Positions 1 to 61,436 of a stretch of 61,436 nucleotides of DNA are shown one piece after another. The stretch lies in UHGV virus genome UHGV-0213688; one strand, written 5' to 3'. Position numbers and translations under genes: made by a program. Below the pieces are notes generated by a model that saw only the letters and a list, made by a program, of their open reading frames with translations, did no database searches and was not told the origin of the DNA. Source of the stretch: a virus. How positions within the stretch are numbered: the first letter of the stretch is position 1; each line of letters begins with the position of its first letter.

Positions 1-54
1 TTGCTTACCTCTTATGCCCATTTACGTACACAAGGATTCTTAATAATAAATTGT

Positions 55-279
55 TCAAGATCTGACAAGTCCACATTGTCCCCCTATTATTCTTATGTTT
101 ATATAATAACCCTCTTTACCAATGACAACTGGAGTCTTACTTTTCGGGTCATCTACTATGAGGACAAAACCAATTTCATCTACAAACACTTTACCGTAGT
201 TTGTCTTAAGCCACTCACTATTAATGACAACATCCCGATAATGTTTTTCGTCTTTAAATTGTAAATTAATATCTTTCAT
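55..279 (-). CDS. hypothetical small protein (74 aa) directly downstream of tail fibre gene
   Basis: ATG at 279-277 two nt after the tail-fibre stop; GGGAG about 10 nt upstream; same strand as structural operon. Confidence 0.4.
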   Translation of the reverse strand: MKDINLQFKDEKHYRDVVINSEWLKTNYGKVFVDEIGFVLIVDDPKSKTPVVIGKEGYYINIRIIGGQCGLVRS

Positions 280-280
280 T

Positions 281-2386
281 TTAAACTTTCTCCCTCATTT
301 GACTATCCGTTAATACTCGATTCCATATTCTAAGGTTACGAATATGACCATACAATTTAGTGGAATCTGAAAGTCTTCCACCTATTTCTACTAGCGAGTC
401 CGAGTCCGTTCCTTTCCATGTAAAACCGTGTGAGGTCCCCCCCTTATTCCCATTAACAAATGAGGTGACATCTCCATTACCACTAAAAATAAAACCAAAT
501 ACATGTGAAGAAAATTGTTTTTCAAATGAATAACCCCTGGACAATATAGATGATCCATCCTCATTTACCACATACACATAAGGTGTAACGGAGGTTCTGT
601 CAAATTCCGCAACAAATGCTTTTCCTCTTACGTAGTATTGGTTATTATCCATTATCATTGGGTATGTATTCTCTAATTGAAAGCTATCCCAGTTAACGCT
701 CACTTCAGCAAGGAATGAAATATTTGTCCCTGAGAAATTATTTCTTGCAGGTATAGTAACATAATCCACAGCCCTTGTTGCAGGAGTGCTTCCCGTAATA
801 ATGAAGGAGGATGCACAAAAACCCTTTTCAAATTGCGGAGTACAAAATGATATTGTATCCCCAACTTGCAAGTTATCCCCGTTAGAGCCGTGAGCATAGT
901 TAATACTCCCAATCATGGCACCTGCACTATCAGAAAATTTACATGTTATTTCAACTTTCAGCCATCCATTATCTTCTTTGATGATTCTGTGTGTTACAGT
1001 TCCTCTAGCTCCTAGTGTATATGTCACCTCCCCTGTGTCGCATGACACTATAGATCTTGCAACAAGAATAAGGGCATTATCTTCCCCTAACGCATAGAAT
1101 TGAGGAATTATGGAAATATTAGTTGCTTTCACTCTAATAGATAAGGTTGCGTATTCGTTCTGTTCACAATATATGTTGTTATTGTATTCGCAATAAAATA
1201 GTGATGGTGTATCACCTTGACCGTTTTCATTTGCGGTTGCGGTAGTATATGTAAATCCATATTTATCAACGCCGTAGGTAACGTCGCTACGATACTTATC
1301 ACTATTCAATGAAGATGGGTCATTGCTGTAAGTTATGTGGTTTGTCCTCTGCCCTTCAATTAAGAGTCCTTGCTTTTCAAATCTAGGTTCATCTATACCG
1401 GCAATACAAAACTCACCGTGCTTATTTATGTATGTTGCATTTGATGCACGCGAGAAGCTAACAACCTTATCAGAAGGCATTGTAATAACATCTTCACCAA
1501 CTGTTATTTTCTTATAGCCTGGCGAGTAACCTGCAAGCATATCAAGCGAGTCATTAAATGGGATCCACACGTCAGGGAAAGGTTGAAGATCCGGAGCCCT
1601 GTTAGCTGCAACTTCCGCACGGTCTGCTTCTACCTTTGCACGATCCGCGTCGTTTTTAGCTGCGGTTGCGCTTGTACCTGCGTTGCTTGCTTGTTTTCCA
1701 GCTTCGGTGGCGCTATTGCTTGCTTGTGTAGCAGACGCGGCAGCGGCGTCTTTTAGCGCGGTAGTTTCCGTTACTGCACTGTCCTTAATACCCTGTGTGT
1801 CTGCTTTTAACTGCTCAACGTCAGATTTTAGACCTTGAATTGTGGTCACAGCTTGTGATGCAGTATTAGCGGAACCAGCAGCGCCAGCCTGTGCTTGTTT
1901 AGCAGCGTCTTCGCTAGCTTTAGCATCATTTTTATAGACAAGTGCATCCGAAGCAGATTGAGCAGCCGAAGCCTTACTATTGCGAGCGTCCGTAGCATCT
2001 GCGTTTGCCGCCGCAGCAGAGCGACCAGCTTGCAAAGCATATTCTTCAGAGTTAGCTACAAGTTGTTGGACTTGTTTAATAACGTCCGGAGTTAATTCTT
2101 CTGGTGCCCAGTTAATTAAATAACCGTTCAGCGAACCTTCAGGGCTGTCGGAATAAATGACGATCTCACCAGCTTTATAAGGCTCAAGACCCTGCGGCCC
2201 AATGATTACTTTGTAATGCCCCGCTTGTACAGTTACATTATAAGCACCTTCTCCATCTGTACGAAATACAGCCTCGCTACCATTAAGAACGGTAATTGTG
2301 TTCCCTTTTGCTAAAAGAGCAACGGTAGCGTTAACAATCGGTTTATTTAAACCATCTGTCAAAATACCATATAAACGAGTTGCCAT
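281..2386 (-). CDS. tail fibre protein (Ala-rich coiled-coil shaft, C-terminal receptor-binding region)
   Basis: ORF 281..2416; preferred start is ATG at 2386 (MATRLYG) preceded by AAGAGG; long Ala/Gln/Ser-rich shaft then Gly/Asn/Tyr-rich C-terminus typical of phage fibres. Confidence 0.7.
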   Translation of the reverse strand: MATRLYGILTDGLNKPIVNATVALLAKGNTITVLNGSEAVFRTDGEGAYNVTVQAGHYKVIIGPQGLEPYKAGEIVIYSDSPEGSLNGYLINWAPEELTPDVIKQVQQLVANSEEYALQAGRSAAAANADATDARNSKASAAQSASDALVYKNDAKASEDAAKQAQAGAAGSANTASQAVTTIQGLKSDVEQLKADTQGIKDSAVTETTALKDAAAASATQASNSATEAGKQASNAGTSATAAKNDADRAKVEADRAEVAANRAPDLQPFPDVWIPFNDSLDMLAGYSPGYKKITVGEDVITMPSDKVVSFSRASNATYINKHGEFCIAGIDEPRFEKQGLLIEGQRTNHITYSNDPSSLNSDKYRSDVTYGVDKYGFTYTTATANENGQGDTPSLFYCEYNNNIYCEQNEYATLSIRVKATNISIIPQFYALGEDNALILVARSIVSCDTGEVTYTLGARGTVTHRIIKEDNGWLKVEITCKFSDSAGAMIGSINYAHGSNGDNLQVGDTISFCTPQFEKGFCASSFIITGSTPATRAVDYVTIPARNNFSGTNISFLAEVSVNWDSFQLENTYPMIMDNNQYYVRGKAFVAEFDRTSVTPYVYVVNEDGSSILSRGYSFEKQFSSHVFGFIFSGNGDVTSFVNGNKGGTSHGFTWKGTDSDSLVEIGGRLSDSTKLYGHIRNLRIWNRVLTDSQMREKV

Positions 2387-2510
2387 TTTTACCTCTTGTT
2401 TCGCAGAGTTGATCAATTAATGGATGCACTATGGCATACAAATATGGTAAATTAAATTAGAATATAAAACAATATTGTCTATCATCTTTAACCACATTGT
2501 TGGAGTAATT

Positions 2511-3476
2511 ATGCCAGAGGGTATTTATATAAACTACAATGACGGCAGACCTGCAATGCAGATAACAGCAGGATTACGCGCCCCGTCTTTTTGCGCCAAC
2601 TTCAATCAACGCTGTCAATCCGATAAAACTCTAACCATCAATACACCTTTAACGCCGGGATCGCAGCTTATCGTTGTTATGACTAACCCCGTTGAAGTAT
2701 TAGAAGTATTTGATCAGACGCTAGTTATCCCTGATCCAATGTATGTAACGTCTGTAACTCGAAACGGTGACGGTGGGGTGACGTTGCGAGGCGCGGATGG
2801 ACTTAGCGCTTATAGTGGATTGCCGCAATGGGCAGGGGTAATTATGGAAGTGTTACCTGTAGGAACGCGAAACGAGGGTCTATTTGTAGCTAACTCCACG
2901 GACTTCACAGCAATATCCAACGCAGCCTTTCTCATGACTTGTCAGTATTCCCAGTACGTGTGGGTTAACGGCAGTATGCCATTGCCCGTGGGGGGTATTC
3001 CGTTTGCTCGCTGGAACGACCCTAACGTGTCAGTAGGTTTTGATGGTTCAAATATTATTGTGCGAAATGCAGCGTATGGCGGAATTGATGATGTATCCGC
3101 TTCGGTTGGCATGGAGTTGGTAATATTTAATAACACGCCCCCACAGCCTGGTGAGGGTATCACCATGACGAACAACGCCGGACAGGTAACGTTCTCCACT
3201 GTTAAGAAGCCGTTTGTATTCAACGGGACAGTGAACCTTAGCGCTGGTTGGCAGAATATTGGAAATAGCTTGATACAGCTTTCGTACACGGGTACGCTTA
3301 TTGAAAACAATAGCGGTTATAATCATATACGCATGAACGGGATCCGCATGGCGGATAATGTGGTAGGTGCTGCAAGAAACCGCGTGGTAGGTAACTACTC
3401 ACGTCAACAATTCCAGTTGCCTGGTCGCAACGTTGTCATCCCAACACCCCTTATAGTCATACCAAATATGTATTAA
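2511..3476 (+). CDS. hypothetical protein, divergently oriented inside tail module
   Basis: ORF 2475..3476; preferred ATG 2511 (MPEGIY) with GGAG 6 nt upstream; followed by bidirectional terminator. Confidence 0.55.
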   Translation: MPEGIYINYNDGRPAMQITAGLRAPSFCANFNQRCQSDKTLTINTPLTPGSQLIVVMTNPVEVLEVFDQTLVIPDPMYVTSVTRNGDGGVTLRGADGLSAYSGLPQWAGVIMEVLPVGTRNEGLFVANSTDFTAISNAAFLMTCQYSQYVWVNGSMPLPVGGIPFARWNDPNVSVGFDGSNIIVRNAAYGGIDDVSASVGMELVIFNNTPPQPGEGITMTNNAGQVTFSTVKKPFVFNGTVNLSAGWQNIGNSLIQLSYTGTLIENNSGYNHIRMNGIRMADNVVGAARNRVVGNYSRQQFQLPGRNVVIPTPLIVIPNMY

Positions 3477-3477
3477 T

Positions 3478-3500
3478 AAACGGGGCGCATGCCCCGTTTA
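3478..3500. terminator. bidirectional rho-independent terminator between convergent genes
   Basis: palindrome AAACGGGGC-GCAT-GCCCCGTTT flanked by A/T runs on both sides. Confidence 0.6.
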
Positions 3501-3509
3501 AACATTTAA

Positions 3510-6161
3510 TTACCAGCGCCCTACTATGACAACACCACCGCCAGATAACGGAACACGAATTCCATTACTATCAATCGTAATACCTCCATTTCCGGTGAAG
3601 CCAAATTGTCCAGCATTAGCAACGATGGTCCCTCTTGCAATTATGTTATTCACATGGAAATATCCGTCTTTAGTAATTGCCCAGCCTTGATCATTACCAT
3701 TCCAGTTATAGGATTGAATAATATTACCTATCTTGGCATTGGTAATTGAGCCGTTCTCAATAAAAGCTTCTTGTAAGAAACTTTGACCGTTTTTAATAGC
3801 AAAAGCAAGCTGTGCTGCTCCCGCTACAGGGTTATAAATAGCGAAGTTGTCCGCACTCACCATGAAGTAAGACTGGAATTGTCCTCCGCTACCTTCGATA
3901 CCTAACTGCATACCTGCAACATATTTGTTACCATTATTGTCAATCTGAACTTTTTGACCCCATTGAGCGGAAAGTTTTCCGTTAAGGTCCGCTAGTGCTT
4001 GTGACTGTCCTTGCACGGTGGCAACAACATTACCCACACTTGTCTGAACAGAATCTATCTTGGAAGCTTGACCTTCTACCACTTTGGATAATTCTGTTAC
4101 ACCGTCATCAACCTTTTGCACAGTCTCCATGAGGTTTTTGAAAGTCTCAGTTTCTTGAAACTCTTTATCCATGATTTCTATAATCTGTGCGGTTTCTGCC
4201 CATACACGAGCTTCAACTTCCACAAACGCGGACGAGCCAAAGGCGTTGATAGTTCTTATATACCAGTAATAAGTGTGGTCATTGAGTAAGTTATTTTTCT
4301 GCCATATAGTTCCCATACCTTCACGGGTAGCATCACGCTCAACAACATCTGTATTAGCAGATGCCAGTTTTGTTTCACCAGACGTCCAGAAATCAAATTG
4401 CGTGCTAACACTAGTCAGCTCTGCAATCTTTGGTATAAGAGTTAAAGAAAAATAACCGTTCTGTATCTCGACAGATGAAGGCGGCGGTGGAGCTTGAATA
4501 TTAAACTCCAGATAAGCTTCCGGTGATATTGCACCGCTGTGAGATACAGCTTGAACGTGCGCAGTATAGGCCCCACGAAGCAGCCCAGTAACACGAACGC
4601 TTTGGCCAGGGACTTGTGCGGTCCAAATAGTAACGCCTCCCTGTCGCACAGCTACGCGGTTATATGCGACTTGCCCCATGTTTGTCCAGGATAATACCCC
4701 CTGTACCACATCACTGATTTGCAATATCTGGTATTGAAGATTTTGAGGTTGAGCAACACCACCACTTGGCAAGTCTACAAGATCCGGTCTGTCCATAGGT
4801 TTACCAATTGCATCGTCCCACATTTCCAGGAAATCTTGACGTAATGTAAGGTTAACACCACCTTTAGGGTTAAAAGACCATTTGGTAACGCGCATTTCAA
4901 CATTCTTCATGCCAATCTGCGTAATGGTAACTTTTACATACATTCCTGGACGGAACTTATAACCCTTCATGTTACAAGGGATTTCAATTGTACGTCCAAC
5001 ACGTTTACGACGTAGAATAATATTAGACAAACGTTGTGCCTGATATTCACTAGTTACAAAACGAAAATCCATGTCCTGAGTTATTTCCCCGCCATCCTTT
5101 TCCACCCATTCCTTAACCACAACTGGGGGGAAGTCTGCTTCAACGTAGTTCTGCTTCGGATCAATAAATGTCCCTGTGATGGTGTTTGTGCGCTCCTTAT
5201 AAGAAGTCTCTGGAACAATCTTAATATCCCCAGCAATACAACTTTCGTCCAGCGTCATTGTTGCTGGACCGTAATATGCGCCAACCAGAAGACCGTGTTT
5301 ACCCGCCACATACGTTAGCTCGCCACCACAAGCTTGCAACATAGCATCCAGAATTTTGGAGGGGGCTTCATCTACTTCAAATTCACCGTTAATTTTATAA
5401 CGGCGCTCTGTAGAACCATCAGCGTTATTGACGTATTCATCACAGATGTTAGCAGCTTCTTTGAACTGGTCCCAGTTAATATCTTCATCTTTTCGCTTTA
5501 AATACGTGCGGAAGTAATCAAGTATTACTAAAGCTGCATTATCGCTAAATATGGTATAGCCAGAACGAGGATCATATACACGGCGTCCTCTTTTAAGAAG
5601 CTTAATGTTTGGCAAACCAGAAGGGAATTTTTCTGCATTAAATTTAAAGCTAATGCGAAGCCATGCAATCCCTTTCCCAATCATATCCTCTTTCCAGGAA
5701 GGGCAATTGCTTAACATGAATGGATCTACAGTCTGACGGTCGTTATGAAATTCCCAAGTAACATACTGTTCGAAAGTCTGTACAAGATCATCCCCAAGCC
5801 AAATATCACCAATCCCCTCCAATGGATGTGAAGCTACAACAAGCGCCATATGCAGGAGTTCGTCTTCGTCTTGATCACCAGGCTGCTCCTCGGCAAACGT
5901 CATAACACCGGAAGCAACCGTTGTCCCGTATACTACTGTTCGGGACGCTGCGGCTGCTCGTAAAACCTGCTTACGCTCTTGTTGACCTTTATAAGCATTA
6001 AAGTTCATATTAGGTGTCTTAGTTAAAAGAGCACCTGCCGCAGTTGCAGCCATACCAATAGCCAAAGCTACGCCCGTAGCAATCCACCCCGCCGCAGCGG
6101 CAGCGGAAGCACCTAAAGCTATTGCTGCTCCAATTATTGCTGGTGGCATTAGACCCTCCAA
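3510..6161 (-). CDS. tail tip / host-specificity protein (central fibre, J-like)
   Basis: 883 aa; last gene of the tape-measure-distal tail set; hydrophobic Ala/Gly-rich N-terminus, repeated beta-rich C-terminal region; 13-nt overlap with upstream gene. Confidence 0.65.
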   Translation of the reverse strand: MEGLMPPAIIGAAIALGASAAAAAGWIATGVALAIGMAATAAGALLTKTPNMNFNAYKGQQERKQVLRAAAASRTVVYGTTVASGVMTFAEEQPGDQDEDELLHMALVVASHPLEGIGDIWLGDDLVQTFEQYVTWEFHNDRQTVDPFMLSNCPSWKEDMIGKGIAWLRISFKFNAEKFPSGLPNIKLLKRGRRVYDPRSGYTIFSDNAALVILDYFRTYLKRKDEDINWDQFKEAANICDEYVNNADGSTERRYKINGEFEVDEAPSKILDAMLQACGGELTYVAGKHGLLVGAYYGPATMTLDESCIAGDIKIVPETSYKERTNTITGTFIDPKQNYVEADFPPVVVKEWVEKDGGEITQDMDFRFVTSEYQAQRLSNIILRRKRVGRTIEIPCNMKGYKFRPGMYVKVTITQIGMKNVEMRVTKWSFNPKGGVNLTLRQDFLEMWDDAIGKPMDRPDLVDLPSGGVAQPQNLQYQILQISDVVQGVLSWTNMGQVAYNRVAVRQGGVTIWTAQVPGQSVRVTGLLRGAYTAHVQAVSHSGAISPEAYLEFNIQAPPPPSSVEIQNGYFSLTLIPKIAELTSVSTQFDFWTSGETKLASANTDVVERDATREGMGTIWQKNNLLNDHTYYWYIRTINAFGSSAFVEVEARVWAETAQIIEIMDKEFQETETFKNLMETVQKVDDGVTELSKVVEGQASKIDSVQTSVGNVVATVQGQSQALADLNGKLSAQWGQKVQIDNNGNKYVAGMQLGIEGSGGQFQSYFMVSADNFAIYNPVAGAAQLAFAIKNGQSFLQEAFIENGSITNAKIGNIIQSYNWNGNDQGWAITKDGYFHVNNIIARGTIVANAGQFGFTGNGGITIDSNGIRVPLSGGGVVIVGRW

Positions 6162-6583
6162 ATATCCGTGATTTTGATCTTATTAAGCGGGAATGTTTCC
6201 ACACCGTCCGGGCCCATAGCCCATACATATCCCGTCCATAATATGCCAGCAGTTAAGCCCAATGCTCCCTCAAATGTAACCACATCTCCTCTTTGTGCAA
6301 AGTTCTTATCAACACGCTCACTCAGGTAAGCATCCAGCAAGGTTGGAAGATAAGCTGTTCCGACTTTTTCAATTGAAAATCGCTTGCTTCCAAGCTCTGT
6401 GCTATATTTACCTGCTATCTGATTATAAATATTTGTGTTGTATTGTGCATCAACACATTTAGCGGCAAACGTACAGCAATCGTTTTCGCCCCAAGAAAAA
6501 GGAGTCGATGCTAACTCCTTTACTGTGGTTAATAAACGTGTCTGCCATCCTGGCATTTTACTCATACGTGAATCCTGGCGCAT
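6149..6583 (-). CDS. tail assembly protein, NlpC/P60-like (K-like)
   Basis: ORF 6149..6733 overlaps upstream gene in another frame; preferred ATG 6583 (MRQDSR) with GGGGAG upstream; ENDCCTF Cys motif suggests a papain-like/NlpC fold. Confidence 0.5.
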   Translation of the reverse strand: MRQDSRMSKMPGWQTRLLTTVKELASTPFSWGENDCCTFAAKCVDAQYNTNIYNQIAGKYSTELGSKRFSIEKVGTAYLPTLLDAYLSERVDKNFAQRGDVVTFEGALGLTAGILWTGYVWAMGPDGVETFPLNKIKITDIWRV

Positions 6584-7142
6584 CTTTTTTACTCCCCCAA
6601 AAGATTGAACGTTCAGCCATTTGCGCAACATATCTAAAGAACCGATCACCCGGATGTAAACGTTGCTGACTTTCATCCGTATAGCGATCCGGTAAACCCT
6701 GCGACCAACGCTCAAAGACATTGGCAATAACATAACTCAACGCATTCTGTTGCCCTGCTTGTAAAGCAGTGTCTGTGATAAACCCTTCAAATAATACGTT
6801 TGCACCAGTGACAACGCCTTGATCGTTCATAACCGCAAGATAGCAAATAACATTGCGGCCAATAACTTCTTCGTTTAACGTTTCTCCTACAAGACTCATA
6901 TCCAGACCGCTAAGTGCCATGGACATAGTGCTTGAGCTTGTGCTGTTTTCTTCTGTAACCGATCCAACATCCCCTAGAGTGCCTACACCAAGAAAAGTCT
7001 GACCATTGATAATAACAGTTCCTGTTCCAGTATGAACGCGGGTTATACCGGAAGGGAAGTCTATTTCCGCTGCCAACACTAGCGCAACGTTTGGTTGCTC
7101 CATTGCGCTAAGAAGGCTGTCGCTAAACGGACTGAATAACAT
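6558..7142 (-). CDS. minor tail protein
   Basis: 194 aa; position between distal tail protein and NlpC-like gene; start codon overlaps upstream stop. Confidence 0.5.
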   Translation of the reverse strand: MLFSPFSDSLLSAMEQPNVALVLAAEIDFPSGITRVHTGTGTVIINGQTFLGVGTLGDVGSVTEENSTSSSTMSMALSGLDMSLVGETLNEEVIGRNVICYLAVMNDQGVVTGANVLFEGFITDTALQAGQQNALSYVIANVFERWSQGLPDRYTDESQQRLHPGDRFFRYVAQMAERSIFWGSKKDAPGFTYE

Positions 7143-7726
7143 TAAAATGCCTCCGAGAATTTTAAAGTAAAGGAGTTATTAAAAGCAGGCTGACGTTTAA
7201 CTCCATTTGTGTTTTCGGCTAAACGGAAAGATCCTTGTGGTTTCTGAGTTTCAATCTTTGCACCGTTTGGAGGGATGCTTCTTAACATCGGGGCAATATT
7301 TAAAATCACGTTACCAGAAGAATCACTCCAAGCATCTTCTGTTATTAATTTTAATTCATTGTTCACTGCGATGTAGTCCCCTTCCCATAATACCTTACGG
7401 TCAGGAGTCCAGCCCTTAGTTGACAAAGTTGTCCCAGTGTTATTTGCCCCATTAACCACAGGTGATCCCATTGGAGGTCGACCCCAGCGACCAAAATCCT
7501 GAAGCATAATCCGACCAGCTTTACCATCAAGTTTGGCTAACGTTGATTCAAGCTTTCTAGACTGCCAATCATTTAAATTGCTGAATGTTAGCGTAGCTTC
7601 CCATCGCGATCCAGGATAGGACACAGTTTGGGAAGCCCCATTGAAGGGGCTTGTAAATTCTACAGCGTTTGAGACTAGATACCATTCCATTTCCGATGGT
7701 CTAAGCTCTTCGGGCCAAGTGAGCAT
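7142..7726 (-). CDS. minor tail protein (distal tail, directly after tape measure)
   Basis: 194 aa; starts 4 nt after tape-measure stop. Confidence 0.5.
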   Translation of the reverse strand: MLTWPEELRPSEMEWYLVSNAVEFTSPFNGASQTVSYPGSRWEATLTFSNLNDWQSRKLESTLAKLDGKAGRIMLQDFGRWGRPPMGSPVVNGANNTGTTLSTKGWTPDRKVLWEGDYIAVNNELKLITEDAWSDSSGNVILNIAPMLRSIPPNGAKIETQKPQGSFRLAENTNGVKRQPAFNNSFTLKFSEAF

Positions 7727-7729
7727 ATA

Positions 7730-10700
7730 TTACCCCATTGCAGTTCTACGAATTGTTCCTCGGGATGCAAAGTCAGTAAGAACTTTATTATATCCCTGCT
7801 CCGCACCATCACGAGCTGCTTGCTGCATGGCTTGCGTGAGCGCAGCATCGCCATTTCCTTGCACCGTGATATACTGAACAATGCTAACACCACCGGACAT
7901 ATTCACGCCACCTTGTTGTGAAGCTTGACTATCCAGGAAGCGGTTTAACTTGTCATTAGACGGGGCATTAAGTACACGTTCACCTTTATCCAATAACCAT
8001 GTACCTTCGCGCGGAACATTATCAATACCGTCATGCGCCATACCAGCGATTGCTAAGCCACCCACAGTAGCAGCAGACGCATAACCCATAGCTTTCACTA
8101 TACCAGCCATAGCTGCGCCCATTGTAGCACCGCCTTGCTGTGTACCCCACGCAAGCGCCGCTGATGCCGCTGTCTCCGTGTTAGCAAGGATTGATGGAAT
8201 TTGCATTGCTTTCTGTGCGGCAAACATTGCCTTATAAATAAAGTTCTGTTTACTAACACCTTCTTCCAGCCCTGACAGTATAATACCCAACGATTCCTGA
8301 GAAAAGGATATCATTCTGTTCATAAGAACTTTATCCAGGTTTTCCCTTTCCATACTTGCTTTCTTCAGGACTTGTGTTTTAGCATCTTCGTAAAGCTGAT
8401 AGTAAGCTAGATCATCGGCTCGTTGTTTTGCATTAAGCTCTGCAATCTTTGTATTTTGCTCGTACGCGATTTTTTCATAGTCCGTCATACCTTCATCTAA
8501 CAGACCCTGAGCAAACTTACGATTCTTCTTACGCTCGTCCAGTTTCTTTTGAGCTTCTTCTGCATCGTAAATTGCAGCAGCAAGACTAACAACTTCTGCT
8601 TTTTCCGCAGCAGTTGCAGACGCATTGAGCTTATTGAGGGCGACAGCTTGGGCTTTCGCTTTGGCGTTTTCCTTAACCCCTGTGGTTACTTCGTTAAGCT
8701 TGTTTCGTAAATCGTCAATAACCTTGGCGTTTTGTTGATCCGCCTTAATAGCGTCTTTTGTAGCTTTAGTCCTGTTTCTCTCTGCTTCTTCAAGATCGTA
8801 GTTTTTGCCAAGGGCTTGGGCTAAATCTTGAGCATACTTAACAAGCTCTTTAGCGGATTCGCTTGTTGCCTCTGAGCTAACGTCCTGACCCATAGCTACT
8901 TTGCGAATAAGACTTCCGTATGTATCCGCATCCTTGCCCAGCGTCTGATACAGTCCCCTAAGGATTGCAGCTTGGCGAGCATTGCCAGCACCTTTAACCG
9001 TGTTAACATCAATCTCACGGTTAACGTCCCCGAGTTGGCCTTTAAAGCGATCCAATACTTTTTCGTCAATTAGCGGACCGGATTTAATGTTAAGGACAGC
9101 CTTCATATCCGCAGCAAGCTGACGCGCTAGAGGGATTATTTTCTCTATAGCGGGGCTTGTCATTTCAAGTACATTGTTATATCGACGTTGTGCGTCTTCC
9201 GCGCGTTCAGCGGCTAGCTTGACGTTATCCGTAGCAATCTGTAAGTTCTTTTCTGCACTAGCAGTATCTCGACCGGATGCAGCTCGACGCTTCAATTGTG
9301 CTTCATAGAACTTCTGCGTTTCCGTTGCAGATTTTAGAGCGGTCTGTTCCCGCTTCATTTGCTCTTCAAGTTCAGGAAGAATTGCTCTAGCTTTGACCGC
9401 GTTAGCTGCCAACTGAGCTTCTGTCATTTGCATCAGTTTTTCGCGTACACTGTCAACACTATCCGCAAACTGATTGTTTTCCGCACGACCTGCTTCCAGC
9501 GACGCTTTATAGGAGTAAATTGCACCCGCTGCCAGCATTGCTACACCAACAGGACCGCCAATTAACCCCATAGCACCGCGCAGCACGCTCATTGCTGTAG
9601 CTGCCCGGCTTGCTGCTGGTACAGTTGCATTAAGAGCAGCATTGAGCGCTTGCCGCGCTTGTACGTCCGCCATAATTGCCGCAGAGTGAGCACGGGTAGC
9701 ATTGATAAGCGCAAGACGAGCACCCGCTTCCGCTGCCGTACCCTTAGCAACCGCTAACGCACCGCGTGCAACCTGCAAAGATGCAAGGGAAGCAGCACGG
9801 TCCGCAGCCGCTTTTTGTGCAGTAACGCCAATGGAGCTTTGCATCACCGCCGTAGTTGCCGCAGTTTGTGCAGCTTCCATCTGAGATGCTTTTGCAGCAG
9901 CTATAGACGCTTTAGTCTTAGCAAGCATTGCCGTAATGATACGGGCGGTGATTACTGTGGCTAAAGCTGAACCAACCGTTACAACCGTTCCTAAGTTTTC
10001 GGATAATGCAACAAACGTCTGTCCCAATGCAGCAACAGCACCTTGAGTCTTTTGGGATTCGCCCATAAACTTAGTCAGGTTGTTTGTTGCAACTGTCCAT
10101 TGCTGGTTGAACGTTGGCATAGTGCGGCTGAATTCTTTATCAATTGTATCCGCGGCACCAGACAACGATTTGATAACCACATCTGCGGTTAACTTACCGC
10201 TGTAGGCCAGTTCACGCAATTGTCCAATGGTAACGCCTAACGAATCGGACATGATTTGAGTTAAGCGCGGAGCTTGTTCTGCAACAGAGCGGAATTCATC
10301 CCCACGCAGAACACCGGATGCCATTGCTTGCGAAAACTGAATAAGGGCAGCACTTGCTTCATGGGATGTTGCACCGGAAACAATCATTGCTTTGTTAATT
10401 GTTTCGGTAATGCGTCCAAGCTCCATCCCTGTCATACCAGTATTCTTCATCGCACGCTGGAGACGGGAGTACAGAGTTGCAGTCGCTTCTAAGCTTGTAC
10501 GAGAACGCTGGGCAATATCAAACACGCGTTGCTGCGCATCTGCAACGGTTTCATTACCCGTACGAGCCAGTTCAAGTTTGTTGGTGAGGATAGTCCAGGA
10601 GTCCGATAGCGAAATAACACGGCTAATAGTGTCAACGCTAATCATTCCTACAATTGCAGCATCCAAACGACTTGTGACAGTTGCAAGTTCGTTAGATGTG

Positions 10701-10846
10701 TTAGACAATGTTTTATAGCTGGAGGTAACACGTTGAGCAGACCGCTCCGCTGTGTCACCTGTACGCGCTAAGTTCCGCAACATAGAGTCCGCGGTAGTAA
10801 TCCCTCTCGCGTCAACTCTGATTACTAGCGAAGCGGTTTCGGCCAT
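7730..10846 (-). CDS. tail tape measure protein
   Basis: 1038 aa, Ala-rich, long predicted helical/coiled-coil stretches; AAGGAG before ATG; preceded by chaperone with frameshift. Confidence 0.85.
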   Translation of the reverse strand: MAETASLVIRVDARGITTADSMLRNLARTGDTAERSAQRVTSSYKTLSNTSNELATVTSRLDAAIVGMISVDTISRVISLSDSWTILTNKLELARTGNETVADAQQRVFDIAQRSRTSLEATATLYSRLQRAMKNTGMTGMELGRITETINKAMIVSGATSHEASAALIQFSQAMASGVLRGDEFRSVAEQAPRLTQIMSDSLGVTIGQLRELAYSGKLTADVVIKSLSGAADTIDKEFSRTMPTFNQQWTVATNNLTKFMGESQKTQGAVAALGQTFVALSENLGTVVTVGSALATVITARIITAMLAKTKASIAAAKASQMEAAQTAATTAVMQSSIGVTAQKAAADRAASLASLQVARGALAVAKGTAAEAGARLALINATRAHSAAIMADVQARQALNAALNATVPAASRAATAMSVLRGAMGLIGGPVGVAMLAAGAIYSYKASLEAGRAENNQFADSVDSVREKLMQMTEAQLAANAVKARAILPELEEQMKREQTALKSATETQKFYEAQLKRRAASGRDTASAEKNLQIATDNVKLAAERAEDAQRRYNNVLEMTSPAIEKIIPLARQLAADMKAVLNIKSGPLIDEKVLDRFKGQLGDVNREIDVNTVKGAGNARQAAILRGLYQTLGKDADTYGSLIRKVAMGQDVSSEATSESAKELVKYAQDLAQALGKNYDLEEAERNRTKATKDAIKADQQNAKVIDDLRNKLNEVTTGVKENAKAKAQAVALNKLNASATAAEKAEVVSLAAAIYDAEEAQKKLDERKKNRKFAQGLLDEGMTDYEKIAYEQNTKIAELNAKQRADDLAYYQLYEDAKTQVLKKASMERENLDKVLMNRMISFSQESLGIILSGLEEGVSKQNFIYKAMFAAQKAMQIPSILANTETAASAALAWGTQQGGATMGAAMAGIVKAMGYASAATVGGLAIAGMAHDGIDNVPREGTWLLDKGERVLNAPSNDKLNRFLDSQASQQGGVNMSGGVSIVQYITVQGNGDAALTQAMQQAARDGAEQGYNKVLTDFASRGTIRRTAMG

Positions 10847-11651
10847 TATCTTCTCCTTTTTCTTCTACCTTTATTTTGATTTTGCATTTGACTTTCCATG
10901 AGTTTAGCATTTTGTTCAGCTTCTGACACGCGCTTTTCAAGCCATAGCTGCCGCAGTATTTCGCATTCGTATGGTTGAAGATGTAAGCCCATTGTCACTT
11001 GATAGCTGTGCAATTCTGTATAACTAAAATCTCCTCCAGTGTAGATATCATCAAATAAAGTAGATAGATATTCGAAGCAAAGCGGTATTTCCTTTTCCCG
11101 ATATTCTTTAAGCTTAGGTGGCGTCTTACCAGACTGTTCCTCAACCTTTTGCAGTTGCGATAATAAAGAAGATCCCCCGCCGGGGACTTTACTATTTAGT
11201 TCCCATTGGAGGATCTTCTTATCAATTAACTGTCTGCGCGCTTTTAGAAAAAATTACTATCTTTAGCGGCAAATACGTTAAGGTCTTCTCGAACAGTTGG
11301 GTTCTCCGTTAAGAACTCAAACACGTTGTCAACAGTCGGTGGCTCGTCAAAAGTCCAACCTGCTACAAGGTTACACAGTGAACGGGTAAGGATGTCTTCC
11401 TTCATAGCATCTGTTACTTCCCCGTCTTTACCCTGCATAAGTGCCAACAGTTGACGTTGTGCTTTCAATTCTGCGTCACGATACTCTGTGCAGTAGCGAC
11501 TACGAATGTAGAGTTTTTCGCCAGTGTCGCCTACACCAGGAATAACCACATTCATAGGCTTAGTGTTTGCCGGATCGTTAGCCCGGCTCACAGTTTTAAA
11601 ATCACGGAAGCTTTTAGCTACTGCAACTTTGCCTTTTTTGGTGTCGGTCAT
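10846..11651 (-). CDS. tail assembly chaperone G-T fusion product via -1 programmed ribosomal frameshift
   Basis: the -1 frame stays open for about 134 codons from the slippery site at 11247-11253 down to a TAA at 10848-10846, which overlaps the tape-measure ATG; no ATG-initiated ORF fills this 400-nt gap. Confidence 0.65.
11244..11651 (-). CDS. tail assembly chaperone (G-like, zero-frame product)
   Basis: 135 aa; AAGGA RBS; lies between major tail protein and tape measure; ends AAT TTT TTC TAA. Confidence 0.65.
   Translation of the reverse strand: MTDTKKGKVAVAKSFRDFKTVSRANDPANTKPMNVVIPGVGDTGEKLYIRSRYCTEYRDAELKAQRQLLALMQGKDGEVTDAMKEDILTRSLCNLVAGWTFDEPPTVDNVFEFLTENPTVREDLNVFAAKDSNFF
11247..11253 (-). 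promoter_or_regulatory. slippery heptamer U UUU UUC (-1 frameshift site)
   Basis: mRNA reads ...AGU AAU UUU UUC UAA; X XXY YYZ pattern in zero frame immediately before the stop. Confidence 0.6.
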
Positions 11652-11660
11652 TTCTTATCC

Positions 11661-12584
11661 TTATTCTGCCGCTAAAACGCGGGTAATTTTGATGGAACTT
11701 GCGGTTGTTGGGTCCAGCAATCCGCGGTAGCCCATATTAAGCATGATATCACCTTCACCGTCAATAGGACGCGGAGCCTCAGTGAATTTCACGCGAGGGA
11801 TTTCCACTGTGTATTTCTGTTCCGGATTGGTCGGGTCAATCAGGTCAAACTTGATTGATGTCTCCACTTCATCCAGATACTTCATACGCAGTTTATTATC
11901 CAGGAAGTAAACGTTAGCTGTACCAGTTACAGCACGGCGACCAGCAGACGGTTCAATGGAGAACTTCGAGCCAACAACGAAGCGTGGGGCGATATCGTTT
12001 TCAACGGTAAGACCGATTTCCGTAATAACGCTGATCTCTTCGTTGTTTTCCAGCAAGCGACCGGAGAAACCATCCATCGGTGAAGTAGTTGTACGCTCTT
12101 TGATAGTTGCACCAGCAGGAAGCGATTCCGCAATTTCCATCGAGCGACCAACAATGCCGAACTCTACTGTGGTCATGTTTTCAGCAGACAATGCGAAAGT
12201 CATGCTATTAACTTCACAACCGCGATAGATTGTATATTTACCTGACGGCAGATCTGCGTTATAGTCTACGAAAGTAAATGACTGACGGACAATACCACCT
12301 TTAAGGACGTTGTCTTGCCATTCACCGCGCAGTGCTGCCGCAATGAGGTCGTCAAATGTACCGAAGGACATTTCGCCTGTTACCGTACCTTCAACGCTTC
12401 GAGCGCCAAGACGGAAATCTGCGGTTTCTGCGTCATCGCGCAACTCTTCAGACTCCAGCGTCGCGATGTTAATATCCAGACCGGAACTCGTCACACGAAA
12501 CGGGGTAAACTTTGCGTTCGCTGGAGTTGTGTTGCTCACATCTTCTTTGACGTAATAACACGAATAACGTGAACCTGTAGCCAT
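11661..12584 (-). CDS. major tail (tube) protein
   Basis: 307 aa; GAGAGGA RBS; immediately upstream of chaperone/tape-measure. Confidence 0.65.
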   Translation of the reverse strand: MATGSRYSCYYVKEDVSNTTPANAKFTPFRVTSSGLDINIATLESEELRDDAETADFRLGARSVEGTVTGEMSFGTFDDLIAAALRGEWQDNVLKGGIVRQSFTFVDYNADLPSGKYTIYRGCEVNSMTFALSAENMTTVEFGIVGRSMEIAESLPAGATIKERTTTSPMDGFSGRLLENNEEISVITEIGLTVENDIAPRFVVGSKFSIEPSAGRRAVTGTANVYFLDNKLRMKYLDEVETSIKFDLIDPTNPEQKYTVEIPRVKFTEAPRPIDGEGDIMLNMGYRGLLDPTTASSIKITRVLAAE

Positions 12585-12598
12585 ATTTAGATCCTCTC

Positions 12599-13048
12599 TT
12601 ACCTCGGCTCACGAGCCGACCAATAGATTGTGATAAAGTTAACGTCCCAGTTATCTTCAACCCCGCCTTTGGTAAAATCGTTCAGCGAAGTTTGCCCACC
12701 TTGCGAAAAGTCTAAACTGACAATCCGTAACGTGTGGTCATCCGGGCACGGGATACGCAAGCCCAGTTTAAACTTTTTCCGAATGGAATCCAAGATTTGA
12801 TTCTGTTTAGATGTTCCGGTGTTTAACGGACTGTACACTGTGACTTGATAGAATCCTGGAATTTCATTCAGACCGTTGTCACCTAACGTTGCCGCGTATG
12901 TGGATGCAGGTGCATTGATTGCCTTTAACCACATCTGATTCGCTTTAGGTGTAAACTTCTTGTTCTTCCACGCTATACCTATATCCGGTCCAACGGCTTC
13001 GCGTAGCATCTTATTAAATGCGTCATTGATAAAATCGTATCCCAGCAT
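12599..13048 (-). CDS. tail terminator / tail completion protein (by position)
   Basis: 149 aa, gene order between head-tail joining genes and major tail protein. Confidence 0.4.
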   Translation of the reverse strand: MLGYDFINDAFNKMLREAVGPDIGIAWKNKKFTPKANQMWLKAINAPASTYAATLGDNGLNEIPGFYQVTVYSPLNTGTSKQNQILDSIRKKFKLGLRIPCPDDHTLRIVSLDFSQGGQTSLNDFTKGGVEDNWDVNFITIYWSAREPR

Positions 13049-13455
13049 TATAGTTTTCCTTCTACAATAGCTTGGCGTATCAACATTGGAAGCTTCGCTA
13101 CGTTAATACGCACCATGCCATTTGGCGCTTGCTGCGACCAACCAAGATATTCAAGTTTCGGAGCATACGGGGTTAAGTTGCTAAAGTAGAAAGTCCAGTC
13201 TTTATCATCTGGCAACTGTCTTACGATAACCCTAGCTTCCGCTTTAGCTAATTCCCCAGTAGGATCAAGGCGGATAGTTTCCGTCGCATATGGTGCACCA
13301 ATGGATGAACGCCAACCGCCTTTTGTGCGTCCTGTCTTAACAGGGGTATCCTGAATCACGTTCTCCGTAAACTTGACAACAACCTTTTTGGCTTGCTCCC
13401 CAGTCTGGACAAGCACCTTTTGACTTGCACGCCGTATATCCGCCCCGAATCCCAT
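13048..13455 (-). CDS. neck / tail-completion protein (by position)
   Basis: 135 aa; start overlaps upstream stop. Confidence 0.4.
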   Translation of the reverse strand: MGFGADIRRASQKVLVQTGEQAKKVVVKFTENVIQDTPVKTGRTKGGWRSSIGAPYATETIRLDPTGELAKAEARVIVRQLPDDKDWTFYFSNLTPYAPKLEYLGWSQQAPNGMVRINVAKLPMLIRQAIVEGKL

Positions 13456-13835
13456 TATCGCGTCACCTTGAAAGTATAAAGAACAGAAACATTAGCAGGT
13501 CTTGTATCAACGAACTCGTTGATTGTCCATACTTCCAACTCACCGTCGGGAGACATGCGCTCAATGCGTGCAGTCATTGCTTTATCACGTGTCAGCGGCG
13601 GAGTCATTGGATAGGTTAAGACTTTCAATTCGCCAGTAGCAACAAGGCTCCCACCGATCATTTTTTCCTTCGGAGAAAGAAAAGCTCCAATAAATGGGTA
13701 GCGTTTTTCAACACTAGGATTGTCCCACTCATCTTGACCTTCTCCTTCTTCCATGACCACAAGGGTACAGTTCACGCCAGCGTCGTTGATCATTTGCTTT
13801 GAAGCTTCAACTAACTGCTCATAAGGAAAGCTCAT
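13455..13835 (-). CDS. head closure / head-tail adaptor protein (by position)
   Basis: 126 aa, tightly packed in head-tail joining set. Confidence 0.4.
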   Translation of the reverse strand: MSFPYEQLVEASKQMINDAGVNCTLVVMEEGEGQDEWDNPSVEKRYPFIGAFLSPKEKMIGGSLVATGELKVLTYPMTPPLTRDKAMTARIERMSPDGELEVWTINEFVDTRPANVSVLYTFKVTR

Positions 13836-13838
13836 AAA

Positions 13839-14345
13839 TCACCGTATTAATCTGTTACCCATTTGATAACCCAGCAAAGGTGATAAAAACGTCATTGCTT
13901 TATCGTAAGTCTTTGCTGGTCCGGATTGCGCGGTACTACCAGTTGCATATTCAATCTCAAGCCCTTCCACTTTAGTTCTTTTGACTGCATATGCTGTAGT
14001 TTTACCGTTAAGAGGACCGCCAGATGCAGAGTCCGCTGTAAGCTGGCAAACCGCGTTTATAAGCGCCTTTGGTAAAGGGCTTTGGGGTAGCTCGAACCCA
14101 TCCACAAACACCCCGTAGCGTGGCCAATTTAGCGGTTGCTGTGGGTCCATTTTATAACCCTTAAACCGTTGGCCGTATCCTTCCACAAAATCCATAGCGT
14201 CGAAGATCTTTGTCTTTAGATCTTCATCTTCACTTGGAAGTACAATACCTCGCATTGCGGCATACATGCGGACTTGTTCAATGGTCACATAACTGTTGGC
14301 GTCCGATACACCAGTACCATCTTCAACTATCAGTGGAATCTCCAT
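13839..14345 (-). CDS. head-tail connector protein (by position)
   Basis: 168 aa, first gene after capsid-associated genes. Confidence 0.4.
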   Translation of the reverse strand: MEIPLIVEDGTGVSDANSYVTIEQVRMYAAMRGIVLPSEDEDLKTKIFDAMDFVEGYGQRFKGYKMDPQQPLNWPRYGVFVDGFELPQSPLPKALINAVCQLTADSASGGPLNGKTTAYAVKRTKVEGLEIEYATGSTAQSGPAKTYDKAMTFLSPLLGYQMGNRLIR

Positions 14346-14483
14346 CTTTCTTCCTCATTGCGATGGTTGTAGGGATAAGTGGCGGGAGCTCTTCTTCAGG
14401 AACAGAAACGGCGTCTTCTTGACGCCGTTTTCTATTACGTCGGAGGAGCCACAACACATATTGTCTATGGCTCATTTCCATGA

Positions 14484-15137
14484 TTAACCTCGACGCATCA
14501 TATTACGTGCAACCATACGGGCGACCGGATCGTCAATAGGGTTCTGGAAGCGATGGTCAGAAAGCATGTCTTCCGGTTTACGTTTTTTCTGCGCTTCAAG
14601 ATACATCTGAGTTGCAGTAAGACCGGACTTAGGACGACGACTTTCTTGCTCAACGATAATCTTATCCAGATCCGCTTGAACGTCTGCAATAGCAAGCTCC
14701 AGCGCGTGCTTAGTGTGGGCAATCTCTTTAACCACATCGCTAAGCTTTTCGCTCTTCGCTTTCAGTTCTTCATCGGTTAAGCTGGAAGCGTCACCGATTT
14801 TTTCCGGCTCCAGAAGAGCACGCAGTGCTTCGCTAATCTTAACTTCAATTTGCATCGTTGCAACCGCGACTTTCTTTTGTTCTTCATGAGCTTTCTCCTG
14901 TTTAACAGCTTCATGTAAAACTGGATCAGCAGATTTAACAGGTTCCACTGGCTCTGGCTCTTCCAGCACGCGGTTATCGCGGGTAAACAGTGGAGCAGCA
15001 GTTGTAATATCGTCGCGGGTTAAAGATGGGTTAGCGGTAGCGAAACGCAAAGCATCCACTTTAGGTAGACCGTCGCTAGTCCAATGATTCGGGTTATCCG
15101 GATCAAGTTCTAACAATGCTTCAATTAATGTCTTCAT
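14484..15137 (-). CDS. hypothetical structural-module protein
   Basis: 217 aa, acidic, helical; between Ig-like protein and connector. Confidence 0.4.
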   Translation of the reverse strand: MKTLIEALLELDPDNPNHWTSDGLPKVDALRFATANPSLTRDDITTAAPLFTRDNRVLEEPEPVEPVKSADPVLHEAVKQEKAHEEQKKVAVATMQIEVKISEALRALLEPEKIGDASSLTDEELKAKSEKLSDVVKEIAHTKHALELAIADVQADLDKIIVEQESRRPKSGLTATQMYLEAQKKRKPEDMLSDHRFQNPIDDPVARMVARNMMRRG

Positions 15138-15153
15138 TGTTTAATCCTTATTT

Positions 15154-15477
15154 TTAGGTCACATTAATAACACATGTACCAGTAACACTATCCTTTGCCT
15201 TGGACGTTACTGTCAAGTTTGAAGTACCACTGCTTGCGGTTGTGGTCACGGTAATTGTACCGTCCCCGTTGTCTTTAATTGTAGCAGAGGAACCGTCAAC
15301 TGACGCACTATACGCTTTGTTTGTAGTTCCGCCTGGGACAAAGTTTATTTTAACAGTAACCGTTTTTACTTCTGAAGTTGTGGTGTCAATCTTAGCAGGA
15401 TCGAGAGTAATCGAAATTGGCTCCACCTGCAACGATTTTTCCATCAAGTCATGTCGTTCATAACGTTGATAACGCAT
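15154..15477 (-). CDS. Ig-like (Big-type) domain protein, probable capsid decoration
   Basis: 107 aa Thr/Ser/Val-rich beta-sandwich-like sequence; AGGAG RBS; separate ORF just downstream of major capsid gene. Confidence 0.5.
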   Translation of the reverse strand: MRYQRYERHDLMEKSLQVEPISITLDPAKIDTTTSEVKTVTVKINFVPGGTTNKAYSASVDGSSATIKDNGDGTITVTTTASSGTSNLTVTSKAKDSVTGTCVINVT

Positions 15478-15546
15478 GGTTGTTCTCCTAAAAAAGAGGG
15501 GACATAAATGTCCCCAAAATACTACAGCGCGGCGTTGAGTGAAGCC

Positions 15547-16608
15547 TTAGGAACCCTGATACTCACGAGTGATCAGGCGAGCAACTTTAAGCTGCTTGCG
15601 CTCAGGGAACGCACGACGCCAGGAATCTGCATGGGCCAGGTTGTTAGTAGTTGCAGCGTTAGACGGACCACCTTTAGCAGTTTGAGCAGCAGCCCAAGCA
15701 TGGCCAACAGGATGCAGAATCCATTCAACACGGTTGTGAAGAACTTCTTCACCAGCGCCTTGGTTAGCAGCTTCGTCACGAACAACCGCAGTCGGCACTT
15801 TCGGTGAACCAGCACCCATTGCAGTCGCGCCCGGGCCAAACAGCCAGCTTTCAAAGATACCAGTACGCGGATCGTGCGGCATGGAGTCGTCTTCAATAAT
15901 ACGCAGACCCTGATAATACTCAAACTGAGTTTCACCGCGAGCATCTGGAATGAAGTCGATCAGGTTCAACTGACGCATACGGTTACGAACGGTAGAGTGT
16001 ACCATAATCATGGTCAGACCGCGAGCAGCATCACCCATCGTTGCCGTTGCGTTGATGAAGTTAGACGCGGTAAAGTTGGTCTGGTTATTCGTAAAGGACT
16101 CGCCAGAAATATCGAAAGTCAAATCGTCGTTATGGGATTTCTTCGCATTGGCAAATACACCTTTCCAGGTTGCAATGTATGCAGCTTGCAGACGGCGAAC
16201 CCACCACGCAGACACGCGATTACCGATAGCGGTCATTGGGTCGTTACCAATCAAAGCAGATACCAGATCCGCAGAACCCCAGGATTTTGAACGACTCATA
16301 CGAACCTGAACTTCAGATCCGGTAGTGATGTTAGAAGGTTTGGACGGATCGCCTTTATCAACAGCGATATCTTCGTCTTCATCTTTCAGGTCGTTATAGA
16401 ACGGCTCGTTAAAAGTCAGACCTGCACCAGCAAGGTTAGCAGATAAACGCTCGTCCATTACAACCGCACCGGATTGGATCAGAGCAGAAAGTTCGGCGGT
16501 CTGCGTCTGCACATAACCAGTGAAGATCTCAGGGACAATGACATCCTTCAAACGAGTCAGGTCAGTTTCGCCACGACCAAAGGGTAGAATAATTTTAGAT
16601 TTAGACAT
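15547..16608 (-). CDS. major capsid protein
   Basis: 353 aa; follows scaffold gene; size and position typical of an HK97-fold capsid protein. Confidence 0.75.
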   Translation of the reverse strand: MSKSKIILPFGRGETDLTRLKDVIVPEIFTGYVQTQTAELSALIQSGAVVMDERLSANLAGAGLTFNEPFYNDLKDEDEDIAVDKGDPSKPSNITTGSEVQVRMSRSKSWGSADLVSALIGNDPMTAIGNRVSAWWVRRLQAAYIATWKGVFANAKKSHNDDLTFDISGESFTNNQTNFTASNFINATATMGDAARGLTMIMVHSTVRNRMRQLNLIDFIPDARGETQFEYYQGLRIIEDDSMPHDPRTGIFESWLFGPGATAMGAGSPKVPTAVVRDEAANQGAGEEVLHNRVEWILHPVGHAWAAAQTAKGGPSNAATTNNLAHADSWRRAFPERKQLKVARLITREYQGS

Positions 16609-16730
16609 ACTTGTCTCCAGGAAAAGGATTGATTTGTTTACTGTTGGTAGCCTTTCCCCGTGGAAGGCTGTTTAGGAACCCGTGTCCCTGATGTGTTGAA
16701 ACTTAACATCAGGGACGTCGGGATGTCAAC

Positions 16731-17603
16731 TTATTTCTTAGCAGGACGTACAGGCTTCAGCGGGTCTACGCCATTCTTTTCAGCTAAACGTTTAGCTAAA
16801 GATTGATTAGTTTTCCAGAGGTTCATCTGCTTAGAGATGTTCCAGCCGTCGTGACTGTATGGGTCTTCACCGTGATGGCCGCCAGCGCCCGGACCAGATG
16901 CACCGCCACCAGCAGATCCTTCAACCCAGTGCGGACGCTTCGGAAGGATTTCGTTCAGCCAGTCCGCCGGAGTCAGGTAAGGAGTTACACCAGCCCCATC
17001 TTTCGTAACCACATTGCCGTTCTCGTCGACGGTCATCTGCAACTGTGCATAAGTTACAGCGTCTTCGATAGCAGATGGACGCAATTTAGCACCAGAAGCA
17101 GCGGCAATAACTGCATCTTTAATCTTCGCTTTAGTTTCGCGAGTGCGGTAGCCTTCAATTTCCTGCTTAACCGTGTCACGCTCGGTGATAACAGTTTGCA
17201 ATTGGCGCTCAAGCGGCGCAAGACGGGCTTTAACCATCTTTTCGATGTCTTCCGGAGTACCTTTACCGTTAGCGGCAGCTTCCAGTTGAGGGATACGATC
17301 AAGGTCCGCAAGAACTTCTTCAACCGGACGCCCAAGTGCGCTAATTTGTTGCTTCACTTGACGATGATCGTTACGCTCTTTTGCTAATGCACTTTCCAGA
17401 CGACGAACGCTATCAGCAGGGGCTACACCTTTGACTTTTGCAAGAACGTATTTACCACCCTGCTCTTCGTAAAGAGCAGCAAACTCTGCCGGGATCTCTT
17501 CCGCAGATGCATATTCGTATTCCAGTTCCACATCACCTTCACCGCGAGCGCGTGGATTAATTAGAGCAAAACCAACACTAATAGCTACAGAACTCTTTTT
17601 CAT
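16731..17603 (-). CDS. capsid scaffolding protein
   Basis: 290 aa, charged helical/coiled-coil, Gly-rich C-terminus; between portal and capsid; GGAG RBS. Confidence 0.55.
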   Translation of the reverse strand: MKKSSVAISVGFALINPRARGEGDVELEYEYASAEEIPAEFAALYEEQGGKYVLAKVKGVAPADSVRRLESALAKERNDHRQVKQQISALGRPVEEVLADLDRIPQLEAAANGKGTPEDIEKMVKARLAPLERQLQTVITERDTVKQEIEGYRTRETKAKIKDAVIAAASGAKLRPSAIEDAVTYAQLQMTVDENGNVVTKDGAGVTPYLTPADWLNEILPKRPHWVEGSAGGGASGPGAGGHHGEDPYSHDGWNISKQMNLWKTNQSLAKRLAEKNGVDPLKPVRPAKK

Positions 17604-17698
17604 TTCTTATCTCCGTTGTCACCCGTGTGACGTTTTTGGGGCTGAGCCGTCCCAGCCCCGTGTTCGTTAATATAAACCAATCAACTTGCAAGTTGCAA

Positions 17699-19195
17699 CT
17701 ATTCTTTATTGGAAGCGTCGTCTTCCTTAGGATCTTTGTTTACTTGCTGCTCTGCGTTTAAATCAGCTTTAGCATCATCGGGCAGAGGCCACTTCTTAAG
17801 CTCTTCTTCAAGAATTGCCATTTCTTCTTCAAAGCTTAGTGTGGTCAAGCCCTGATCAACAAGCCAGCCATGAATAGACTGCAAGCTGATTGGAGCCTTA
17901 AGGTTGCGTGCAGTAATAATTTGAACAAAGTCCTGACCGTTAAACATGCTCTTGGTAAATTCAAGATTAGGCTTAACCACAACTTTCTCTGGATCAGCAC
18001 CCATCCATTTAGCGCAGACCTTCAGCAAGTTTTCCAAACCTGCCGCACCAGTATATGCAATTCGAATCAGGCTAGCGGTACGCGCAGCAATACGCGTTTT
18101 CATAGCTTCGCCTGATTCCTGCGTGCTCTTGGTGTTGTTTACCATCTGCCCAGCTTTAATCTGAGCTTCCTGCTTATCCGCTGCCAATGCAAGGCGTTGC
18201 TCGGACAAACCATCGCCGCTAACGCCTACATATTTAGCGTCACCCCCAAGAGCAACGTTAATCACCGCACCAGGACCAATACGTTGAGGGGCTTTATCCC
18301 CATTCTCACCCGAGCCACCAACAACAACTAACGTGTCCTGACCTTGCATATGCAGACTTTGACGGTAATCGGCGTCACTTCGGTACATGCTTAAGCAGAT
18401 GTTAGCTAGCCCCAACAATGGAGGCGCTTCCGGTGCTGGGGTAATATCTGTTGTATTAACAAACTGGAAAGGTATTTCGTCCAGCGTCTTACCTTTATAA
18501 TAAGGAGCAATCATTTGCCCTTCATCATAATTGGTATTGTTGATAAATAAATGCTGGGAGTAGACCGCCCCACCTGCAACTTCATCTGTGTCCATCGGAC
18601 CTAATTGCAGGACGCGATAACGCTTCTCTTCTTTCCAGTCAAACTGATTGACACGTACAGGCCCACTTTCATCCAGAACAACCATGTTCAAGTTAATATT
18701 GCCTAATTCATCTTTACCATCATCCCAGTTGATAATGGATAAAGCATCATAAACGCTAATATACGGTCTGTTATTTACATCCTCACCTTTTGGCAAGTCC
18801 AGCAGCAGACCCAAACGTCCATTTTTTAACTGCATTTCGTTGATGCGACGTAGCAGAGCAATAATGTCTTCACCATCCGCAGTACACAGCTCCCGCATGT
18901 ATTCCATTTCAGGGGGAAGCTGGATTGTAGGAGGCTTCTGGTGCAACAGACCTAAATTGTTTGTGACAGCACTTGAATAATCGTCAGGGAAGTTGGCACG
19001 CAGACGATAAGCGAGCCAACGTTGAAAGCCCAAATCATTAGGATTATTCATCCCATCAATAAGCATGGAAGCTAAAGGTGGCAGATATTTAACACCTTCT
19101 TCCTTAATTTTATCTTCACCCTCATAGCAGTCGTTGCACTTAACCCATGCATCCTTCCACTTGTCATATAGCGGGTGAGTTGCATCAATACCCAT
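17699..19195 (-). CDS. portal protein
   Basis: 498 aa directly downstream of terminase large subunit; GGAGGG RBS. Confidence 0.75.
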   Translation of the reverse strand: MGIDATHPLYDKWKDAWVKCNDCYEGEDKIKEEGVKYLPPLASMLIDGMNNPNDLGFQRWLAYRLRANFPDDYSSAVTNNLGLLHQKPPTIQLPPEMEYMRELCTADGEDIIALLRRINEMQLKNGRLGLLLDLPKGEDVNNRPYISVYDALSIINWDDGKDELGNINLNMVVLDESGPVRVNQFDWKEEKRYRVLQLGPMDTDEVAGGAVYSQHLFINNTNYDEGQMIAPYYKGKTLDEIPFQFVNTTDITPAPEAPPLLGLANICLSMYRSDADYRQSLHMQGQDTLVVVGGSGENGDKAPQRIGPGAVINVALGGDAKYVGVSGDGLSEQRLALAADKQEAQIKAGQMVNNTKSTQESGEAMKTRIAARTASLIRIAYTGAAGLENLLKVCAKWMGADPEKVVVKPNLEFTKSMFNGQDFVQIITARNLKAPISLQSIHGWLVDQGLTTLSFEEEMAILEEELKKWPLPDDAKADLNAEQQVNKDPKEDDASNKE

Positions 19196-19206
19196 ATACC
19201 CTCCAG

Positions 19207-20766
19207 TTAAATACCGATAGTTTTACCGACACCTGTATAAACAGCTTGATCCAGAACCATATAACGTACTTCATCGCCCATATGGTCTTCACATTCCGTA
19301 TCAACGTCGTCCTGATCTACTTCATCACGAGGAAGACTTGGAACAAGTTCAAAAAAATAATTGCAATTATCGAAAACATACATTGCTGGATTTTCACGTG
19401 GTCCCGGCAAAGGTTTACCGTTTGCATCTTCCCGCAACGCGGCTTTAAGAAACTCACGCATTTTCTGCCATCCGCGTTTACGCGACCCAGCAGATTTATC
19501 ACTTCTCTTCCAATGGATGCCGTTATACAGCTTGCCGTTGAGACGGATTTTCTTCGCCATTGTTGCAGCGGTGGAGTTATTGTTCTCCAGATCCCAAATA
19601 GAATTATCCGCAGGTCCAGGAACTACACGGTCGTGTATACCCCAGGCCAATTCCCGCTCCAGTATACCGCTTGCAATCTCTGAGTCCAGCAAATGTAGGC
19701 CTTCGTTTGTTTTACCGTTAGTGCCGTACCATTCGTTAATACGGAACAAGTCACCGCGAACAGTAGAGAATGTAGTACCATCTTCACGTACAACATCCGA
19801 ACCGTCACTAATAGCCCACCAGCCAACGGAGAATGGTTTTGAAGAACCCCAGTCGAAAGAACGTGTAATCTTCCAGCTTGATGGGATTGGGAATGGGCGT
19901 ATTTTATGAACAGTGCTACGCCACAGATCATCGAACATACCGCCGGAGGTGATATCCCAGCTACCGCCTAACCATGCAGCTCGTTTGTTCGGGTCTGTGA
20001 TGGACATAAGCTCTGCAATATATTTCGGGCTCAGGTTTTTGTTCTCGCGGTAAGATCCGAAGATATGACATTGCGTCGTAACCACATCTTCCTCTTTCTG
20101 CGTCCGCGGGTTAAACACTCGCGTAGTTTTCCTGAGTATCTTACCCATCGGTGCAGCGTCAATGAAGCGTTTCTTAACCCAGTTATGTCCCGCGCCAAAC
20201 GGGTTACTGGTAGCAAACACTTCCAGAGGAATGTCTGGTAAATATGTAACAGTACCGTCCGGATTGATAATCGGATTATCTTCTGGTAGGAATGATGAAC
20301 GGTTACAGGACATCATTGCTTCAAACAAACGCCCGTCCGGATACTTTGTTAATTCGTTCCATCCGATAAACGGGTATTCGTGACCATGATAAGACCAATA
20401 ATCCTTTTCTTTGCAAGCAACACGGAACAGCAATTCTTCCCCAGTGGGCCAAACCCATTTATAATCAGACTTGGAACTAAGGAATTTAGCACCATCTTTA
20501 AATTCAGGGAACCAACGCTGTGATTTGGTTACAAGGTCATCAAGGTTTTTATATTCACGGTCGAATATAATGCCTTTCCAGAATTTACCGTACCCTACGC
20601 CAACATTCTTACGGAAACGCATAAGCTGGCAGTCTGTTTTTCCAGGACCGCGAGTTCCGTGGTATAAGATGATATCGGCAGGGCAGGATAAAGCGAGCGT
20701 CTGTGAACCTGGATGTGGCTTCCAGACTACTCGCGGCATGTTATCAGGTTGTCGGTTTAGCTCCAT
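19207..20766 (-). CDS. terL: terminase large subunit
   Basis: 519 aa; N-terminal P-loop-like GTRGPGKT; C-terminal acidic nuclease-like region; overlaps small subunit. Confidence 0.8.
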   Translation of the reverse strand: MELNRQPDNMPRVVWKPHPGSQTLALSCPADIILYHGTRGPGKTDCQLMRFRKNVGVGYGKFWKGIIFDREYKNLDDLVTKSQRWFPEFKDGAKFLSSKSDYKWVWPTGEELLFRVACKEKDYWSYHGHEYPFIGWNELTKYPDGRLFEAMMSCNRSSFLPEDNPIINPDGTVTYLPDIPLEVFATSNPFGAGHNWVKKRFIDAAPMGKILRKTTRVFNPRTQKEEDVVTTQCHIFGSYRENKNLSPKYIAELMSITDPNKRAAWLGGSWDITSGGMFDDLWRSTVHKIRPFPIPSSWKITRSFDWGSSKPFSVGWWAISDGSDVVREDGTTFSTVRGDLFRINEWYGTNGKTNEGLHLLDSEIASGILERELAWGIHDRVVPGPADNSIWDLENNNSTAATMAKKIRLNGKLYNGIHWKRSDKSAGSRKRGWQKMREFLKAALREDANGKPLPGPRENPAMYVFDNCNYFFELVPSLPRDEVDQDDVDTECEDHMGDEVRYMVLDQAVYTGVGKTIGI

Positions 20767-21301
20767 CTTCAGTCTCTTTAACTAGTCGTTGTTGAGACTC
20801 GGATGCAGTTTTTTCCCATTCGTCAATATTTGCTACAGCAGGGACTATCATTACGCCGCCTCTGTTAGTAACATCAATTTTAGCCTTCTTGGGAGCATCC
20901 AAATCATAAATTTGTGCAAGCTTGCCCAATGCGGCTACTCTAGCAGCTTGAGAAGATCCCGGTCCTGTATAATGAGCTTCACGTTTTAATGCTTCAATGA
21001 TATGCTGACGCTCTAGGTCTGCTTCAATGTTAGCTTGCTCAGAAGTACGTTGAACACGGGATCTTTCAATCTCCTTGAGCTTCCATCGAACGTAACAGTC
21101 CGTGGCAAAGCGTTGGCCAAGCTCCTGTGCAAACATAGCATTGAACCCGCATCTCATGCAAGCGTTAGTCCAATTGTAGTCGAACATATACTCAGCAACA
21201 ACTTTGTCACGTATTGCCATCTCGTCAGCGGACAAGCTATTTGCATACTGGATATAGTTCGTCCAGTCACGATCATATTGCTCTTGACTTGCCCCGTTCA
21301 T
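20744..21301 (-). CDS. terS: terminase small subunit
   Basis: 185 aa immediately upstream of and overlapping terL by 23 nt. Confidence 0.55.
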   Translation of the reverse strand: MNGASQEQYDRDWTNYIQYANSLSADEMAIRDKVVAEYMFDYNWTNACMRCGFNAMFAQELGQRFATDCYVRWKLKEIERSRVQRTSEQANIEADLERQHIIEALKREAHYTGPGSSQAARVAALGKLAQIYDLDAPKKAKIDVTNRGGVMIVPAVANIDEWEKTASESQQRLVKETEDGAKPTT

Positions 21302-21321
21302 GGAAGCTCCCCTTCTTATTG

Positions 21322-21627
21322 CTATTTAGGCTGAATATAATTGCTTGATCCTACAAAATCAAGCGAAACATTTTCAGCTTCATAGCGTATGATTTCCTTA
21401 ACCCTTAGCTTACATTCAGTCAGAGCAGTTTCTGTATCCTGTAAACGTCGGATAATATCTCTTGTGTAAACCAAAGGAATTTTCTCAACTTCCCGACATT
21501 CCACCAGTAGATGTGCGGGTAGTCTTACCTTCACTATCTGTGGAGCTGGAGGAGGTTGAGTTTGCGTCGAGCAACCTGCGCAAATCATCAGGAATACGCT
21601 CGTTAAGATAAGCTTTGACGTCAGCAT
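21322..21627 (-). CDS. o-spanin (outer-membrane lipoprotein, Rz1-like)
   Basis: preferred ATG 21627 (GGAG upstream); N-terminus LILTSVFLMICAGCSTQTQPPPAPQ = signal + Cys + Pro-rich; starts inside the 3' end of the i-spanin gene in another frame. Confidence 0.55.
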   Translation of the reverse strand: MLTSKLILTSVFLMICAGCSTQTQPPPAPQIVKVRLPAHLLVECREVEKIPLVYTRDIIRRLQDTETALTECKLRVKEIIRYEAENVSLDFVGSSNYIQPK

Positions 21628-21961
21628 TGCTTTTCTCCAGTGTCTGCAACTTGTCCTGAAGCAACTTGTGGTTATGTTGTTCATCTTGAATTGCAGAAGT
21701 TAGTTTCTTGAAAGAGTCCGTGTCCTTCTCCCTTTGTGCAGCAAGAAATACAACAGCCTCGCCCAGCTTTGCATTGTCTTTCTCCACAACGGTTAAACGT
21801 TCTTCAGCCAAACTTAAATTTGATTTGTTAAGCTCGTTCTGTGACCACAGGTAGGCGGCCACCCCGCATAAAAACACTACCGCGCCGATCATCAAATACT
21901 CGATAAACAGACGCGGTTTAGCTTTTATGAAGCCGAAGAAGTTATTTAGAATCATTTTCAT
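21485..21961 (-). CDS. i-spanin (Rz-like)
   Basis: 158 aa; N-terminal transmembrane helix then coiled-coil; next to holin. Confidence 0.55.
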   Translation of the reverse strand: MKMILNNFFGFIKAKPRLFIEYLMIGAVVFLCGVAAYLWSQNELNKSNLSLAEERLTVVEKDNAKLGEAVVFLAAQREKDTDSFKKLTSAIQDEQHNHKLLQDKLQTLEKSNADVKAYLNERIPDDLRRLLDANSTSSSSTDSEGKTTRTSTGGMSGS

Positions 21962-22286
21962 GTTTGCAGTCCTCTGAGTCGAGTTTGATCCCTGTCCGCG
22001 ATGCTAGAAGCGACTTTAGAGCTTTTAGCGTAGCACGTGAACCCGCCCAAGCGAATAGGCCAGCAAGGCCAAAAGCGAACCAAAGGCTGATATTAAACTC
22101 CCTGTAGATCGCGTACATTATAACGCCGAAGAACGCGGCGGATAAGCCCTCAAGACATGCAATGCTTAACCGTACTTTCTTACCAGCGTCAATTGTGCGC
22201 ATGACGTAACCGAGAGCTCCCCCAATGAGGGAAATCAGAGCAAACCCCGCTAGAACTGCCCAATGTTCGTTTGATGAGTTGAACAT
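21942..22286 (-). CDS. holin (three predicted transmembrane helices)
   Basis: ORF 21942..22319; preferred ATG 22286 with GGAGG 5 nt upstream; three hydrophobic segments, charged C-terminus. Confidence 0.55.
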   Translation of the reverse strand: MFNSSNEHWAVLAGFALISLIGGALGYVMRTIDAGKKVRLSIACLEGLSAAFFGVIMYAIYREFNISLWFAFGLAGLFAWAGSRATLKALKSLLASRTGIKLDSEDCKHENDSK

Positions 22287-22322
22287 GTTCCCTCCAATAA
22301 AAAGGGGCTGACGCCCCATCAG

Positions 22323-22760
22323 TTAAATTACCATTGCAATAGCGCGGTCGATCACGTCATCAGTATAAGGCATCATGCCATTTTCATGACGAATGATTGC
22401 TTTCACCAAACCTGACATTATCGTCTTGTCGAAGACATTAATTGGATCGTTAGGTTGAACACCAATTGCTTTAGCAACAGAGCGAATATACGCTTCCGTA
22501 TCGTTTTCGTTAGGTGGTGCCCAGCGAGCGATAATTTCACGTACAGTGTCGATGTTTTTCTTACCCACATTGGGCAAGCCTTCACGTTTGGTGTAGTTTG
22601 TCAGGACTTTCGCCAGAGCGCGGATGCCGTAGATCGGTTGCGTAAATTGTGCAAAAGATTTGTCGGTCCGCTTATCAACAGGGACCAATCCCTGCCAATT
22701 ATCACCCCAGCGAATGTTACCTGGATTGTTGTTACGAATACCACGAGGTTGAAGCGCCAT
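22323..22760 (-). CDS. putative endolysin (family unassigned)
   Basis: ORF 22323..23030; preferred ATG 22760 (MALQPRGIRNNNPGNIR) with GGAGG 8 nt upstream; sits at the head of holin/spanin cassette. Confidence 0.45.
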   Translation of the reverse strand: MALQPRGIRNNNPGNIRWGDNWQGLVPVDKRTDKSFAQFTQPIYGIRALAKVLTNYTKREGLPNVGKKNIDTVREIIARWAPPNENDTEAYIRSVAKAIGVQPNDPINVFDKTIMSGLVKAIIRHENGMMPYTDDVIDRAIAMVI

Positions 22761-22842
22761 ATCGAGTTCCTCCGCTTGACATGAACCACTCAAGGGTAAC
22801 AGAGAAACTTGATACGGCGCAAGGAGAATTGATCTAAGAAGA

Positions 22843-23103
22843 TTACCCGTCAAACCACTCGCTAATGTACCAGCTAACAAGACCTTTTCCACCTTTATCG
22901 ACCCCGTAGCTGGAGTAAAAAGTGAAGTTATCGGGTTCGTGTTGCAGGATAACCATAAAGTCATGCTGAGTGCTGTCAATAATTGCAATGGCGATTTCCT
23001 CGTTATCTGTGATAAAGATTTCGCCACCAATTACAACATGCGTCCCGTGGTCAACTACCTTGCTGTGATAAGCAGGTGGGATCAGGTGACTGAATGTAGT
23101 CAT
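22843..23103 (-). CDS. hypothetical protein
   Basis: 86 aa ORF packed between HslV-like gene and lysis cassette. Confidence 0.4.
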   Translation of the reverse strand: MTTFSHLIPPAYHSKVVDHGTHVVIGGEIFITDNEEIAIAIIDSTQHDFMVILQHEPDNFTFYSSYGVDKGGKGLVSWYISEWFDG

Positions 23104-23568
23104 TTAAAAACCCTCAAACGATATTGTATCAACGCCAAGAAATGCACATGTGGTATGCTTGATTGCTAGCTCGATAGCTTCGCGTGCGCTTGCACCAGCA
23201 GCCAGAGCTCCCGCAGCAAACACGCAACCACTGCCATCCGACCCCCATCCATCCAGCATGGGTTCGCTCAAAGTACCATCATTATAAATAAAATGGCAAG
23301 TACCTTCCGGAGTAACAGCAAGACCGCAAGTTTGCCCATAATCGTCATCTTTGCTGTAAACTTTAATATCTGGGAACTTAACAGGCTCAGGACTATTAAA
23401 ATAGCGCAACACCTGATCGGTAAATGCTGTAAGACCGCACAAGCCTAGTAAAAACCGTCCACGATGTCCATTTACGCTGTGAACTTTCTTATATGCAGTC
23501 ACAACTTCCCCGCGCATAACTCCACGGTCCGCAGCTAATACTTTTCCATCGTAAGCAATGGTTGTCAT
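23104..23568 (-). CDS. HslV/proteasome-beta-like Ntn-hydrolase peptidase
   Basis: starts MTTIAYDG (Thr after Met); C-terminal GSGxxxAxGA...SAREAIELA resembles HslV GSGGxYAxxAA...SAREIAE. Confidence 0.5.
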   Translation of the reverse strand: MTTIAYDGKVLAADRGVMRGEVVTAYKKVHSVNGHRGRFLLGLCGLTAFTDQVLRYFNSPEPVKFPDIKVYSKDDDYGQTCGLAVTPEGTCHFIYNDGTLSEPMLDGWGSDGSGCVFAAGALAAGASAREAIELAIKHTTCAFLGVDTISFEGF

Positions 23569-23750
23569 TTAATTTTCCTTTGGTCTTGGATAATAACAAT
23601 ACATAAAACAAACAGAATAAGACAGATGCACAGTCCTGTACTTGCAAAGATTCGGATAACCGTGGAAGGTTGTTCGACTACTGTATAGGTATAAAGCCCA
23701 GCGAACATTAACGTCGCAAATAAAAACAATCCGGCGTATAGTTTGGTCAT
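23565..23750 (-). CDS. small membrane protein (two transmembrane helices)
   Basis: 61 aa, two hydrophobic helices. Confidence 0.45.
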   Translation of the reverse strand: MTKLYAGLFLFATLMFAGLYTYTVVEQPSTVIRIFASTGLCICLILFVLCIVIIQDQRKIK

Positions 23751-23812
23751 TGTGTACCCCTCTTATTCGATGGGTACACAATACAATGAAGGATTATCTG
23801 ATAGCAAGGTTT

Positions 23813-24235
23813 TTAATTAAGCACAATCTCAACGTCTTTAACCCAAGTATGAATGATAAATGCTCCTGGCTGTTCAGGATCTTGATCCGGGCCAACGTAG
23901 AACTTTTTACCTTCCCAACCTTTAATTGGGTCATGTACAATAAACTTGTGATTAGTTGTATCGATCACAACCTGATGCAGTGCTCCAGGAACATTGAGAC
24001 TTGGGACAGTGCACAAAAACAAACCACCCATGTATATAGTTTCACGCCCACCGCCTACAGAACAGATGTGGTCAACATTGTTTTGTACTAAATATTCGGA
24101 AATTGTTATTTCCCAGTTATTGTAATATCGATCATGAAATTCCGCAATTACTTCTTCTACAGGTCTATTAAGGATCATCGCCAGACACGCAGAAACGCAT
24201 GTATTCAATGTTGGTTGCTTGACGTGTTTAATCAT
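23813..24235 (-). CDS. papain-like cysteine peptidase, C39-like
   Basis: N-terminal QPTLNTCVSACLAMIL resembles the Q...C...ACLxMI motif of C39 peptidases; downstream His residues. Confidence 0.45.
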   Translation of the reverse strand: MIKHVKQPTLNTCVSACLAMILNRPVEEVIAEFHDRYYNNWEITISEYLVQNNVDHICSVGGGRETIYMGGLFLCTVPSLNVPGALHQVVIDTTNHKFIVHDPIKGWEGKKFYVGPDQDPEQPGAFIIHTWVKDVEIVLN

Positions 24236-24236
24236 C

Positions 24237-24707
24237 TTATGCCTCGTATATGACTTCCGGCTCGTTATTATAAGGACGCAGCAGCAAACGCGCTACCAGC
24301 GCCGTACGCTCGCTCAACCCTTGCGGATGCACAAACCCAACGAACTGGTAGTGACAACCGCGCAGGTGGTGCAAGCTCTTAGCACAATGACACGCTTCCA
24401 AACGAAGTGTCTCGCCCGACTGCCATTTAACCACAATGGTAGAACTCGCGGTCATGTTAATTTCTACGTCACCAATATCTATTTGAAGACGTAAAAGATC
24501 TTCTACAACATTACGGACATAGACAAGGATCTGTGATGTAGGCATAACAATGAGCCCATTCCAATCCTTCCCGCGACCCAATCCGCAATAACGCGCAAAG
24601 TTGGCTATCAACTGCGTTTCTGTAACCTGTTTTACTTCAAACGACTTCTTCAGTTGGCAGTCTTTGGATTCGTCCATTGCATCAACAATAGTTTTAACGT
24701 CAGTCAT
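24237..24707 (-). CDS. hypothetical protein
   Basis: 156 aa ORF, tightly packed. Confidence 0.45.
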   Translation of the reverse strand: MTDVKTIVDAMDESKDCQLKKSFEVKQVTETQLIANFARYCGLGRGKDWNGLIVMPTSQILVYVRNVVEDLLRLQIDIGDVEINMTASSTIVVKWQSGETLRLEACHCAKSLHHLRGCHYQFVGFVHPQGLSERTALVARLLLRPYNNEPEVIYEA

Positions 24708-24710
24708 TAT

Positions 24711-25103
24711 TTACTCCGCTAATGTGTAAGGAATACCGGATGCTTTAATCCGTCTGTACATGTCCATAGTACCAGCTCCGCCCGGAAACACAATAGCGTG
24801 ATCTGGTTTGGGATCAGTATCCAGCATTACTTGATTGCGGTAAGCGCCTGCTTGCGCATTATAAGCTCCCTTGGCGTTATACCGTATCTTGGTATTTGGT
24901 AAGGAAAGATTGTCCCACGGGGCAGGGAACGCTTCTGTCTTAACACCGTTGCGCTCTGCCCAATGTGCGCAAATCCGGTCAACACCGTCAGCGTCACCGT
25001 GACGAAGTGTGGTTATCCTTCTTTGCGTATGCAACTTATCCAGTTGAGCATAAATATACTCTACATGTTTAAAATCACGCCCTCCGGTGACGACTAATAG
25101 CAT
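24711..25103 (-). CDS. SLOG-superfamily protein (DUF2493-like Rossmann fold)
   Basis: VVTGGRDF ... HGDADGVDRxxxxWA ... AGAYRNQVML ... FPGGAGT pattern characteristic of DUF2493/DprA-like SLOG proteins. Confidence 0.5.
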   Translation of the reverse strand: MLLVVTGGRDFKHVEYIYAQLDKLHTQRRITTLRHGDADGVDRICAHWAERNGVKTEAFPAPWDNLSLPNTKIRYNAKGAYNAQAGAYRNQVMLDTDPKPDHAIVFPGGAGTMDMYRRIKASGIPYTLAE

Positions 25104-25166
25104 TATTTCTTCTCCAATGGTTTCAACATTTCATCAATAAAGCCTTTCCAATATTTGATATTTTCT

Positions 25167-25709
25167 TCAATCACCAATAACCTCCTTAAAACGGTTATAC
25201 AAATCACGATAGAACAAAGGACCATATTTGTTACGACGCAGGAAGTCCTTTGCTACAGCTTCCAGAGCTTCGCAGCGATCACGCAACTCTTGAGCCTTCT
25301 TCTCGGTATGCGCCCACACCTCTTCGCTGGTCACACCCGGCGGATTCATTGCACCAACAATTTGACGCAAACGAATATAAGAATCGGATAAAGCGTGTTC
25401 AGCAGCACGCATGTCGACAAGGTTAGTTTCAGCATTTTCGGCACGTTCTTCCTGAGCTCGCCATTCAGCTTCTAACTGGTCAATGCGCATGTCACGATAA
25501 CCCAGCTCCGCAGCAATATCACCTTTGCTGTGCAAGCCTTCGGACGTCATCGCCATAACATGACGGGAGTAATAACCTCCAGCTTGATCCAGTTCCCAAG
25601 CGTCACGCTCACGGTATAAACAATCACACTCCACCAGAATAGGTTCACCCCACGGTTGAACGCCACCACTATCAACCATTCCTGTCCCGTTACATTTTTG
25701 ACAGCTCAT
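25167..25709 (-). CDS. hypothetical protein with N-terminal CxxC...CxC zinc-ribbon-like motif
   Basis: ORF 25167..25721; preferred ATG 25709 (MSCQKCNGTG) with GGTGGAG upstream. Confidence 0.5.
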   Translation of the reverse strand: MSCQKCNGTGMVDSGGVQPWGEPILVECDCLYRERDAWELDQAGGYYSRHVMAMTSEGLHSKGDIAAELGYRDMRIDQLEAEWRAQEERAENAETNLVDMRAAEHALSDSYIRLRQIVGAMNPPGVTSEEVWAHTEKKAQELRDRCEALEAVAKDFLRRNKYGPLFYRDLYNRFKEVIGD

Positions 25710-25711
25710 TA

Positions 25712-25936
25712 TTATCTCCACCTGTTACGGTCATTGCATTTATATTCATACTCGGTAATAACCTGAGGATACATTGGCATAACATTACCTTTTGCATCGT
25801 AGATATATTGCCAAATGATAACCTCCCGGCTATTACCAGTACGTTGACAATTTTGCCGCTCCATTTCTTTGGAGTCTACAATTGCAAATACAACGAAAGC
25901 GGCAATTATAGCGCCTAATATCATGAATATTTTCAT
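25712..25936 (-). CDS. small membrane protein
   Basis: 74 aa, N-terminal hydrophobic helix. Confidence 0.45.
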   Translation of the reverse strand: MKIFMILGAIIAAFVVFAIVDSKEMERQNCQRTGNSREVIIWQYIYDAKGNVMPMYPQVITEYEYKCNDRNRWR

Positions 25937-26235
25937 GGGTTAAGCCTATATTCTTTGATTTCCCTTAGCGTATCACGCCAGTCCATACCTTCAAGGTCAA
26001 CTTCACCGCAGTAGCGAACTCGCCAACCATCAAAGTTTATCAACCATTGTTTCTCCGCTTCATAGAAATCAGGTTCTTCGTCATAGCAATGTACTTTACC
26101 GTCTGCATCTACAGCGATAAAGTTAGCCCAGGGCTCAACAGGGATAGTAAACCCATAATAGTCGGTAAATACTTGCGTCTCCTTGTTAACAGAAGGAATT
26201 TCGTGTCCAGTTTCATCCATTCCTAAATAAAGCAT
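25933..26235 (-). CDS. hypothetical protein, paralogue of 26566..26847
   Basis: shares PVEPWANFIAVDADGKVHCYDEEP vs VVPAWANWLAVDKCEDLYAYEKEP core. Confidence 0.5.
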   Translation of the reverse strand: MLYLGMDETGHEIPSVNKETQVFTDYYGFTIPVEPWANFIAVDADGKVHCYDEEPDFYEAEKQWLINFDGWRVRYCGEVDLEGMDWRDTLREIKEYRLNP

Positions 26236-26286
26236 AACAACCTCCAGATAATTAAGGGCTCCGTAGAGCCCATTATAGATTGATAA

Positions 26287-26565
26287 TTATACTTCTTCCA
26301 AGAAATTGGGACTTACAAGACCATTATAAGGTACTTCATAGGTATCCATATCTTCGTTATACCCGTCTTTACCAAAGGTAACGATAACCGTATGTGGCCA
26401 TCCTTCGTGACAGCTGTATAAATCCTTCACCACCTTATTAACAGTAACAATAGTACCAGCTTTTAACTCCAGAAACTGCGTAACGTCATCCGGAGTATAG
26501 CCTACAGCGCCAATATCTGTGGTTAAACGATACTCTTTACCTTCAACAATATCTTCTACAAACAT
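26287..26565 (-). CDS. hypothetical protein
   Basis: 92 aa ORF between the two paralogues. Confidence 0.45.
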   Translation of the reverse strand: MFVEDIVEGKEYRLTTDIGAVGYTPDDVTQFLELKAGTIVTVNKVVKDLYSCHEGWPHTVIVTFGKDGYNEDMDTYEVPYNGLVSPNFLEEV

Positions 26566-26847
26566 TTAAGCCTCCGAACTAACATTAACTAAAGAATTTA
26601 CCCAACGACCTTCTTCGAAAGGAAACTTGCAGATATATTCGGATTTACCCATATCCTCATACCATTTGTCGTAATCGTCGCATTCGTCTATATAAGGTTC
26701 CTTTTCATATGCGTATAGATCTTCGCATTTATCAACCGCAAGCCAGTTTGCCCAGGCAGGTACTACAACCTGAGTCCCAAAATAGTTAACAATCTTTTTC
26801 CCCTCTTCTACACGCATTCTTCTTTCCTCTATATATTTTTCTGCCAT
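26566..26847 (-). CDS. hypothetical protein, paralogue of 25933..26235
   Basis: conserved W-A-N-[FW]-[IL]-A-V-D ... E-P core shared with 25933..26235. Confidence 0.5.
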   Translation of the reverse strand: MAEKYIEERRMRVEEGKKIVNYFGTQVVVPAWANWLAVDKCEDLYAYEKEPYIDECDDYDKWYEDMGKSEYICKFPFEEGRWVNSLVNVSSEA

Positions 26848-27185
26848 TCACGAACAGTTTCTAACATAGATTTATAATCGTCATCCCAATCATAATTCTC
26901 AACATCCTTTTGAAGTTTGGCGATCATTTCTTCAAGGCTGTTAGCTGGTAAGTAGCTTTCACCAAATGCAGCAAGACGTTTCTGATAATCGGGGCTTTGT
27001 TCATCCACCCAGCCAAATTCAGCTTCAAATGAATCACAACCAGAGCACGATCCATAAGAACCTTCACAAACCCCCAATACACCATCTTTTCTTATCAGGG
27101 CAAGCCATTCACCCTGATAACAACCAAACTCAACAAAATCTAATACTTCGCATCCAGCAGCTTCTAATGCTAATTGGTAAGACAT
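26829..27185 (-). CDS. hypothetical protein
   Basis: 118 aa acidic, Cys-containing ORF. Confidence 0.45.
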   Translation of the reverse strand: MSYQLALEAAGCEVLDFVEFGCYQGEWLALIRKDGVLGVCEGSYGSCSGCDSFEAEFGWVDEQSPDYQKRLAAFGESYLPANSLEEMIAKLQKDVENYDWDDDYKSMLETVREWQKNI

Positions 27186-27427
27186 TCTTCTTGCTCCTCT
27201 ACATATTTAGTGACACATTTTTGAAAATTAAGAACGATATTTTTCTCTTTTACGGAGTGAAATTTAACACGTTCCGGGCAGATAATCCAGCCTTTAAAAC
27301 GTTGAGTAGCGTCATTCCATGCAGCACGACCATAATAGCCGCGATATGGACCTAATCGCATTGTATTTACCTCTGTAACCACATTGTTGGAGGAGTTTGT
27401 CGTGGTGCTTGCGCTGGGGTCGCACAT
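27170..27427 (-). CDS. hypothetical protein
   Basis: 85 aa ORF at the start of the packed minus-strand early block. Confidence 0.4.
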   Translation of the reverse strand: MCDPSASTTTNSSNNVVTEVNTMRLGPYRGYYGRAAWNDATQRFKGWIICPERVKFHSVKEKNIVLNFQKCVTKYVEEQEECLTN

Positions 27428-27796
27428 AAATACCTCCTTGATGCTCTAAAAACTGGTGAGAATTGATAGAAATTGGTTGCATCCGCTTAAAGATGGTAGC
27501 TATGGGTAGCTACAAGACGGATTATACGTTGACGACTCAGAATTTACTACCAAAATCCATATATTTAGAAAGGATGAGTGCAATATATTCAAAAAGAAGG
27601 TAGGTGGGGTCATGGATGTAGGTGGATAGGCTATGTGACAGGTGAGATTTAGACAAGGACTTACTATCAGGATGGACAGGGCACGCCCCGGCGATCCAAG
27701 TACCTGGAAAAGGATGGGTCGGGTCGCGCGGCTGGGCCTGCGTGGGTCGGTGTGCGCTGTGCGAGCTGTGCGCGACGCTGTGCGCCTGTTTCGCCC

Positions 27797-27833
27797 GAGC
27801 TAATGCATTACCATTACCTTTGTGCATTAGCTC
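27797..27833. repeat. perfect 11-bp inverted repeat with 15-nt spacer in a GC-rich non-coding region
   Basis: GAGCTAATGCA-ttaccattacctttg-TGCATTAGCTC; spacer has direct repeat TTACC-ATTACC; no T-run follows. Confidence 0.6.
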
Positions 27834-27854
27834 GCTAGCGTGGCGCTGTGTGCG

Positions 27855-28013
27855 TTATAGCGCGGTTCCCCATTTCCGTTCGTGGCGCTCTGCATACCGC
27901 TGTTCCATTACTTCGTTGTATTTGCGATCCCATTTAGCATCACATACTTCGGTTACAATTAGTGCCACCAGTGGACCAACTACCGCAACGACCATCATGA
28001 TTAAAATTAACAT
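27855..28013 (-). CDS. small single-pass membrane protein (52 aa)
   Basis: ORF 27855..28133; preferred ATG 28013 with GGAGG 7 nt upstream; hydrophobic N-terminus MLILIMMVVAVVGPLVALIV. Confidence 0.4.
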   Translation of the reverse strand: MLILIMMVVAVVGPLVALIVTEVCDAKWDRKYNEVMEQRYAERHERKWGTAL

Positions 28014-28069
28014 TTTGTACCTCCGTATTTGGTTGATGTGTGTAGTATCCACCAGACCGATCATGTTGT

Positions 28070-28213
28070 CTAGGCATTTTGTGCTATTAATTGCGCGTAG
28101 AACTCGCGCCCTGTCTGCATAGCCTGCGCCCATGTAGTCTCTTCGTACTCCATGCGCATGACCTGCAATAATAACGCGTGCTGTGCGCGTGTAAGCGTGT
28201 ATTTGCGTGACAT
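28070..28213 (-). CDS. small hypothetical protein (47 aa, below ORF-track cutoff)
   Basis: ATG 28213 preceded by AGAGG; start separated by one nt from the upstream stop (TAA-C-ATG). Confidence 0.3.
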   Translation of the reverse strand: MSRKYTLTRAQHALLLQVMRMEYEETTWAQAMQTGREFYAQLIAQNA

Positions 28214-28214
28214 G

Positions 28215-28364
28215 TTAATATACCTCTACCAGTTTAACGATGGCGCTAAAATCAGCGATTCCAAGTTGCATCTCTGAGCGGACGAAACCTTCTGCGGCTG
28301 CACGGTTCGGAGCTTTAACGTCTCCAATGTAGTTACCGTAGTACATGACTTTAAACTTTCTCAT
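28215..28364 (-). CDS. small hypothetical protein (49 aa, below ORF-track cutoff)
   Basis: ATG 28364 with GGAGG 8 nt upstream; translationally coupled to next small ORF. Confidence 0.35.
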   Translation of the reverse strand: MRKFKVMYYGNYIGDVKAPNRAAAEGFVRSEMQLGIADFSAIVKLVEVY

Positions 28365-28587
28365 TTTATTTTCCTCCACCTTTCGGCTTTATCTTTCCTT
28401 TGACTATATAGTACGCCATGACTTGATCTATGTCTAGGCCAAACGTGGCATTTTAGCGTAGCGTTGCTGCAAAGCTGTAGATGCAAAACAATTCTAAAAT
28501 AGCACTTTTGGCCTATTCAATATCACGATGCAAGGCTATTATTACTTCAACAAAGCAATACTGCTTAACCACATTAAGGGTTACATC

Positions 28588-28740
28588 ATGGAATTCAAAT
28601 TAGTGGAACTCGAGTCCGGTAAAATAGCTGGTTATGTATCTGCCCCAAGCTGGGAGGAGGCTGAAATCTTCTTAATGGGTCAGTTCGATATGTACATTAG
28701 CGACATCTACAAGGAATACGATTTAGTCCAAATTAAGTGA
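28588..28740 (+). CDS. small hypothetical protein (50 aa)
   Basis: ORF 28528..28740; preferred ATG 28588 (MEFKLVEL) with AAGGG upstream. Confidence 0.4.
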   Translation: MEFKLVELESGKIAGYVSAPSWEEAEIFLMGQFDMYISDIYKEYDLVQIK

Positions 28741-28748
28741 TTTATATC

Positions 28749-28777
28749 TTGCCTAGTTGATCCAACTGGGCAATAAT
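28749..28777 (+). promoter_or_regulatory. sigma70-like promoter, copy 1 of a repeated element
   Basis: TTGCCT - 17 nt - AATAAT; spacer holds imperfect inverted repeat CCTAGTTGA/TCCAACTGG; 17-nt motif TGATTTATATCTTGCCT overlaps upstream stop codon. Confidence 0.45.
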
Positions 28778-28809
28778 AAGTCAACTTAAACAAAACGAGG
28801 ATATACATC

Positions 28810-29313
28810 ATGGCTACCAAACTAATTGGCAAGGGTGCTTTCACTAAAGCATACCTTCTGGATTCAGGTCGCGTACTTCTAAAATCTTGCGACCCTATTA
28901 AAGAATGCATGGCGTGGGGATGGTTTCCTGAGCATGAATTATTTCCCCATGTCACAATGATAGACACAGGAGTCTACGAAATGGATTATTATCCTCGTGT
29001 TCGCAGCTTAAAGAGCGCTTTACAACCTGAGCAATACGCACTCTATAAACAACTCCGCAGCTTGTGCGCAGGGTTAGAGATGCCGCGTAATACATATGAC
29101 AACTATAGCTATCTATATGATGTTTTCAGTAATAGCGACCTGGCCCAAGACATTAAAGATGTGCTCCTGGAAGCTTTGGATGCTTGCGCTAATATTGGTC
29201 CGCAAATGTGGTTTGAAATCAGTCCTCGCAATGTGGCGGTAAAAAACGGAAAACTTGTTTTGCTGGATGTTTTCTTTTGTACACAAGCTCTAAAGAATAT
29301 CAGAAATAGTTGA
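28810..29313 (+). CDS. hypothetical protein with protein-kinase-like motifs
   Basis: 167 aa; IGKGAFTKAY (Gly-rich-loop-like), LLK, SPRNVAV, LLDVFF (DFG-like); too short for a canonical kinase so function is tentative. Confidence 0.5.
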   Translation: MATKLIGKGAFTKAYLLDSGRVLLKSCDPIKECMAWGWFPEHELFPHVTMIDTGVYEMDYYPRVRSLKSALQPEQYALYKQLRSLCAGLEMPRNTYDNYSYLYDVFSNSDLAQDIKDVLLEALDACANIGPQMWFEISPRNVAVKNGKLVLLDVFFCTQALKNIRNS

Positions 29314-29321
29314 TTTATATC

Positions 29322-29350
29322 TTGCCTACTTCAACTTAGTAGGTAATAAT
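29322..29350 (+). promoter_or_regulatory. sigma70-like promoter, copy 2 of the repeated element
   Basis: identical TTGCCT - 17 nt - AATAAT geometry; spacer inverted repeat CCTACT/AGTAGG; same TGATTTATATCTTGCCT motif overlapping upstream stop. Confidence 0.45.
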
Positions 29351-29399
29351 AAGTACAACTTAGCAAGACTACTAAACAATCCAACAGAAGGAATATACC

Positions 29400-30014
29400 A
29401 TGTCTAAAGTAACCCACCGCGAACAGGATAAAATGCGCTACACCATGAAAACGAATGCACGCCGCGCTCTGAAGACCCGCTGGGGCCAGGTTGCACGCGA
29501 TGCACACGAACAGCTTATCCATCAGGACGACATTGGTTTTTACATTATCGAGAAGGAAGTCCTTCAGGTGCTGCGCGATCACGAAAAAGCGCAACAGCCG
29601 GAGCACAAAGTCCCGGCACCGACCGCCGCGCCAGCTGCCAGCGTCTCGGTACTGCGCCCGATGGTAAATCCGGAAATTGTCAAAAGCTGCCTCGAAGCTC
29701 TGGAGCAGGAGGAAGAGAAAGATATGAAACATGCAAAAGCTGCCACGCAGGTTTCTGAAATCAAAATCGAAGAGCCAAAAGCTGCCGCGCCAAAACAGGA
29801 TGTAAAAGCTGCTCGCTGTGATTTCAAAAATGGCGCTCGCAAGCCTCTGAAAGGAAAAACTGCCGAAGTGTGGGCAATGGGTGACAAACTTTTAGCCGAA
29901 CTGGGCCGCACGCCGGAGCTGAAAGAAATGAAAGCTGCAATGCCTTCTTACAACGGGACGACGGTAGCCATTCAGTTCTACGCTTGGCGCAAATATAACG
30001 GCCTGGACGCATAA
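29400..30014 (+). CDS. hypothetical protein; C-terminal ~50-aa module shared with 45730..46533
   Basis: AAGGA RBS; C-terminus ...VWAMGDKLLAELG...IQFYAWRKYNG matches ...AWALMDQISATLG...TQYARWKKFNG. Confidence 0.55.
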   Translation: MSKVTHREQDKMRYTMKTNARRALKTRWGQVARDAHEQLIHQDDIGFYIIEKEVLQVLRDHEKAQQPEHKVPAPTAAPAASVSVLRPMVNPEIVKSCLEALEQEEEKDMKHAKAATQVSEIKIEEPKAAAPKQDVKAARCDFKNGARKPLKGKTAEVWAMGDKLLAELGRTPELKEMKAAMPSYNGTTVAIQFYAWRKYNGLDA

Positions 30015-30069
30015 TCTATAACCACACTGTTCACTGACGGGCTTCTGCGGGAGCCCTAAGGATAAGAAG

Positions 30070-30246
30070 ATGCAATTAGATAGTTTCGCAACTCAATACT
30101 TAAAAGACCTTCAGCGTCGTGTGAATGAAGCACGTGCCAAAGAAGGCCTTAAACCTCTAAACCAGTCCCAGCTTGTTGGCGAATTAATCGAGCAAGCTGC
30201 CACTCAGTCAACATTATTCGTCGGCTCTGTGTTCGTAAGGAAATAA
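30070..30246 (+). CDS. small hypothetical protein (58 aa, below ORF-track cutoff)
   Basis: ATG 30070 with AAGGA 7 nt upstream; stop TAA one nt before next gene ATG. Confidence 0.4.
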   Translation: MQLDSFATQYLKDLQRRVNEARAKEGLKPLNQSQLVGELIEQAATQSTLFVGSVFVRK

Positions 30247-30247
30247 T

Positions 30248-30574
30248 ATGAAAAAGTTCATCCGCTCTTACACTGACATCCGAGGCTTGCGAAAAGGAAC
30301 GGTTTATGAAGTTGCCGACTTCGGAAATAAAATATTGGTCCCTTATTACAATAAAGACGAAAAGCCGGTTCCAATGACCAGCGTATGCTTCACCCGCCTT
30401 ATGCAGGACAAGTTCCTTGTAGAAGTGCAACCGATGCGCAAAGAAGGCACATCCGAAATCTGGTTTGTGCACCGCCAGGAACCGGATAGTATTTGGTCCG
30501 ACTGGATAAGCGAAAAACTGTCGGGTATTATGTCCGACGATACGCTAGCCCACTTCACACCTGTACAGCTCTAA
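30248..30574 (+). CDS. hypothetical protein
   Basis: 108 aa ORF. Confidence 0.5.
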   Translation: MKKFIRSYTDIRGLRKGTVYEVADFGNKILVPYYNKDEKPVPMTSVCFTRLMQDKFLVEVQPMRKEGTSEIWFVHRQEPDSIWSDWISEKLSGIMSDDTLAHFTPVQL

Positions 30575-30953
30575 AATACTCCCGGGCCAGCCCTCCTACT
30601 GGTCCGGTTAACCGCGCAATAAAGTCCTCCTCCAATATCTCGCGATTAAGCGCATTATAGCTTGATATACCTTCCGATCACAATAGTTCAATAAATTTCC
30701 CTCAAAAGCACTTGACTTCTCATTTTTGATCTGCATCCGTTCAGGTTTATGAAAATTTATAGAGTTTATATAATGACCATAAACTCGTCAAATAATACCA
30801 ATAGGTACTATATACATTAATAATAAATCCTTATTTTATATATATTTATAGTTATTATTTACTATTAGTTTAATTATATTTGTTTTAGTTAGTTGACTGA
30901 AAGTTTATAAGTTTATAGGGAGCGAGCCAACCGAGATTTCATAAAATGCATAG

Positions 30954-31217
30954 TATAGTGGTATAGTGGCATTCACTATGTTTCACTACTACTACTAATT
31001 CTTTGTTTGAAAACGGGGTAATAAGGGGAAAACCGTAAACTTATAAACTTTGCTCTGTGTCAAAAATAAAATTAGTGAATAGTGGAATAGTGGTTTATAG
31101 TGGCAAACTTTTATAAAGCCAGTAACGGCGCACTATACACATTTTGCCCACTATGTACGCCACTAAGCACTATATTAAAACAATCCTTGCAAATAGCTAA
31201 TGTCTGTTTTATAGTGG
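30954..31217. repeat. iteron array: at least 6 direct and 4 inverted copies of core ATAGTGG
   Basis: direct copies at 30954, 30962, 31078, 31086, 31097, 31210; inverted CACTAT at 30974, 31131, 31149, 31169; flanked by inverted AAGTTTATAAGTTTA (30900 and 31035) in a 640-bp AT-rich ORF-free region. Confidence 0.6.
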
Positions 31218-31242
31218 CTTCACCAGTTGACTAGGAGGATTT

Positions 31243-31986
31243 ATGAGCGAAGAAACTATCACATCCGCACCATTAACATCTAAAACTGTGGTTAAAGATC
31301 TGTGTTTTGCTGCGTGGGTTGTGCAAGCTTGCTCGCAGTTGCGCGGTGCGCCAACCAAATCACAGGCGCTTGCTATGGTGGAGGATTACTTCAACGAAGA
31401 TGTGGAACAGCCTGTTAAAAAAGCTGTAAGACAAAAAGCGGGAAAGCTGGATGCAGAACGGGCGGCTTTCCTTGCATGGGTTAGCGATAAGCTGGGACAT
31501 GAACTGGATGCCAAAGAGCTTCGCAGCTATACGGGCAAATTCAATTACCACATGGGCAAGGGTAACGACCCATATGAAGAAGCATTTAAGGTAAAAGAAG
31601 ATAAGGGTAAGGCGGGGCGCAAGGAAAACGTCGAGCTTAAAGCATGGATAGAGCGCCAAGCCTTGCTCAAAGGGGATCCTCTGACAGATAAGGAAGCGGA
31701 TAAATTGACACATCGCTGGTACAGGATGCGCCGGAGCGGCGATGTTCGGGACTGGGATAATCGCGGTCGCTGGCCTACGTGTTCCCTGCACCATTACGAA
31801 ACCGCTACCGCTATCCGTGTCAAGCTTGGCGCTCATTGGGTAGACCTTGCACTATACAGGGATGCTGAACAGGCTAAAAATATTCTTCCGAACATTGATA
31901 ATTGGCTTATTAGCTTAAGACAGGGAAGGGAGCCGCAGGACGTTATGTTAGAAGTTAGTAACCATATTATCACAACTCCGCAATAA
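31243..31986 (+). CDS. hypothetical protein, first gene after iteron region
   Basis: 247 aa; AGGAGG RBS 5 nt upstream. Confidence 0.55.
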   Translation: MSEETITSAPLTSKTVVKDLCFAAWVVQACSQLRGAPTKSQALAMVEDYFNEDVEQPVKKAVRQKAGKLDAERAAFLAWVSDKLGHELDAKELRSYTGKFNYHMGKGNDPYEEAFKVKEDKGKAGRKENVELKAWIERQALLKGDPLTDKEADKLTHRWYRMRRSGDVRDWDNRGRWPTCSLHHYETATAIRVKLGAHWVDLALYRDAEQAKNILPNIDNWLISLRQGREPQDVMLEVSNHIITTPQ

Positions 31987-32051
31987 TGCAAAAATAGTTG
32001 CAAAGTAAGGCTTTACTGTGTATTGTGTGGACGGTTGTAACGGAGGGTATT

Positions 32052-32255
32052 ATGGATCACGAATCGGAATTTGATTTGAACTACATAACGGCAGCGGAAA
32101 TCGAAGACCGTTATGGCATATCTAAGTTTAAGATGTCGCGCATACGTGACAGCATCCCGGGCGCTATCAGAATTGCTAACCAGTACATCTACAAACGCTC
32201 CTTAGCAGTGCCCGTTCTGGAAAAGATGCAAGGCGATAAGCGTCGGAGGTCTTAA
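32052..32255 (+). CDS. small putative DNA-binding protein (HTH-like)
   Basis: ORF 31998..32255; preferred ATG 32052 with GGAGGG; ITAAEIEDRYGISKFKMSRIRDS resembles a helix-turn-helix. Confidence 0.4.
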   Translation: MDHESEFDLNYITAAEIEDRYGISKFKMSRIRDSIPGAIRIANQYIYKRSLAVPVLEKMQGDKRRRS

Positions 32256-32261
32256 TTAAAT

Positions 32262-34604
32262 ATGGAACTGTTTCCCGCTGAAATTAAAGCTTTCCCACAA
32301 TGGGCGGTCGCCGATGCGGATAAAAAGCCTCTTGTATGGGACAACGATATTGGACGTTTGATGGCGGCGGACGTTACCGATCCGGATATGCTTATGACGT
32401 TTGAAGCTGCCAAAGGTTGCGCCGCGCATTTCAACAAACCTTATATTGGCTTTGTGCTTACTGCACAAGACCCGTTCACCTGCATCGATCTGGATGTGAA
32501 GAACGCGACCAATGAACCTGATCCCAAGAAGCACACGACGCCGGAACAGTTGCGCCGCTTCGAACAGATCATGACTGCGTTCGATACTTACACCGAAGTA
32601 AGTCGCTCAGGTTTGGGTGTCCACCTGTGGTTAAGAGGTAACATCGGTAAAGGTCGCCGACGTGATGGTGTCGAGGTTTATAGTCAGGAGCGTTTTATTA
32701 TCTGCACGGGCAATCCTGTTTATAACAAACCAGTTGCAGAACGTGATCATTATCTTACTATGCTTGTGAATGAAATTGATCTTCAGCGCAAGACATATGA
32801 AATTGAACTGGTAGAAAAAGATCCGGTAGAAGACGATGCGACTATTCACCAGCGAGCACTTGAAGCGGACAACGGGGATAAGTATGCACGCCTATTCAAT
32901 GGCGAATGGGTTGAAATGGGATTCCCTTCCCAGTCTGAAGCAGACCTTGCCCTTATTTCTATGTATGCATTCTACACAGAAAGTAATGAGCAATGCCGTC
33001 GTCTGTTCCGTTACAGTGCACTGGGCAAACGTGAGAAGGCTAATAAGAACAATGTTCATATTGACCGTTGTTTGCGCATGTGCCGCGGTCGTATGGAGCG
33101 TGAGCGCATTGCCCAGGAAAACGTAGCGGCGCTGGCGCGGGATTACGCTGCTCGTATGCAAGCCGCACACAGTGCAATGCAGCAGGTAACGGAAATGCCT
33201 GTGATTGTCGAAACAACACAGGGGCAGACAGTAGTTGCGGAAAGTACATCCATTGATGCAACAGCTATTGACTGGCCACCGGGACTCGCTGGGGAGCTTG
33301 CGAAGTACATCTACAAAGCATCCGTCCGACCAGTAAAAGAAATCTCTATTGTGACTGCGCTCGGCTTTATGGCTGGGGTATGCGGGAAAGTATGGCAGAT
33401 TCCGCAATCCGGTCTTAATGGTTATTTTGTCTTAATTGCTCGTTCTGGTGTTGGTAAAGAGACGTTGAACAGTGGGCTGTCTAATATAGTTAGCCAGATT
33501 CAGGACCAGTTTCCGCAGATTCATAGCTTTGTATCTTTTGACAGATGCGCTTCTGGATCTGCACTGCGTAAATCTTTTGCAGACAAACAATCTTTTATCA
33601 ACTTGAACGGTGAGTTTGGTAAGATTATCAAAGCAATGGCAACGGCTCCAGCAGGATCGCCGATGCAAAGTTTCAAGAATGACCTTACCGATGTTTATCA
33701 AAAGTCCGGTCAGATGTCTATCGTTGGTGGTATGTCTTATTCTGATAAGGCTAATAATACTGAAGCTCAACAAGGTGTGGCATATAGCATCATGGGCGAA
33801 ACGACACCGGATACGTTCTTTGAAGCATTAACCCGTGAAATGATGGAGGACGGATTCTTATCCCGTTTCCATGTTGTACGCTATGAAGGTGATCGACCAC
33901 CTTTAAACAAAAATCAGCAGACTACAATGGATCAGCATTTGAAGGACATGGTGTGCCATCTTGTTAACCACACTTTAGTAACAATGGCAAAGCATCAGAG
34001 TATTGAAGTACAGTTTAGCCCGGATGCGGAAACATTATGCGATCAGTTTAACGATGAATGTGATCGCAATATTAACGCAACCAAAGACGAAGCGATCCGT
34101 CAGCCGTGGAACCGTGCTCACCTGAAGGTCTTGCGACTTTCTGCCTTGTTAGCTGTGGGTGAGAACTGGATCAATCCGGTGGTACAAACCTATCATGTGC
34201 AATGGGCTTTGGACTTCGTGCGTCATGGGCAGGATATTATTATGAAGGAATGGCATAGCGGAGGCATTGGGACTAATGATGAAGCTCGTATCCGTACTAT
34301 GTGTCAGGTCTGTGTGAATTATCTAACTAAAGACTGGGTGAAAGTTAAACGTGTAGATTTGCGCAAAGAAGGTATTATCACGCGGGGTGATATTACTACG
34401 CGTCTTGCAAGTAAGTCCGCGTTTAAAAACTATCATCACGGATTATCCGCTGCAATCGAGTCTACAATCAAGGAGATGGTTGCTATGGGTGCACTTGTTC
34501 CGGTAACACGGGAGGAGACTATTAAACTGGGATTTACTGGGGCAGCTTGGCGCATTACGCAAGATGTTGAAGGAATTATGGCAAACTTAGGTGAAGAGGA
34601 ATAA
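32262..34604 (+). CDS. DNA primase/helicase (PrimPol-type primase domain + P-loop helicase domain)
   Basis: 780 aa; N-terminal DLD and SRSGLGVHLW motifs; central phage/plasmid primase-like region; Walker-A-like ARSGVGKET. Confidence 0.7.
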   Translation: MELFPAEIKAFPQWAVADADKKPLVWDNDIGRLMAADVTDPDMLMTFEAAKGCAAHFNKPYIGFVLTAQDPFTCIDLDVKNATNEPDPKKHTTPEQLRRFEQIMTAFDTYTEVSRSGLGVHLWLRGNIGKGRRRDGVEVYSQERFIICTGNPVYNKPVAERDHYLTMLVNEIDLQRKTYEIELVEKDPVEDDATIHQRALEADNGDKYARLFNGEWVEMGFPSQSEADLALISMYAFYTESNEQCRRLFRYSALGKREKANKNNVHIDRCLRMCRGRMERERIAQENVAALARDYAARMQAAHSAMQQVTEMPVIVETTQGQTVVAESTSIDATAIDWPPGLAGELAKYIYKASVRPVKEISIVTALGFMAGVCGKVWQIPQSGLNGYFVLIARSGVGKETLNSGLSNIVSQIQDQFPQIHSFVSFDRCASGSALRKSFADKQSFINLNGEFGKIIKAMATAPAGSPMQSFKNDLTDVYQKSGQMSIVGGMSYSDKANNTEAQQGVAYSIMGETTPDTFFEALTREMMEDGFLSRFHVVRYEGDRPPLNKNQQTTMDQHLKDMVCHLVNHTLVTMAKHQSIEVQFSPDAETLCDQFNDECDRNINATKDEAIRQPWNRAHLKVLRLSALLAVGENWINPVVQTYHVQWALDFVRHGQDIIMKEWHSGGIGTNDEARIRTMCQVCVNYLTKDWVKVKRVDLRKEGIITRGDITTRLASKSAFKNYHHGLSAAIESTIKEMVAMGALVPVTREETIKLGFTGAAWRITQDVEGIMANLGEEE

Positions 34605-34606
34605 AT

Positions 34607-34630
34607 AAAGGGCCTTTCGGCCCTTTATTG
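34607..34630. terminator. bidirectional rho-independent terminator
   Basis: AAAGGGCC-TTTC-GGCCCTTT with T/A runs both sides, between convergent genes. Confidence 0.7.
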
Positions 34631-34855
34631 TTAGTTGAGATAGTAATCGTCGACGTCGTACCTTGCCATAATTTCGGATGCTTCCGCTGCACTTTCCGCT
34701 TCTTCATAAGCTTGCTCAGCGTCGTCATAAGTACCGTAATACATCCAACCTTCACCCATTGGACGGATATATGCTTCAAATTTGCCAGTACGCGGGTGAC
34801 GTACAACTTTATAATCCGCGCCCATTGTGCTATATACTTTATTCAGCATGACCAT
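34631..34855 (-). CDS. hypothetical protein, lone minus-strand gene in plus-strand block
   Basis: 74 aa; GGAGG 8 nt upstream of ATG 34855. Confidence 0.55.
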   Translation of the reverse strand: MVMLNKVYSTMGADYKVVRHPRTGKFEAYIRPMGEGWMYYGTYDDAEQAYEEAESAAEASEIMARYDVDDYYLN

Positions 34856-35013
34856 TTTGTAATCCTCCGTTTTGTTTATGAGTTAATAGTACAGTTAGAC
34901 GGATCAGATGTAAAGGCAAATCGTGCTATTTCATAGATGCATTTCAAGTCTAAAGTTGTTGCACACATCGTAAGTCCTGCTATACTTACAGCATAAAGTT
35001 AACGGAGGGAACA

Positions 35014-35088
35014 ATGTTCGAGCTTTTAAAATTATTTGCGGGTGCTATTTTCGTAGCTGGTTATTTCTGGTTTATGTACATTCTGTGA
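35014..35088 (+). CDS. tiny hydrophobic peptide (24 aa)
   Basis: ATG 35014 with GGAGGG 5 nt upstream; MFELLKLFAGAIFVAGYFWFMYIL; stop overlaps RBS of next gene. Confidence 0.3.
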   Translation: MFELLKLFAGAIFVAGYFWFMYIL

Positions 35089-35096
35089 GGTGTAAG

Positions 35097-35312
35097 ATGA
35101 AAATTGAATTAGAAGTTATTGAAGGTCAGGCTCCGGTTGATGAATTTGGTCACATTGACAATGATGTAATTATTATCGGATTAGACGGTTCTTTACATGC
35201 TGTAGGTAATCAAAATGTAATGGGAGGTCTTTGTAATTGTTGCAGTGATAATTTTCCAAAACACAATCGATATATTCTCATCCCTAAAAATATCAAAGAC
35301 TGTGAGGAATGA
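35097..35312 (+). CDS. hypothetical protein (AT-rich island)
   Basis: ORF 35085..35312; ATG 35097 after GAGGTG. Confidence 0.5.
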   Translation: MKIELEVIEGQAPVDEFGHIDNDVIIIGLDGSLHAVGNQNVMGGLCNCCSDNFPKHNRYILIPKNIKDCEE

Positions 35313-35315
35313 AAA

Positions 35316-35549
35316 ATGAGTAAATTAAAAACAACTATCTACACTAAAAAAGCTATTGAAGGCTTTATGCAACATTTGTCTGAATTGGGTCTAAGCGTCT
35401 ATGGACCTTGTATGAAGGAAGAGATTGAGTATCCTTCCCTTATGGATTACAATGTTGACGATATTATTAATCGGCGCAAATGTATTCAGGATGGGAGCTT
35501 ATTCTATATAGATGATATTACATTAATTGATCACGAGGATGACAAATGA
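35316..35549 (+). CDS. hypothetical protein (AT-rich island)
   Basis: 77 aa; GAGGA RBS. Confidence 0.5.
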   Translation: MSKLKTTIYTKKAIEGFMQHLSELGLSVYGPCMKEEIEYPSLMDYNVDDIINRRKCIQDGSLFYIDDITLIDHEDDK

Positions 35550-35737
35550 ATCTTAAACTATTAAAGAATTTATATTGGACAGTTTGGACTATCCTTACAG
35601 TTATTCTTATCGTATATGTTAATAAATCAACTGTCCTGGGAATACTTTATGTAATAGCATATGGTATTAGCTGTACTATTGGTTCTGCTGCTTTAGTTGT
35701 TATTTCTTATGAGGGTGATAAAGGGGAAGAAAAATGA
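35546..35737 (+). CDS. small membrane protein (AT-rich island)
   Basis: 63 aa with two hydrophobic helices; overlapping stop/start. Confidence 0.5.
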   Translation: MNLKLLKNLYWTVWTILTVILIVYVNKSTVLGILYVIAYGISCTIGSAALVVISYEGDKGEEK

Positions 35738-36048
35738 GTATTGTAAACACTATCTGTGAGGCAATTTATGCGGAGCTTATCCGTATTGAAACTAATCTGC
35801 ATAAAGAAGGACGAAAAGAAATCAAAAGAATTCTTGTAGATTTCCCTACAGCAATGGATATTCGAAGAGATGGTCATTTATACTATTGGGGTAGTGAATA
35901 CATCGATGAATGCGACGGAGGGCATTGTATCCACATGGCTATTATGAATTACCCTATTGTTCCAACCGATCAAGTAACAGGTTTTGAGTTGATGTTAAAT
36001 GATGGTACTTTAGCACCAAAAGCGGCAAAGGGAACCGCGCAAAATTGA
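35734..36048 (+). CDS. hypothetical protein (AT-rich island)
   Basis: 104 aa; AAGGGG RBS. Confidence 0.5.
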   Translation: MSIVNTICEAIYAELIRIETNLHKEGRKEIKRILVDFPTAMDIRRDGHLYYWGSEYIDECDGGHCIHMAIMNYPIVPTDQVTGFELMLNDGTLAPKAAKGTAQN

Positions 36049-36357
36049 AGCTTGCCATTCAAGACTGCATCCTTTAAGATAACCACAGTTAACGAGGTTT
36101 AACAATTTAACAACATTAACTTAGTGAACGATGCTTAACTCAAGCCCTTGAAAGCGGTAGCTGTACCTCCTTACAGCAACTACTTTCGCTGGGCTTCCTG
36201 GAGCGGACAGGGTAAACCCGCAACTTACTGAACGATGTGAACGATGTTTAACGCGACGGCGCCAGATGTACCAAACCGTCACCAGCCTTTGGCGAGGCTG
36301 TACAAGTAGGCCAGGATAGACGAAGACGGCAGTCAAAGTAAGCTATCCGACAATCAA

Positions 36358-36393
36358 GAGAGCCCAGGAATCCTTATGCCTGGGCTTTTTTGT
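36358..36393 (+). terminator. rho-independent terminator
   Basis: AGCCCAGG-aatccttatg-CCTGGGCT followed by TTTTTTGTT. Confidence 0.7.
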
Positions 36394-36465
36394 TCCTTGT
36401 GATCAACAGAACTTCAATATAAAATTCTTTATGAAGTGTTTTACATTAAAGTTATGGAGACAAAC

Positions 36466-36933
36466 ATGGCAGTAAATATTCGCGCTAAAGGTCAACGCGG
36501 TGAGCGGGAAGTATGCGATTTCTTTAATGCAATTTATGCTGAAATCTACGCAGAGCTGGGGATGCAGTTACCGGAAAAACCTATTGCTCAGCGTAACCAG
36601 AATCAAAGTGCGGTCGGTGGTTGTGACATTAGCAATACGTGCCACCATGCGGTTGAAGTAAAAAACCACGCTACGCCACAAGTAAACACATGGTGGAAGC
36701 AGACTGTTCAATCGGCTAAAGAGCTTGGAAGATATCCAGTTCTGATGTATAAAATAGAACGTAAAGGATGGAAGGTTGTTCTACCGCTCAATCCAGTCGT
36801 CTTTAGCAATGGTGAGTGGCAGTGGTATGAAGTTAAAGACTCCATCCGCGCGGAAATTAGTCTTGATGATTACCGCATTATTTTTAAAGCGCACGCGAAA
36901 CAATGGTTAATTGATCGCGGTTCAATTCAATAA
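36466..36933 (+). CDS. putative PD-(D/E)xK-type nuclease (possible resolvase)
   Basis: ORF 36436..36933; preferred ATG 36466 after GGAG; GGCDIS...HHAVEVKNH fits a D...E-x-K arrangement. Confidence 0.4.
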   Translation: MAVNIRAKGQRGEREVCDFFNAIYAEIYAELGMQLPEKPIAQRNQNQSAVGGCDISNTCHHAVEVKNHATPQVNTWWKQTVQSAKELGRYPVLMYKIERKGWKVVLPLNPVVFSNGEWQWYEVKDSIRAEISLDDYRIIFKAHAKQWLIDRGSIQ

Positions 36934-36942
36934 GGTGAAATT

Positions 36943-37536
36943 ATGACTGACGTATTAAATAGCACAGAAAGTTCTTTTGTAATTGATGTTGAAAAATTTG
37001 CCGCAGTATTAAGCACAATTCCGGTCGGTGTGAAACGCTTAACAGACAGCGCCATCTTGCCAGCGTTCGCTACTGCTGGGGCAGCTTGCTTTGACCTGCA
37101 CGCGGATCTCAAAAGTGAAGACGGTTGTGAACAAATCATTTTCTCTTACGAGCACATATTCCGCACAGGGTTGGCGTTTGATATCCCTAAAGGGTATGCG
37201 CTTATGGTCTATTCCCGTAGTGGGCACGGATTCAAAAATGACGTGCGTTTGGCAAACTGCGTGGGCGTTATTGATAGCGATTACACTGGCGAAGTTAAAG
37301 TTAAGCTTACTATTGATCATGATGGTTGTTTTACCGTTAGTCATGGTGATCGTATTGCGCAAGCTATGCTTATTAAGGTGCCTTGCGTGCAACTGGTAGA
37401 AGTAGAAGAACTCAAAACTACTGAGCGCGGTGCTAATGGATTCGGGTCAACTGGCACGTCTGCCAATGTGGTTACAGCAGAGGAAGAAGCTGCTACGCAT
37501 CCGATCATGACTTCACGTCATTTAGATAAAAAATAA
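36943..37536 (+). CDS. dut: dUTP diphosphatase
   Basis: conserved dUTPase motifs: AGAACFDL, YSRSGHG, GVIDSDYTGE, RIAQ, RGANGFGSTG. Confidence 0.8.
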   Translation: MTDVLNSTESSFVIDVEKFAAVLSTIPVGVKRLTDSAILPAFATAGAACFDLHADLKSEDGCEQIIFSYEHIFRTGLAFDIPKGYALMVYSRSGHGFKNDVRLANCVGVIDSDYTGEVKVKLTIDHDGCFTVSHGDRIAQAMLIKVPCVQLVEVEELKTTERGANGFGSTGTSANVVTAEEEAATHPIMTSRHLDKK

Positions 37537-37599
37537 GTCTTGCTTAAGCACATGGATGTGTTACTATACATACATCGAAACACAACAGAGGACAGAAAA

Positions 37600-38010
37600 A
37601 TGTTCGACGCAGATAAAGCAGTACAAGCAACAGAAGCAGATGTAATTGAGTGGTATAAAACTAAAGCGGAATTGCAGAAGCTGCAAGCTCGTGAGCGAGC
37701 ACTCCGTGATAAGATTATTAAGTCCTATTTCCCAGCGCCGTCTGAGGGGACTAATAAAGTTGAAATTACTGGCGGGGTTATGAAAATGACCCACAAGATT
37801 GATCGTAAGATTGATCTTCCAAGCCTTAACGGAATCTTGGGCGATCTGATTAAAGTTGGTGTTAACGTTGATCAGCTTGTGGAAAATAAACCTGTATTGA
37901 AAGTTGCGGCTTGGCGTAAACTTACAGCGGAGCAAGCCGCAGTCTTCAACCAGTGCGTTGAATCTAAAGTTGGATCTGCGTCACTGGAAATTGTTCCAAA
38001 TAAAGCTTAA
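37600..38010 (+). CDS. hypothetical protein
   Basis: ORF 37540..38010; preferred ATG 37600 with GAGGA upstream. Confidence 0.5.
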   Translation: MFDADKAVQATEADVIEWYKTKAELQKLQARERALRDKIIKSYFPAPSEGTNKVEITGGVMKMTHKIDRKIDLPSLNGILGDLIKVGVNVDQLVENKPVLKVAAWRKLTAEQAAVFNQCVESKVGSASLEIVPNKA

Positions 38011-38051
38011 CCACATTAACGGGCGGTCAATCCGCCCAACAGGAAACTAAA

Positions 38052-38843
38052 ATGCGTAAAGAATTTCAGAAAGCTTATCATGCCCTGTTAAAAGGTGTTG
38101 TAACTGTCAAAGTTAAGTTTGAAGCAGGTGGTCGTCTTTATACCTACCGTGCCCTGGAAAGCGACGAATTACATCCGGGCGATACTGTTGTTATTCAATA
38201 TAACGGCAAGTTCTTTACTACGGAAGTAGTAGAAGTGGATCAGTATCCGGACTTCAGCAAGGATGTTGAATATAAATGGATTGTGTGCAAAGTGGACGAA
38301 GAACGCTATGCCCACTTCCTGGAACAGGAACACATGTTTGAACAACAGATGTTGGCTTTGTCCGCAAACAAAGAAGCAGAAGCAACCAAGAAAGAACTGA
38401 TCGAGTTGTACGGTGAAGAAAATGTCGGTTACTTAGCGGGCATTGCTCAGGGTAAAGTGACGGTCCCGACGTTCAATGACGTTATTGACACTCTGTTGCA
38501 AAATTTTGCAGATGGTGCAGATCTTAACGGTAGTGTTGTTGAGTTTAAAACAGCCCCTTATAATGGTGAAGCTGTGCAACGTCAGCATGATCTGTATGTT
38601 CAGGTGCTGGGACGCGGTTTACGCAAGATGGAAGGTCCGCGTCTAGACTGGGAAAGCCGTTACAATAAACACATTGCAAACATGCATACTCTGAACGGTT
38701 TCACCTGGCGTGACTTTATGGCACCGGGCGCAAATAAGGAGAATAAAGAGGACGTAAAAGCTGCTAAGATTTTGTTTGATCGTTTTAAGCGTAAGCAGTA
38801 TCCGATCGAGCAATATATCGAAGAGTTCAAAAACAAACTGTAA
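38052..38843 (+). CDS. hypothetical protein
   Basis: 263 aa; AGGA RBS; followed by terminator. Confidence 0.55.
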   Translation: MRKEFQKAYHALLKGVVTVKVKFEAGGRLYTYRALESDELHPGDTVVIQYNGKFFTTEVVEVDQYPDFSKDVEYKWIVCKVDEERYAHFLEQEHMFEQQMLALSANKEAEATKKELIELYGEENVGYLAGIAQGKVTVPTFNDVIDTLLQNFADGADLNGSVVEFKTAPYNGEAVQRQHDLYVQVLGRGLRKMEGPRLDWESRYNKHIANMHTLNGFTWRDFMAPGANKENKEDVKAAKILFDRFKRKQYPIEQYIEEFKNKL

Positions 38844-38849
38844 TAAACT

Positions 38850-38874
38850 AAAGGGGTCTTTAGACCCCTTTTTA
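38850..38874 (+). terminator. rho-independent terminator
   Basis: AAAGGGGTC-TTTA-GACCCCTTTTT. Confidence 0.7.
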
Positions 38875-38886
38875 ACAGGAGTTATT

Positions 38887-39510
38887 ATGCGAGTAACAAT
38901 TATTTCTGATGCAAGTTTTTGTCCAAATACAAAAGCCGCAGGCTATGGCGGATGGGTAGTTTGCAACCGCGGAAGTAATGCTAATGGCGGGCCATTACGC
39001 GGTGCTCCGGATAACAATGCAGCTGAAACAATGGCGATCTGCAATGTCATTTGGGAAGGATTGAAAGCTAATTTAATTCAATCGGGTGATCATTTAATTG
39101 TGCAAACAGATTGTTCAACAGCTATTAAAGTGTATAAAGAGGCAAGCTGGAAAAGCGAACAGGAAGGTACAGCTTTCAAATGGTTGAACGATCAACTTCG
39201 TAAATATAACCTTACTATTGAGTTTCGCCACGTTAAAGGTCATACAAGTAATCAGGACCAGCGTAGCAAAGCTCAAAGATTTTGTGATGAACGTGCGCGT
39301 TCTGCTATGCGATTGGAAAGAAGTAAGATCCGTTTGCAAGAATGCAAAGAGCTTATTTCCGAAGCAAAGAAAAAGGAAAATAGACCTAAAAAGGGTAGCG
39401 GACATTTACGCCGTAATACCCGTATGAAAGAGAAAGCTCAAAAAGCTGCAATACTTTTAGAACGTTGCGGTATACGCAGCAGTTCCCATCAACATGATTA
39501 TTATGAATGA
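38887..39510 (+). CDS. ribonuclease H
   Basis: ORF 38776..39510; preferred ATG 38887 after AGGAG; RNase H-like pattern ISDASFC...GYGGW...AE...TDC...VKGH...NxD. Confidence 0.65.
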   Translation: MRVTIISDASFCPNTKAAGYGGWVVCNRGSNANGGPLRGAPDNNAAETMAICNVIWEGLKANLIQSGDHLIVQTDCSTAIKVYKEASWKSEQEGTAFKWLNDQLRKYNLTIEFRHVKGHTSNQDQRSKAQRFCDERARSAMRLERSKIRLQECKELISEAKKKENRPKKGSGHLRRNTRMKEKAQKAAILLERCGIRSSSHQHDYYE

Positions 39511-39518
39511 GGTTAACA

Positions 39519-40433
39519 ATGGCATTTAAACCACATTTAGCGACTGACGCGGTTGAAGAAAAGATTAAGTTTCCATGCTGCATACTGCCTAAAATCGACG
39601 GTGTACGCGGTTTAAATCCGGATGGGCAAATAGTAGGGCGCAGCTTAAAGCTGTTTAAAAACCGCCATACAAGCGCAATTTTCAGCGGTCCTCAATACAT
39701 GGGCTATGACGGTGAGCTTGCAGCAGGAGTTGAAACGGACCCGGATCTGTGCCGTAAAACAACCAGTGCGGTAAACACAATTGAAGGTGAACCATTCCTG
39801 AAATGGCACATCTTTGATCTGTGCGCGGAAAGTGTTGCCGAGCTGGGCTATGAAGCACGCTACAACATGATGAAAGACTTTATAACCACACAGCACGCGA
39901 AAGGTGAACTGCTCGATCTGCAAGTTGTGCCAATGTATGTGGTTAAGTCTTTGCAAGAGCTGCTTTACTGGGAAAACATCTGGCTTGATATGGGTTATGA
40001 AGGTATTATTATCCGTGATCCAAACAAGCCTTACAAACATGGGCGCGGTACAGTTCGAGAAGGCGGATACCTTCGTATTAAACGCTTTATTCAGGAAGAT
40101 GCTATTGTCCTCGATATTATTGAGGGTGAAACTAATCTTAATGAAGCTACCGTTAACGAGCTGGGAAGGACTACACGATCTTCACATCAGGAAAATAAAG
40201 TTCCTAACGGTATGATTGGGACGCTTGTTTGTAAAGACGTTAAGACGGGTAATACAATCAACGTTAGTCCTGGTAAACTAACACAAGAGGATAAGATTTA
40301 TTATTGGAATAACCCTGACAAGATTAAAGGTTGGACTATTTCATATAAACACTTCCCTCATGGTGTTAAAGATAAACCGCGTTTTGCTAACTTTATGCAT
40401 TTCCGCGATGAAAGTGATCAGGCTTTAGATTAA
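39519..40433 (+). CDS. ATP-dependent DNA ligase
   Basis: nucleotidyltransferase motif I LPKIDGVRG (KxDG); size about 305 aa; preferred ATG 39519. Confidence 0.7.
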   Translation: MAFKPHLATDAVEEKIKFPCCILPKIDGVRGLNPDGQIVGRSLKLFKNRHTSAIFSGPQYMGYDGELAAGVETDPDLCRKTTSAVNTIEGEPFLKWHIFDLCAESVAELGYEARYNMMKDFITTQHAKGELLDLQVVPMYVVKSLQELLYWENIWLDMGYEGIIIRDPNKPYKHGRGTVREGGYLRIKRFIQEDAIVLDIIEGETNLNEATVNELGRTTRSSHQENKVPNGMIGTLVCKDVKTGNTINVSPGKLTQEDKIYYWNNPDKIKGWTISYKHFPHGVKDKPRFANFMHFRDESDQALD

Positions 40434-40498
40434 AAAGTAATTGAGGGTTCAAAGTATATTACGTTACAATGAGCACGAACTTAAAAGAGAGGCGTTAA

Positions 40499-41227
40499 AT
40501 GGCCATTGAAATTAAAATGTCTTCACAAGTAGTGCAAGACACAGGCGTTAAAATTCTGGTTTACGGTGAAGCGGGTATGGGTAAAACCAGCCTTGTAGCC
40601 ACGCTACCTAAACCAATTTTGATCAGCGCAGAGTCCGGTCTGTTATCTATTGCAGCGGAAAACCTTAATCGCGTTTATGGTAACATGGGATTGCCGATCG
40701 TTTATGATATCCCAGTTATCGAAGTTAAATGTCTGGAGGACGTTGAAGCTGCTTATCAGTGGTGCGTAACTCCAGCTAACCAGCAGTATTTCGATTCTAT
40801 TGCGCTTGACAGCTTGAGCGAAATTGCTGAACAATGTTTAAACAATGCGAAAAAAGGAACAAAAGATCCTCGTCAAGCTTATGGTACTTTGCTTGAAAAG
40901 ATGCAAGATCTGATCCGTAAATTTCGCGATATTCCTGGCAAACATGTTTATATGTCTGCTAAAATGGGCAAAGACAAAGATGAAGTCTCCGGTGTTACCG
41001 CGTATGCTCCATCTATGCCTGGGTCCAAATTGGGGCAAATGCTCCCTTATTTCTTCGACGAAGTATTTCGTCTGAATGTAAATAAGGATCAGCAAGGTAA
41101 CTCATATCGTTACTTGCAAACTCAACCGGACTTTAATACAATCGCTAAGGATCGTTCGGGACGTTTAGATGCGGTTGAAGTCCCACACTTAGGTTCTGTT
41201 ATCAACAAAATGAAAGGTATCAACTAA
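40499..41227 (+). CDS. RecA-like AAA ATPase (Sak4-like recombination protein)
   Basis: Walker A GEAGMGKTS near N-terminus, about 240 aa; followed by DUF669-like gene as in Sak4 modules. Confidence 0.55.
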   Translation: MAIEIKMSSQVVQDTGVKILVYGEAGMGKTSLVATLPKPILISAESGLLSIAAENLNRVYGNMGLPIVYDIPVIEVKCLEDVEAAYQWCVTPANQQYFDSIALDSLSEIAEQCLNNAKKGTKDPRQAYGTLLEKMQDLIRKFRDIPGKHVYMSAKMGKDKDEVSGVTAYAPSMPGSKLGQMLPYFFDEVFRLNVNKDQQGNSYRYLQTQPDFNTIAKDRSGRLDAVEVPHLGSVINKMKGIN

Positions 41228-42096
41228 TGACTATGCCAACTAATTTCCACTTTGACGCGAGCAGCTATCAAGCACCTTCTTACGGCGCATTGCCGAAAGG
41301 TTGGTATAAAGCAGTAATTGAAGCATCTGAATTTAAACCGACCAAAAATGGCGGTATAGCAATCCAGGTAACGTTTAGCATCATTGATGGTTTTGCTAAA
41401 GGTCGTAAAATCTTTGCTCGTTATAACGTTATCAACGACAACGAAGATACTGTGCGTATCGCTTACGAGCAACTGGGCGCTCTTTCCCACGCTGTAGGCG
41501 TAATTCGCTGGGATACCCCTGCTCAACTGCACAACATTCCGCTGAACCTGCGTCTGAAAGTTCGTTCTCAGGAAGGCTATGAAGACAGCAACGAGCCGAA
41601 CGGTTACGCTAACATCAACGATCCGGTTAAGTATGCAGAAAAAGAAGCAGGTGCTCCGGCAATGGGTGCTCAAGCAGCAGTAGCCAACCCGTTCGGTGCA
41701 GGTGCTCCAGCACAGCAGCCAGCATTCCCGGGCGCAGCACCGCAGCAGCCAGCAGCTAACCCGTTTGCTCAGCAACAGCAAGCTCCGGTACAGCAACAGC
41801 AGCAGCCAGTTCAGCAGCCTGTTCAGCAACCAGCACCGCAGCAGGGCGCAGCAGCTCAACCGTGGCAGAACGCAGCACCGCAGCCGTGGGATAATCCTGC
41901 TCAAAACGCAGCGCCGCAGCAGCCAGTTCAGCAAGCTCCGGTACAACAGCCAGTAGCACCGGAAGCAGCTCAGCAGCCGTGGGCGCAGCAGGTAGCACAG
42001 CCGGGTCAGGCAGCAGCACCACAGCAGCAAGCGCAGCCACAGCAGCAAGCTGAACCGCATCCGGCACAAGCAGCAGTCCCGCCGTGGCAGCAGTAA
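41227..42096 (+). CDS. DUF669-like protein with long Q/P/A-rich disordered C-terminal tail
   Basis: globular N-terminal ~140 aa then ~150 aa of QQP/PQQ repeats with recurring PW(Q/D/A) motifs. Confidence 0.5.
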   Translation: MTMPTNFHFDASSYQAPSYGALPKGWYKAVIEASEFKPTKNGGIAIQVTFSIIDGFAKGRKIFARYNVINDNEDTVRIAYEQLGALSHAVGVIRWDTPAQLHNIPLNLRLKVRSQEGYEDSNEPNGYANINDPVKYAEKEAGAPAMGAQAAVANPFGAGAPAQQPAFPGAAPQQPAANPFAQQQQAPVQQQQQPVQQPVQQPAPQQGAAAQPWQNAAPQPWDNPAQNAAPQQPVQQAPVQQPVAPEAAQQPWAQQVAQPGQAAAPQQQAQPQQQAEPHPAQAAVPPWQQ

Positions 42097-42122
42097 GTTA
42101 ACTCTCCCTCTGTAGTGTCCCT

Positions 42123-42150
42123 AAGCCGTCGAAAGACGGCTTATTTTTCT
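42123..42150 (+). terminator. rho-independent terminator
   Basis: AAGCCGTC-GAAA-GACGGCTT followed by ATTTTTCT. Confidence 0.65.
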
Positions 42151-42161
42151 AAGGTACTCCA

Positions 42162-43070
42162 ATGGCTATTTATATTGCAGAAAAAACACTTCAAGCAATC
42201 AATGACGGTGTGCAAAAAGATCAGGGCGGGACTTACCGTAAATATCTCGGCGTAGTTATTCCCACAATTGAAGACGCATATCGCCCCGAAAGCGGCAACC
42301 GCAGTCACTTAGGTGCTTCCCTTATTGGACAACAATGTGCTCGCAAGCTGTTCTACGGGTATCGCTGGGCTACTCGTAAAGAGTTCGATGGACGCCAGCT
42401 CCGCCTATTTAACCGCGGACATCTGGAAGAAGCGCGTTTCATTGCTATGCTTCTTGCGGCAGGTATGCAGGTCTACCAGCAGGATGAAAACGGACACCAG
42501 TTCCGTATCAGCGAAGCTGGCGGACACTTTGGCGGTTCCTGCGATGGTGTGGTTATAGGTTGTCCGGACGTTCAGCCTGGGATGCCCGTGCTTACTGAAA
42601 TGAAAACTCACAACGATAAGTCATTCAAGAAGCTGAAAGCTAAAGGTGTCAAAGAAGCTAAACCTGAGCACTATGTACAGATGAACGTGTACATGCGAAA
42701 GCTTGGACTTGGTGCAGCGTTATATCTTGCTGTAAACAAGAACGATGATGAAGTTTACGCAGAAATTATTCCATTTGATCCGGTTACTGCGGACATGTAT
42801 ATTGATCGTGGTGTGCAGATTGCTATTGCTACGGATATTCCTGACCGTGCTTTTAAAGACTCTACATTCTTCGAATGCAAATGGTGCGACCACTCCTCAT
42901 TGTGCTGGCGTAAAACTATGCCGGAAGTAAACTGTCGCACATGTCAATTTCTTGAGCCAAAAGATGATGGAACATGGTATTGCAATTTTCATTCCGTTGC
43001 AGTAGATACGCAGGGACAGAAAGTTGGTTGTCAAAACTATCAAGTAGCTAATTATTACGGGAAAGATTGA
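42162..43070 (+). CDS. PD-(D/E)xK exonuclease, Cas4-like with C-terminal Cys cluster
   Basis: GSCDGVV and LTEMKTH motifs; C-terminal CKWCDHSSLC...CRTC...C cluster. Confidence 0.55.
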   Translation: MAIYIAEKTLQAINDGVQKDQGGTYRKYLGVVIPTIEDAYRPESGNRSHLGASLIGQQCARKLFYGYRWATRKEFDGRQLRLFNRGHLEEARFIAMLLAAGMQVYQQDENGHQFRISEAGGHFGGSCDGVVIGCPDVQPGMPVLTEMKTHNDKSFKKLKAKGVKEAKPEHYVQMNVYMRKLGLGAALYLAVNKNDDEVYAEIIPFDPVTADMYIDRGVQIAIATDIPDRAFKDSTFFECKWCDHSSLCWRKTMPEVNCRTCQFLEPKDDGTWYCNFHSVAVDTQGQKVGCQNYQVANYYGKD

Positions 43071-43071
43071 T

Positions 43072-45048
43072 ATGCAACTCCGCGATTATCAACAGGAAGC
43101 AGTTTATAGCGTATTCCGCTATTTTGATGCTGAAAAGGGTAACGCGGGGAACCCTTTGATCCTGTTACCAACAGGGACAGGAAAATCGCTCGTTATCGCG
43201 GGGTTCCTCGATCTGCTTTATAAATGGTATCCAAACCAGCGCGTAATGATGTTAACTCACGTCAAAGAGTTAATTGCGCAAAACTATGATAAATTAATGA
43301 AAGTCTGGCCTGAAGCGCCAGCAGGTATTTACAGCGCAGGTTTGAAGCGTAAAGAAGTTTATAATCTTATCACATTTGCGGGGATTGCATCTGTTGCTAA
43401 GCATCCTAAAAAGTTCGGCAAGGTTGATCTAATCTTTGTGGATGAAGCGCACCTTATTAGTCCGCGTGATGCAACAATGTATAAGAAGTTCTTTGCAGCA
43501 TTGCGTGAAGTTAACCCGTATTTAAAAATTATCGGTCTTACCGCTACACCTTACCGACTGGGTTACGGCTCAATTGTTAAGGAAAACGAAGACGATGATG
43601 CTTTATTTGATAAAGTAACGTTTGATGCAACTACCCCTGAAGCCTTTAACTGGTTCCTGGAGCAAGGCTATTTGCTTCCGGTTGTGCCAAAGCGTACAAA
43701 GATGGAACTGGACCTCAATGGTGTAGGGAAACGCGGCGGTGAGTTTATTCAGAGTGAGCTGCAAAGTGCGGTGAACCGCGACGACGCAACACTCCGAGCA
43801 CTTGAGGAAGCCATTGAATGTGGTGAAGACCGTCAAAGTTGGCTTATATTTTGTTCTGGTATTGAACACGCTAAAGATGCGTGTGATATGCTAAACGATA
43901 TGGGTATTAGTTGCGGATGTATTCACTCAAAGCTTGATGCAAAAGAGCGTGACGAGATTATTGAAAAGTTCAAGCGTGGAGAGTTTCGAGCGCTGACAAA
44001 TAACAACGTCTTAACCACAGGTTTCGACCATCCAATGCTTGATCTGATTATCATGCTTCGCCCAACTGCCTCGGCGGTGCTATGGGTTCAGATGTTGGGT
44101 CGCGGTACGCGTCCGGTATATGCGGAGGGCTTTGATCTTTCCACGCAGGAAGGCCGCTTGCAAGCTATTGCAGCAAGCCCTAAGCAGAACTGCCTTGTAC
44201 TGGATTTCAGCGGTAATACGCGTCGTTTGGGCCCTATTAACGACCCTGTTAAACCCAAGCGCCCGGGCGAAAAAGGTGCTGGTACTGCTCCGGTTAAAGA
44301 ATGCGATGTGTGCGGGTCGTATAATCATGCATCTGCTCGCTATTGTGGTGGCTTTGCACCAATTCCTATGGACAGCGTTACACAGGAACAAGTTCAACAA
44401 TTATATTTGAAGGGATTCAGACTACGTGGAACGGATTATGTTAAAGAAGGATTTTGCGGTCATGAGTTTAAGTTCCAGACGAAACTTAAAAAGGCAGCAA
44501 GTACCGAAGCACTGATCAAACAGGACATTCCGGTAGTTGAAGACTTCAAAGTTACGCATGTGACTTATGCGAAGCACACTAAACGCAATGACAGCTCCAA
44601 ACCTCCAACAATGAAGGTGACTTATTATTGCGGTAGTAAAATATTCAGCGAATGGGTAGCTCTACTTCATGGTGACTGGGCGGGTCGTAAAGCGGTCGCA
44701 TGGTGGAAGAAAAGGACGCATCTTCCTTTACCACAAACTATTGAAGAAGCTCTTGATGTTGCTGCAATGCTTAAAACACCGAAATACATCAAAGTTCATA
44801 CCAATAAGAAATGGCCTGAGATATTGAACTACGATTATGATGGTACGTGTTTCGGTAAGTTTGAAGCTCCACAGGACGACGAAGCTATTCAAGTTAAAGT
44901 ATACGGGCAAGATGGAACAACCGAAGGTCCGAGCTATAACGATGATGTGAGCTGGGATGATATTGTTTCGCAGAATACGCAAGGTATAACAGTGAACAAT
45001 GTGGTTAATCCTGTACAAGTAGATGATCCAGATTACGTTCCGTTCTAA
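43072..45048 (+). CDS. superfamily 2 DNA helicase (DEAH-type)
   Basis: DYQQEAV (Q-motif-like), Walker A PTGTGKS, VDEAH box, helicase C-terminal region, Cys4 zinc ribbon CDVCGS...CGG. Confidence 0.75.
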   Translation: MQLRDYQQEAVYSVFRYFDAEKGNAGNPLILLPTGTGKSLVIAGFLDLLYKWYPNQRVMMLTHVKELIAQNYDKLMKVWPEAPAGIYSAGLKRKEVYNLITFAGIASVAKHPKKFGKVDLIFVDEAHLISPRDATMYKKFFAALREVNPYLKIIGLTATPYRLGYGSIVKENEDDDALFDKVTFDATTPEAFNWFLEQGYLLPVVPKRTKMELDLNGVGKRGGEFIQSELQSAVNRDDATLRALEEAIECGEDRQSWLIFCSGIEHAKDACDMLNDMGISCGCIHSKLDAKERDEIIEKFKRGEFRALTNNNVLTTGFDHPMLDLIIMLRPTASAVLWVQMLGRGTRPVYAEGFDLSTQEGRLQAIAASPKQNCLVLDFSGNTRRLGPINDPVKPKRPGEKGAGTAPVKECDVCGSYNHASARYCGGFAPIPMDSVTQEQVQQLYLKGFRLRGTDYVKEGFCGHEFKFQTKLKKAASTEALIKQDIPVVEDFKVTHVTYAKHTKRNDSSKPPTMKVTYYCGSKIFSEWVALLHGDWAGRKAVAWWKKRTHLPLPQTIEEALDVAAMLKTPKYIKVHTNKKWPEILNYDYDGTCFGKFEAPQDDEAIQVKVYGQDGTTEGPSYNDDVSWDDIVSQNTQGITVNNVVNPVQVDDPDYVPF

Positions 45049-45063
45049 TTGACTTCAACATCT

Positions 45064-45096
45064 AATGCCCCTACTATTGGGGCATTACTTATTTAT
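45064..45096 (+). terminator. probable rho-independent terminator
   Basis: AATGCCCC-tactatt-GGGGCATT then interrupted T-run ACTTATTTAT. Confidence 0.5.
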
Positions 45097-45107
45097 AGGG
45101 GATTGCA

Positions 45108-45602
45108 ATGTACGTCCTGATTGATACAGATAAATTTGAACTCTTGGCAAAGCATCCCAATTGGCTGACACTACACCAACTTGGAATTATTTGTTGCCCT
45201 GAGTCAACACTGGTGACACCAGTAGACGATTTACATGATCTTGAAGATGTTGATCTTCAAATGCTTTATATTAACTTGACAGAAAACTTAGGAGCTGCAC
45301 CTTATGAACGGGAAATCGTTGAGCGCATTTTGTTTGATTACTTTACGCAACTTCCAGAAACAATCCTGGATCACGCCCAAATCAGCGCACAAGCCGAATT
45401 CTGTGTGGAATACGATATCCAAGGCTTTTGCTCACCTCAAATTGGGCAATACGTTCCGTCAATGGATGAAGGACTTTGGAAACCTGCCCGTGCCAAATAC
45501 GATGCTGAACGGGAGGGTGGTATTATTTCCGGTGCCAGGGTCGTTTGTGAGCAACCCGCATTGCAAGCCGCATGGACACCGGGCAGAGGGGCAAAGAGTT
45601 AG
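45108..45602 (+). CDS. hypothetical protein
   Basis: 164 aa; AGGGG RBS. Confidence 0.5.
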   Translation: MYVLIDTDKFELLAKHPNWLTLHQLGIICCPESTLVTPVDDLHDLEDVDLQMLYINLTENLGAAPYEREIVERILFDYFTQLPETILDHAQISAQAEFCVEYDIQGFCSPQIGQYVPSMDEGLWKPARAKYDAEREGGIISGARVVCEQPALQAAWTPGRGAKS

Positions 45603-45623
45603 TAAGTTCTAAGCTTGATCAAA

Positions 45624-45641
45624 AATATTTTTAAAAATATT
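45624..45641. repeat. perfect 18-bp AT palindrome upstream of 45730 gene (candidate operator)
   Basis: AATATTTTTAAAAATATT is its own reverse complement. Confidence 0.5.
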
Positions 45642-45729
45642 CAGATAAGGGGTTGCGTGTCACAAAATCCTTTGGTACATTTAACCCCGTTGGTAACAAA
45701 CGAACCCATAACAATTCGGAGTGAAGAGA

Positions 45730-46533
45730 ATGAGCAACATTGAAGACAAAAAAGCTGCTGCCGCAGCCGCTGCTGCCGCCGCTGCAAAATCTGCTAAACC
45801 TGCAAAGAAAGAAGCTACTGTGAATGATGCAGAAGCTAAGAAAGCCGCAGCCGCTGAAGCTGCACGCGTAGCAAAAGAGAAAAAAGAAGCAGAGAAAAAA
45901 GCTGCCGCTGAAAAGAAACAAGCTGAAATCCGCACTGAAGCGGAAAACAAATTCAATGCGATTGCTAACGCTGCTGAAATCCTGAAAAACTCTTTGGCTA
46001 CCGTCACCGACGAAAGCACTGTTGAACAGATCACGGAAGCGGAAACTCAGGGATCTGCAAACCTGAAGACCATTAAAGAAGCTCTGAAAGAGCTGAAAGC
46101 TGTCGTTAAGAAGTCTAAAGGTGAAGACCTGTCCGGTGCTGTAACTTCTGCTCAGGGCCTGGTGGATGGTCTGGAAGCTACTATTAAAGGCTTCAAAGAC
46201 AAGATCCGTGCTGCAAAACAGGCAGAAAAAGAAGCGGAAAAAGCGCGCGCTAAAGAGCTTCGTGAGAAAGAAAAAGAAGCTAACCGTATGCCGGAACAGA
46301 ACGGTGTTCGTCGTCCACAACCGGAAACTTCCTGCGGTCGTGCCTGGGCTCTGATGGACCAGATTAGCGCTACGCTGGGTCAGCCTGCTCCGATCTCTTA
46401 TGTTCTGAACCTGGCTGGTCGCCATGGTCTGAACGAAGATACCATTAAAACTCAGTATGCACGCTGGAAGAAATTTAATGGTGTGACTGGTCGCGTACCT
46501 GTACCCGTACCGGAAGCCCTGAACGGCTTGTAA
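45730..46533 (+). CDS. Ala/Lys/Glu-rich protein with poly-Ala run and conserved C-terminal module
   Basis: GGAG 9 nt upstream of ATG 45730 (ORF track begins at GTG 45721); 11 consecutive Ala codons; C-terminal module shared with 29400..30014. Confidence 0.55.
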   Translation: MSNIEDKKAAAAAAAAAAAKSAKPAKKEATVNDAEAKKAAAAEAARVAKEKKEAEKKAAAEKKQAEIRTEAENKFNAIANAAEILKNSLATVTDESTVEQITEAETQGSANLKTIKEALKELKAVVKKSKGEDLSGAVTSAQGLVDGLEATIKGFKDKIRAAKQAEKEAEKARAKELREKEKEANRMPEQNGVRRPQPETSCGRAWALMDQISATLGQPAPISYVLNLAGRHGLNEDTIKTQYARWKKFNGVTGRVPVPVPEALNGL

Positions 46534-46558
46534 TATCAAAACATATCACGTTATAATG

Positions 46559-46587
46559 AAAGCGCCCAATGAGGCGCTTTCTTTTTC
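46559..46587 (+). terminator. rho-independent terminator
   Basis: AAAGCGCC-CAATGA-GGCGCTTT followed by CTTTTTC. Confidence 0.65.
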
Positions 46588-46602
46588 ACTAGAGGATTTA
46601 AG

Positions 46603-47310
46603 ATGAATATTAATCAACAAGCTCCCGAGTCTCGTTCTAAAGAAAACGATATGTATTTAGACGTGCATTCGGTATTCTCTACCATTCAGGGTGAAGGTCC
46701 ATTCTGCGGTCAACCTGCGGTATTTGTGCGCCTTGCTGGATGTAACCTGCAATGCCCGGGCTGCGACACGGATTATACTGTTGGTCGTTCTCTTTACCAC
46801 ATTGTTGATATCATGCGTTTAATCGAAAGCCGTAAGCTGGAATCTGGCAATAGCACCTCACTTGTGGTTATCACTGGGGGCGAACCATTCCGCCAGCAAA
46901 TTAACCCGTTTATTGAACAACTGTTATCACGCGGGTATCTTGTGCAGATTGAAACGAATGGGTCTATGCCTTTACCTAAGAACTTTTCCCAGCTACCTGT
47001 CATTGTATGCAGTCCTAAGACTTCAAAAATTCATCCTACTGTGCTGTACCGAGCAAACGCATTTAAATATGTGCTTAAAGCGTGCTGTGTAAACGTGGAA
47101 GACGGTTTACCGCTTCAGGCATTAGATCATCAAGCTACGCCATTTATCGCTAGACCTCCGAAGGGGTTCAAGGGTAAGATATATTTACAGCCAATGGACG
47201 AGCAGGATGAAGATCTTAACCACAGTAACATCCAAGCGGTTGTCCAAAGCTGTATGAAACACGGGTACACGTTGCAGCTTCAGGTTCACAAATATATCGG
47301 GGTGGAATAA
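46603..47310 (+). CDS. queE: 7-carboxy-7-deazaguanine synthase (radical SAM)
   Basis: VFSTIQGEGPFCGQPAVFVRLAGCNLQCPGCDTDYT matches the QueE N-terminal cluster-binding signature; AGAGGA RBS. Confidence 0.8.
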   Translation: MNINQQAPESRSKENDMYLDVHSVFSTIQGEGPFCGQPAVFVRLAGCNLQCPGCDTDYTVGRSLYHIVDIMRLIESRKLESGNSTSLVVITGGEPFRQQINPFIEQLLSRGYLVQIETNGSMPLPKNFSQLPVIVCSPKTSKIHPTVLYRANAFKYVLKACCVNVEDGLPLQALDHQATPFIARPPKGFKGKIYLQPMDEQDEDLNHSNIQAVVQSCMKHGYTLQLQVHKYIGVE

Positions 47311-47312
47311 CT

Positions 47313-47573
47313 ATGAGCGAAAAATATATGTTTGAAAATCGTCCTATTGATGGTATGACCTGGAACAAACTCCAGGAAGCTGCTTGTCACGGTGCATTAG
47401 TTTGCACTAAAGAGCGCGATGTTGAAAAGGCCGGACCTGTTTATAAACTCCGCGACCCTTGTAATGAAGAATACTGCTTTGTGTTTAGCGATGAAGCTGA
47501 ACAGTTTAGTAATCCTTACCGCACCGCTGATGAAGCTGCGGAAATGAGTCGTAAATATGCGGATCAATTATGA
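47313..47573 (+). CDS. hypothetical protein inside deazaguanine module
   Basis: 86 aa; GGGGTGGAATAACT-ATG. Confidence 0.5.
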   Translation: MSEKYMFENRPIDGMTWNKLQEAACHGALVCTKERDVEKAGPVYKLRDPCNEEYCFVFSDEAEQFSNPYRTADEAAEMSRKYADQL

Positions 47574-47582
47574 GGTGGAATA

Positions 47583-47795
47583 ATGATCACTTTGGAAGAA
47601 GCGAAACAGCATCAGGAAATGATCACTGAGCTGGTAGAAAAACTTAATTCTGCAATTGCTCACGCTACTATGCAGGGTGTGCATGTTGAATTAGATATTA
47701 ATCACGTTAGTACAATTGGAGCACGCAATCATCCGATTGTGATGTCAAACGTAACAATCAACCCTTGTGATATTAAAGGTGTAGAAGATGAATGA
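47583..47795 (+). CDS. hypothetical small protein (possible paralogue of next gene)
   Basis: 70 aa; GAGGTGGAATA-ATG, same RBS context as upstream gene. Confidence 0.45.
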   Translation: MITLEEAKQHQEMITELVEKLNSAIAHATMQGVHVELDINHVSTIGARNHPIVMSNVTINPCDIKGVEDE

Positions 47796-47976
47796 AGAAA
47801 CTGTAATTCTTATGCAGAAAATTCAACGTTTACAGGACGAGTTGAATGACGCTATTTGCCGCGCTGCATCAAAGAAAATACATTCGGAGCTTGAAATACA
47901 CCAGCGCCGGGTAACATCTGAAGCGGTGGTGGAACAAGTAGTCATTAACCTCAATATTAGTCTTAAAGGTTTCTAA
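47788..47976 (+). CDS. hypothetical small protein
   Basis: 62 aa; overlaps upstream gene by 8 nt; AAAGGTG RBS. Confidence 0.45.
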   Translation: MNEETVILMQKIQRLQDELNDAICRAASKKIHSELEIHQRRVTSEAVVEQVVINLNISLKGF

Positions 47977-47977
47977 A

Positions 47978-48700
47978 ATGAACAAATTAGATAAACTGGT
48001 ATTCCCTGTAAAAAATCATAACTCCGCCGTTGTGGTCCTGTCTGGCGGTCAGGACAGCGTGACCTGTTTAGGTCTTGCACTTAATAACTATGATAAGGTT
48101 TACGCTATTGGTTTTGCATACGGTCAACGTCACACTGTGGAATTAGCTTGCGCTGAACAGATATGTAAAGAACACGATGTCCCATTTGTTGTCTTTGAAT
48201 TACCTGCTTTGAAACAGATTGGCAATAGCGCTTTAATTGGGAACGAAGGTGATGTTAACGAACATCACGAACAGCACAACAACCTTCCAGCAAGCTTTGT
48301 GCCAAACCGTAATGCTCTTTTCCTGACTACCGCGCACGCCTACGCGCAGAAAGTTGGTGCCCGATATGTGGTTACAGGCGTCTGTGAAACAGACTATAGC
48401 GGTTATCCGGATTGCCGCCAGCAGTTTGTAGACTTGCTTGAAGCTACGTTAAACGTTGGATATGAAACAGATATTCATTTCGTTACCCCGCTTATGCGTT
48501 TAAATAAAGCAGAAACGTTTGAGCTGGCGGATAAGGTTGGCTTCTTAACCACAGTAATTGAACAGTCCCATACTTGCTATAACGGTGTCCGTCGCACTCT
48601 GCATGACTGGGGCTATGGTTGCGGTGAATGCCCTGCGTGCAAACTGCGTGCTAAAGGGTACAGTGAATTTATGGATAACGCTTACAGCAAACACGTTTGA
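47978..48700 (+). CDS. queC: 7-cyano-7-deazaguanine (preQ0) synthase
   Basis: PP-loop VVLSGGQDS; C-terminal Zn-binding Cys cluster CYNG...CGECPACKLR; 240 aa with no amidotransferase fusion. Confidence 0.85.
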   Translation: MNKLDKLVFPVKNHNSAVVVLSGGQDSVTCLGLALNNYDKVYAIGFAYGQRHTVELACAEQICKEHDVPFVVFELPALKQIGNSALIGNEGDVNEHHEQHNNLPASFVPNRNALFLTTAHAYAQKVGARYVVTGVCETDYSGYPDCRQQFVDLLEATLNVGYETDIHFVTPLMRLNKAETFELADKVGFLTTVIEQSHTCYNGVRRTLHDWGYGCGECPACKLRAKGYSEFMDNAYSKHV

Positions 48701-48820
48701 TCTTACCGCGAAAACCGCACCGCTAGCGCATTGTTTAGGGTGCGGGAACCCAACTATACTACTAAACCTTTTAAACCCAACAACCAGCGAATAACGCTGT
48801 TAAAACTGGAGAACAAAAGT

Positions 48821-49300
48821 ATGAAATTTATCGTTGCTTATCTGGCTGCAATTACATTCGTAAACCTGGGCTTTTCCTACCTTCCAATGCTCAATACGCC
48901 TCTTGGCGTGGTCCCGATGATGGCTTTCTTTGTAGGTATTATCTTTGTGTTGCGTGACTACGCACAGCGTAACGCTGGTAAAGGCGTTATCCCTGCAATG
49001 ATTGTGGGTTGCATCCTTAGCTGGGTATTTGGGGATCCTGCTGTTGTAGTTGCATCCGTTGCATCCTTTGCTCTTAGCGAGTTTGCGGACTATGCGGTAT
49101 ACACGATTACTAAGAAGCCGTTTCATCAACGTGTATTTATTAGCTCTTTGGTAGCTGTACCGATTGACTCCATTGTGTTCTTAAGTATTATAGGTATTGT
49201 TAATCCGGGATCAATGGTAGCAATGAGCTTAAGTAAGTTCACAGCATCTGCTATTCTTTGGGTTGTTTACGAAGTTCATTCACGTACAGCGAGAGCGTAA
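48821..49300 (+). CDS. YhhQ/DUF165-like membrane protein (queuosine-precursor transporter family)
   Basis: ORF 48731..49300; preferred ATG 48821 after GGAG; about 159 aa, 4-5 hydrophobic helices; VLRDYAQRNAG and SEFADYAVY resemble YhhQ motifs; sits between queC and queD. Confidence 0.5.
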   Translation: MKFIVAYLAAITFVNLGFSYLPMLNTPLGVVPMMAFFVGIIFVLRDYAQRNAGKGVIPAMIVGCILSWVFGDPAVVVASVASFALSEFADYAVYTITKKPFHQRVFISSLVAVPIDSIVFLSIIGIVNPGSMVAMSLSKFTASAILWVVYEVHSRTARA

Positions 49301-49302
49301 AA

Positions 49303-49890
49303 ATGAAAGATAATTTGAATAAGATTTGGCACCAACACGACGGTAAAGGGATGCCTATTTTTCTTCGTAATGAGAAGTTTGAAGTTCGTTTGCGCAACGG
49401 CACACACGTTAAGAATTTATTAGATGGATGGGATTGGGCTATGGAAGGGCGTTCAGCTATGGATGAAAATAGCCCTTATAAAGTTCAAGATATTATAGCC
49501 TGGCGATATATCGTTGCGGATGATTACGTCAAACAAGCTAGCGAAAACACTCGCTCCGGATTGTACCATCAAGCTTCTGAAACAAGCATAAGTAATACAT
49601 TTAATGGTGCAGTTTTTACGAAATATGAACCATCTAAAATTCCCATGAATAAATATCAGAAAATTATTTATGGTAAAGATCAAAACGGCAATGTTGTAAA
49701 GTGCATCGTGGATGTGTATGATGTCTTGGAAGCTTGGAAGACAACTAACCCAGCTTTGCAGCATTTAATTAAAAAAGCGTTGCAGCCGGGCGAACGCGGT
49801 CATAAAAGTCTGGTAGAAGACTTGAAAGATATTATTGCATCCGCACAGCGTGCATTAGAAATTGAACAGTCTAAAGAGGTATTAAAATGA
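49303..49890 (+). CDS. hypothetical protein embedded in deazaguanine module
   Basis: ORF 49258..49890; preferred ATG 49303 directly after upstream stop; no motif recognised. Confidence 0.5.
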   Translation: MKDNLNKIWHQHDGKGMPIFLRNEKFEVRLRNGTHVKNLLDGWDWAMEGRSAMDENSPYKVQDIIAWRYIVADDYVKQASENTRSGLYHQASETSISNTFNGAVFTKYEPSKIPMNKYQKIIYGKDQNGNVVKCIVDVYDVLEAWKTTNPALQHLIKKALQPGERGHKSLVEDLKDIIASAQRALEIEQSKEVLK

Positions 49891-50423
49891 GCTATACAGT
49901 AATTCGTTCACATGAAATTTGCGCCGGACATCGTGTTGTAGGTCACGAAAGCAAATGTCGCCACCTCCACGGTCACAACTATAAGTTTCACTTTAAGGTT
50001 GCTCCGAAGCATGGATGCGGAAAAGTAGTGACACGAGGAAAGCTGATTGAGGACGGTCTGGACAGCGTTGGGCGCGTGATTGACTTTAGTGTGGTTAAAA
50101 CTACGCTCTGCCAGTGGCTAGAAGATAACTGGGATCATAAGTTTCTACATTGGGAAAAGGATATGTTGATCAACGGACTGCAATGTTGTATTGAAACGGA
50201 TACTCAATCTGAACGCGGTTGGCCTACTTTCGGTGAAGGGGATGAAGATCTTAAAGCTTTTAACGATTCACTGGTATCTTTGCCGTTCAACCCAACTGCG
50301 GAAAACCTAGCTGCATATATGGTTGAAGTGATTGGTCCGCTACTGCTTGACGAACATGGCGTTCAACTTGTAGAATGCACCATCGAAGAAACTTCGAAAT
50401 GTCACGTAAACTATAGCCTGTAA
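49887..50423 (+). CDS. queD: 6-carboxy-5,6,7,8-tetrahydropterin synthase
   Basis: CAGHRVVGHESKCRHLHGHNYKF matches the QueD Cys/His zinc and active-site signature; AAAGAGG RBS. Confidence 0.8.
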   Translation: MSYTVIRSHEICAGHRVVGHESKCRHLHGHNYKFHFKVAPKHGCGKVVTRGKLIEDGLDSVGRVIDFSVVKTTLCQWLEDNWDHKFLHWEKDMLINGLQCCIETDTQSERGWPTFGEGDEDLKAFNDSLVSLPFNPTAENLAAYMVEVIGPLLLDEHGVQLVECTIEETSKCHVNYSL

Positions 50424-50424
50424 T

Positions 50425-51063
50425 ATGACCACATTAACAAGGAAACTGCAAACCATGTCAAAATTTACTATTAATGACGAAAGTATTCAATTTGAAATTA
50501 CTCGCGCGGTGCGCGCTTTACTAACTCGAATTGAAAATTGCACTGAATTACGTCCAGGTTTGGAAGAGACTCCATATCGTGTCGCTAAAGCCTATGCTAC
50601 ATGGTTCGGCGGTTATAATGTGGATATTGCTGGTCTGTTTAAGACCTTTGAAGACGGGGCGGAAGGTTCAAATGAAATGGTCATCGTCCGTGATATTCCA
50701 GTTTATAGCCATTGTGAACACCATATAGCCCCTATTATCGGTCGCGCTGTTGTGGGGTATGTTCCTAACGGTCGCATTGTGGGGCTCAGTAAACTGTCTC
50801 GCGTTGTGGATGCTTTTAGTCGTCGACTGCAAGTTCAGGAACGTCTTACTAACCAGATTGCTGACGCTATCCAGGAACACCTGAATCCGAAAGCTGTATG
50901 TGTTTATATTGATGCCAAGCATATGTGCATGGAGTCGCGCGGTGTTAAGCAGGTATGCGGCAGCTCTACTATTACCAAAGCGTTCCGGGGCGCTACAGAA
51001 CTGGAGCATGGTAGCGATATTGGTAAAGAATGGCGCCGGGAGTTCCTCGAAGCTTGTAAATAA
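50425..51063 (+). CDS. folE: GTP cyclohydrolase I
   Basis: CEHHIAPIIG, GLSKLSRVVDAFSRRLQVQERLT and HMCMESRG motifs; start could instead be ATG 50455. Confidence 0.85.
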   Translation: MTTLTRKLQTMSKFTINDESIQFEITRAVRALLTRIENCTELRPGLEETPYRVAKAYATWFGGYNVDIAGLFKTFEDGAEGSNEMVIVRDIPVYSHCEHHIAPIIGRAVVGYVPNGRIVGLSKLSRVVDAFSRRLQVQERLTNQIADAIQEHLNPKAVCVYIDAKHMCMESRGVKQVCGSSTITKAFRGATELEHGSDIGKEWRREFLEACK

Positions 51064-51082
51064 TAGATAGCTTTACAGATCA

Positions 51083-51119
51083 AGCCCATATCGGTCATAA
51101 TACTGGTATGGGCTTTTTA
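51083..51119 (+). terminator. possible terminator (long loop)
   Basis: AGCCCATA - 16-nt loop - TATGGGCT followed by TTTTT. Confidence 0.4.
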
Positions 51120-51134
51120 GTCATTGGAGGAAAT

Positions 51135-51341
51135 ATGGTAAGACAATACTTTTTCAACGTTCGAGCTGTAGAAAAAGGTACTTTCAGAGTTCTGTTATGT
51201 ATGGACGGTATTGCTGAAAGCAGTAACGCAAAACAAATTCATGCGGATCTGCATGTTAGAGTTGAACAGATCTTAAGCGAGCAATGCTTTAAGAAAGAAA
51301 ATTATCTCATTGAAGTAGTCGCTTTAAACAACGTGGAGTAA
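51135..51341 (+). CDS. hypothetical small protein
   Basis: ORF 51108..51341; preferred ATG 51135 with GGAGG upstream. Confidence 0.45.
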   Translation: MVRQYFFNVRAVEKGTFRVLLCMDGIAESSNAKQIHADLHVRVEQILSEQCFKKENYLIEVVALNNVE

Positions 51342-51344
51342 GAA

Positions 51345-52265
51345 ATGAACGTTTTTATGGCAGCAGTTTACACAAACGGATATATGCCCGGGCAGCAGCG
51401 CTATGAAAAGCTGTCCGAGCATGAGAAAAATATCACGCGCAATCTGCCCCATATTTTGGAATCATACCACTACGTTGGACGTCAGAAGTATGTTGATCAA
51501 ATGCGTGCGGATGGGGCTAAAGTGTTTCTCGACTCCGGTGCATTCTCCGCGCACTCGTTAGGTGCTCACATTGATATTGTTGAATACTGCGAATACATCA
51601 AGCGCAACAAAGACATCCTTCGCGTAGAAGATGGTGCGGTGATGGCGTCAGTGCTCGATGGTATCGGTGATCCGTTGCAGACCTACCGTAACCAACTTGA
51701 AATGGAAGCACGCGGTGCTAAACCGTTACCTTGCTTTCACTTTGGGGAGGACTTCCGCTATCTTGAATACTACATGAAGAACTACGAATATATCACCATC
51801 GGGGGCATGGTAGGACGTTCCACAGACACGCTTAAAACTTGGCTGGACCGCATGTGGGACAAATACATTTGCGACGGTAGCGGACGTGCTAAGATTAAAC
51901 TTCATGCGTTTGGTATTACGTCCACAACCATTATGGAACGTTATCCGTGGTATAGCTGTGACTCTTCCTCCTGGATTCAAGCAGCAGCGTTTGGAAGTGT
52001 GGTTACTCCTCCGTGGGGCCCAATGCGCGTATCAGATAAGTCACCGGACCGCCATCATTTTGGTAAGCATGTTTCAACATTAACTGAAATTGAACAAGAC
52101 GCTGTCCTTAAATACCTTGAGCAAAACGGTTTCACTTACGAACGTTTATCAACAATCTATGAATCACGTGCTGCCTTCAACTTATGGGCGTATGGTGTAA
52201 TTGCTACAAACATTAACGCTACCCATGACGGCACATTCCGTGATCGTGTAATGGAGTTATTTTGA
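51345..52265 (+). CDS. dpdA: DpdA-like tRNA-guanine-transglycosylase homologue (7-deazaguanine DNA transglycosylase)
   Basis: TGT-like VFLDSGAFSAH motif and TIM-barrel-like pattern; no TGT zinc site; directly downstream of folE. Confidence 0.65.
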   Translation: MNVFMAAVYTNGYMPGQQRYEKLSEHEKNITRNLPHILESYHYVGRQKYVDQMRADGAKVFLDSGAFSAHSLGAHIDIVEYCEYIKRNKDILRVEDGAVMASVLDGIGDPLQTYRNQLEMEARGAKPLPCFHFGEDFRYLEYYMKNYEYITIGGMVGRSTDTLKTWLDRMWDKYICDGSGRAKIKLHAFGITSTTIMERYPWYSCDSSSWIQAAAFGSVVTPPWGPMRVSDKSPDRHHFGKHVSTLTEIEQDAVLKYLEQNGFTYERLSTIYESRAAFNLWAYGVIATNINATHDGTFRDRVMELF

Positions 52266-52492
52266 TGGCTAACTTAAGAAGACCAAAAGGCAAACGTAAA
52301 TATACTCACACAGGCGTAAGAATTAATTATTACGGTGAAAACAGAGTAGTATTTCTCCACAAGACACCTAAGCAGTGGCAGGATCCGTCAGGTACATGGT
52401 TTAATGCACAAGGAAAACAAATGGGGCTTTACGGATACCCTCCAACCTGCGAATTAGATTTAACCACAATTAGAGCAATCGAGGATCGCTAA
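52262..52492 (+). CDS. hypothetical small protein
   Basis: 76 aa; GGAG RBS; overlaps dpdA stop. Confidence 0.45.
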   Translation: MMANLRRPKGKRKYTHTGVRINYYGENRVVFLHKTPKQWQDPSGTWFNAQGKQMGLYGYPPTCELDLTTIRAIEDR

Positions 52493-52728
52493 TGACACCA
52501 GTATGTGAAGAATATATTACTTCTCAATCTAAAGCTGGGGGTAAAGCGGTAGGTCGTGTTGCTATCGCTAAGTTAACAAACGCGGGCTATGAACCAAAAG
52601 TCACCCCGCCTCCCCCTGAGCCCTGGATATGGGAGAAAAACGGGGGTCGTATTATAGCCATTACATCGTATATGGGACCTTTTAGATTAAAGATTGAGTA
52701 TCTTGTAGACTTAGATGGGGACTCCTAA
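52492..52728 (+). CDS. hypothetical small protein
   Basis: 78 aa; GAGGA RBS. Confidence 0.45.
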   Translation: MTPVCEEYITSQSKAGGKAVGRVAIAKLTNAGYEPKVTPPPPEPWIWEKNGGRIIAITSYMGPFRLKIEYLVDLDGDS

Positions 52729-53681
52729 TGCTTGACGCTCTTAAATTTGTTCAAGGCTCCGTCGCTAAAAAGGAACTGGTAGAAGGGCTTACCAGCTTTC
52801 TTATCCGTGATGGGCAGGTACAGGGCTTTAACGGTGTTATTGCACTGGGTAGTCCTATTGAGTTGGATATTGATTGCAAGCCCGAAGCTGGGCCTATGAT
52901 TAAAGCTATTTCCAACTGCGATGAAACAGTGCAGCTAACAATGATGGCTAACGGTAAGTTAAATATCAAGTCCGGTCCGTTTCGTGTTGCTATACGCTGC
53001 ATTGATAAAGAAACGCCGCACGTATTTCCTGAAGGTGATTTGTACGAAATAGACGGCGCTCGCTTCGTGCATGGTGTAAAGTCCGTTGCTCCATTTGTTG
53101 GGTCCGATGCTTCCCGTCCGTGGGCTTGCGGTATCCTGATTAATAACGGTAGCCTGTTTGCTACAAATAACGTCACTATTGCGGAATACTGGTTTGGTAA
53201 TCAGTTCCCTATTGATTGCATAATACCTTCCGTTGCAATTAAAGAAATACTGCGTATTAAAGCTAACCCGACGCATATTCAGGTTAGCAAGAATAACGTA
53301 ACGTTTCATTATCCGGAAGGTCGCTGGTTGCGGACACAGCTTATTGATGCGGAATGGCCCGATATACGTCGTATTTTAAATGTTCAATGCAATGCACATC
53401 CTGTTGATCCAGGTCTTTTTGAAGGCTTGCATAAAATTAAACCGTTCGCAGAAGACCGACCGCGTGTATATATTGAAAACGGTCTAGCCCGTACTCACTA
53501 TGATGATGCAGAAGGTGCAAGCTTCGTATTACAGGACCGCACTATAACGGGAGTGTACAATATTGACATCCTGCTATTGCTTGAAAATGTGGTTAAGACG
53601 GCGGACTTTAGTTTATATCCGCAACCTTGCGCATTCTTTGGGGAAAACCTTCGCGGTGTATTAATTGGAGAACGTGTATGA
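52728..53681 (+). CDS. putative sliding-clamp (DnaN beta-clamp-like) protein
   Basis: 317 aa just upstream of DNA polymerase; DAEWPDIRRILN resembles DnaN GRFPDYRRVLP; weak overall. Confidence 0.4.
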   Translation: MLDALKFVQGSVAKKELVEGLTSFLIRDGQVQGFNGVIALGSPIELDIDCKPEAGPMIKAISNCDETVQLTMMANGKLNIKSGPFRVAIRCIDKETPHVFPEGDLYEIDGARFVHGVKSVAPFVGSDASRPWACGILINNGSLFATNNVTIAEYWFGNQFPIDCIIPSVAIKEILRIKANPTHIQVSKNNVTFHYPEGRWLRTQLIDAEWPDIRRILNVQCNAHPVDPGLFEGLHKIKPFAEDRPRVYIENGLARTHYDDAEGASFVLQDRTITGVYNIDILLLLENVVKTADFSLYPQPCAFFGENLRGVLIGERV

Positions 53682-53824
53682 CAAATGAAGAAACATATAA
53701 AGAGGCTTGTGATAAGGTTATACTTTCGCGCTCAAATAAAAACCATAAACCTACACCTGCTCCGGAAGGGTTAAGCGACGATGAACTTTTAAAATGGTTG
53801 GAGTCTTTTAAAGATGAGGACTGA
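53678..53824 (+). CDS. small hypothetical protein (48 aa)
   Basis: ORF 53627..53824; preferred ATG 53678 with GGAG 8 nt upstream, ATGA overlap with upstream stop. Confidence 0.35.
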   Translation: MTNEETYKEACDKVILSRSNKNHKPTPAPEGLSDDELLKWLESFKDED

Positions 53825-55799
53825 TGCTATTGGTTTCTTTTGGCAGGACTTACCGCCTGAGCCAAAAGCAAAGAAAGAAAAGGTTAAACGTTTACCGCCG
53901 GAGCGCACTTGGGAGCGCCCGGATTATCTGCCAAACTTAGAGGAAGCGCGGAACTTCCAATACAACCTGTATACGCAGGACGAACTTATTCAAGCATGGA
54001 TTAACCGCGAACCGCTTGTATACGATATTGAATGTTATCCAAACTATTTCTTAATCGCGTTTCGCGGAGTACGGACTAAGAAAGTTGTCTACTTCGAAAT
54101 GTATCACGGTTGTAGTTTGAATTGCTTGTTACTTAACTGGATAATGACAAACTTCCTTATCGTAAGCTTTAACGGTAACGGGTACGATATGCTAATTGCT
54201 ACGCTTGCGCTTAACGGCTGCTCTAATGCTCAGCTTAAAGATGCAACCGATAAGATAATCGTTGAAGACTGGCGTCCTTCTGATGTGTTGAAGAGTTACC
54301 GCCTTAAGCGTATGCAGAACGTTAACCACATTGATATTATGGAAGTTCTGCCTGGATCTGGTGGTTTGAAACAATATGGCGGACGTGTACATACTCGCCG
54401 TATGCAGGATTTACCGTTCAAGCCAAATACAATGCTGACGCAGGACCAGATGTTGATTGCACGCTGGTACTGTATTAACGACCTTGTACAGACGGAAGAA
54501 TGTTTTATTGCATTGCAAGAGCCTTTGCACCTTCGTGAAATTATGTCGCAAGAATATGGTGTGGATCTGCGTTCACGTTCTGATGCGCAGATTGCAGAAG
54601 ACGTAATTAAACACGAAATTCAAGCGTTAACTGGTGTGCGTCCCCAGCGTCCCCAAGTTTATCCTGGAACAAAGTATGCGTATAACATACCGAACTTTAT
54701 TCGTTTTCAAACACCTCTGATGAATAGTGTTTTGGATATTGTTCGCGACTGCCGCTTTGTTGTTAGTGATAACGGTGGTGTTAGCTTGCCCCCAGCGTTA
54801 ACAGGTCTTGAAATCAAGATTGCGGACGGTGTCTACCGTATGGGTATTGGCGGTCTGCACAGCTCCGAAGAATGTGCTGGACATGGTAAAGAGCCAGGTA
54901 TTAAGAAGCGGGACATTGACGTAACGTCCTATTACCCTTCAATTATTCTTAATCAGGGCTTATACCCCGAACAGTTGGGACCAGCTTTCCTTCGTGTTTA
55001 TAAAAGCATTGTAGACCGTCGTATTGCGGCTAAGCACTCAGGGGACAAGAACACAGCCAACACGCTGAAGATCGTTATCAACGGATCGTTCGGTAAATTG
55101 GGTTCAATGTGGTCTGTATTGTACGCGCCACAATTATTGATACAGGTAACTATCACCGGACAGCTATCCCTGTTAATGCTTATTGAAGCATTCGAGCTAA
55201 ACGGTGTTAAAGTAATTTCAGCGAATACCGATGGTATTGTGGTTAAGTATCCCGACCACATGCAGGACTTCGTTGATAACATGATCAAGTGGTGGGAATC
55301 CGTCACAGGTTTTGAAATGGAATCCACTTATTATGACAAGCTATACAGTGCCAACGTCAATAACTATGTAGCTGTCAAAGAACCTGATGCAGAAGGTAAC
55401 GTTGAAGTTAAGCGTAAGGGCTGGTTTGCCAAGACAGGACTTCAAAAGAACTGTACGGGCGAAATTATCATGGAAGCGGTATGTGAATGCCTGGCCCACG
55501 GTACGCCTGTTTCTCGTACTATACGCAATTGCAACGATATTAGAAAATTCATTATCCTACGTGCGGTGAAAGGTGGCGCGGTATGGAATGGCGAATTTTT
55601 GGGTAAGGTTGTACGCTGGTATTTAAGCACCAATGAAGAAACTCCCGAAATAATCTATGCTAACTCGGGCAACCGTGTAGCTGGTAGCGCGGGAGGTGTC
55701 CCAATCATGACGCTACCGGATAAAATACCGGACGACATAGATTATGATGCTTATATAGCTAAAGCAGAGAAGTATCTCGAAGACATGGGATACGCCTAA
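53814..55799 (+). CDS. DNA polymerase, family B (with 3'-5' exonuclease domain)
   Basis: exo I YDIECYP; pol motif A DVTSYYPSIIL; motif B KIVINGSFGKLG; motif C SANTDGIVV. Confidence 0.8.
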   Translation: MRTDAIGFFWQDLPPEPKAKKEKVKRLPPERTWERPDYLPNLEEARNFQYNLYTQDELIQAWINREPLVYDIECYPNYFLIAFRGVRTKKVVYFEMYHGCSLNCLLLNWIMTNFLIVSFNGNGYDMLIATLALNGCSNAQLKDATDKIIVEDWRPSDVLKSYRLKRMQNVNHIDIMEVLPGSGGLKQYGGRVHTRRMQDLPFKPNTMLTQDQMLIARWYCINDLVQTEECFIALQEPLHLREIMSQEYGVDLRSRSDAQIAEDVIKHEIQALTGVRPQRPQVYPGTKYAYNIPNFIRFQTPLMNSVLDIVRDCRFVVSDNGGVSLPPALTGLEIKIADGVYRMGIGGLHSSEECAGHGKEPGIKKRDIDVTSYYPSIILNQGLYPEQLGPAFLRVYKSIVDRRIAAKHSGDKNTANTLKIVINGSFGKLGSMWSVLYAPQLLIQVTITGQLSLLMLIEAFELNGVKVISANTDGIVVKYPDHMQDFVDNMIKWWESVTGFEMESTYYDKLYSANVNNYVAVKEPDAEGNVEVKRKGWFAKTGLQKNCTGEIIMEAVCECLAHGTPVSRTIRNCNDIRKFIILRAVKGGAVWNGEFLGKVVRWYLSTNEETPEIIYANSGNRVAGSAGGVPIMTLPDKIPDDIDYDAYIAKAEKYLEDMGYA

Positions 55800-55809
55800 A
55801 TTCTACTTG

Positions 55810-55835
55810 CAGACCCTTCGCGGGTCTGTTTTAAT
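55810..55835 (+). terminator. rho-independent terminator
   Basis: CAGACCC-TTCGC-GGGTCTG followed by TTTTAAT. Confidence 0.6.
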
Positions 55836-55863
55836 ATATGCATACAACAAGAGGAGATACAAA

Positions 55864-56148
55864 ATGAGCTTAGTAGACGATTACAATAAAGGTAAAATCG
55901 ACGCGGTGGAACTTAACCGTCAGCTTAATAAACAAAATGAAGAACGCAAACAAGGTAAGTACCTTACAATGATTGTTGCACTTATCTTCACTGTTATTGG
56001 CGGATGTGTTTACGGCTACATTAACCACACTGTTGAAGCTGGCAATGAATGTCGCGCTAAATATCCAATTCACGTTGGTGTAACTCCACAGGAAGACATT
56101 GATGCGCTTCTGGAACTTCAAGCCTTATGTCGTAAAGGGAAAGCATAA
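55864..56148 (+). CDS. small membrane protein
   Basis: ORF 55807..56148; preferred ATG 55864 after AGAGGAG; central hydrophobic helix. Confidence 0.5.
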   Translation: MSLVDDYNKGKIDAVELNRQLNKQNEERKQGKYLTMIVALIFTVIGGCVYGYINHTVEAGNECRAKYPIHVGVTPQEDIDALLELQALCRKGKA

Positions 56149-56681
56149 TGAAACGTTTATTACTCGTAGCCTTGCTGATAGCGCCTGGTGTCCAAGCTGT
56201 GGATTTAAAAGATGCAGCAAAGAAACTATGCCAAGACCATCCTATTAAGTTACAATGTGAAGAGCTTGTATCCAGCATGTTAACCAATTCTTACGTGATG
56301 GGACAAACGCAGCTTGGATGTGAGTTAGGTATTATTGATGCGTGCAAAGCAGCGCGTACCAATAAACATTTTGAAAAGAACGCACGTTGGCTGGAGCAGC
56401 GCATTAGAACCCTTGATCATAGGGGTACTTTTGGGGGGCTAGCCGCGTGTAAAACCTTAAAGGGGTACATTAGCATGGCTGGTAAAGAAAAGAGCGTAGC
56501 AAGCGATTTAGCTGCGGATGTAGCAAGTCGCGAACCGTGGCAACATGGTGACAAACCAGTAGTTTACATTCACGTCTATTACTGGAATAATATGACAGCG
56601 GAGCAACAAGAAGCGTTGAAAGTTTTAGCCGACGTTATTGTTGTTCCTGAGGAACCATCACCGGAAACACCGGAAGCGTAA
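56148..56681 (+). CDS. secreted/periplasmic protein with signal peptide
   Basis: N-terminus MKRLLLVALLIAPGVQA followed by Cys-containing mature region. Confidence 0.55.
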   Translation: MKRLLLVALLIAPGVQAVDLKDAAKKLCQDHPIKLQCEELVSSMLTNSYVMGQTQLGCELGIIDACKAARTNKHFEKNARWLEQRIRTLDHRGTFGGLAACKTLKGYISMAGKEKSVASDLAADVASREPWQHGDKPVVYIHVYYWNNMTAEQQEALKVLADVIVVPEEPSPETPEA

Positions 56682-56688
56682 CAAATAA

Positions 56689-56716
56689 ATACCCGCGTTC
56701 GCGCGGGTATTTTAAG
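56689..56716 (+). terminator. probable rho-independent terminator
   Basis: ATACCCGCG-TTCG-CGCGGGTAT followed by TTTAAGG. Confidence 0.45.
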
Positions 56717-56724
56717 GAGCGAGC

Positions 56725-56910
56725 ATGGCTAAAGCAGCAAAAGGTTATCGACAGACCTTTAAATTGATAGGCGGACCGTGGGACGGGCAGAAGGTGCAAT
56801 TATATAGCGCTGGAACGCTGGAATTTTCAGTGAAAAGCTTCGACTCACGTCCAGGGCGCTATGTACCCACGGGCAATAATTATAATCTAATTTGGGAGTT
56901 TGCTAAATAA
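56725..56910 (+). CDS. hypothetical small protein
   Basis: 61 aa; AAGGAG RBS. Confidence 0.45.
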   Translation: MAKAAKGYRQTFKLIGGPWDGQKVQLYSAGTLEFSVKSFDSRPGRYVPTGNNYNLIWEFAK

Positions 56911-57117
56911 ATGAATGAATATGTGGTTATGTATTTTGTGATTGGCGCAATTGTTGCAGCAATGACTTATTTCTTTTGTTGGAATAACTATGACTATGCG
57001 CTAGCCCATAAGAAACGTTGGGAGAAGATTGTGGGTCTTCTATGTATACTCGCTTGCTGGCCAGTCACTATTATTGCGACTGCGTATGATCAATACATGT
57101 ACAGGAGACGCAAATGA
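56911..57117 (+). CDS. small membrane protein
   Basis: 68 aa, two hydrophobic helices. Confidence 0.45.
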   Translation: MNEYVVMYFVIGAIVAAMTYFFCWNNYDYALAHKKRWEKIVGLLCILACWPVTIIATAYDQYMYRRRK

Positions 57118-57395
57118 TGGAATATCTATTAGTTGTCGTTGCGCTATTTCTAATCATTGTTGTTATAATGACCGGAGATAGTAATGAGAAGGGCTTTACA
57201 GCAATGAGCAGGGCGTTATTACGCGCCCTTGCTGTAGCACTACTTGGGACCAGCTTTGCTATGGCGTTTGGGATTGTAGACATCCCTAGCACCTATTATG
57301 GCTTTGTTAAAGTTCAACACCAACTTACTTATGCTACCGTCGTCGGATTGGGTGCTGTAACACTTGCAATCCTGTCAGCTTTTCATAAGCGTTAA
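57114..57395 (+). CDS. small membrane protein
   Basis: 93 aa, three hydrophobic segments; AGGAG RBS. Confidence 0.5.
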   Translation: MMEYLLVVVALFLIIVVIMTGDSNEKGFTAMSRALLRALAVALLGTSFAMAFGIVDIPSTYYGFVKVQHQLTYATVVGLGAVTLAILSAFHKR

Positions 57396-57396
57396 A

Positions 57397-57429
57397 CAAA
57401 AAGGGGCTCTAGCGGCCCCTTTTCTCTTC
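57397..57429. terminator. bidirectional rho-independent terminator
   Basis: AAAGGGGC-TCTAGCG-GCCCCTTT with A-run upstream and T-rich run downstream; between convergent genes. Confidence 0.65.
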
Positions 57430-57633
57430 TTAGAATATACGAAAGAAAGCACCGTATGGGTATACGCCAAAAGTATTGAAAACAGGCGGTGCAAAAGCAT
57501 TTACAAACACAGGAGTTGGCGCTACTGGTTGAAAAGTTTTGCAATTACACGCTGCTTGAGCCAATTGCCCCTGAAGTATACCTGCTTGTGTTGCAGGACT
57601 GCCTAGACAGCAACGGTTAGTATTACCACACAT
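57430..57633 (-). CDS. small Cys-rich protein (67 aa)
   Basis: AAGGAGG 7 nt upstream of ATG 57633; MCGNTNRCC...CNC; last gene before terminator. Confidence 0.45.
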   Translation of the reverse strand: MCGNTNRCCLGSPATQAGILQGQLAQAACNCKTFQPVAPTPVFVNAFAPPVFNTFGVYPYGAFFRIF

Positions 57634-57644
57634 AGTAGACCTCC

Positions 57645-57929
57645 TTAAAGGTCGCTTTCGTTATCCTGCTTGGAACTGGGCTTTTCGGCTTCAATCATCC
57701 CAAGTACCGCAATAACTTTAACAGCAATACGCTGAGCCAGACTGATTTGCTGCTGTGTTAATTTTCCGGTCGACACCACAGTCATTAATCCGCTTAAGTT
57801 TCCAAGAGACTTGAAATCACTGAATGCGGATTTCATAATAGTAAGTTGATCATGACCTTCATCAGCTATAACATGAGCACGAATAGAAAGTCCTTCAACA
57901 ACTTTATCAATACCTTCATTCTTCGTCAT
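57645..57929 (-). CDS. hypothetical protein
   Basis: 94 aa ORF, overlaps upstream gene by 14 nt. Confidence 0.5.
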   Translation of the reverse strand: MTKNEGIDKVVEGLSIRAHVIADEGHDQLTIMKSAFSDFKSLGNLSGLMTVVSTGKLTQQQISLAQRIAVKVIAVLGMIEAEKPSSKQDNESDL

Positions 57930-58446
57930 TTGGTTTTACCTTCTGCTCCGGTTTCTGAGGGACCGTTTGAGCGGTCTTTGGCTGCAACACTTCCTGATCA
58001 ATCATTGGTGGCCACGGACTAATATGTTCGCGGGCTTCTACAGGTTGCTCCGGTTGCACGCCAAGAAACTTATTAATAAAATCACCTGCAAAGTCTGTAC
58101 CATCGCTGACGTAAACGTGCATACGATCAAGATCAGACTGACTAATGGAGTTTGGAGCGATCGTGATTTTAAACTGGTGGAAGCCGACATACATCACATT
58201 CACGGGTCGTTCGATAGTGCCCGGCGTAGGCGGTATCACTCCCATAATCCAACAGTAATGAACCCTTCCATCGCCCATAGGTTCACAGCCAGCATTAAGC
58301 CAGCTAACCTTCTGGTGTGGGAACATGGTAGTTGAATCGGTAGCGTCCCGACGTAACGTCCAATCAACACCGCCCATGTTGATGGAGTTTTTCGGTTTCA
58401 TCCCGTTGAACTGGGTTACGCCCATTCCTGCGTTTACGTTTTGCAT
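57916..58446 (-). CDS. hypothetical protein
   Basis: 176 aa ORF. Confidence 0.5.
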   Translation of the reverse strand: MQNVNAGMGVTQFNGMKPKNSINMGGVDWTLRRDATDSTTMFPHQKVSWLNAGCEPMGDGRVHYCWIMGVIPPTPGTIERPVNVMYVGFHQFKITIAPNSISQSDLDRMHVYVSDGTDFAGDFINKFLGVQPEQPVEAREHISPWPPMIDQEVLQPKTAQTVPQKPEQKVKPNDEE

Positions 58447-58461
58447 GTCGGCTTCCTATTC

Positions 58462-58830
58462 TTACATATCTTTCATTTTTTGAAGAGCGCAAGTACAAGC
58501 TGCGGCAAGATCAGTCAACTCTTTCATGATCCCTGCGAGGTCGCCTTCTTTCTTACACTCCATTAATTCGCGGTATTCCATTTCAACAATGGACATCATA
58601 CCGCCGGGCTTGTCGTGGTACGCCGCCCACGTATGCGGAGGTTCTTCCATCCGGTCAAGAACATTTGACATAGCTGCCATATGTTCATGATCTCGAGCAT
58701 AAGAGTGAGCATGTTTATATTCCTCTTTCTCATGTTCATGGTGGTGCTCGCCTACGCTAATGCGAGGTAAAGCAACCTTAGGCAATTTGACCCGTGGTAT
58801 TCCCATCGTTGCGATTTTAATGTGGCTCAT
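58462..58830 (-). CDS. His-rich protein, possible MazG-like NTP pyrophosphohydrolase
   Basis: AGAGGT RBS; HHHEHEKEEYKHAH stretch; EMEYRELMECKKEGD...ELTDLAAACTCAL resembles the MazG/HisE E-rich helix pair. Confidence 0.4.
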   Translation of the reverse strand: MSHIKIATMGIPRVKLPKVALPRISVGEHHHEHEKEEYKHAHSYARDHEHMAAMSNVLDRMEEPPHTWAAYHDKPGGMMSIVEMEYRELMECKKEGDLAGIMKELTDLAAACTCALQKMKDM

Positions 58831-58901
58831 GATAGTACCTCTGTTAAAAGCGCCCCAAGCGGAGGAGCGAAAGGCGCTTTAGTTTAACCACACTTCAACG
58901 A

Positions 58902-59609
58902 TTAGCAGCAGCCAGTCGGAGGAGTTGGAGGAGTTGGCAGTTTAAAGTTAACTAACTGCTCAACCTGATTGATCTTACAAGTAAGACCAGCCGTCTGTGC
59001 CAACTGGGAGTTTGCAAAGCGAGCTTCCTGCAACTGAGATTTCAGGTCACAGATCAGAACTGCTTGCGCCTGCGCGTGCTGGTCACGGATTAGCGCACGG
59101 GTAGCTTCAGCTTGACGCTCGATGTTCAGGTTGGTTTCGCAGCAACACTTCTGAGCTTCTAACTGTGCTTGGAAAGAACGGGTGATGTTAGCTGCTTCGT
59201 TGCTACACAGAGCCGCGAGCACTTGGCTGGTGCTACCCTGAATTTGAGTGTTGAGACCGGCAAAGCCCTGAACGGAAGCCAGCATGTTCTGAGTGTTCTG
59301 CTGAGTGATGCCGTTATAGGTAGAAGCAGCGGAGCGCTCAACAGTCAGGTTAGTACCGTTCTGCCCCTGAATGGTCTGAAGAGTACCGTTGTTGATAGCT
59401 TGCAGAATTGCGTTGGTGTCAACAGAAGCTTGCACTTCCACCGGACCAGCGAAGTTACCGCGACCACCCCAACCACCATTGCCGCCCCAACCGTTACCGA
59501 TCCAGGAACCAATCAAACCACCGATTGCACCACCGATACCAGCCGCACCAGCTTCACCGCCGAAACCGTCGCCACCGAGATTAGTAGGTAAAAGAGTCAT
59601 GTCAGACAT
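58902..59609 (-). CDS. glycine-rich protein with Cys-rich C-terminus
   Basis: ORF 58902..59738 begins at TTG; preferred ATG 59609 (MSDMTLLP); N-terminal GGDGFGGEAGAAGIGGAIGGLIGSWIGNGWGGNGGWGGRG; Gln/Asn/Thr-rich middle; CCCET and terminal GCC. Confidence 0.5.
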   Translation of the reverse strand: MSDMTLLPTNLGGDGFGGEAGAAGIGGAIGGLIGSWIGNGWGGNGGWGGRGNFAGPVEVQASVDTNAILQAINNGTLQTIQGQNGTNLTVERSAASTYNGITQQNTQNMLASVQGFAGLNTQIQGSTSQVLAALCSNEAANITRSFQAQLEAQKCCCETNLNIERQAEATRALIRDQHAQAQAVLICDLKSQLQEARFANSQLAQTAGLTCKINQVEQLVNFKLPTPPTPPTGCC

Positions 59610-59739
59610 AGGAAAATCTCCATATATGGATTTGTTAAGCGGATGTAACCAACTGGTTACGAAGTAAAGCATACCCCTTAACACGATTTTTACAATCATC
59701 CAAATGTAAAGATTTTGTAAATTAGGATTGACAGTCAAT

Positions 59740-59764
59740 AAAAAAGCGCGCCCGAAGACGCGCT
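59740..59764 (-). terminator. rho-independent terminator downstream of tail fibre gene (minus strand)
   Basis: minus-strand RNA forms AGCGCG-UCUUCGGG-CGCGCU followed by UUUUUU. Confidence 0.65.
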
Positions 59765-59781
59765 GTTGAAGTTAGATGTGG

Positions 59782-61383
59782 TTATGGAAGGTTAGTTTGT
59801 TGTGAACCATTCGCTTCTTTTAATGCAGCAAGTTCTGTTTCCAATTTCTCCACCTTTTCCATCAAAGCAAGAATTGCTTCATGATGCAAAGCGGCAGCAA
59901 CACCATAAGTATCTACACCCTTAACGTCGGAGATCACCTCATTACCACGTAAAGTCATGGAGCCCGCATTGAAGACAGCATCTGGGAATACTTTCTCCAC
60001 ATCCTGGGCAATGAAGCCATAGTTAACCTTAGAGTTGTCATGCTTGACACGCCACGATACACCCTTAATGGAGCGCATAGCGCCAAGAGGGTTAGGGATA
60101 CGTGTAATATCTTCCTTGATACGCTCGTCAGAAGAAGTGCTCCACCCACCCGAACATACAGCATTACCACCCTTCAAGAACTGGAAATACCTCTGAGTAT
60201 CAACACCACCAGACGAAGTGGTCATTAAGGTAATATCGCCCTTCCGTTCGGAGTAGACTCGCGCATATACTGTATCATCTGGTGAGACGAAGTCCAAAAA
60301 CCCTTCGATATCACTACCACGACCCACGATACGCATAAAACTACCCCTGGAACGTATGAGGCCAGGTACATTTAAGTCACCATCATCGCCGAAGTCAAAG
60401 TTCTGAGTAGTACCTAGAGTAGCGTTGTACACTGATACACGGGCCGCATACGTAGAACCTATCGTACCGACCATACGGAAATCTGCGGAACCATTCAACT
60501 GACTACCAACACGGTACTCACTTATAACACGGCCACCAGTAACAAATGTTGTTGCGGGCGGTAGTGTGGAATCACTGTTTATCACAGACCATGACGTATT
60601 CGCGGCAATGAACCCACCAGATGCACGTATAACCCAGACGCCGACGAAGTTGCGGCCCATAATCTCGTCAGTTGATGCTCCGTAAATTGGACTCGAGCGT
60701 GAAGCGTTAAAATTACATGTGTTATAGCGACCTGCTATTGCTTTTGTACCTCCAGGGATTGCATCACCCCCGCTATCATCAGGGAATATGCTATTGTCGG
60801 AATAAAATGCACCATGAGATGTGCCAATAGCCTGCGCGTAACTCCCACTGGAATAAGTGGTAAAATAACCTGTAATATTTGGTGCAGCTGATTCAAATAC
60901 TTGTCCGTTTGCACTACTAACGCCGCCATCACCACGACCATAAAGCGCTCTGACTGATCCTTCTTGAACACCGTTTTTATCGGGGACACGAAAAGTTGTT
61001 GCTCCGTCACCCTTAGAATATTTGCCGCGCTGGAATTTATCAGCCAGCCATTCAGAATCATCTATAGCGCCCACCATTTGAGCGTAATTCCATAATTCAG
61101 GCCAGTCAGCGCGATTAAGCAATTGACCGTCAGCGACCACTTCATACGGTTGTATATATGCACGACTATCCCGAAGATGGAAATCCCCTACCCCGTAATT
61201 CATCACCCCGTTCATTGTTGGACCAACTGTACCTGTGTTAATCAGGTTCTCTACCCAACGTTTAGTTGTTGCATCATAATCGCTAACTGGGTCCCCAGCT
61301 AAGGGTGTAGACCCAATTGGTCGAACGTTTAACCACGCAGCAGCACGGTCCGCAAGATCAGATAGGTTATTACTTTTATCCAT
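59782..61383 (-). CDS. tail fibre / tailspike protein with C-terminal intramolecular chaperone (S74-like self-cleaving) domain
   Basis: 533 aa; C-terminus SSDERIKEDITRIP...GFIAQDVEKVFPDAV... then coiled-coil ETELAALKEANG matches the endosialidase/L-shaped-fibre chaperone domain signature. Confidence 0.7.
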   Translation of the reverse strand: MDKSNNLSDLADRAAAWLNVRPIGSTPLAGDPVSDYDATTKRWVENLINTGTVGPTMNGVMNYGVGDFHLRDSRAYIQPYEVVADGQLLNRADWPELWNYAQMVGAIDDSEWLADKFQRGKYSKGDGATTFRVPDKNGVQEGSVRALYGRGDGGVSSANGQVFESAAPNITGYFTTYSSGSYAQAIGTSHGAFYSDNSIFPDDSGGDAIPGGTKAIAGRYNTCNFNASRSSPIYGASTDEIMGRNFVGVWVIRASGGFIAANTSWSVINSDSTLPPATTFVTGGRVISEYRVGSQLNGSADFRMVGTIGSTYAARVSVYNATLGTTQNFDFGDDGDLNVPGLIRSRGSFMRIVGRGSDIEGFLDFVSPDDTVYARVYSERKGDITLMTTSSGGVDTQRYFQFLKGGNAVCSGGWSTSSDERIKEDITRIPNPLGAMRSIKGVSWRVKHDNSKVNYGFIAQDVEKVFPDAVFNAGSMTLRGNEVISDVKGVDTYGVAAALHHEAILALMEKVEKLETELAALKEANGSQQTNLP

Positions 61384-61436
61384 CTTTTCGGATTTAAGCT
61401 TTGTAATGTCCTGAGGGATATTAGTACAAGTAGTCA

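What the first reader, a model, noticed from the sequence alone, without database searches (positions are those of the whole stretch)
34880..36400. AT-rich island of small genes, a 24-aa hydrophobic peptide ORF and a 300-nt ORF-free terminator-capped segment
Genes 35097-36048 are markedly more AT-rich than their neighbours and encode small proteins, one of them membrane-bound, which is typical of morons. They are preceded by a 24-codon hydrophobic ORF (35014-35088) with a strong RBS whose stop overlaps the next RBS. Downstream, 36050-36357 has no plus-strand ORF, contains three copies of TGAACGATG, and ends in a strong terminator. That segment could encode a small RNA or be remnant DNA.
Basis: partly seen in the sequence, partly recalled or inferred. 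Interest (0 to 1): 0.5.

Follow-up and report, generated by a model that had tools for sequence, protein, structure and literature searches.

The report
Unannotated structured RNA gene in Seuratvirus
The "ORF-free" 300 bases are most likely a previously unannotated gene for a highly structured ~305-nt non-coding RNA, conserved in Seurat-like coliphages. It sits at the end of a swappable cassette of small accessory genes that is headed by a conserved 24-residue membrane peptide.

Summary
The window is a Seuratvirus (Queuovirinae, Seurat/CAjan-like E. coli phage).

**AT-rich island.** 35097-35737 has 32% GC against 44.6% for the window. It is a hypervariable cassette slot between the primase and the RusA-like gene, and relatives carry at least 8 different first genes there.

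**24-codon ORF (35014-35088).** It is a real gene, conserved at the protein level.

**The 36050-36393 segment.** This is the main result. It has its own sigma-70 promoter (36052-36080) and an intrinsic terminator (36356-36391).
- It folds into at least 6 helices. On the main alignment, eight base pairs show compensatory double changes, against 0.9 in shuffles. All seven one-sided changes are G-U wobbles, which work only on the + strand.
- It contains no conserved ORF.
- It is better conserved than most flanking protein genes.
- It matches no Rfam family, tRNA, tmRNA, E. coli sequence or bacterial genome.

**Conserved features of the RNA.**
- Nine U(U/G)AAC units spaced about 9 nt apart.
- A long hairpin with an apical CCUCCU loop, identical to the 16S anti-Shine-Dalgarno sequence.
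- A very well conserved 3' half.

Providencia phages PSTCR7 and PSTCR4 carry a syntenic RNA of similar architecture.

Function is unknown. My best guess is a trans-acting regulatory or sequestering RNA. No expression data exist.

The parts
34604..34629 (.). Bidirectional intrinsic terminator between the primase gene (+) and the 74-aa ORF (-)
   Evidence: Terminator scan. Annotated as a terminator on both strands in phage Seurat.
34631..34855 (-). Conserved 74-aa ORF (phrog_22269, unknown function; weak AP2-like hit), divergent from the island operon
   Evidence: Present in all relatives.
34978..34986 (+). Putative extended -10 promoter element TGcTATACT of the island operon, with a weak -35 TTGCAC at 34959-34964
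   Evidence: Read from the sequence. STP-SP5 has TGCTATAAT at the same place. Inference only; not found by the scan.
35014..35088 (+). 24-aa hydrophobic peptide gene (SD GGAGGG at 35004-35009). Its stop overlaps the SD of whichever cassette gene follows.
   Evidence: Intact and 24 codons long in every Seuratvirus locus that carries it. Most codon changes are synonymous. STP-SP5 has 10 conservative replacements and the same hydropathy. The other frames contain stops. Annotated only in CSP1.
35097..35312 (+). Cassette gene 1 (71 aa, no family)
   Evidence: Shared with SLUR75, KS_A3 and phiG7. The first 105 nt are 96% identical to Salmonella myophages.
35316..35549 (+). Cassette gene 2 (77 aa, phrog_35106)
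   Evidence: 82-84% DNA identity to Nonagvirus JenK1/JenP1 genes located in the equivalent primase-RusA island.
35546..35737 (+). Cassette gene 3 (63 aa, predicted membrane protein)
   Evidence: Hydropathy. No DNA match in 50,697 phage records.
35734..36048 (+). Conserved 104-aa ORF (phrog_25787, unknown fold). It is the 3' anchor of the cassette slot.
   Evidence: AlphaFold model has pLDDT 81 with no PDB fold match. The ends are invariant while the middle diverges.
36052..36080 (+). Sigma-70 promoter of the RNA gene: TTGCCA, 17-nt spacer, TAAGAT
   Evidence: Promoter scan. STP-SP5 has TTGACA-17-TAATAT at the aligned position. PSTCR7 has TTGCGT-17-TATATT.
36087..36393 (+). Structured non-coding RNA of about 305 nt (ends inferred from the promoter and terminator)
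36089..36140 (+). 5' single-stranded array of six U(U/G)AAC units, spaced 8-10 nt apart
   Evidence: Densest cluster in the window: 6 in 60 nt against at most 4 in shuffles. STP-SP5 lacks one unit (8-nt gap). PSTCR7 has GUGAA-type units here, including an identical 13-mer UAACUUAGUGAAC.
36143..36195 (+). Helix P2: 20-bp imperfect hairpin with apical loop CCUCCU (36166-36171). ACCUCCUUA equals the 16S rRNA 3' end.
   Evidence: Six pairs with compensatory double changes and three wobble changes. The loop is invariant. The 16S 3' end was read. PSTCR7/PSTCR4 have an analogous hairpin with a CUCC loop.
36203..36221 (+). Helix P3a (GCGG/CCGC) with loop ACAGG(G/A)UAAAC
   Evidence: One compensatory pair, C-G to U-A. 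In PSTCR7 the next hairpin loop also carries GGGUAA.
36222..36254 (+). Internal single-stranded linker with three more units (UGAACGAUG twice, then UUUAAC). It repeats the 16-22-nt box AACUUAsUGAACGAUGyUUAAC found at 36118-36139.
   Evidence: Copy number varies: Dru_SM1 has one extra unit. A metagenome variant carries a roughly 90-nt insertion here.
36255..36300 (+). Helices P4 (GACGG/CCGUC, 16-nt loop) and P5 (CAGCCUU/GAGGCUG). Loop sequences CGCCA and UGGCG are complementary, so a kissing contact is possible.
   Evidence: Nearly invariant. P5 shows A-U to G-U and G-C to G-U changes. The kissing contact is inference from the sequence, with no covariation.
36314..36348 (+). Helix P6 (GGAUAG/CUAUCC) enclosing the mini-hairpin P7 (36325-36327 with 36332-36334)
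   Evidence: P7: A-U to U-A in PLYYY01. P6: VogelGryff-type phages have a hairpin of the same shape with different stem letters (AAAUAAGG/CCUUAUUU), and show A-U to G-C covariation among themselves.
36356..36391 (+). Intrinsic terminator: 13-bp stem, 10-nt loop, U6 tail
   Evidence: In STP-SP5 the stem is conserved while the loop differs.
36397..36425 (+). Separate promoter-like site (TTGTGA-17-TAAAAT) for the downstream RusA-like/dUTPase operon (RusA-like gene 36466-36933)
   Evidence: Conserved block in STP-SP5 and PSTCR7. A promoter is annotated at the equivalent position in SA80RD.

Best explanation
**What is shown or strongly supported.** 36087-36393 (+) is a free-standing gene for a structured non-coding RNA of about 305 nt. 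The host sigma-70 RNA polymerase would transcribe it from its own promoter (36052-36080) and stop at its own intrinsic terminator (36356-36391).

**Architecture.**
- A single-stranded 5' array of U(U/G)AAC units.
- A long hairpin, P2, that presents a CCUCCU loop.
- A short hairpin, P3a.
- A second single-stranded repeat linker.
- A very conserved 3' block: P4, P5, and P6 enclosing P7.
- The terminator.

**Genomic setting.** The RNA gene is the fixed 3' end of a recombination-prone slot. The slot reads: promoter, conserved 24-aa membrane peptide, swappable AT-rich accessory genes, conserved 104-aa gene, RNA.

**Mechanism (inferred, about 0.3 for this specific part).** The RNA acts in trans early in infection.
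- The exposed anti-Shine-Dalgarno-like loop pairs with GGAGG-type ribosome-binding sites of selected host or phage mRNAs and blocks initiation.
- The nine single-stranded U(U/G)AAC(G)AUG units bind or titrate an RNA-binding protein.
- The conserved 3' block provides a folded core, protein contacts and stability.

The confidence given (0.72) is for 'a genuine, separately transcribed, trans-acting structured non-coding RNA gene', not for the specific mechanism.
For: **Promoter and terminator.** Both are found at conserved positions. The promoter is closer to consensus in the 79%-identical relative STP-SP5.

**Folding.** The + strand folds better than shuffles (z = -3.4). The - strand does not (z = -1.3).

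**Covariation on 14 distinct sequences.**
- 8 pairs with changes on both sides, against 0.9 in 500 shuffles (0 of 500 reach 8).
- 0-2 such pairs in slid controls.
- 99.5% of cells paired.
- All 7 one-sided changes are G-U wobbles, which are valid only on the + strand.

**Independent support for P6.** VogelGryff-type phages have the same hairpin shape with different stem letters, plus their own A-U to G-C change.

**No coding potential.** 10 indels separate the window from STP-SP5, and 9 are not multiples of 3. The minus-strand ORF that some records annotate loses its frame.

**Conservation.**
- 98-99.8% identity in about 30 Seuratviruses, including those whose primase is only 77% identical.
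- Against STP-SP5, the RNA 3' half is 88% identical and the 5' half 73%. Primase, the 74-aa, 24-aa and 104-aa genes and dUTPase are 57-68%.

**Syntenic RNA in Providencia phages.** PSTCR7/PSTCR4 carry a structured RNA of about 360 nt (z = -5.9) with the same order of elements. It is the best non-self hit of a covariance model, at the right place and on the right strand. Its own hairpin shows covariation.

**Separate downstream promoter.** A conserved promoter follows the terminator, so the RNA is its own transcription unit.
Against: - There are no expression data of any kind; no transcriptome of a Seuratvirus was found.
- Almost all covariation comes from one divergent genome (STP-SP5) plus a few single events. 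P4 and the terminator stem never vary.
- No target was found. Complementarity to the phage genome is no longer than in shuffles (12 nt). There is nothing notable against the rrn operon and no E. coli match.
- A 5-nt CCUCC loop is a weak specificity determinant.
- The repeat units could act at the DNA level.
- The covariance-model hit in PSTCR7 is not significant on its own (15 bits, E = 0.87).
Confidence: 0.72

Rival explanations
1. Cis-acting leader, attenuator or antitermination element. Transcription from 36052-36080 passes through the structured leader. A regulated decision at the terminator (36356-36391) then controls the downstream RusA-like/dUTPase replication-recombination operon. This would resemble a riboswitch, or processive antitermination of the put or boxA type.
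For: - The layout is promoter, 270-nt structured RNA, terminator, then same-strand genes.
- UCCUGG (36196-36201) could pair either with CCAGGA at 36311-36316 or with the identical CCAGGA in the 5' arm of the terminator (read from the sequence).
- The 5' end contains UUUAACAAUUUA, identical to the 3' part of rrn boxA and the leader just after it.
Against: - A separate promoter-like site directly after the terminator is conserved in Seurat-type, STP-SP5 and PSTCR7 genomes.
- In VogelGryff-type phages the terminator has a different sequence lacking CCAGGA. A homing endonuclease gene sits between the RNA and the RusA-like gene, yet the RNA is kept.
- The boxA resemblance lacks the GCUC half and is not significant against shuffles (score 26 against mean 24, max 34).
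- No Rfam riboswitch or leader matches.
Confidence: 0.12
2. DNA-level element. The directly repeated T[TG]AAC units, spaced 9-10 bp apart next to the primase gene, would be iterons of a replication origin, priming sites, or an operator array. Under this reading the hairpins are incidental or act in single-stranded DNA.
For: - The repeat cluster is unique in the window and statistically unusual.
- Copy number changes by whole units.
- The adjacent primase has an NrS-1-type helix-bundle domain. NrS-1 primase-polymerase recognises GTGA/GTGG templates (PMC8718748), and several units read GTGAAC.
Against: - The wobble-only one-sided changes and the compensatory changes are strand-specific and extend over 250 nt outside the repeats.
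- All units are in one orientation on the transcribed strand, bracketed by a promoter and a terminator.
- The segment has 48% GC and no AT-rich unwinding element.
- A much better origin candidate lies at 30575-31242. It is AT-rich, carries at least 7 (A/T)ATAGTGG repeats in both orientations and a perfect 16-nt inverted repeat, and GC skew changes sign there.
- Only 2 of the 9 units contain GTGA.
Confidence: 0.07
3. Remnant or decaying DNA, or a 3' UTR without function, left between the cassette and the RusA-like gene.
For: It lies next to a recombination-prone slot and to homing-endonuclease insertions.
Against: - It is among the best conserved stretches of the neighbourhood.
- Base pairs are kept through compensatory change.
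- It is retained in every Seuratvirus examined, and in 8 metagenome contigs and 3 viral contigs.
Confidence: 0.03
4. It encodes a small protein. The candidates are the minus-strand ORF 36121-36336, which is annotated as a CDS in KS_A3 and VogelGryff and labelled 'sulfatase-like protein' in CSP1C, or the plus-strand 21- and 27-aa ORFs.
For: Some GenBank records annotate a CDS here.
Against: - Frame-breaking indels in STP-SP5. The minus ORF there is 48 aa, has a different start, and shares only a 9-residue stretch.
- No promoter or RBS support.
- The substitution pattern follows RNA pairing rather than codons.
Confidence: 0.02

Closest known systems
Large multi-hairpin regulatory RNAs and sRNAs that use C-rich or anti-SD-like apical loops to mask ribosome-binding sites (S. 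aureus RNAIII; enterobacterial CyaR). Recalled from memory, not verified here.
   Same: - Own promoter and Rho-independent terminator.
- Several hairpins.
- An exposed CCUCC-type loop complementary to Shine-Dalgarno sequences.
   Different: - No sequence or covariance-model similarity; Rfam finds nothing.
- Phage-encoded.
- About 305 nt, with two arrays of 9-nt-spaced repeats and a near-invariant 3' core.
- No target identified.
Protein-sponge RNAs (CsrB/CsrC, RsmY/RsmZ)
   Same: Many copies of a short single-stranded motif spread along a structured RNA, with variable copy number.
   Different: - The motif is U(U/G)AAC(G)AUG, not GGA.
- There are only 4 GGA triplets, and one of them alternates with GGG among phages.
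- No Rfam hit.
Phage regulatory RNAs (P1/P7 c4 and P4 CI antisense RNAs, lambda OOP, HK022 put, T4 stable RNAs C/D)
   Same: Small stable RNAs encoded by phages near early or replication genes. The c4/CI RNAs act on ribosome-binding regions.
   Different: - Three to four times longer.
- No cis-antisense target, and no complementarity to the phage genome beyond chance.
- Not matched by the Rfam models of those families.
Syntenic RNA of Providencia phages PSTCR7/PSTCR4 (Craquatrovirus), also unannotated
   Same: - Same position, between the small reverse gene after the primase and the RusA-like gene.
- Own promoter and terminator.
- 5' GUGAA-type units spaced 9 nt apart, including an identical 13-mer.
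- A long hairpin with a CUCC loop, followed by a hairpin with a GGGUAA loop.
   Different: - About 360 nt.
- The rest of the sequence cannot be aligned.
- No gene cassette between the promoter and the RNA.
- Homology is not statistically established (E = 0.87).

Membership tests
Free-standing bacterial/phage non-coding RNA gene (generic kind) | Own promoter and own intrinsic terminator | tested here: met
   TTGCCA-17-TAAGAT at 36052-36080, conserved and closer to consensus in STP-SP5. Terminator at 36356-36391.
Free-standing bacterial/phage non-coding RNA gene (generic kind) | Secondary structure maintained by compensatory change, specific to one strand | tested here: met
   8 double-change pairs against 0.9 in shuffles (0 of 500). 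Slid controls give 0-2. All 7 one-sided changes are G-U on the + strand. P6 is supported independently.
Free-standing bacterial/phage non-coding RNA gene (generic kind) | No conserved reading frame | tested here: met
   9 of 10 indels against STP-SP5 are not multiples of 3. ORFs on both strands are not conserved.
Free-standing bacterial/phage non-coding RNA gene (generic kind) | A stable transcript is actually made | not testable with these tools
   No transcriptome of a Seuratvirus was found in the literature library.
Any described RNA family (Rfam 15, 4227 models, including CyaR, CsrB, c4, put, 6S, riboswitches) | Covariance-model score at or above the gathering threshold | tested here: not met
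   0 hits in the window at gathering thresholds. At E <= 10 only terminator-like noise appears. 0 hits in the PSTCR7, L021 and VogelGryff loci.
tRNA / tmRNA | Cloverleaf or tmRNA detected by ARAGORN | tested here: not met
   0 genes in the window.
boxA (NusB/NusE) antitermination site | Match to GCUCUUUAACAA, including the GCUC half, soon after the promoter | tested here: not met
   Only UUUAACAA(UUUA) is shared. The alignment score against the rrnB operon is within the range of shuffles.
Transcription-attenuating riboswitch or leader | Conserved, mutually exclusive antiterminator and terminator pairings, with downstream genes dependent on read-through | tested here: inconclusive
   A possible UCCUGG/CCAGGA alternative exists in Seurat-type and STP-SP5 genomes but is absent in VogelGryff-type. 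A separate downstream promoter is conserved.
CsrB-type CsrA sponge | Many GGA motifs in loops or linkers | tested here: not met
   Four GGA triplets in 305 nt. The one in the P3a loop alternates between GGG and GGA among phages.
Replication origin with iterons | Direct repeats plus an adjacent AT-rich unwinding region, with conservation independent of strand | tested here: not met
   Repeats are present. However, GC is 0.48, the covariation is strand-specific, and a better candidate lies at 30575-31242.
Type III antitoxin RNA (ToxI-like) | Tandem repeats of about 34-36 nt next to an endoribonuclease toxin gene | tested here: not met
   The units are about 9 nt. No toxin-like gene lies nearby.
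Moron (for genes 35097-35737) | Horizontally acquired extra gene with atypical composition | tested here: met
   GC is 0.32 against 0.446. Relatives carry at least 8 alternative first genes. Matches extend to Nonagvirus and Salmonella myophages.
Moron (for genes 35097-35737) | Each unit has its own promoter and terminator, in a temperate phage or prophage | tested here: not met
   The genes are tightly packed or overlapping in one operon, behind one promoter and the 24-aa ORF. Seuratviruses are virulent phages (established knowledge; taxonomy).
Small membrane peptide gene (24-aa ORF) | Frame, length and hydrophobicity kept under purifying selection | tested here: met
   15 distinct DNA versions, all 24 codons long. 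Codon changes are mostly synonymous (for example 6 synonymous to 1 non-synonymous, and 6 to 2). STP-SP5 has 26 nt differences, yet all 10 replacements are hydrophobic-for-hydrophobic.

The most novel reading that the evidence does not exclude
A new class of phage host-takeover RNA. It would be an abundant early transcript of about 305 nt that displays the ribosome's own anti-Shine-Dalgarno sequence on a long hairpin and carries two arrays of U(U/G)AAC(G)AUG protein-binding units. It would work as a combined mRNA-masking and protein-titrating ribonucleoprotein that reprogrammes host translation, or disarms an RNA-targeting defence. The architecture would be shared by Seuratvirus and Craquatrovirus phages.
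Probability: 0.2. Interest if true: 0.8.

Novelty: new member of a known kind. Interest (0 to 1): 0.6.

Why it matters
Structured RNAs of several hundred nucleotides are rare and poorly understood in virulent phages, and genome annotation is protein-centred.

Here a segment is left blank in most of the Seuratvirus records examined, or carries spurious CDS calls such as a "sulfatase-like protein". It turns out to be one of the best conserved elements of the early/replication region. It has real covariation and distinctive motifs.

The carriers include members of the BASEL collection: GottfriedDienst, KurtStettler, SeppeHuegi, WildeMaa and VogelGryff. These grow on E. coli K-12, so transcript mapping, deletion and target capture are immediately feasible.

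The neighbouring 24-aa peptide also matters. It heads a swappable gene slot, so any incoming cassette gene is placed directly after its stop codon and the overlapping SD. This is a tidy example of how phages keep a fixed expression socket for accessory genes.

Tried and rejected
**Known RNA classes.** Rfam at gathering and at permissive thresholds, on the window and on relatives, gave nothing but terminator noise. ARAGORN found nothing.

**Host similarity.**
- blastn of the RNA against 5,426 E. coli genomes: no match.
- Two exact-pattern scans of 185,579 bacterial genomes: none, and one chance hit inside an Anaerolineales coding sequence.

**More divergent homologues.**
- Viral and metagenome scans returned only Seuratviruses at least 96% identical.
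- A pattern built on the 13-mer shared with PSTCR7 hit only unrelated coding sequences.
- The VogelGryff-type 3' domain has no further relatives.
- Nonagvirus JenK1, Klebsiella K9PH25C2 and Pseudomonas JG054 have no comparable gap.

**rrn/16S mimicry.** The boxA-like 12-mer is not significant. The conserved loops have no notable complementarity to rRNA.

**Antisense target in the phage.** The longest complementarity is 12 nt, the same as for shuffled RNA. An RNAduplex scan of the whole window timed out. A search for extended complements of the CCUCC loop found nothing above chance.

**Partner protein.**
- The co-conserved 104-aa protein has no Pfam family.
- Only 5 homologues were found among 5.8 billion proteins.
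- It gives a confident model with no PDB fold match.
- It is absent next to the PSTCR7 RNA.

**Long-range helices.** RNAalifold predicted 36131-36138 pairing with 36340-36348, and 36196-36201 pairing with 36311-36316. Both compete with hairpin P6, which the VogelGryff-type comparison favours. I left them unresolved.

**Literature.** No paper describes an RNA in Seuratvirus or Queuovirinae.
Full report
**Context**

The window is a Seuratvirus genome (Queuovirinae; Seurat/CAjan-like siphophage of E. coli). The region 34600-36700 matches 37 phage records, almost all Escherichia Seuratviruses, at 95-99% identity (taxonomy).

The local gene order is conserved across the subfamily:
- primase-helicase, 32262-34604. 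It has an NrS-1-like helix-bundle domain plus DUF3987.
- a bidirectional terminator.
- a small reverse gene, 34631-34855.
- a run of small forward genes.
- a RusA-like/PDDEXK nuclease, 36466-36933.
- dUTPase.

**Checking the observation**

- **Composition.** The island is 32-34% GC against 44.6% for the window. This is within the lowest 0.3-0.6% of equal-sized windows.
- **Small ORFs.** The four ORFs and the hydrophobic 63-aa product are as described.
- **24-codon ORF.** It has a GGAGGG ribosome-binding site. Its TGA stop is embedded in the next gene's Shine-Dalgarno sequence.
- **TGAACGATG.** It occurs three times and nowhere else in the 61 kb. Chance expectation is 0.49.
- **Terminator.** It is a 13-bp stem with a 10-nt loop and a U6 tail. 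The consensus scan missed it only because of the loop length.

**The island is a cassette slot, not a set of classical morons**

Across 29 related loci the 24-aa ORF is always present and always 24 codons long. The gene that follows it differs, and I counted at least eight unrelated first genes. Cassettes range from one to three genes.

In this window the cassette is a unique mosaic:
- Gene 1 is shared with three Seuratviruses. Its first 105 nt are 96% identical to Salmonella myophages.
- Gene 2 is 82-84% identical to genes in the equivalent island of Nonagvirus phages.
- Gene 3 is a 63-aa membrane protein with no DNA match in 50,697 phage records.

None of the products has a Pfam family.

The slot is bounded on the 3' side by a conserved 104-aa gene (phrog_25787). 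Its first 17 and last 12 residues are invariant, while the middle drops to 54% identity. This pattern suggests that recombination junctions lie at its ends. That protein gave a confident AlphaFold model (pLDDT 81) without any PDB fold match.

However, they form one operon in a virulent phage, behind a shared promoter and leader peptide.

**The 24-aa ORF is a real gene**

Among 15 distinct DNA versions, most codon changes are synonymous (for example 6 synonymous to 1 non-synonymous). In Salmonella phage STP-SP5 the ORF differs at 26 of 75 nt yet keeps its length. All ten replacements are hydrophobic-for-hydrophobic: MFEFVKIFASVIFIALYFWLMYWV against MFELLKLFAGAIFVAGYFWFMYIL. The other frames contain stops. 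Only one of the records examined (CSP1) annotates it.

Its position suggests that it doubles as a translational coupling device for whatever cassette is installed. The stop overlaps the SD of every alternative downstream gene (inference).

**The ORF-free segment is a structured RNA gene**

Several independent lines agree.

1. **Transcription signals.** A sigma-70 promoter TTGCCA-17-TAAGAT lies 4 nt after the 104-aa stop codon. At the aligned position STP-SP5 has TTGACA-17-TAATAT, which is closer to consensus. The terminator closes the unit. A separate conserved promoter-like site follows for the RusA-like operon.

2. **Thermodynamics.** The + strand folds 3.4 SD better than dinucleotide shuffles. 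The - strand folds only 1.3 SD better.

3. **Covariation.** On 14 distinct sequences, a 53-pair model has 99.5% of cells paired.
   - Eight pairs show changes on both sides, against 0.9 in 500 column shuffles (none reaches 8). Registers slid by 1 to 3 columns give 0-2.
   - All seven one-sided changes are G-C or A-U to G-U. These would be C-A mismatches on the other strand.
   - Six of the double changes are in the long hairpin P2. One is in P3a. One is in the mini-hairpin P7, as an independent event in PLYYY01.

4. **A third lineage.** VogelGryff-type phages carry a homing endonuclease just downstream and a diverged 3' domain.
   - That domain folds into the same shape: a single-stranded lead, hairpin P6 with an inner mini-hairpin, a linker, then the terminator.
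   - Its stem letters are different (AAAUAAGG/CCUUAUUU instead of GGAUAG/CUAUCC).
   - Within that lineage P6 shows a further A-U to G-C exchange.
   - The swap looks like a co-conversion tract from an unsampled donor (inference).

5. **No coding potential.** The window and STP-SP5 differ by 47 substitutions and 10 indels, 9 of which are not multiples of three. The minus-strand ORF that some GenBank records annotate is not conserved.

6. **Conservation.**
   - The segment is 98-99.8% identical in about 30 Seuratviruses, even where the primase protein is only 77% identical.
   - Against STP-SP5 the RNA's 3' half is 88% identical and its 5' half 73%.
   - The primase end, the 74-aa, 24-aa and 104-aa genes and dUTPase are 57-68% identical.

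**Anatomy (window coordinates)**

- 36089-36140: six U(U/G)AAC units spaced 8-10 nt apart. This is the densest such cluster in the window, 6 in 60 nt against at most 4 in shuffles.
- 36143-36195: hairpin P2, with apical loop CCUCCU. The 9-mer ACCUCCUUA equals the 3' end of E. coli 16S rRNA, which was read.
- 36203-36221: hairpin P3a, with loop ACAGG(G/A)UAAAC.
- 36222-36254: three more units. Together with 36118-36139 they form a duplicated 16-22-nt box, AACUUAsUGAACGAUGyUUAAC.
- 36255-36300: P4 and P5. They are almost invariant, and their loops are mutually complementary (CGCCA and UGGCG). This is an inferred contact only.
- 36314-36348: P6 enclosing P7.
- 36356-36391: the terminator.

The repeat linkers behave as modular spacers:
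- STP-SP5 lacks one unit.
- Dru_SM1 has an extra one.
- One metagenome variant has a roughly 90-nt structured insertion between two units.

**Relatives elsewhere**

By sequence, the RNA is confined to Seuratvirus in every collection searched: phage records, 3 viral contigs, 8 metagenome contigs and no bacterial genome.

Providencia phages PSTCR7 and PSTCR4 (Craquatrovirus; primase 52% identical) have an unannotated segment in the same position. It has these features:
- its own promoter and terminator.
- about 360 nt, with z = -5.9.
- 5' GUGAA-type units spaced 9 nt apart, including the identical 13-mer UAACUUAGUGAAC.
- a long hairpin with an apical CUCC loop.
- a following hairpin whose loop carries GGGUAA.

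A covariance model of the Seuratvirus 5' half finds exactly this site as its best non-self hit in 109 kb. It is full length and in register with the CUCC loop, but scores only 15 bits (E = 0.87). PSTCR4 and PSTCR7 differ by a compensatory U-A to C-G change and by wobble switches in that hairpin.

I regard this as a probable distant homologue or, at the least, a convergent analogue. Nonagvirus, a Klebsiella Queuovirinae phage and Pseudomonas Nipunavirus have no comparable gap.

**What it is not**

- It matches no Rfam family at gathering or permissive thresholds, and no tRNA or tmRNA.
- It has no similarity or long complementarity to E. coli genomes.
- Its complementarity to the phage's own genome does not exceed chance, and there is none of note to rRNA.
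- The resemblance of the 5' end to rrn boxA (UUUAACAAUUUA) is real, but it lacks the GCUC half and is not significant.
- GGA motifs are too few and too variable for a CsrB-like sponge.

**Mechanism**

*Shown:* a conserved, strand-specific, multi-helix structure bracketed by transcription signals.

*Inferred:* a trans-acting RNA made by host RNA polymerase.
- Its invariant CCUCC-type loop is conserved as CUCC even in the Providencia phages, whose stem sequence is different. This loop is complementary to GGAGG ribosome-binding sites and could mask selected mRNAs. C-rich loops of RNAIII-type regulators do this (from memory).
- The nine single-stranded U(U/G)AAC(G)AUG units look like serial binding sites for a protein.
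- The near-invariant 3' block implies constraints beyond pairing, such as tertiary fold or protein contacts.

I give about 0.72 to [quoted passage not shown] and about 0.3 to the specific anti-SD plus sponge mechanism.

*Rivals:*
- Cis-acting leader or antitermination element, 0.12. It is weakened by the conserved downstream promoter and by the VogelGryff-type arrangement.
- DNA-level iteron, origin or priming element, 0.07. It is weakened by the strand-specific covariation and by a far better origin candidate at 30575-31242.
- Remnant DNA, 0.03.
- Small protein, 0.02.

**Novelty and verdict**

No paper in the searchable library mentions an RNA in these phages. Public annotations leave the segment blank or place spurious CDSs on it.

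It is a new family within a known kind, phage-encoded non-coding RNAs. It is unusually large and well supported for a virulent coliphage, and it is directly testable in BASEL phages.

The main caveats are the lack of any expression data and the narrow phylogenetic base of the covariation.

Noticed in passing
window 30575-31242: A 670-nt ORF-free, very AT-rich region (GC about 0.31) upstream of gene 31243-31986 and the primase.
- It holds at least 7 copies of (A/T)ATAGTGG in both orientations.
- It has a perfect 16-nt inverted repeat, AAAGTTTATAAGTTTA / TAAACTTATAAACTTT (30900-30915 and 31036-31051).
- It includes an extreme AT stretch at 30790-30900.
- GC skew changes sign here.

The repeats contain GTGG, an efficient recognition motif of the NrS-1 primase-polymerase (PMC8718748). 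This is a likely replication origin or regulatory hub.
   Followed up: partly
L031:9690-10052 (Providencia phage PSTCR7) and L054:341-706 (PSTCR4): An unannotated, highly structured segment of about 360 nt (z = -5.9) with its own promoter and terminator. It lies in the position syntenic to the Seuratvirus RNA. It has a CUCC-loop hairpin and 5' GUGAA repeats.
   Followed up: partly
L005:2894-3406 (VogelGryff), L006:2903-3415 (Dru_SM1), L056:1941-2423 (SA80RD): An HNH homing endonuclease gene is inserted directly after the RNA gene in a subset of Seuratviruses. In these genomes the RNA's 3' domain, from about window position 36305, is replaced by a diverged but iso-structural version. This looks like a co-conversion tract from an unsampled donor lineage.
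   Followed up: partly
L021:1135-1240 (metagenome contig ERZ1026901 NODE-154): A Seuratvirus variant in which a roughly 90-nt GC-rich structured insertion replaces the tandem UGAACGAUG units. It is still flanked by UUAACGAUG and UUAAUGAUG.
   Followed up: no
window 36121-36336 (-): A minus-strand ORF lying over the RNA is annotated as a CDS in KS_A3 and VogelGryff. In CSP1C a feature labelled 'sulfatase-like protein' lies under the match. These are probably mis-annotations, because the frame is not conserved in STP-SP5.
   Followed up: yes
window 35734-36048: In the 104-aa protein (phrog_25787), the N-terminal 17 and C-terminal 12 residues are invariant while the middle diverges to 54%. This suggests the gene ends serve as recombination junctions, or overlap signals upstream of the RNA promoter. 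The confident AlphaFold model has no PDB fold match.
   Followed up: partly
window 32262-34604: Seuratviruses carry two primase alleles that are only about 77% identical in protein, while the RNA region 1.5 kb downstream stays about 99% identical. This indicates a mosaic genome with a recombination boundary between the two.
   Followed up: no
window 34992-35013 and 36087-36110: The 5' end of the RNA (AGUUAACGAGGUUUAACAAU) resembles the translation-initiation region of the 24-aa ORF (AGUUAACGGAGGGAACAAUG). STP-SP5 shows a parallel resemblance. This may be a vestigial or mimicked ribosome-binding region. It was seen by eye only.
   Followed up: no

Follow-up and report, generated by a model that had tools for sequence, protein, structure and literature searches.

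Two otherwise different proteins of a Queuovirinae phage end in the same small module. Our preferred reading, to which we assign a probability of about 55%, is that this module is a compact DNA-binding domain of the helix-turn-helix (HTH) type, a distant phage branch of the KfrA_N family, which phages use as a portable DNA anchor. The two proteins are encoded by gene A (45730..46533) and gene B (29400..30014) of the window, that is, the whole stretch of 61,436 nucleotides that was analysed; coordinates refer to its plus strand unless marked otherwise. On this reading, a familiar type of DNA-binding domain gains a new and very large phage branch that has so far been uncatalogued. Its deployments are unusual, comprising triple gene arrays beside a 7-deazaguanine cluster and insertion into ejected MuF-toxin proteins.

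The two genes and their shared C-terminal module

The window is a Seuratvirus (Queuovirinae) genome, in which the region around both loci is 92-97% identical to CAjan, Seurat, SD04 and about 30 other phages of the genus. The host of the phage is E. coli. Gene A encodes 267 amino acids with an N-terminal Ala run, three long helices and the C-terminal module. It is the orthologue of CAjan gp46, and its ATG at 45730, preceded by GGAG, agrees with the CAjan annotation. Gene B, about 16 kb away at the start of the rightward early operon, encodes 204 amino acids; its orthologue in Seurat is gp65, which is listed as hypothetical. Full-length HMM matches assign both to PHROGs of "unknown function", gene A to phrog_11298 (E=1.2e-110, residues 19-270 when translation begins at the GTG at 45721 and yields 270 aa) and gene B to phrog_22313 (E=1.8e-142, residues 1-204). 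Searches of Pfam, NCBIfam and PHROGs gave no named function for either gene or for the module. The product of CAjan gp46 is annotated as 'transcriptional activator FtrA domain-containing protein', and other records call the gene A product 'plectin 1' (Greed), 'outer capsid protein' (CSP1C) or hypothetical. The papers searched on R7M, Iggy, MuF toxins and polyvalent proteins and an anthracycline study contain no mention of gp46-like genes, and a literature search for the CAjan promoter stem-loop yielded plant papers only.

The initial annotation had proposed that these two proteins share a C-terminal module, and this proved correct, with a module length of about 65-70 residues. BLASTP aligned residues 187-255 of A (numbered from the GTG at 45721) with residues 137-202 of B over 69 residues at 29% identity and E=2e-6. 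Smith-Waterman alignment of the C-terminal segments gave a score of 82, compared with 23.0±4.4 for 2000 shuffled controls (maximum 49, z=13.4); none of the 2000 shuffles reached the observed score. A profile built from homologues matched both copies, and, when it was run against the six-frame translation of the window, it found exactly these two: copy 1 at aa 186-255 of A (46285..46494) and copy 2 at aa 141-202 of B (29820..30005). A third copy was absent from all six frames in this search. The BLASTP match, the shuffle test and the recovery of just two copies by the profile together confirm the shared module.

An open reading frame of 302 aa on the minus strand (45631..46539), which lies in exact register with the sense codons of gene A, had been put down to an artefact of GCN-repeat composition. 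It is indeed an artefact, as its register and its interruption in orthologues indicate, although GCN repeats account for it only in part. The only reason why no stop interrupts the frame is that gene A lacks the codons TTA, CTA and TCA, and these are missing because Leu and Ser residues are few (27 codons) and codon bias is strong; given the protein sequence and the average codon usage of the window, the probability of their absence is 0.0017. Since the frame is interrupted in CAjan (codons 89 and 115), 9g, R7M, HD01, BA3 and Yong, it is not conserved, and a real antisense gene at this position was rejected.

Regions upstream of the module

The regions that precede the module have little in common between the two proteins. 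In A, the Ala run comprises exactly the 11 residues originally counted and lies in a short helix (aa 4-19, 45739..45786) that was modeled with a pLDDT of 65-71 only. It is followed by the Ala/Lys/Glu-rich helical domain (45823..46284), with helices at aa 32-90, 98-128 and 135-185 and pLDDT values of about 84-96. The AlphaFold2 model of full-length A has a mean pLDDT of 88.6, and its three long helices mostly exceed 90. The first 183 residues contain 26% Ala, 18% Lys and 15% Glu, with 38 Lys and Arg against 33 Asp and Glu residues (net charge +5); the pI of the region upstream of the module is 9.1. This domain is predicted to form an antiparallel bundle or a coiled coil. Foldseek found nothing more specific for it than spectrin repeats and antiparallel three-helix bundles of a generic kind, with E>0.27 throughout.

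In B, the upstream region contains a small N-terminal domain with the pattern 'Y-x-x-K-[ST]-N-A-x-R-A-x-K ... DG-F' (aa 14-52, 29439..29555), which was recognized by an HMM built from the N termini of the family. This HMM matches residues 14-66 of B at E=5e-4 against 1001 six-frame open reading frames of the window, and the domain is common to 44 of the 235 collected family members. The charged linker in B covers only about 40 residues directly upstream of the module.

These results bear on the suggestion that both proteins carry a highly charged, low-complexity Lys/Ala/Glu-rich region serving as a histone-like basic linker. The composition holds for A, but its region is nearly charge-balanced, and in B such a stretch is confined to the short linker. 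The linker idea itself had to be abandoned: the charge balance of A and the confident prediction of long helices indicate an ordered helical domain with no disordered basic tail, and most of the upstream part of B is a separate domain.

The module as a predicted helix-turn-helix domain related to KfrA

AlphaFold2 modeling based on an alignment of 74 sequences folded the module into a short β-hairpin over E-Q-N-G-V-R-R followed by three helices, which in A span residues 201-216, 222-231 and 236-249 and resemble the HTH of KfrA_N. The core of the module has pLDDT values of about 85-89 in this model and of 95-98 in the full-length model of A. Four positions are invariant or nearly so across the family: the Pro of the hairpin (NG-x-x-RP), a Trp in helix 1, a Gly in the turn between helices 2 and 3, and a Trp in helix 3. 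Helix 1 usually contains an Asp as well, and helix 3 is polar and basic (T-Q-Y-x-x-W-R-K). A glycine in the turn between the second and third helices, combined with a polar or basic third helix, is the classical HTH pattern. The module is matched by no model of Pfam or NCBIfam, and a PDB sequence search with the module profile gave no usable match; nor did a PDB search with the KfrA head find a solved structure of KfrA_N.

KfrA_N (PF11740) was the Pfam family most often matched by the module, at sub-threshold level, in 6 of 74 members (best E=0.0017); A and B themselves had no match to it at E<=1. Among 134 members the best E was 0.0013, and all those scanned fell below the gathering cut-off of 26.1 bits. 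Profile-to-profile comparison gave a much clearer signal. A profile of the KfrA N terminus was made from 120 homologues of R751 KfrA, all carrying PF11740, and hhalign aligned the module with it at a probability of 91% (E=1e-6, score 35.4); the alignment runs over columns 21-67 of the module and residues 6-50 of KfrA. Reversing the template lowered the score to 9.1, and 150 column-shuffled templates scored 9.6±2.1 with a maximum of 16.2. Chance similarity is thus ruled out by shuffled controls both here and in the Smith-Waterman comparison of the two modules. In the other direction, the module HMM matches 116 of the 120 KfrA proteins, with residues 7-52 aligned in the best matches listed, and the KfrA_N HMM matches both module copies of the distant relative P0096 at 30 bits. 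Judged by these sequence comparisons, the module is very probably homologous to KfrA_N. The initial assumption of a genuine small folded domain of the DNA-binding type is thereby upheld by the predicted three-helix HTH and by the profile link to the N-terminal HTH of KfrA.

A large family with varied partner domains

Domain architectures were drawn from phage records and from a full HMMER search. With a module profile of 47 sequences, HMMER retrieved 4,082 representative clusters of 50% identity under a cut-off of E<=1e-3, and 2,077 when it was tightened to E<=1e-10; the family therefore comprises at least 4,082 clusters at 50% identity. The module is the common C terminus of at least seven PHROGs of unknown function (11298, 18634, 21588, 17772, 22313, 7864 and 28664) and stands at the C terminus in 205 of the 235 collected members. 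What precedes it varies: an Ala/Lys/Glu-rich helical region as in A, a SAP/Rho_N-like segment, a zinc ribbon, the small 'Y-x-x-K-S-N-A-x-R-A-A-K ... DG-F' domain, or the 'MYVLID' domain of phrog_7864. The SAP/Rho_N and zinc-ribbon assignments are sub-threshold Pfam matches only. Two or three modules in tandem make up whole proteins, for example P0093 and P0100.

Five large proteins (P0095, P0099, P0131, P0187 and P0198) combine a Phage_Mu_F domain (PF04233), above the cut-off in each, with two modules and an ADP-ribosyltransferase; in P0217 the Phage_Mu_F match is below the cut-off. Genes of this module-bearing MuF type are located between likely portal and scaffold genes. P0096 has no Pfam MuF match at E<=0.001, and its gene directly follows terminase and likely portal genes. 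Since this position is the usual site of MuF/gp7 minor head proteins, we grouped P0096 with the MuF-type head proteins by its gene position. HExxH-type motifs, metallopeptidase-like by eye, were observed in P0095, P0096 and P0125.

Genomic context beside the 7-deazaguanine cluster

Gene A is the second gene of a two-gene unit (45108..46533) in the replication block. Upstream lies a gene for an SF2 helicase (43072..45048), a conserved upstream neighbour of module genes, followed by a terminator-like hairpin (45063..45087) where the unit starts. A strong terminator-like hairpin (46558..46581; 9 bp, 6 GC, T-run) separates gene A from queE (46603..47310), the first gene of the 7-deazaguanine cluster, directly downstream; PaMx25 and Bhz54 have annotated terminators at the corresponding position. 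The DNA transglycosylase gene dpdA (51345..52265) encodes a protein with 50% identity to one that carries the annotation TGT in Me-ZS1. A cross-genus alignment of the intergenic sequence upstream of gene A revealed no repeat or operator conserved beyond the genus.

The same neighbourhood recurs in other phages. Orthologues of gene A directly precede queE in CAjan, 9g, PaMx25, BA3, Bhz54 and R7M, whereas one to a few small genes intervene in HD01 and RHEph04. Module-bearing genes also precede queE in Me-ZS1 and in the metagenomic contigs L013 and L014. Yong-L2-223, Erebus and contig L017 have another arrangement, yet dpdA or the que cluster is close to the module. R7M, HD01, PaMx25 and Bhz54 have an array of three adjoining genes between helicase and queE, all of them with the module at the end. 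The architecture of B is that of the first gene of this array, which in Seuratvirus stands some 16 kb apart. The first gene of the two-gene unit in the window (45108..45602) is the second gene of the array and has lost its module. It matches positions 1-163 of the 242 of phrog_7864, and the homologue-profile search of the window detected no module remnant in any frame. The modules of P0008 and P0070 match positions 153-242 of the same PHROG, and orthologues in 9g, PaMx25, R7M and BA3 retain a divergent copy at the C terminus.

Proposed function and alternative explanations

Several lines of evidence lead us to read the module as DNA-binding: the homology to KfrA_N together with the predicted HTH and the conserved W/G/W pattern; the partners of nucleic-acid-binding type, albeit sub-threshold, and the tandem arrays; the position in the replication block after the helicase; and the membership of the MuF/gp7-type head proteins, with their two module copies, in the family of SPP1 gp7, a characterized protein called DNA-binding in the title of reference 32 of PMC5576092. 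Taken together, the module probably binds DNA, as judged from sequence comparison and structure prediction. On this reading, it consists of a basic β-hairpin arm (NG-x-x-RP) followed by the three helices of the HTH, and phages would join it, as a portable anchor, to different partner domains. In A, the module and the long mixed-charge helical domain may form a KfrA-like head plus helical tail in reversed order. The protein would then most likely self-associate, bind the DNA of the phage and serve the replication/modification block in an architectural or regulatory capacity. B would present the same anchor on a different small N-terminal domain, as a second anchor. DNA binding, self-association and biological role are what we infer for the module proteins, and the specific roles of A and B are put forward only tentatively.

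The module could also be a protein-protein docking domain that does not bind DNA and recruits the helical bundle, the SAP or zinc-ribbon segments, the MYVLID domain or the MuF-toxin proteins to one hub; candidates would be the phage helicase or replisome, the portal and the host RNA polymerase. We consider this unlikely because the homology signal leads to KfrA, whose HTH is a known DNA binder, the conserved turn glycine and the T-Q-Y-x-x-W-R-K helix suit a recognition helix, and tandem repeats are more typical of DNA-binding arrays. Still less probable is that A is a virion protein, be it a decoration, 'outer capsid' or internal head protein; we give this idea very little credence. The structural names in CSP1C and Greed, an 'internal head protein' nearby in SHIN8, the relatives of the module embedded in MuF head proteins, and the codon usage of gene A (CTG for 13 of 16 Leu codons), which suggests high expression, would all fit such a role. 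However, these names apparently stem from low-complexity matches, gene A sits between two terminators in the replication/modification block, far from the structural genes, and neither A nor B has a MuF or any other structural domain in Pfam or PHROGs.

The neighbourhood of gene A makes it tempting to regard the module proteins as accessories of 7-deazaguanine DNA modification that load or target DpdA, or read the modified DNA. In bacterial Dpd systems, the ParB-like DpdB is thought to load or target DpdA. A ParB-like gene adjoins dpdA in two actinophage records listed, and KfrA interacts with ParB- and ParA-type proteins (PMC7783346). Besides the placement of gene A orthologues immediately 5' of queE in six annotated phages and nearby in others, tblastn detected the A-type module in 152 phage records and DpdA of this clade, at full length, in 155, and the counts per genus hardly differ (module/DpdA: Escherichia 41/41, Pseudomonas 32/32, Vibrio 23/23, Rhizobium 13/14, Enterobacteria 8/8). 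This co-occurrence is confounded by shared ancestry and can also result from the replication block being passed on as a unit. Moreover, the chemistry does not require the module proteins, since in E. coli DpdA and Gat-QueC of 9g alone suffice to modify up to about 18% of the G in plasmid DNA (PMC6884629) and DpdA2 of nt-1 alone inserts dPreQ0 (PMC10516641). The terminator separating gene A from queE and the remoteness of gene B also speak against a joint function, as does the presence of the module in head proteins, in a chromosomal island of Pseudomonas that lacks que and dpdA genes within 10 kb, and in phage ART, which lacks them within 7 kb. We therefore regard a modification accessory as improbable. 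The bolder version, in which the family is the dedicated DNA-binding partner of the phage DpdA clade and the counterpart of DpdB in Queuovirinae-like phages, is an equally long shot. In that case, the module might bring DpdA into place on DNA that is being replicated, or tell phage DNA carrying 7-deazaguanine modifications from the unmodified DNA of the host. If true, this would account for the retention of up to three module genes between the helicase and que/dpdA in phages of Proteobacteria and Cyanobacteria, and for the near coincidence of the sets of about 150 sequenced phages that have the module and that have DpdA.

The portable DNA anchor, which we continue to prefer, would give two "hypothetical" genes a probable job, namely DNA binding, on the strength of profile similarity and modeled structure. 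It would also provide a testable predicted function for a domain that is outside Pfam, NCBIfam and the PDB and is found in at least 4,000 protein clusters. Proteins with this domain are now scattered over about seven PHROGs of unknown function or mis-named as 'FtrA transcriptional activator', 'plectin' and 'outer capsid protein'. The conserved but unexplored genes beside the 7-deazaguanine cluster may tune replication, transcription or modification in Queuovirinae, and the same anchor would also be built into ejected MuF-toxin head proteins.

Comparison with known systems

Among characterized proteins, histone-like Lys/Ala-rich proteins resemble A in their high Ala and Lys content and in the alanine run. 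The analogue meant here is the bacterial H1-like tail. Such tails are strongly basic, poor in acidic residues and largely disordered, whereas acidic residues nearly balance the basic ones in A and its helices are predicted to be ordered.

HNH_repeat (PF18780), a domain associated with homing endonucleases, shares with the module the motif L-G-R-x-P-[ST] ... [ST] ... W and an HTH-like size. B scores 14.6 bits against it (E=0.044; cut-off 26 bits), A gives no match, and the distant MuF relative P0096 reaches 27.1 bits against the cut-off of 26. The module differs from this family in that just one or two members per scanned set match it and no HNH nuclease is associated.

The polyvalent head proteins of the MuF/SPP1 gp7 type (PF04233 plus toxins) contain the same module, in two copies inside ADP-ribosyltransferase or HExxH proteins. 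A and B differ from them in being early or replication-region genes without a MuF or toxin domain; a Pfam scan detected no MuF domain in either.

The closest parallel is KfrA of IncP-1 and IncU plasmids. KfrA has an N-terminal HTH head, which binds operator DNA in its own promoter sequence-specifically for autoregulation, and a tail forming a long α-helical coiled coil that gives rise to parallel dimers and DNA-dependent filaments (PMC7821693). A is alike in having a small HTH head and a long Ala/Glu/Lys/Arg-rich helical region, but the order is reversed, with the tail N-terminal and the head C-terminal, and its tail is predicted to be a three-helix bundle instead of a long parallel coiled coil. 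The module also adds the N-terminal NG-x-x-RP β-hairpin, which lies outside the KfrA alignment. The kfrA gene belongs to the central-control/partition region of plasmids (korA-incC-korB-kfrA; R751), whereas gene A is part of the replication block of a lytic phage. The orthologues in BA3 and RHEph04, in contrast to A, share the KfrA order, with the head first and then the Ala/Lys/Glu tail. These comparisons suggest that plasmid head-and-tail proteins of the KfrA type have phage counterparts.

Loss and varied placement of the module

The KfrA_N-like module (a predicted beta-hairpin plus helix-turn-helix) has been lost from the Seuratvirus version of the gene at 45108..45602 (+). Of the 242 positions of phrog_7864, a PHROG family of unknown function, only 1-163 are covered by this gene, while its orthologues in 9g, PaMx25, R7M and BA3 carry a divergent copy of the module at the C-terminal end. 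No module remnant for this gene was found in any frame of the window.

The position of the module also varies among orthologues of gene A (45730..46533, +). The annotated orthologues in Vibrio phage BA3 (3378..4034 of comparison locus L005) and Rhizobium phage RHEph04 (3405..4007 of L006) begin with hydrophobic, signal-peptide-like stretches (MNKLALLALPLFAS... and MRKLYLSTAALLAGVCFS..., respectively), followed by an N-terminal module. Judging from these sequences, either the start codons would be mis-annotated or the proteins would be exported or membrane-anchored.

Outside these phages, a short-type module protein is encoded at 10001..10363 of L012, a Pseudomonas sp. R-28-1W-6 contig, within an integrase-flanked chromosomal island that also holds Prim-Pol/NrS1-like polymerase genes and an ApaLI-type restriction-modification pair. 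Three large metagenomic proteins, P0095, P0096 and P0125, contain two module copies together with HExxH-type motifs (HEMMH, HELAHW, HEIVHW), and P0095 additionally has MuF and ADP-ribosyltransferase domains, both above the Pfam cut-offs. These proteins look like processed polyvalent effectors, with the module among the inner domains.

Possible expression signals and neighbouring genes

Codon bias is strong in gene A: CTG accounts for 13 of the 16 Leu codons, and TTA, CTA and TCA are absent (P=0.0017 under window-average usage). Its GC content is 49%, compared with 44.6% for the window. Codon bias and GC content together suggest that gene A is highly expressed.

Near gene B (29400..30014, +), a 66-nt element occurs in two 73%-identical copies on the plus strand, one (28731..28796) located 5' of the ORF at 28810..29313 and the other (29304..29369) 5' of gene B. 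The element contains a short inverted repeat flanked by promoter-like hexamers (TTGCCT-17-AATAAT), and may be a phage-specific promoter/operator. Similar 'promoter stem-loops' have reportedly been described in CAjan.

Elsewhere in the window, the DUF669 protein (41227..42096, +), in which PF05037 covers residues 8-144, carries imperfect GCAGCACCGCAGCAGCC-type repeats (41700..42090) that make up its C-terminal region.

Comparison with Dpd systems

The window encodes an orthologue of the DNA transglycosylase DpdA (51345..52265, +) with 50% identity to a Me-ZS1 protein annotated as TGT. Because it has no Pfam match at E<=0.01, profile-based annotation would overlook it. A distant DpdA is gene 2 in the records of Gordonia phage Sour and Mycobacterium phage Quesadilla, both of which are without the module. 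In both records, a ParB-like protein encoded by gene 1 is likewise among the features named under the DpdA match, an arrangement reminiscent of the pairing of DpdA with the ParB-like DpdB in bacterial Dpd systems.

What the first reader, a model, noticed from the sequence alone, without database searches (positions are those of the whole stretch)
46603..52265. Phage-encoded 7-deazaguanine DNA-modification module (folE, queD, queE, queC, dpdA)
Five genes with strong diagnostic motifs sit together: GTP cyclohydrolase I (CEHH, GLSKL...QERLT), QueD (CxxHGH), QueE (AGCNLxCxxCDT), QueC (SGGQDS plus C-terminal Cys cluster) and a TGT-like DpdA (LDSGAFS, no zinc site). In bacteria these enzymes make the tRNA queuosine precursor preQ0. 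Paired with a DpdA transglycosylase in a phage, the established role is swapping genomic guanine for a 7-deazaguanine base as an anti-restriction hypermodification. QueC here is the plain 240-aa form with no glutamine-amidotransferase fusion, and no queF is present, so the predicted base is preQ0 (or its amido precursor) rather than archaeosine or preQ1. Several unassigned ORFs (47313-47976, 49303-49890, 51135-51341, 52262-52728) are interleaved and could add further steps.
Basis: partly seen in the sequence, partly recalled or inferred. Interest (0 to 1): 0.9.

Follow-up and report, generated by a model that had tools for sequence, protein, structure and literature searches.

The report
Known Seuratvirus preQ0 DNA-modification gene cluster
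This is the well-studied gene cluster with which Seurat/CAjan-type E. coli phages replace about a third of their DNA guanines with the base preQ0 to escape restriction enzymes; it is real and correctly read, but already known.

Summary
Window 46603-52265 (+) carries intact queE, queC, queD, folE and dpdA, and every cited motif is present except that the QueD motif is CxxxHGH, not CxxHGH.

The whole window is a Seuratvirus (Queuovirinae) phage genome, 93-97% identical in DNA to published coliphages. Its DpdA is 305/306 identical to Escherichia phage CAjan DpdA. QueE is 233/235, QueC 234/240 and YhhQ 157/159 identical to the CAjan proteins.

For CAjan, published LC-MS/MS found dPreQ0 at about 32% of G. 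A dpdA deletion abolishes the modification and restores restriction sensitivity, folE and queC deletions cut it about 12-fold, and the targets are GA and GGC.

The interleaved small ORFs are unlikely to add chemistry. Several are swapped for unrelated ORFs in near-identical phages. The largest shares only a domain common in phages without this pathway. CAjan DNA contains only dPreQ0.

Verdict: interpretation supported, already known, low interest.

The parts
46603..47310 (+). queE, 7-carboxy-7-deazaguanine (CDG) synthase, radical SAM, 235 aa
   Evidence: CX3CX2C motif AGCNLQCPGCDT. NCBIfam QueE models at 1.8e-27 to 1.9e-20, below equivalog cut-offs. phrog_2076 at 2.6e-68. 233/235 identical to CAjan gp45.
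47313..47573 (+). Small ORF, 86 aa, function unknown, in a variable slot
   Evidence: Unrelated to the 85-aa ORF at the same position in WildeMaa, and CAjan has no ORF here. Identical in Aeromonas phage SD04; 32-42% identical in ~76-kb Klebsiella, Erwinia and Salmonella phages. No Pfam hit.
47583..47795 (+). Small ORF, 70 aa, function unknown
   Evidence: 69/70 identical to WildeMaa bas23_0045. Weak similarity to the next ORF, 11/26. No Pfam hit.
47788..47976 (+). Small ORF, 62 aa, function unknown
   Evidence: 56/62 identical to WildeMaa bas23_0044. No credible Pfam hit.
47978..48700 (+). queC, 7-cyano-7-deazaguanine (preQ0) synthase, plain 240-aa form without an amidotransferase domain
   Evidence: PF06508 at 7.1e-75 covering residues 17-231; TIGR00364 at 243 bits, above cut-off 150. 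Aligns only to positions 132-353 of the 418-position phrog_1550 profile. SGGQDS and Cys cluster present. 234/240 identical to CAjan gp42.
   Evidence: Pfam Vut_1 at 1.7e-5 (25.7 bits, GA 27.2) and TIGR00697 'queuosine precursor transporter' at 2e-4, both below cut-off. phrog_4899 at 1.2e-48. 157/159 identical to CAjan gp41. The CAjan yhhQ deletion leaves the modification unchanged.
49303..49890 (+). ORF of 195 aa, function unknown; variable N-terminal part plus a highly conserved ~65-aa C-terminal domain
49887..50423 (+). queD, 6-carboxytetrahydropterin (CPH4) synthase, 178 aa with a variable middle insertion
   Evidence: PF01242 at 4.6e-22. TIGR03367 at 3.7e-17, below its equivalog cut-off. 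CRHLHGH motif. 77% identical to CAjan gp38, but 100% identical to the allele in phages PLYYY01, SHIN8 and RCIP0359.
50425..51063 (+). folE, GTP cyclohydrolase I, 212 aa
   Evidence: PF01227 at 1.6e-61; TIGR00063 at 186.7 bits, above cut-off 181.6. CEHH, GLSKL and QERLT present. 162/171 identical to CAjan gp37 over the aligned part, with a different N-terminus.
51108..51341 (+). Small ORF, 77 aa (or 68 aa from 51135), function unknown, in a variable slot
   Evidence: No similarity to CAjan gp36, which has the same size and position. Identical in WildeMaa, CSP1 and CSP1C. No Pfam or PHROG hit.
51345..52265 (+). dpdA, DNA guanine transglycosylase of the phage DpdA1 type (preQ0 insertase), 306 aa
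52262..52492 (+). Small ORF, 76 aa, function unknown, conserved next to dpdA
   Evidence: 75/75 identical to CAjan gp34. phrog_38388 at 9e-58. No Pfam hit.
52492..52728 (+). Small ORF, 78 aa, function unknown, present in only some relatives
   Evidence: 75/78 identical to WildeMaa bas23_0035. CAjan has no ORF between gp34 and the clamp gene. No Pfam or PHROG hit.

Best explanation
The region is the 7-deazaguanine DNA-hypermodification cluster of a Seuratvirus (subfamily Queuovirinae) coliphage.

Proposed mechanism:
1. FolE converts GTP to dihydroneopterin triphosphate.
2. QueD converts that to 6-carboxytetrahydropterin (CPH4).
3. The radical-SAM enzyme QueE converts CPH4 to 7-carboxy-7-deazaguanine (CDG).
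4. QueC converts CDG, via the amide, to 7-cyano-7-deazaguanine (preQ0).
5. DpdA, a TIM-barrel paralogue of tRNA-guanine transglycosylases, excises guanine from double-stranded phage DNA after replication and inserts preQ0 in its place. The predicted targets are GA and GGC, about 29% of the Gs in this genome.

A YhhQ-like membrane protein may additionally salvage external preQ0 but is dispensable. The resulting dPreQ0 protects the phage genome from type I and type II restriction.

Shown by sequence in this window: the presence and integrity of all six genes, and near-identity to CAjan. Shown experimentally only in CAjan and relatives: the base, the dependence on dpdA, folE and queC, the motifs and the protection. 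Inferred by homology only: the QueD and QueE steps, post-replicative timing and transport by YhhQ.
For: - The module is 91-96% identical in DNA to 28 Seuratvirus records at >=80% coverage. The rest of the window is 93-97% identical to the same phages.
- Identity to CAjan proteins: DpdA 305/306, QueE 233/235, QueC 234/240, YhhQ 157/159.
- CAjan DNA has dPreQ0 at 70,628 per 10^6 nt (about 32% of G), with dADG, dG+ and dPreQ1 each below 6 per 10^6. The dpdA deletion carries no modification and is fully digestible (PMC6884629).
- The folE and queC deletions lose about 12-fold; the yhhQ deletion is unaffected; the motifs are GA and GGC (PMC7544227).
- GA plus GGC sites make up 28.6% of G in this window, or 63,831 per 10^6 nt.
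- Profile hits for every enzyme.
- NCBIfam DpdA is the only model hit consistently, by 25 of 27 family members.
- No QueF, glutamine amidotransferase, ArcS or methyltransferase domain in 20 ORFs of >=120 aa in the non-structural regions.
- Seuratvirus phages resist type I and II restriction-modification in vivo (PMC8594841).
Against: - Nothing was measured for this particular phage.
- The DpdA ORF gets no Pfam TGT hit even at E<=10, and only 16.9 bits against a cut-off of 200 on NCBIfam DpdA.
- PDB sequence searches with the protein or with a 27-sequence profile found nothing.
- The QueE and QueD scores fall below NCBIfam equivalog cut-offs.
- The QueD allele is only 77% identical to CAjan's, although identical alleles occur in other Seuratviruses.
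- ORFs shorter than 120 aa and the structural half of the genome were not profile-scanned for extra modifying enzymes.
Confidence: 0.93

Rival explanations
1. The cluster makes a further-processed base (dADG, dG+, dPreQ1 or a new derivative) because one or more of the seven unassigned small ORFs adds a chemical step after preQ0.
For: Seven ORFs of unknown function are interleaved and tightly packed with the pathway genes. Other phages extend the pathway with QueF, Gat-QueC, DpdL, DpdM or DpdN-type enzymes (PMC10516641). Some slots differ from CAjan.
Against: - CAjan, with the same core enzymes and homologues of four of these ORFs, carries only dPreQ0.
- No small ORF hits any Pfam family even at E<=10.
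- All are 62-195 aa, and several are swapped for unrelated ORFs or absent in near-identical phages.
- The conserved domain of the 195-aa ORF occurs in 719 phage records, mostly lacking deazaguanine genes.
- By the coordinates in Table 1 of PMC7544227, the CAjan 'yhhQ' deletion (550 bp from 31,850) also removes the 5' end of gp40, the homologue of that ORF, without changing modification. This is an inference.
Confidence: 0.04
2. The genes serve tRNA modification, boosting the host's queuosine pathway to tune translation during infection rather than modifying DNA.
For: FolE, QueD, QueE and QueC are the bacterial preQ0 enzymes for queuosine. Relatives annotate the DpdA ORF as 'queuine tRNA-ribosyltransferase'. 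This idea was raised before the chemistry was done (PMC5758909).
Against: In CAjan the product is found in virion DNA at about 32% of G and depends on dpdA. The window's DpdA is 99.7% identical. The protein lacks the zinc-site CxCxxC motif of the tRNA enzymes. No tRNA genes are in the window, and neither are queF, queA or queG.
Confidence: 0.02
3. The cluster is present but inactive in this isolate, a decaying remnant, so the DNA is unmodified.
For: No experimental data exist for this genome. The QueD and FolE alleles differ from CAjan's.
Against: All ORFs are full length with intact catalytic motifs. Each allele is 96-100% identical to one in some other isolated Seuratvirus. SeppeHuegi carries a QueD allele 99.4% identical and belongs to the BASEL collection whose Seuratviruses resist restriction-modification.
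Confidence: 0.01

Closest known systems
Escherichia phage CAjan 7-deazaguanine (dPreQ0) cluster, gp34-gp45 (NC_028776; Hutinet 2019, Kot 2020)
   Same: Same gene order: queE, small ORFs, queC, yhhQ, unknown ORF, queD, folE, small ORF, dpdA, small ORF, then clamp and DNA polymerase. DpdA 305/306, QueE 233/235, QueC 234/240, YhhQ 157/159 and gp34 75/75 identical.
   Different: - QueD is only 77% identical, with a different middle insertion.
- The FolE N-terminus differs.
- The window has extra ORFs at 47313-47573 and 52492-52728.
- The window has an ORF unrelated to gp36 before dpdA.
- It has one 195-aa ORF (55% identical to gp40) where CAjan has gp39 plus gp40.
Escherichia phage WildeMaa (Bas23), SeppeHuegi and other BASEL or SLUR Seuratviruses
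   Same: 93-94% DNA identity over 89-94% of the module. The annotated products are the same six functions. Eleven of the thirteen window ORFs are 92-100% identical in WildeMaa.
   Different: The ORF after queE is unrelated. WildeMaa QueD is 128/171 identical, although SeppeHuegi's is 99.4%.
Enterobacteria phage 9g and Nonagvirus dG+ (archaeosine) cluster
   Same: Same subfamily, same DpdA1-type transglycosylase (about 68-69% identical in Nonagvirus ChristophMerian and JenP1) and the same FolE, QueD and QueE.
   Different: 9g has Gat-QueC, an amidotransferase fusion, and makes dG+ (PMC6884629). The window's QueC is the plain 240-aa form that aligns only to the C-terminal two-thirds of the PHROG profile.
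Pseudomonas phage iggy dPreQ0 system
   Same: Same base (dPreQ0); DpdA is 72% identical.
   Different: iggy DpdA has a strict GA motif and modifies about 16.5% of G (abstract of PMC10484667). The CAjan-type enzyme also targets GGC.
Bacterial Dpd system (DpdA/DpdB/DpdC, Salmonella Montevideo; PDB 7ui4)
   Different: The score is far below the bDpdA equivalog cut-off, 16.9 against 200 bits. The protein is 306 aa against 413 for the 7ui4 chain. No DpdB or DpdC partners were seen. The bacterial enzyme modifies less than 0.1% of G, against about 30% for phage DpdA1 (PMC10516641).

Membership tests
CAjan-type (Seuratvirus) dPreQ0 DNA-modification cluster | Complete preQ0 pathway (FolE, QueD, QueE, QueC) encoded by the phage | tested here: met
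   Pfam, NCBIfam and PHROG hits for all four, intact catalytic motifs, 77-99% identity to the CAjan proteins.
CAjan-type (Seuratvirus) dPreQ0 DNA-modification cluster | DpdA1-type DNA transglycosylase with both catalytic aspartates | tested here: met
   305/306 identical to CAjan DpdA. D63, D206 and the seven pocket residues named in PMC7544227 are present.
CAjan-type (Seuratvirus) dPreQ0 DNA-modification cluster | No amidotransferase (Gat-QueC, ArcS) and no QueF, so the pathway stops at preQ0 | tested here: met
   QueC is 240 aa and consists of the QueC domain only. Pfam scans of 20 ORFs of >=120 aa outside the structural block found none. ORFs under 120 aa and the structural half were not scanned.
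CAjan-type (Seuratvirus) dPreQ0 DNA-modification cluster | dPreQ0 present in virion DNA at GA and GGC sites | not testable with these tools
   Only the number of candidate sites could be counted: 28.6% of G, against about 32% measured in CAjan.
tRNA-guanine transglycosylase superfamily (Pfam TGT, PF01702) | Significant match to the Pfam TGT profile | tested here: not met
   No Pfam family at E<=10 for 51345-52265. No PDB sequence hit with the protein or a 27-sequence profile.
tRNA-guanine transglycosylase superfamily (Pfam TGT, PF01702) | (beta/alpha)8 TGT catalytic fold | tested here: met
tRNA-guanine transglycosylase superfamily (Pfam TGT, PF01702) | Zinc-binding CxCxxC...H subdomain of the tRNA enzymes | tested here: not met
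   No CxCxxC motif, and only four scattered Cys at 82, 130, 176 and 205. That this motif defines the tRNA enzymes is from general knowledge and was not re-derived here.
Bacterial DpdA (NCBIfam NF041059 equivalog) | Score at or above the curated cut-off of 200 bits | tested here: not met
   16.9 bits, E 0.0022, residues 147-212 only. The hit is consistent across 25 of 27 homologues, with best E 8.9e-5. The protein is therefore related to bDpdA but is not a member of that equivalog.
YhhQ / Vut_1 (COG1738) preQ0 transporter | Match to PF02592 or TIGR00697 above the curated cut-off | tested here: inconclusive
   25.7 bits against GA 27.2, and 21.1 against 50.95. The protein is 159 aa and aligns to only part of each profile (residues 68-147 to positions 58-140 of the 152-position Vut_1 profile; residues 72-130 to positions 98-162 of the 201-position TIGR00697 profile). 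It is 99% identical to the CAjan protein that the literature calls YhhQ. Transport has not been shown.
QueE (7-carboxy-7-deazaguanine synthase, radical SAM) | CX3CX2C cluster motif and a match to QueE equivalog models | tested here: inconclusive
   The motif is present. Five QueE models hit at 1.8e-27 to 1.9e-20, but all are far below cut-off, about 96 against 200-300 bits. Pfam Radical_SAM scores 27.1 against GA 29.5. PHROG 'QueE-like' hits at 2.6e-68. No QueE knockout has been reported for CAjan.

The most novel reading that the evidence does not exclude
The swappable small ORFs embedded in the cluster are not passengers. These are the slots at 47313-47573, 51108-51341 and 52492-52728, and the 195-aa ORF with the very conserved ~65-aa C-terminal domain. 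They could be accessory factors, for example modulators of DpdA target choice or efficiency, or counter-defences against nucleases that recognise deazaguanine-modified DNA. Differences in these slots would then explain differences in restriction or defence sensitivity among otherwise near-identical Seuratviruses.
Probability: 0.06. Interest if true: 0.45.

Novelty: already known. Interest (0 to 1): 0.1.

Why it matters
7-Deazaguanine DNA hypermodification is an important phage counter-defence, and it makes phage DNA hard to cut, clone and sequence. For this window the biology has already been worked out in a phage with an almost identical enzyme set, and the cluster is the name-giving signature of the Queuovirinae. 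The practical value here is correct annotation: this genome is predicted to carry dPreQ0 at GA and GGC sites, to resist HaeIII like CAjan and type I/II restriction like its genus, and to give lower-quality nanopore reads. The only open questions are the roles of the small unassigned ORFs, which the CAjan papers already flagged as unknown.

Tried and rejected
- **A preQ1 riboswitch before yhhQ.** I suspected one in the 120-nt gap. Rfam found nothing at gathering thresholds in the whole window, and only chance-level hits (E>=0.14) in 45000-53800. Rejected.
- **DUF3310/SaV in the 195-aa ORF.** From memory I suspected this domain in its C-terminus. Pfam does not support it. Rejected as untested resemblance.
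- **Operon signals.** Promoter- and terminator-like counts are not above shuffled expectation. Only the hairpin at 46558-46581 looks convincing.
- **Sandbox comparison with CAjan.** The locus fetched by accession (L002) was not exported to the Python sandbox, so the comparisons were done with the built-in tools.
- **QueD as a new variant.** I checked whether the divergent QueD allele was new. It is 100% identical in three published phages.

Full report
**Observation.** Profile searches confirm four of them at or near curated thresholds.
- QueC: PF06508 at 7e-75; TIGR00364 at 243 bits against a cut-off of 150.
- FolE: PF01227 at 1.6e-61; TIGR00063 at 186.7 bits against 181.6.
- QueD: PF01242 at 4.6e-22.
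- QueE: five NCBIfam QueE models at 1.8e-27 to 1.9e-20, all below their equivalog cut-offs, plus phrog_2076 'QueE-like' at 2.6e-68.

DpdA contains LDSGAFS, has no CxCxxC motif and has only four scattered cysteines, so 'no zinc site' holds at the sequence level.

It encodes a 159-aa membrane protein with sub-threshold hits to Vut_1 and to the 'queuosine precursor transporter' model. Relatives annotate it as the preQ0 transporter YhhQ.

**What the window is.** The module is 91-96% identical in DNA to 28 published phage genomes at >=80% coverage. These include Escherichia phages Seurat, slur01, Greed, WildeMaa and SeppeHuegi. The structural half of the window (1-25000) is 96.6% identical to phage phiG7, and the replication half is up to 95.6% identical to SD04 and others. 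No record is identical.

The window is therefore a Seuratvirus (Queuovirinae) genome of the usual 56-61 kb size (PMC8594841). The cluster sits inside the replication block. Upstream lie a primase/helicase, a PDDEXK nuclease, a dUTPase, RNase H, a ligase and an SF2 helicase. Downstream lie a clamp-like protein and the DNA polymerase.

**Comparison with the experimentally characterised system.** I fetched Escherichia phage CAjan (NC_028776) and compared proteins.

| Protein | Identity to CAjan |
|---|---|
| DpdA | 305/306 (A288T only) |
| QueE | 233/235 |
| QueC | 234/240 |
| YhhQ | 157/159 |
| small ORF after dpdA | 75/75 |
| FolE | 162/171 over the aligned part |
| QueD | 139/180 |

The QueD allele is not new. 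It is 100% identical in phages PLYYY01, SHIN8 and RCIP0359, and 99.4% identical in SeppeHuegi.

Published results for CAjan:
- LC-MS/MS found dPreQ0 at 70,628 per 10^6 nt (about 32% of G). dADG, dG+ and dPreQ1 were each below 6 per 10^6.
- A dpdA deletion had no modification and became fully restriction-sensitive (PMC6884629).
- folE and queC deletions lost about 12-fold of the modification, the remainder coming from host preQ0. A yhhQ deletion had no effect (PMC7544227).
- The modified sites are GA and GGC.
- The nine residues modelled as the preQ0/guanine pocket and the catalytic aspartates (D63, S64, F67, D105, H132, G153, G154, F189, D206) are all present in the window protein.

In this window GA plus GGC sites account for 28.6% of all G, or 63,831 per 10^6 nt. 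That is the same order as the measured CAjan density.

- Pfam gives no family at all, even at E<=10.
- The bacterial DpdA equivalog NF041059 hits only residues 147-212, at 16.9 bits against a cut-off of 200.
- PDB sequence searches with the protein or with a 27-sequence profile find nothing.
- In its favour, NF041059 is the only model hit consistently, by 25 of 27 homologues.
- phrog_887 ('queuine tRNA-ribosyltransferase') matches at 1e-95.
- Foldseek found only generic barrels.

The protein is thus a divergent TGT-fold enzyme of the phage DpdA1 subfamily (PMC10516641), not a member of the bacterial DpdA equivalog. Its function rests mainly on 99.7% identity to the genetically tested CAjan enzyme.

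**Which base?** QueC is the plain 240-aa form. The Pfam domain spans residues 17-231, and the protein aligns only to positions 132-353 of the 418-position PHROG profile. Pfam scans of 20 further ORFs of >=120 aa, all outside the structural block, found no QueF, amidotransferase, ArcS or methyltransferase. FolE's weak QueF hits reflect its own similarity to the QueF models, not a second gene. The prediction of dPreQ0 is therefore supported. The limits are that ORFs under 120 aa and the structural half were not scanned.

**The interleaved ORFs.** Kot et al. already state that the CAjan cluster has twelve genes, of which six have assigned functions (PMC7544227). My evidence argues against extra chemistry.
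- None hits Pfam at E<=10.
- The ORF after queE (47313-47573) is unrelated to the ORF in the same slot in WildeMaa and is absent in CAjan. Its only other relatives are in ~76-kb Klebsiella, Erwinia and Salmonella phages.
- The ORF before dpdA is unrelated to CAjan gp36, which has the same size and position.
- 52492-52728 is absent in CAjan.
- The 195-aa ORF (49303-49890) is 55% identical to CAjan gp40. Its conservation is concentrated in a ~65-aa C-terminal domain found in 719 phage records. Most of those are 41-48 kb Salmonella or Escherichia siphoviruses without deazaguanine genes, where the domain is fused to unrelated N-termini.
- Its predicted structure gave no fold assignment.
- Taking Table 1 of PMC7544227 at face value, the CAjan 'yhhQ' deletion is 550 bp from position 31,850. 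It would then also remove the 5' end of gp40 (31513-32082, minus strand), yet modification was unchanged. This last point is my inference from coordinates.

**Other checks.** No Rfam family reaches threshold anywhere in the window, and there is no preQ1 riboswitch in the 120-nt gap before yhhQ. The window has no tRNA genes. A convincing terminator-like hairpin (46558-46581, 9 bp with 6 GC pairs, then a T-run) lies just before queE. Overall, though, promoter and terminator counts are at chance level. Gene junctions are -8 to +9 nt except for two gaps of 120 and 44 nt.

**Verdict.** It has been described genomically since 2017 (PMC5758909), and its chemistry and genetics were resolved in 2019-2020. 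In vivo phenotyping in 2021 showed resistance to type I and II restriction-modification and sensitivity to type III. It is now known to be targeted by END nucleases (PMC12191111). It is already known, and interest is low.

Noticed in passing
window 48821-49300 (+): A 159-aa multi-pass membrane protein, YhhQ-like putative preQ0 transporter, sits between queC and the 195-aa ORF. Pfam and NCBIfam hits are just below cut-off, it is 99% identical to CAjan gp41, and it is dispensable for modification in CAjan.
   Followed up: yes
window 49303-49890 (+), especially residues 115-190: The C-terminal ~65 aa (NKYxxxI...VDVYDVLxAWxxxNPALQHLIKKALQPGxRGHKxxxxDLxDIxxSAxRA) is almost invariant. It occurs in 719 phage records fused to many unrelated N-terminal regions, mostly in phages without deazaguanine genes. 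No Pfam family and no structural match were found, so it is a widespread uncharacterised phage domain.
   Followed up: partly
window 47313-47573, 51108-51341 and 52492-52728 (+): Three small-ORF slots inside the cluster are mosaic. Near-identical Seuratviruses carry unrelated ORFs of the same size, or nothing, at these positions. The 86-aa ORF's only other relatives (32-42% identical) are in ~76-kb Klebsiella, Erwinia and Salmonella phages.
   Followed up: partly
window 47583-47795 and 47788-47976 (+): Two adjacent, overlapping small ORFs show weak mutual similarity (11/26 identical, E 4e-5 pairwise), possibly an old tandem duplication. CAjan's copy of the first is annotated 'radical SAM domain-containing protein', which no profile search here supports.
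   Followed up: partly
window 46558-46581 (+): A strong terminator-like hairpin (GAAAGCGCC-loop-GGCGCTTTC followed by TTTTT) lies 22 nt upstream of the queE start. It overlaps weak Rfam noise hits and follows a promoter-like site at 46528-46557. It may mark the upstream transcriptional boundary of the cluster.
   Followed up: no
window 45721-46533 (+): A 270-aa protein just upstream of the cluster has an 11-residue poly-alanine run and a long Lys/Ala/Glu-rich low-complexity region. It has no credible Pfam hit. The CAjan homologue is annotated 'transcriptional activator FtrA domain-containing protein'.
   Followed up: no
window 49887-50423 (+): QueD is 178 aa against a 121-position Pfam profile, with a middle segment that differs between alleles. 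That segment (about residues 40-60 and 95-125) varies strongly among Seuratviruses (77-100% identity) while both ends are nearly invariant, suggesting recombination or relaxed constraint in a surface insertion.
   Followed up: partly
window 1-61436: GC skew and coding strand switch near 29-30 kb. The ORFs up to about 25.7 kb lie on the minus strand, and relatives annotate the matching region as tail, capsid, portal and terminase genes. Replication and modification genes from about 27-57 kb lie on the plus strand, and minus-strand ORFs resume at about 57.9-61.4 kb. No tRNA or Rfam family is present. The window looks like a complete or nearly complete Seuratvirus genome with no identical record in the phage collection.
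   Followed up: partly
window 32262-34604 and 36943-37536 (+): A 780-aa protein combines the helix-bundle domain of NrS-1-type polymerases with DUF3987, making it a primase/helicase candidate. A separate 197-aa dUTPase-family protein lies in the same replication block.
   Followed up: no
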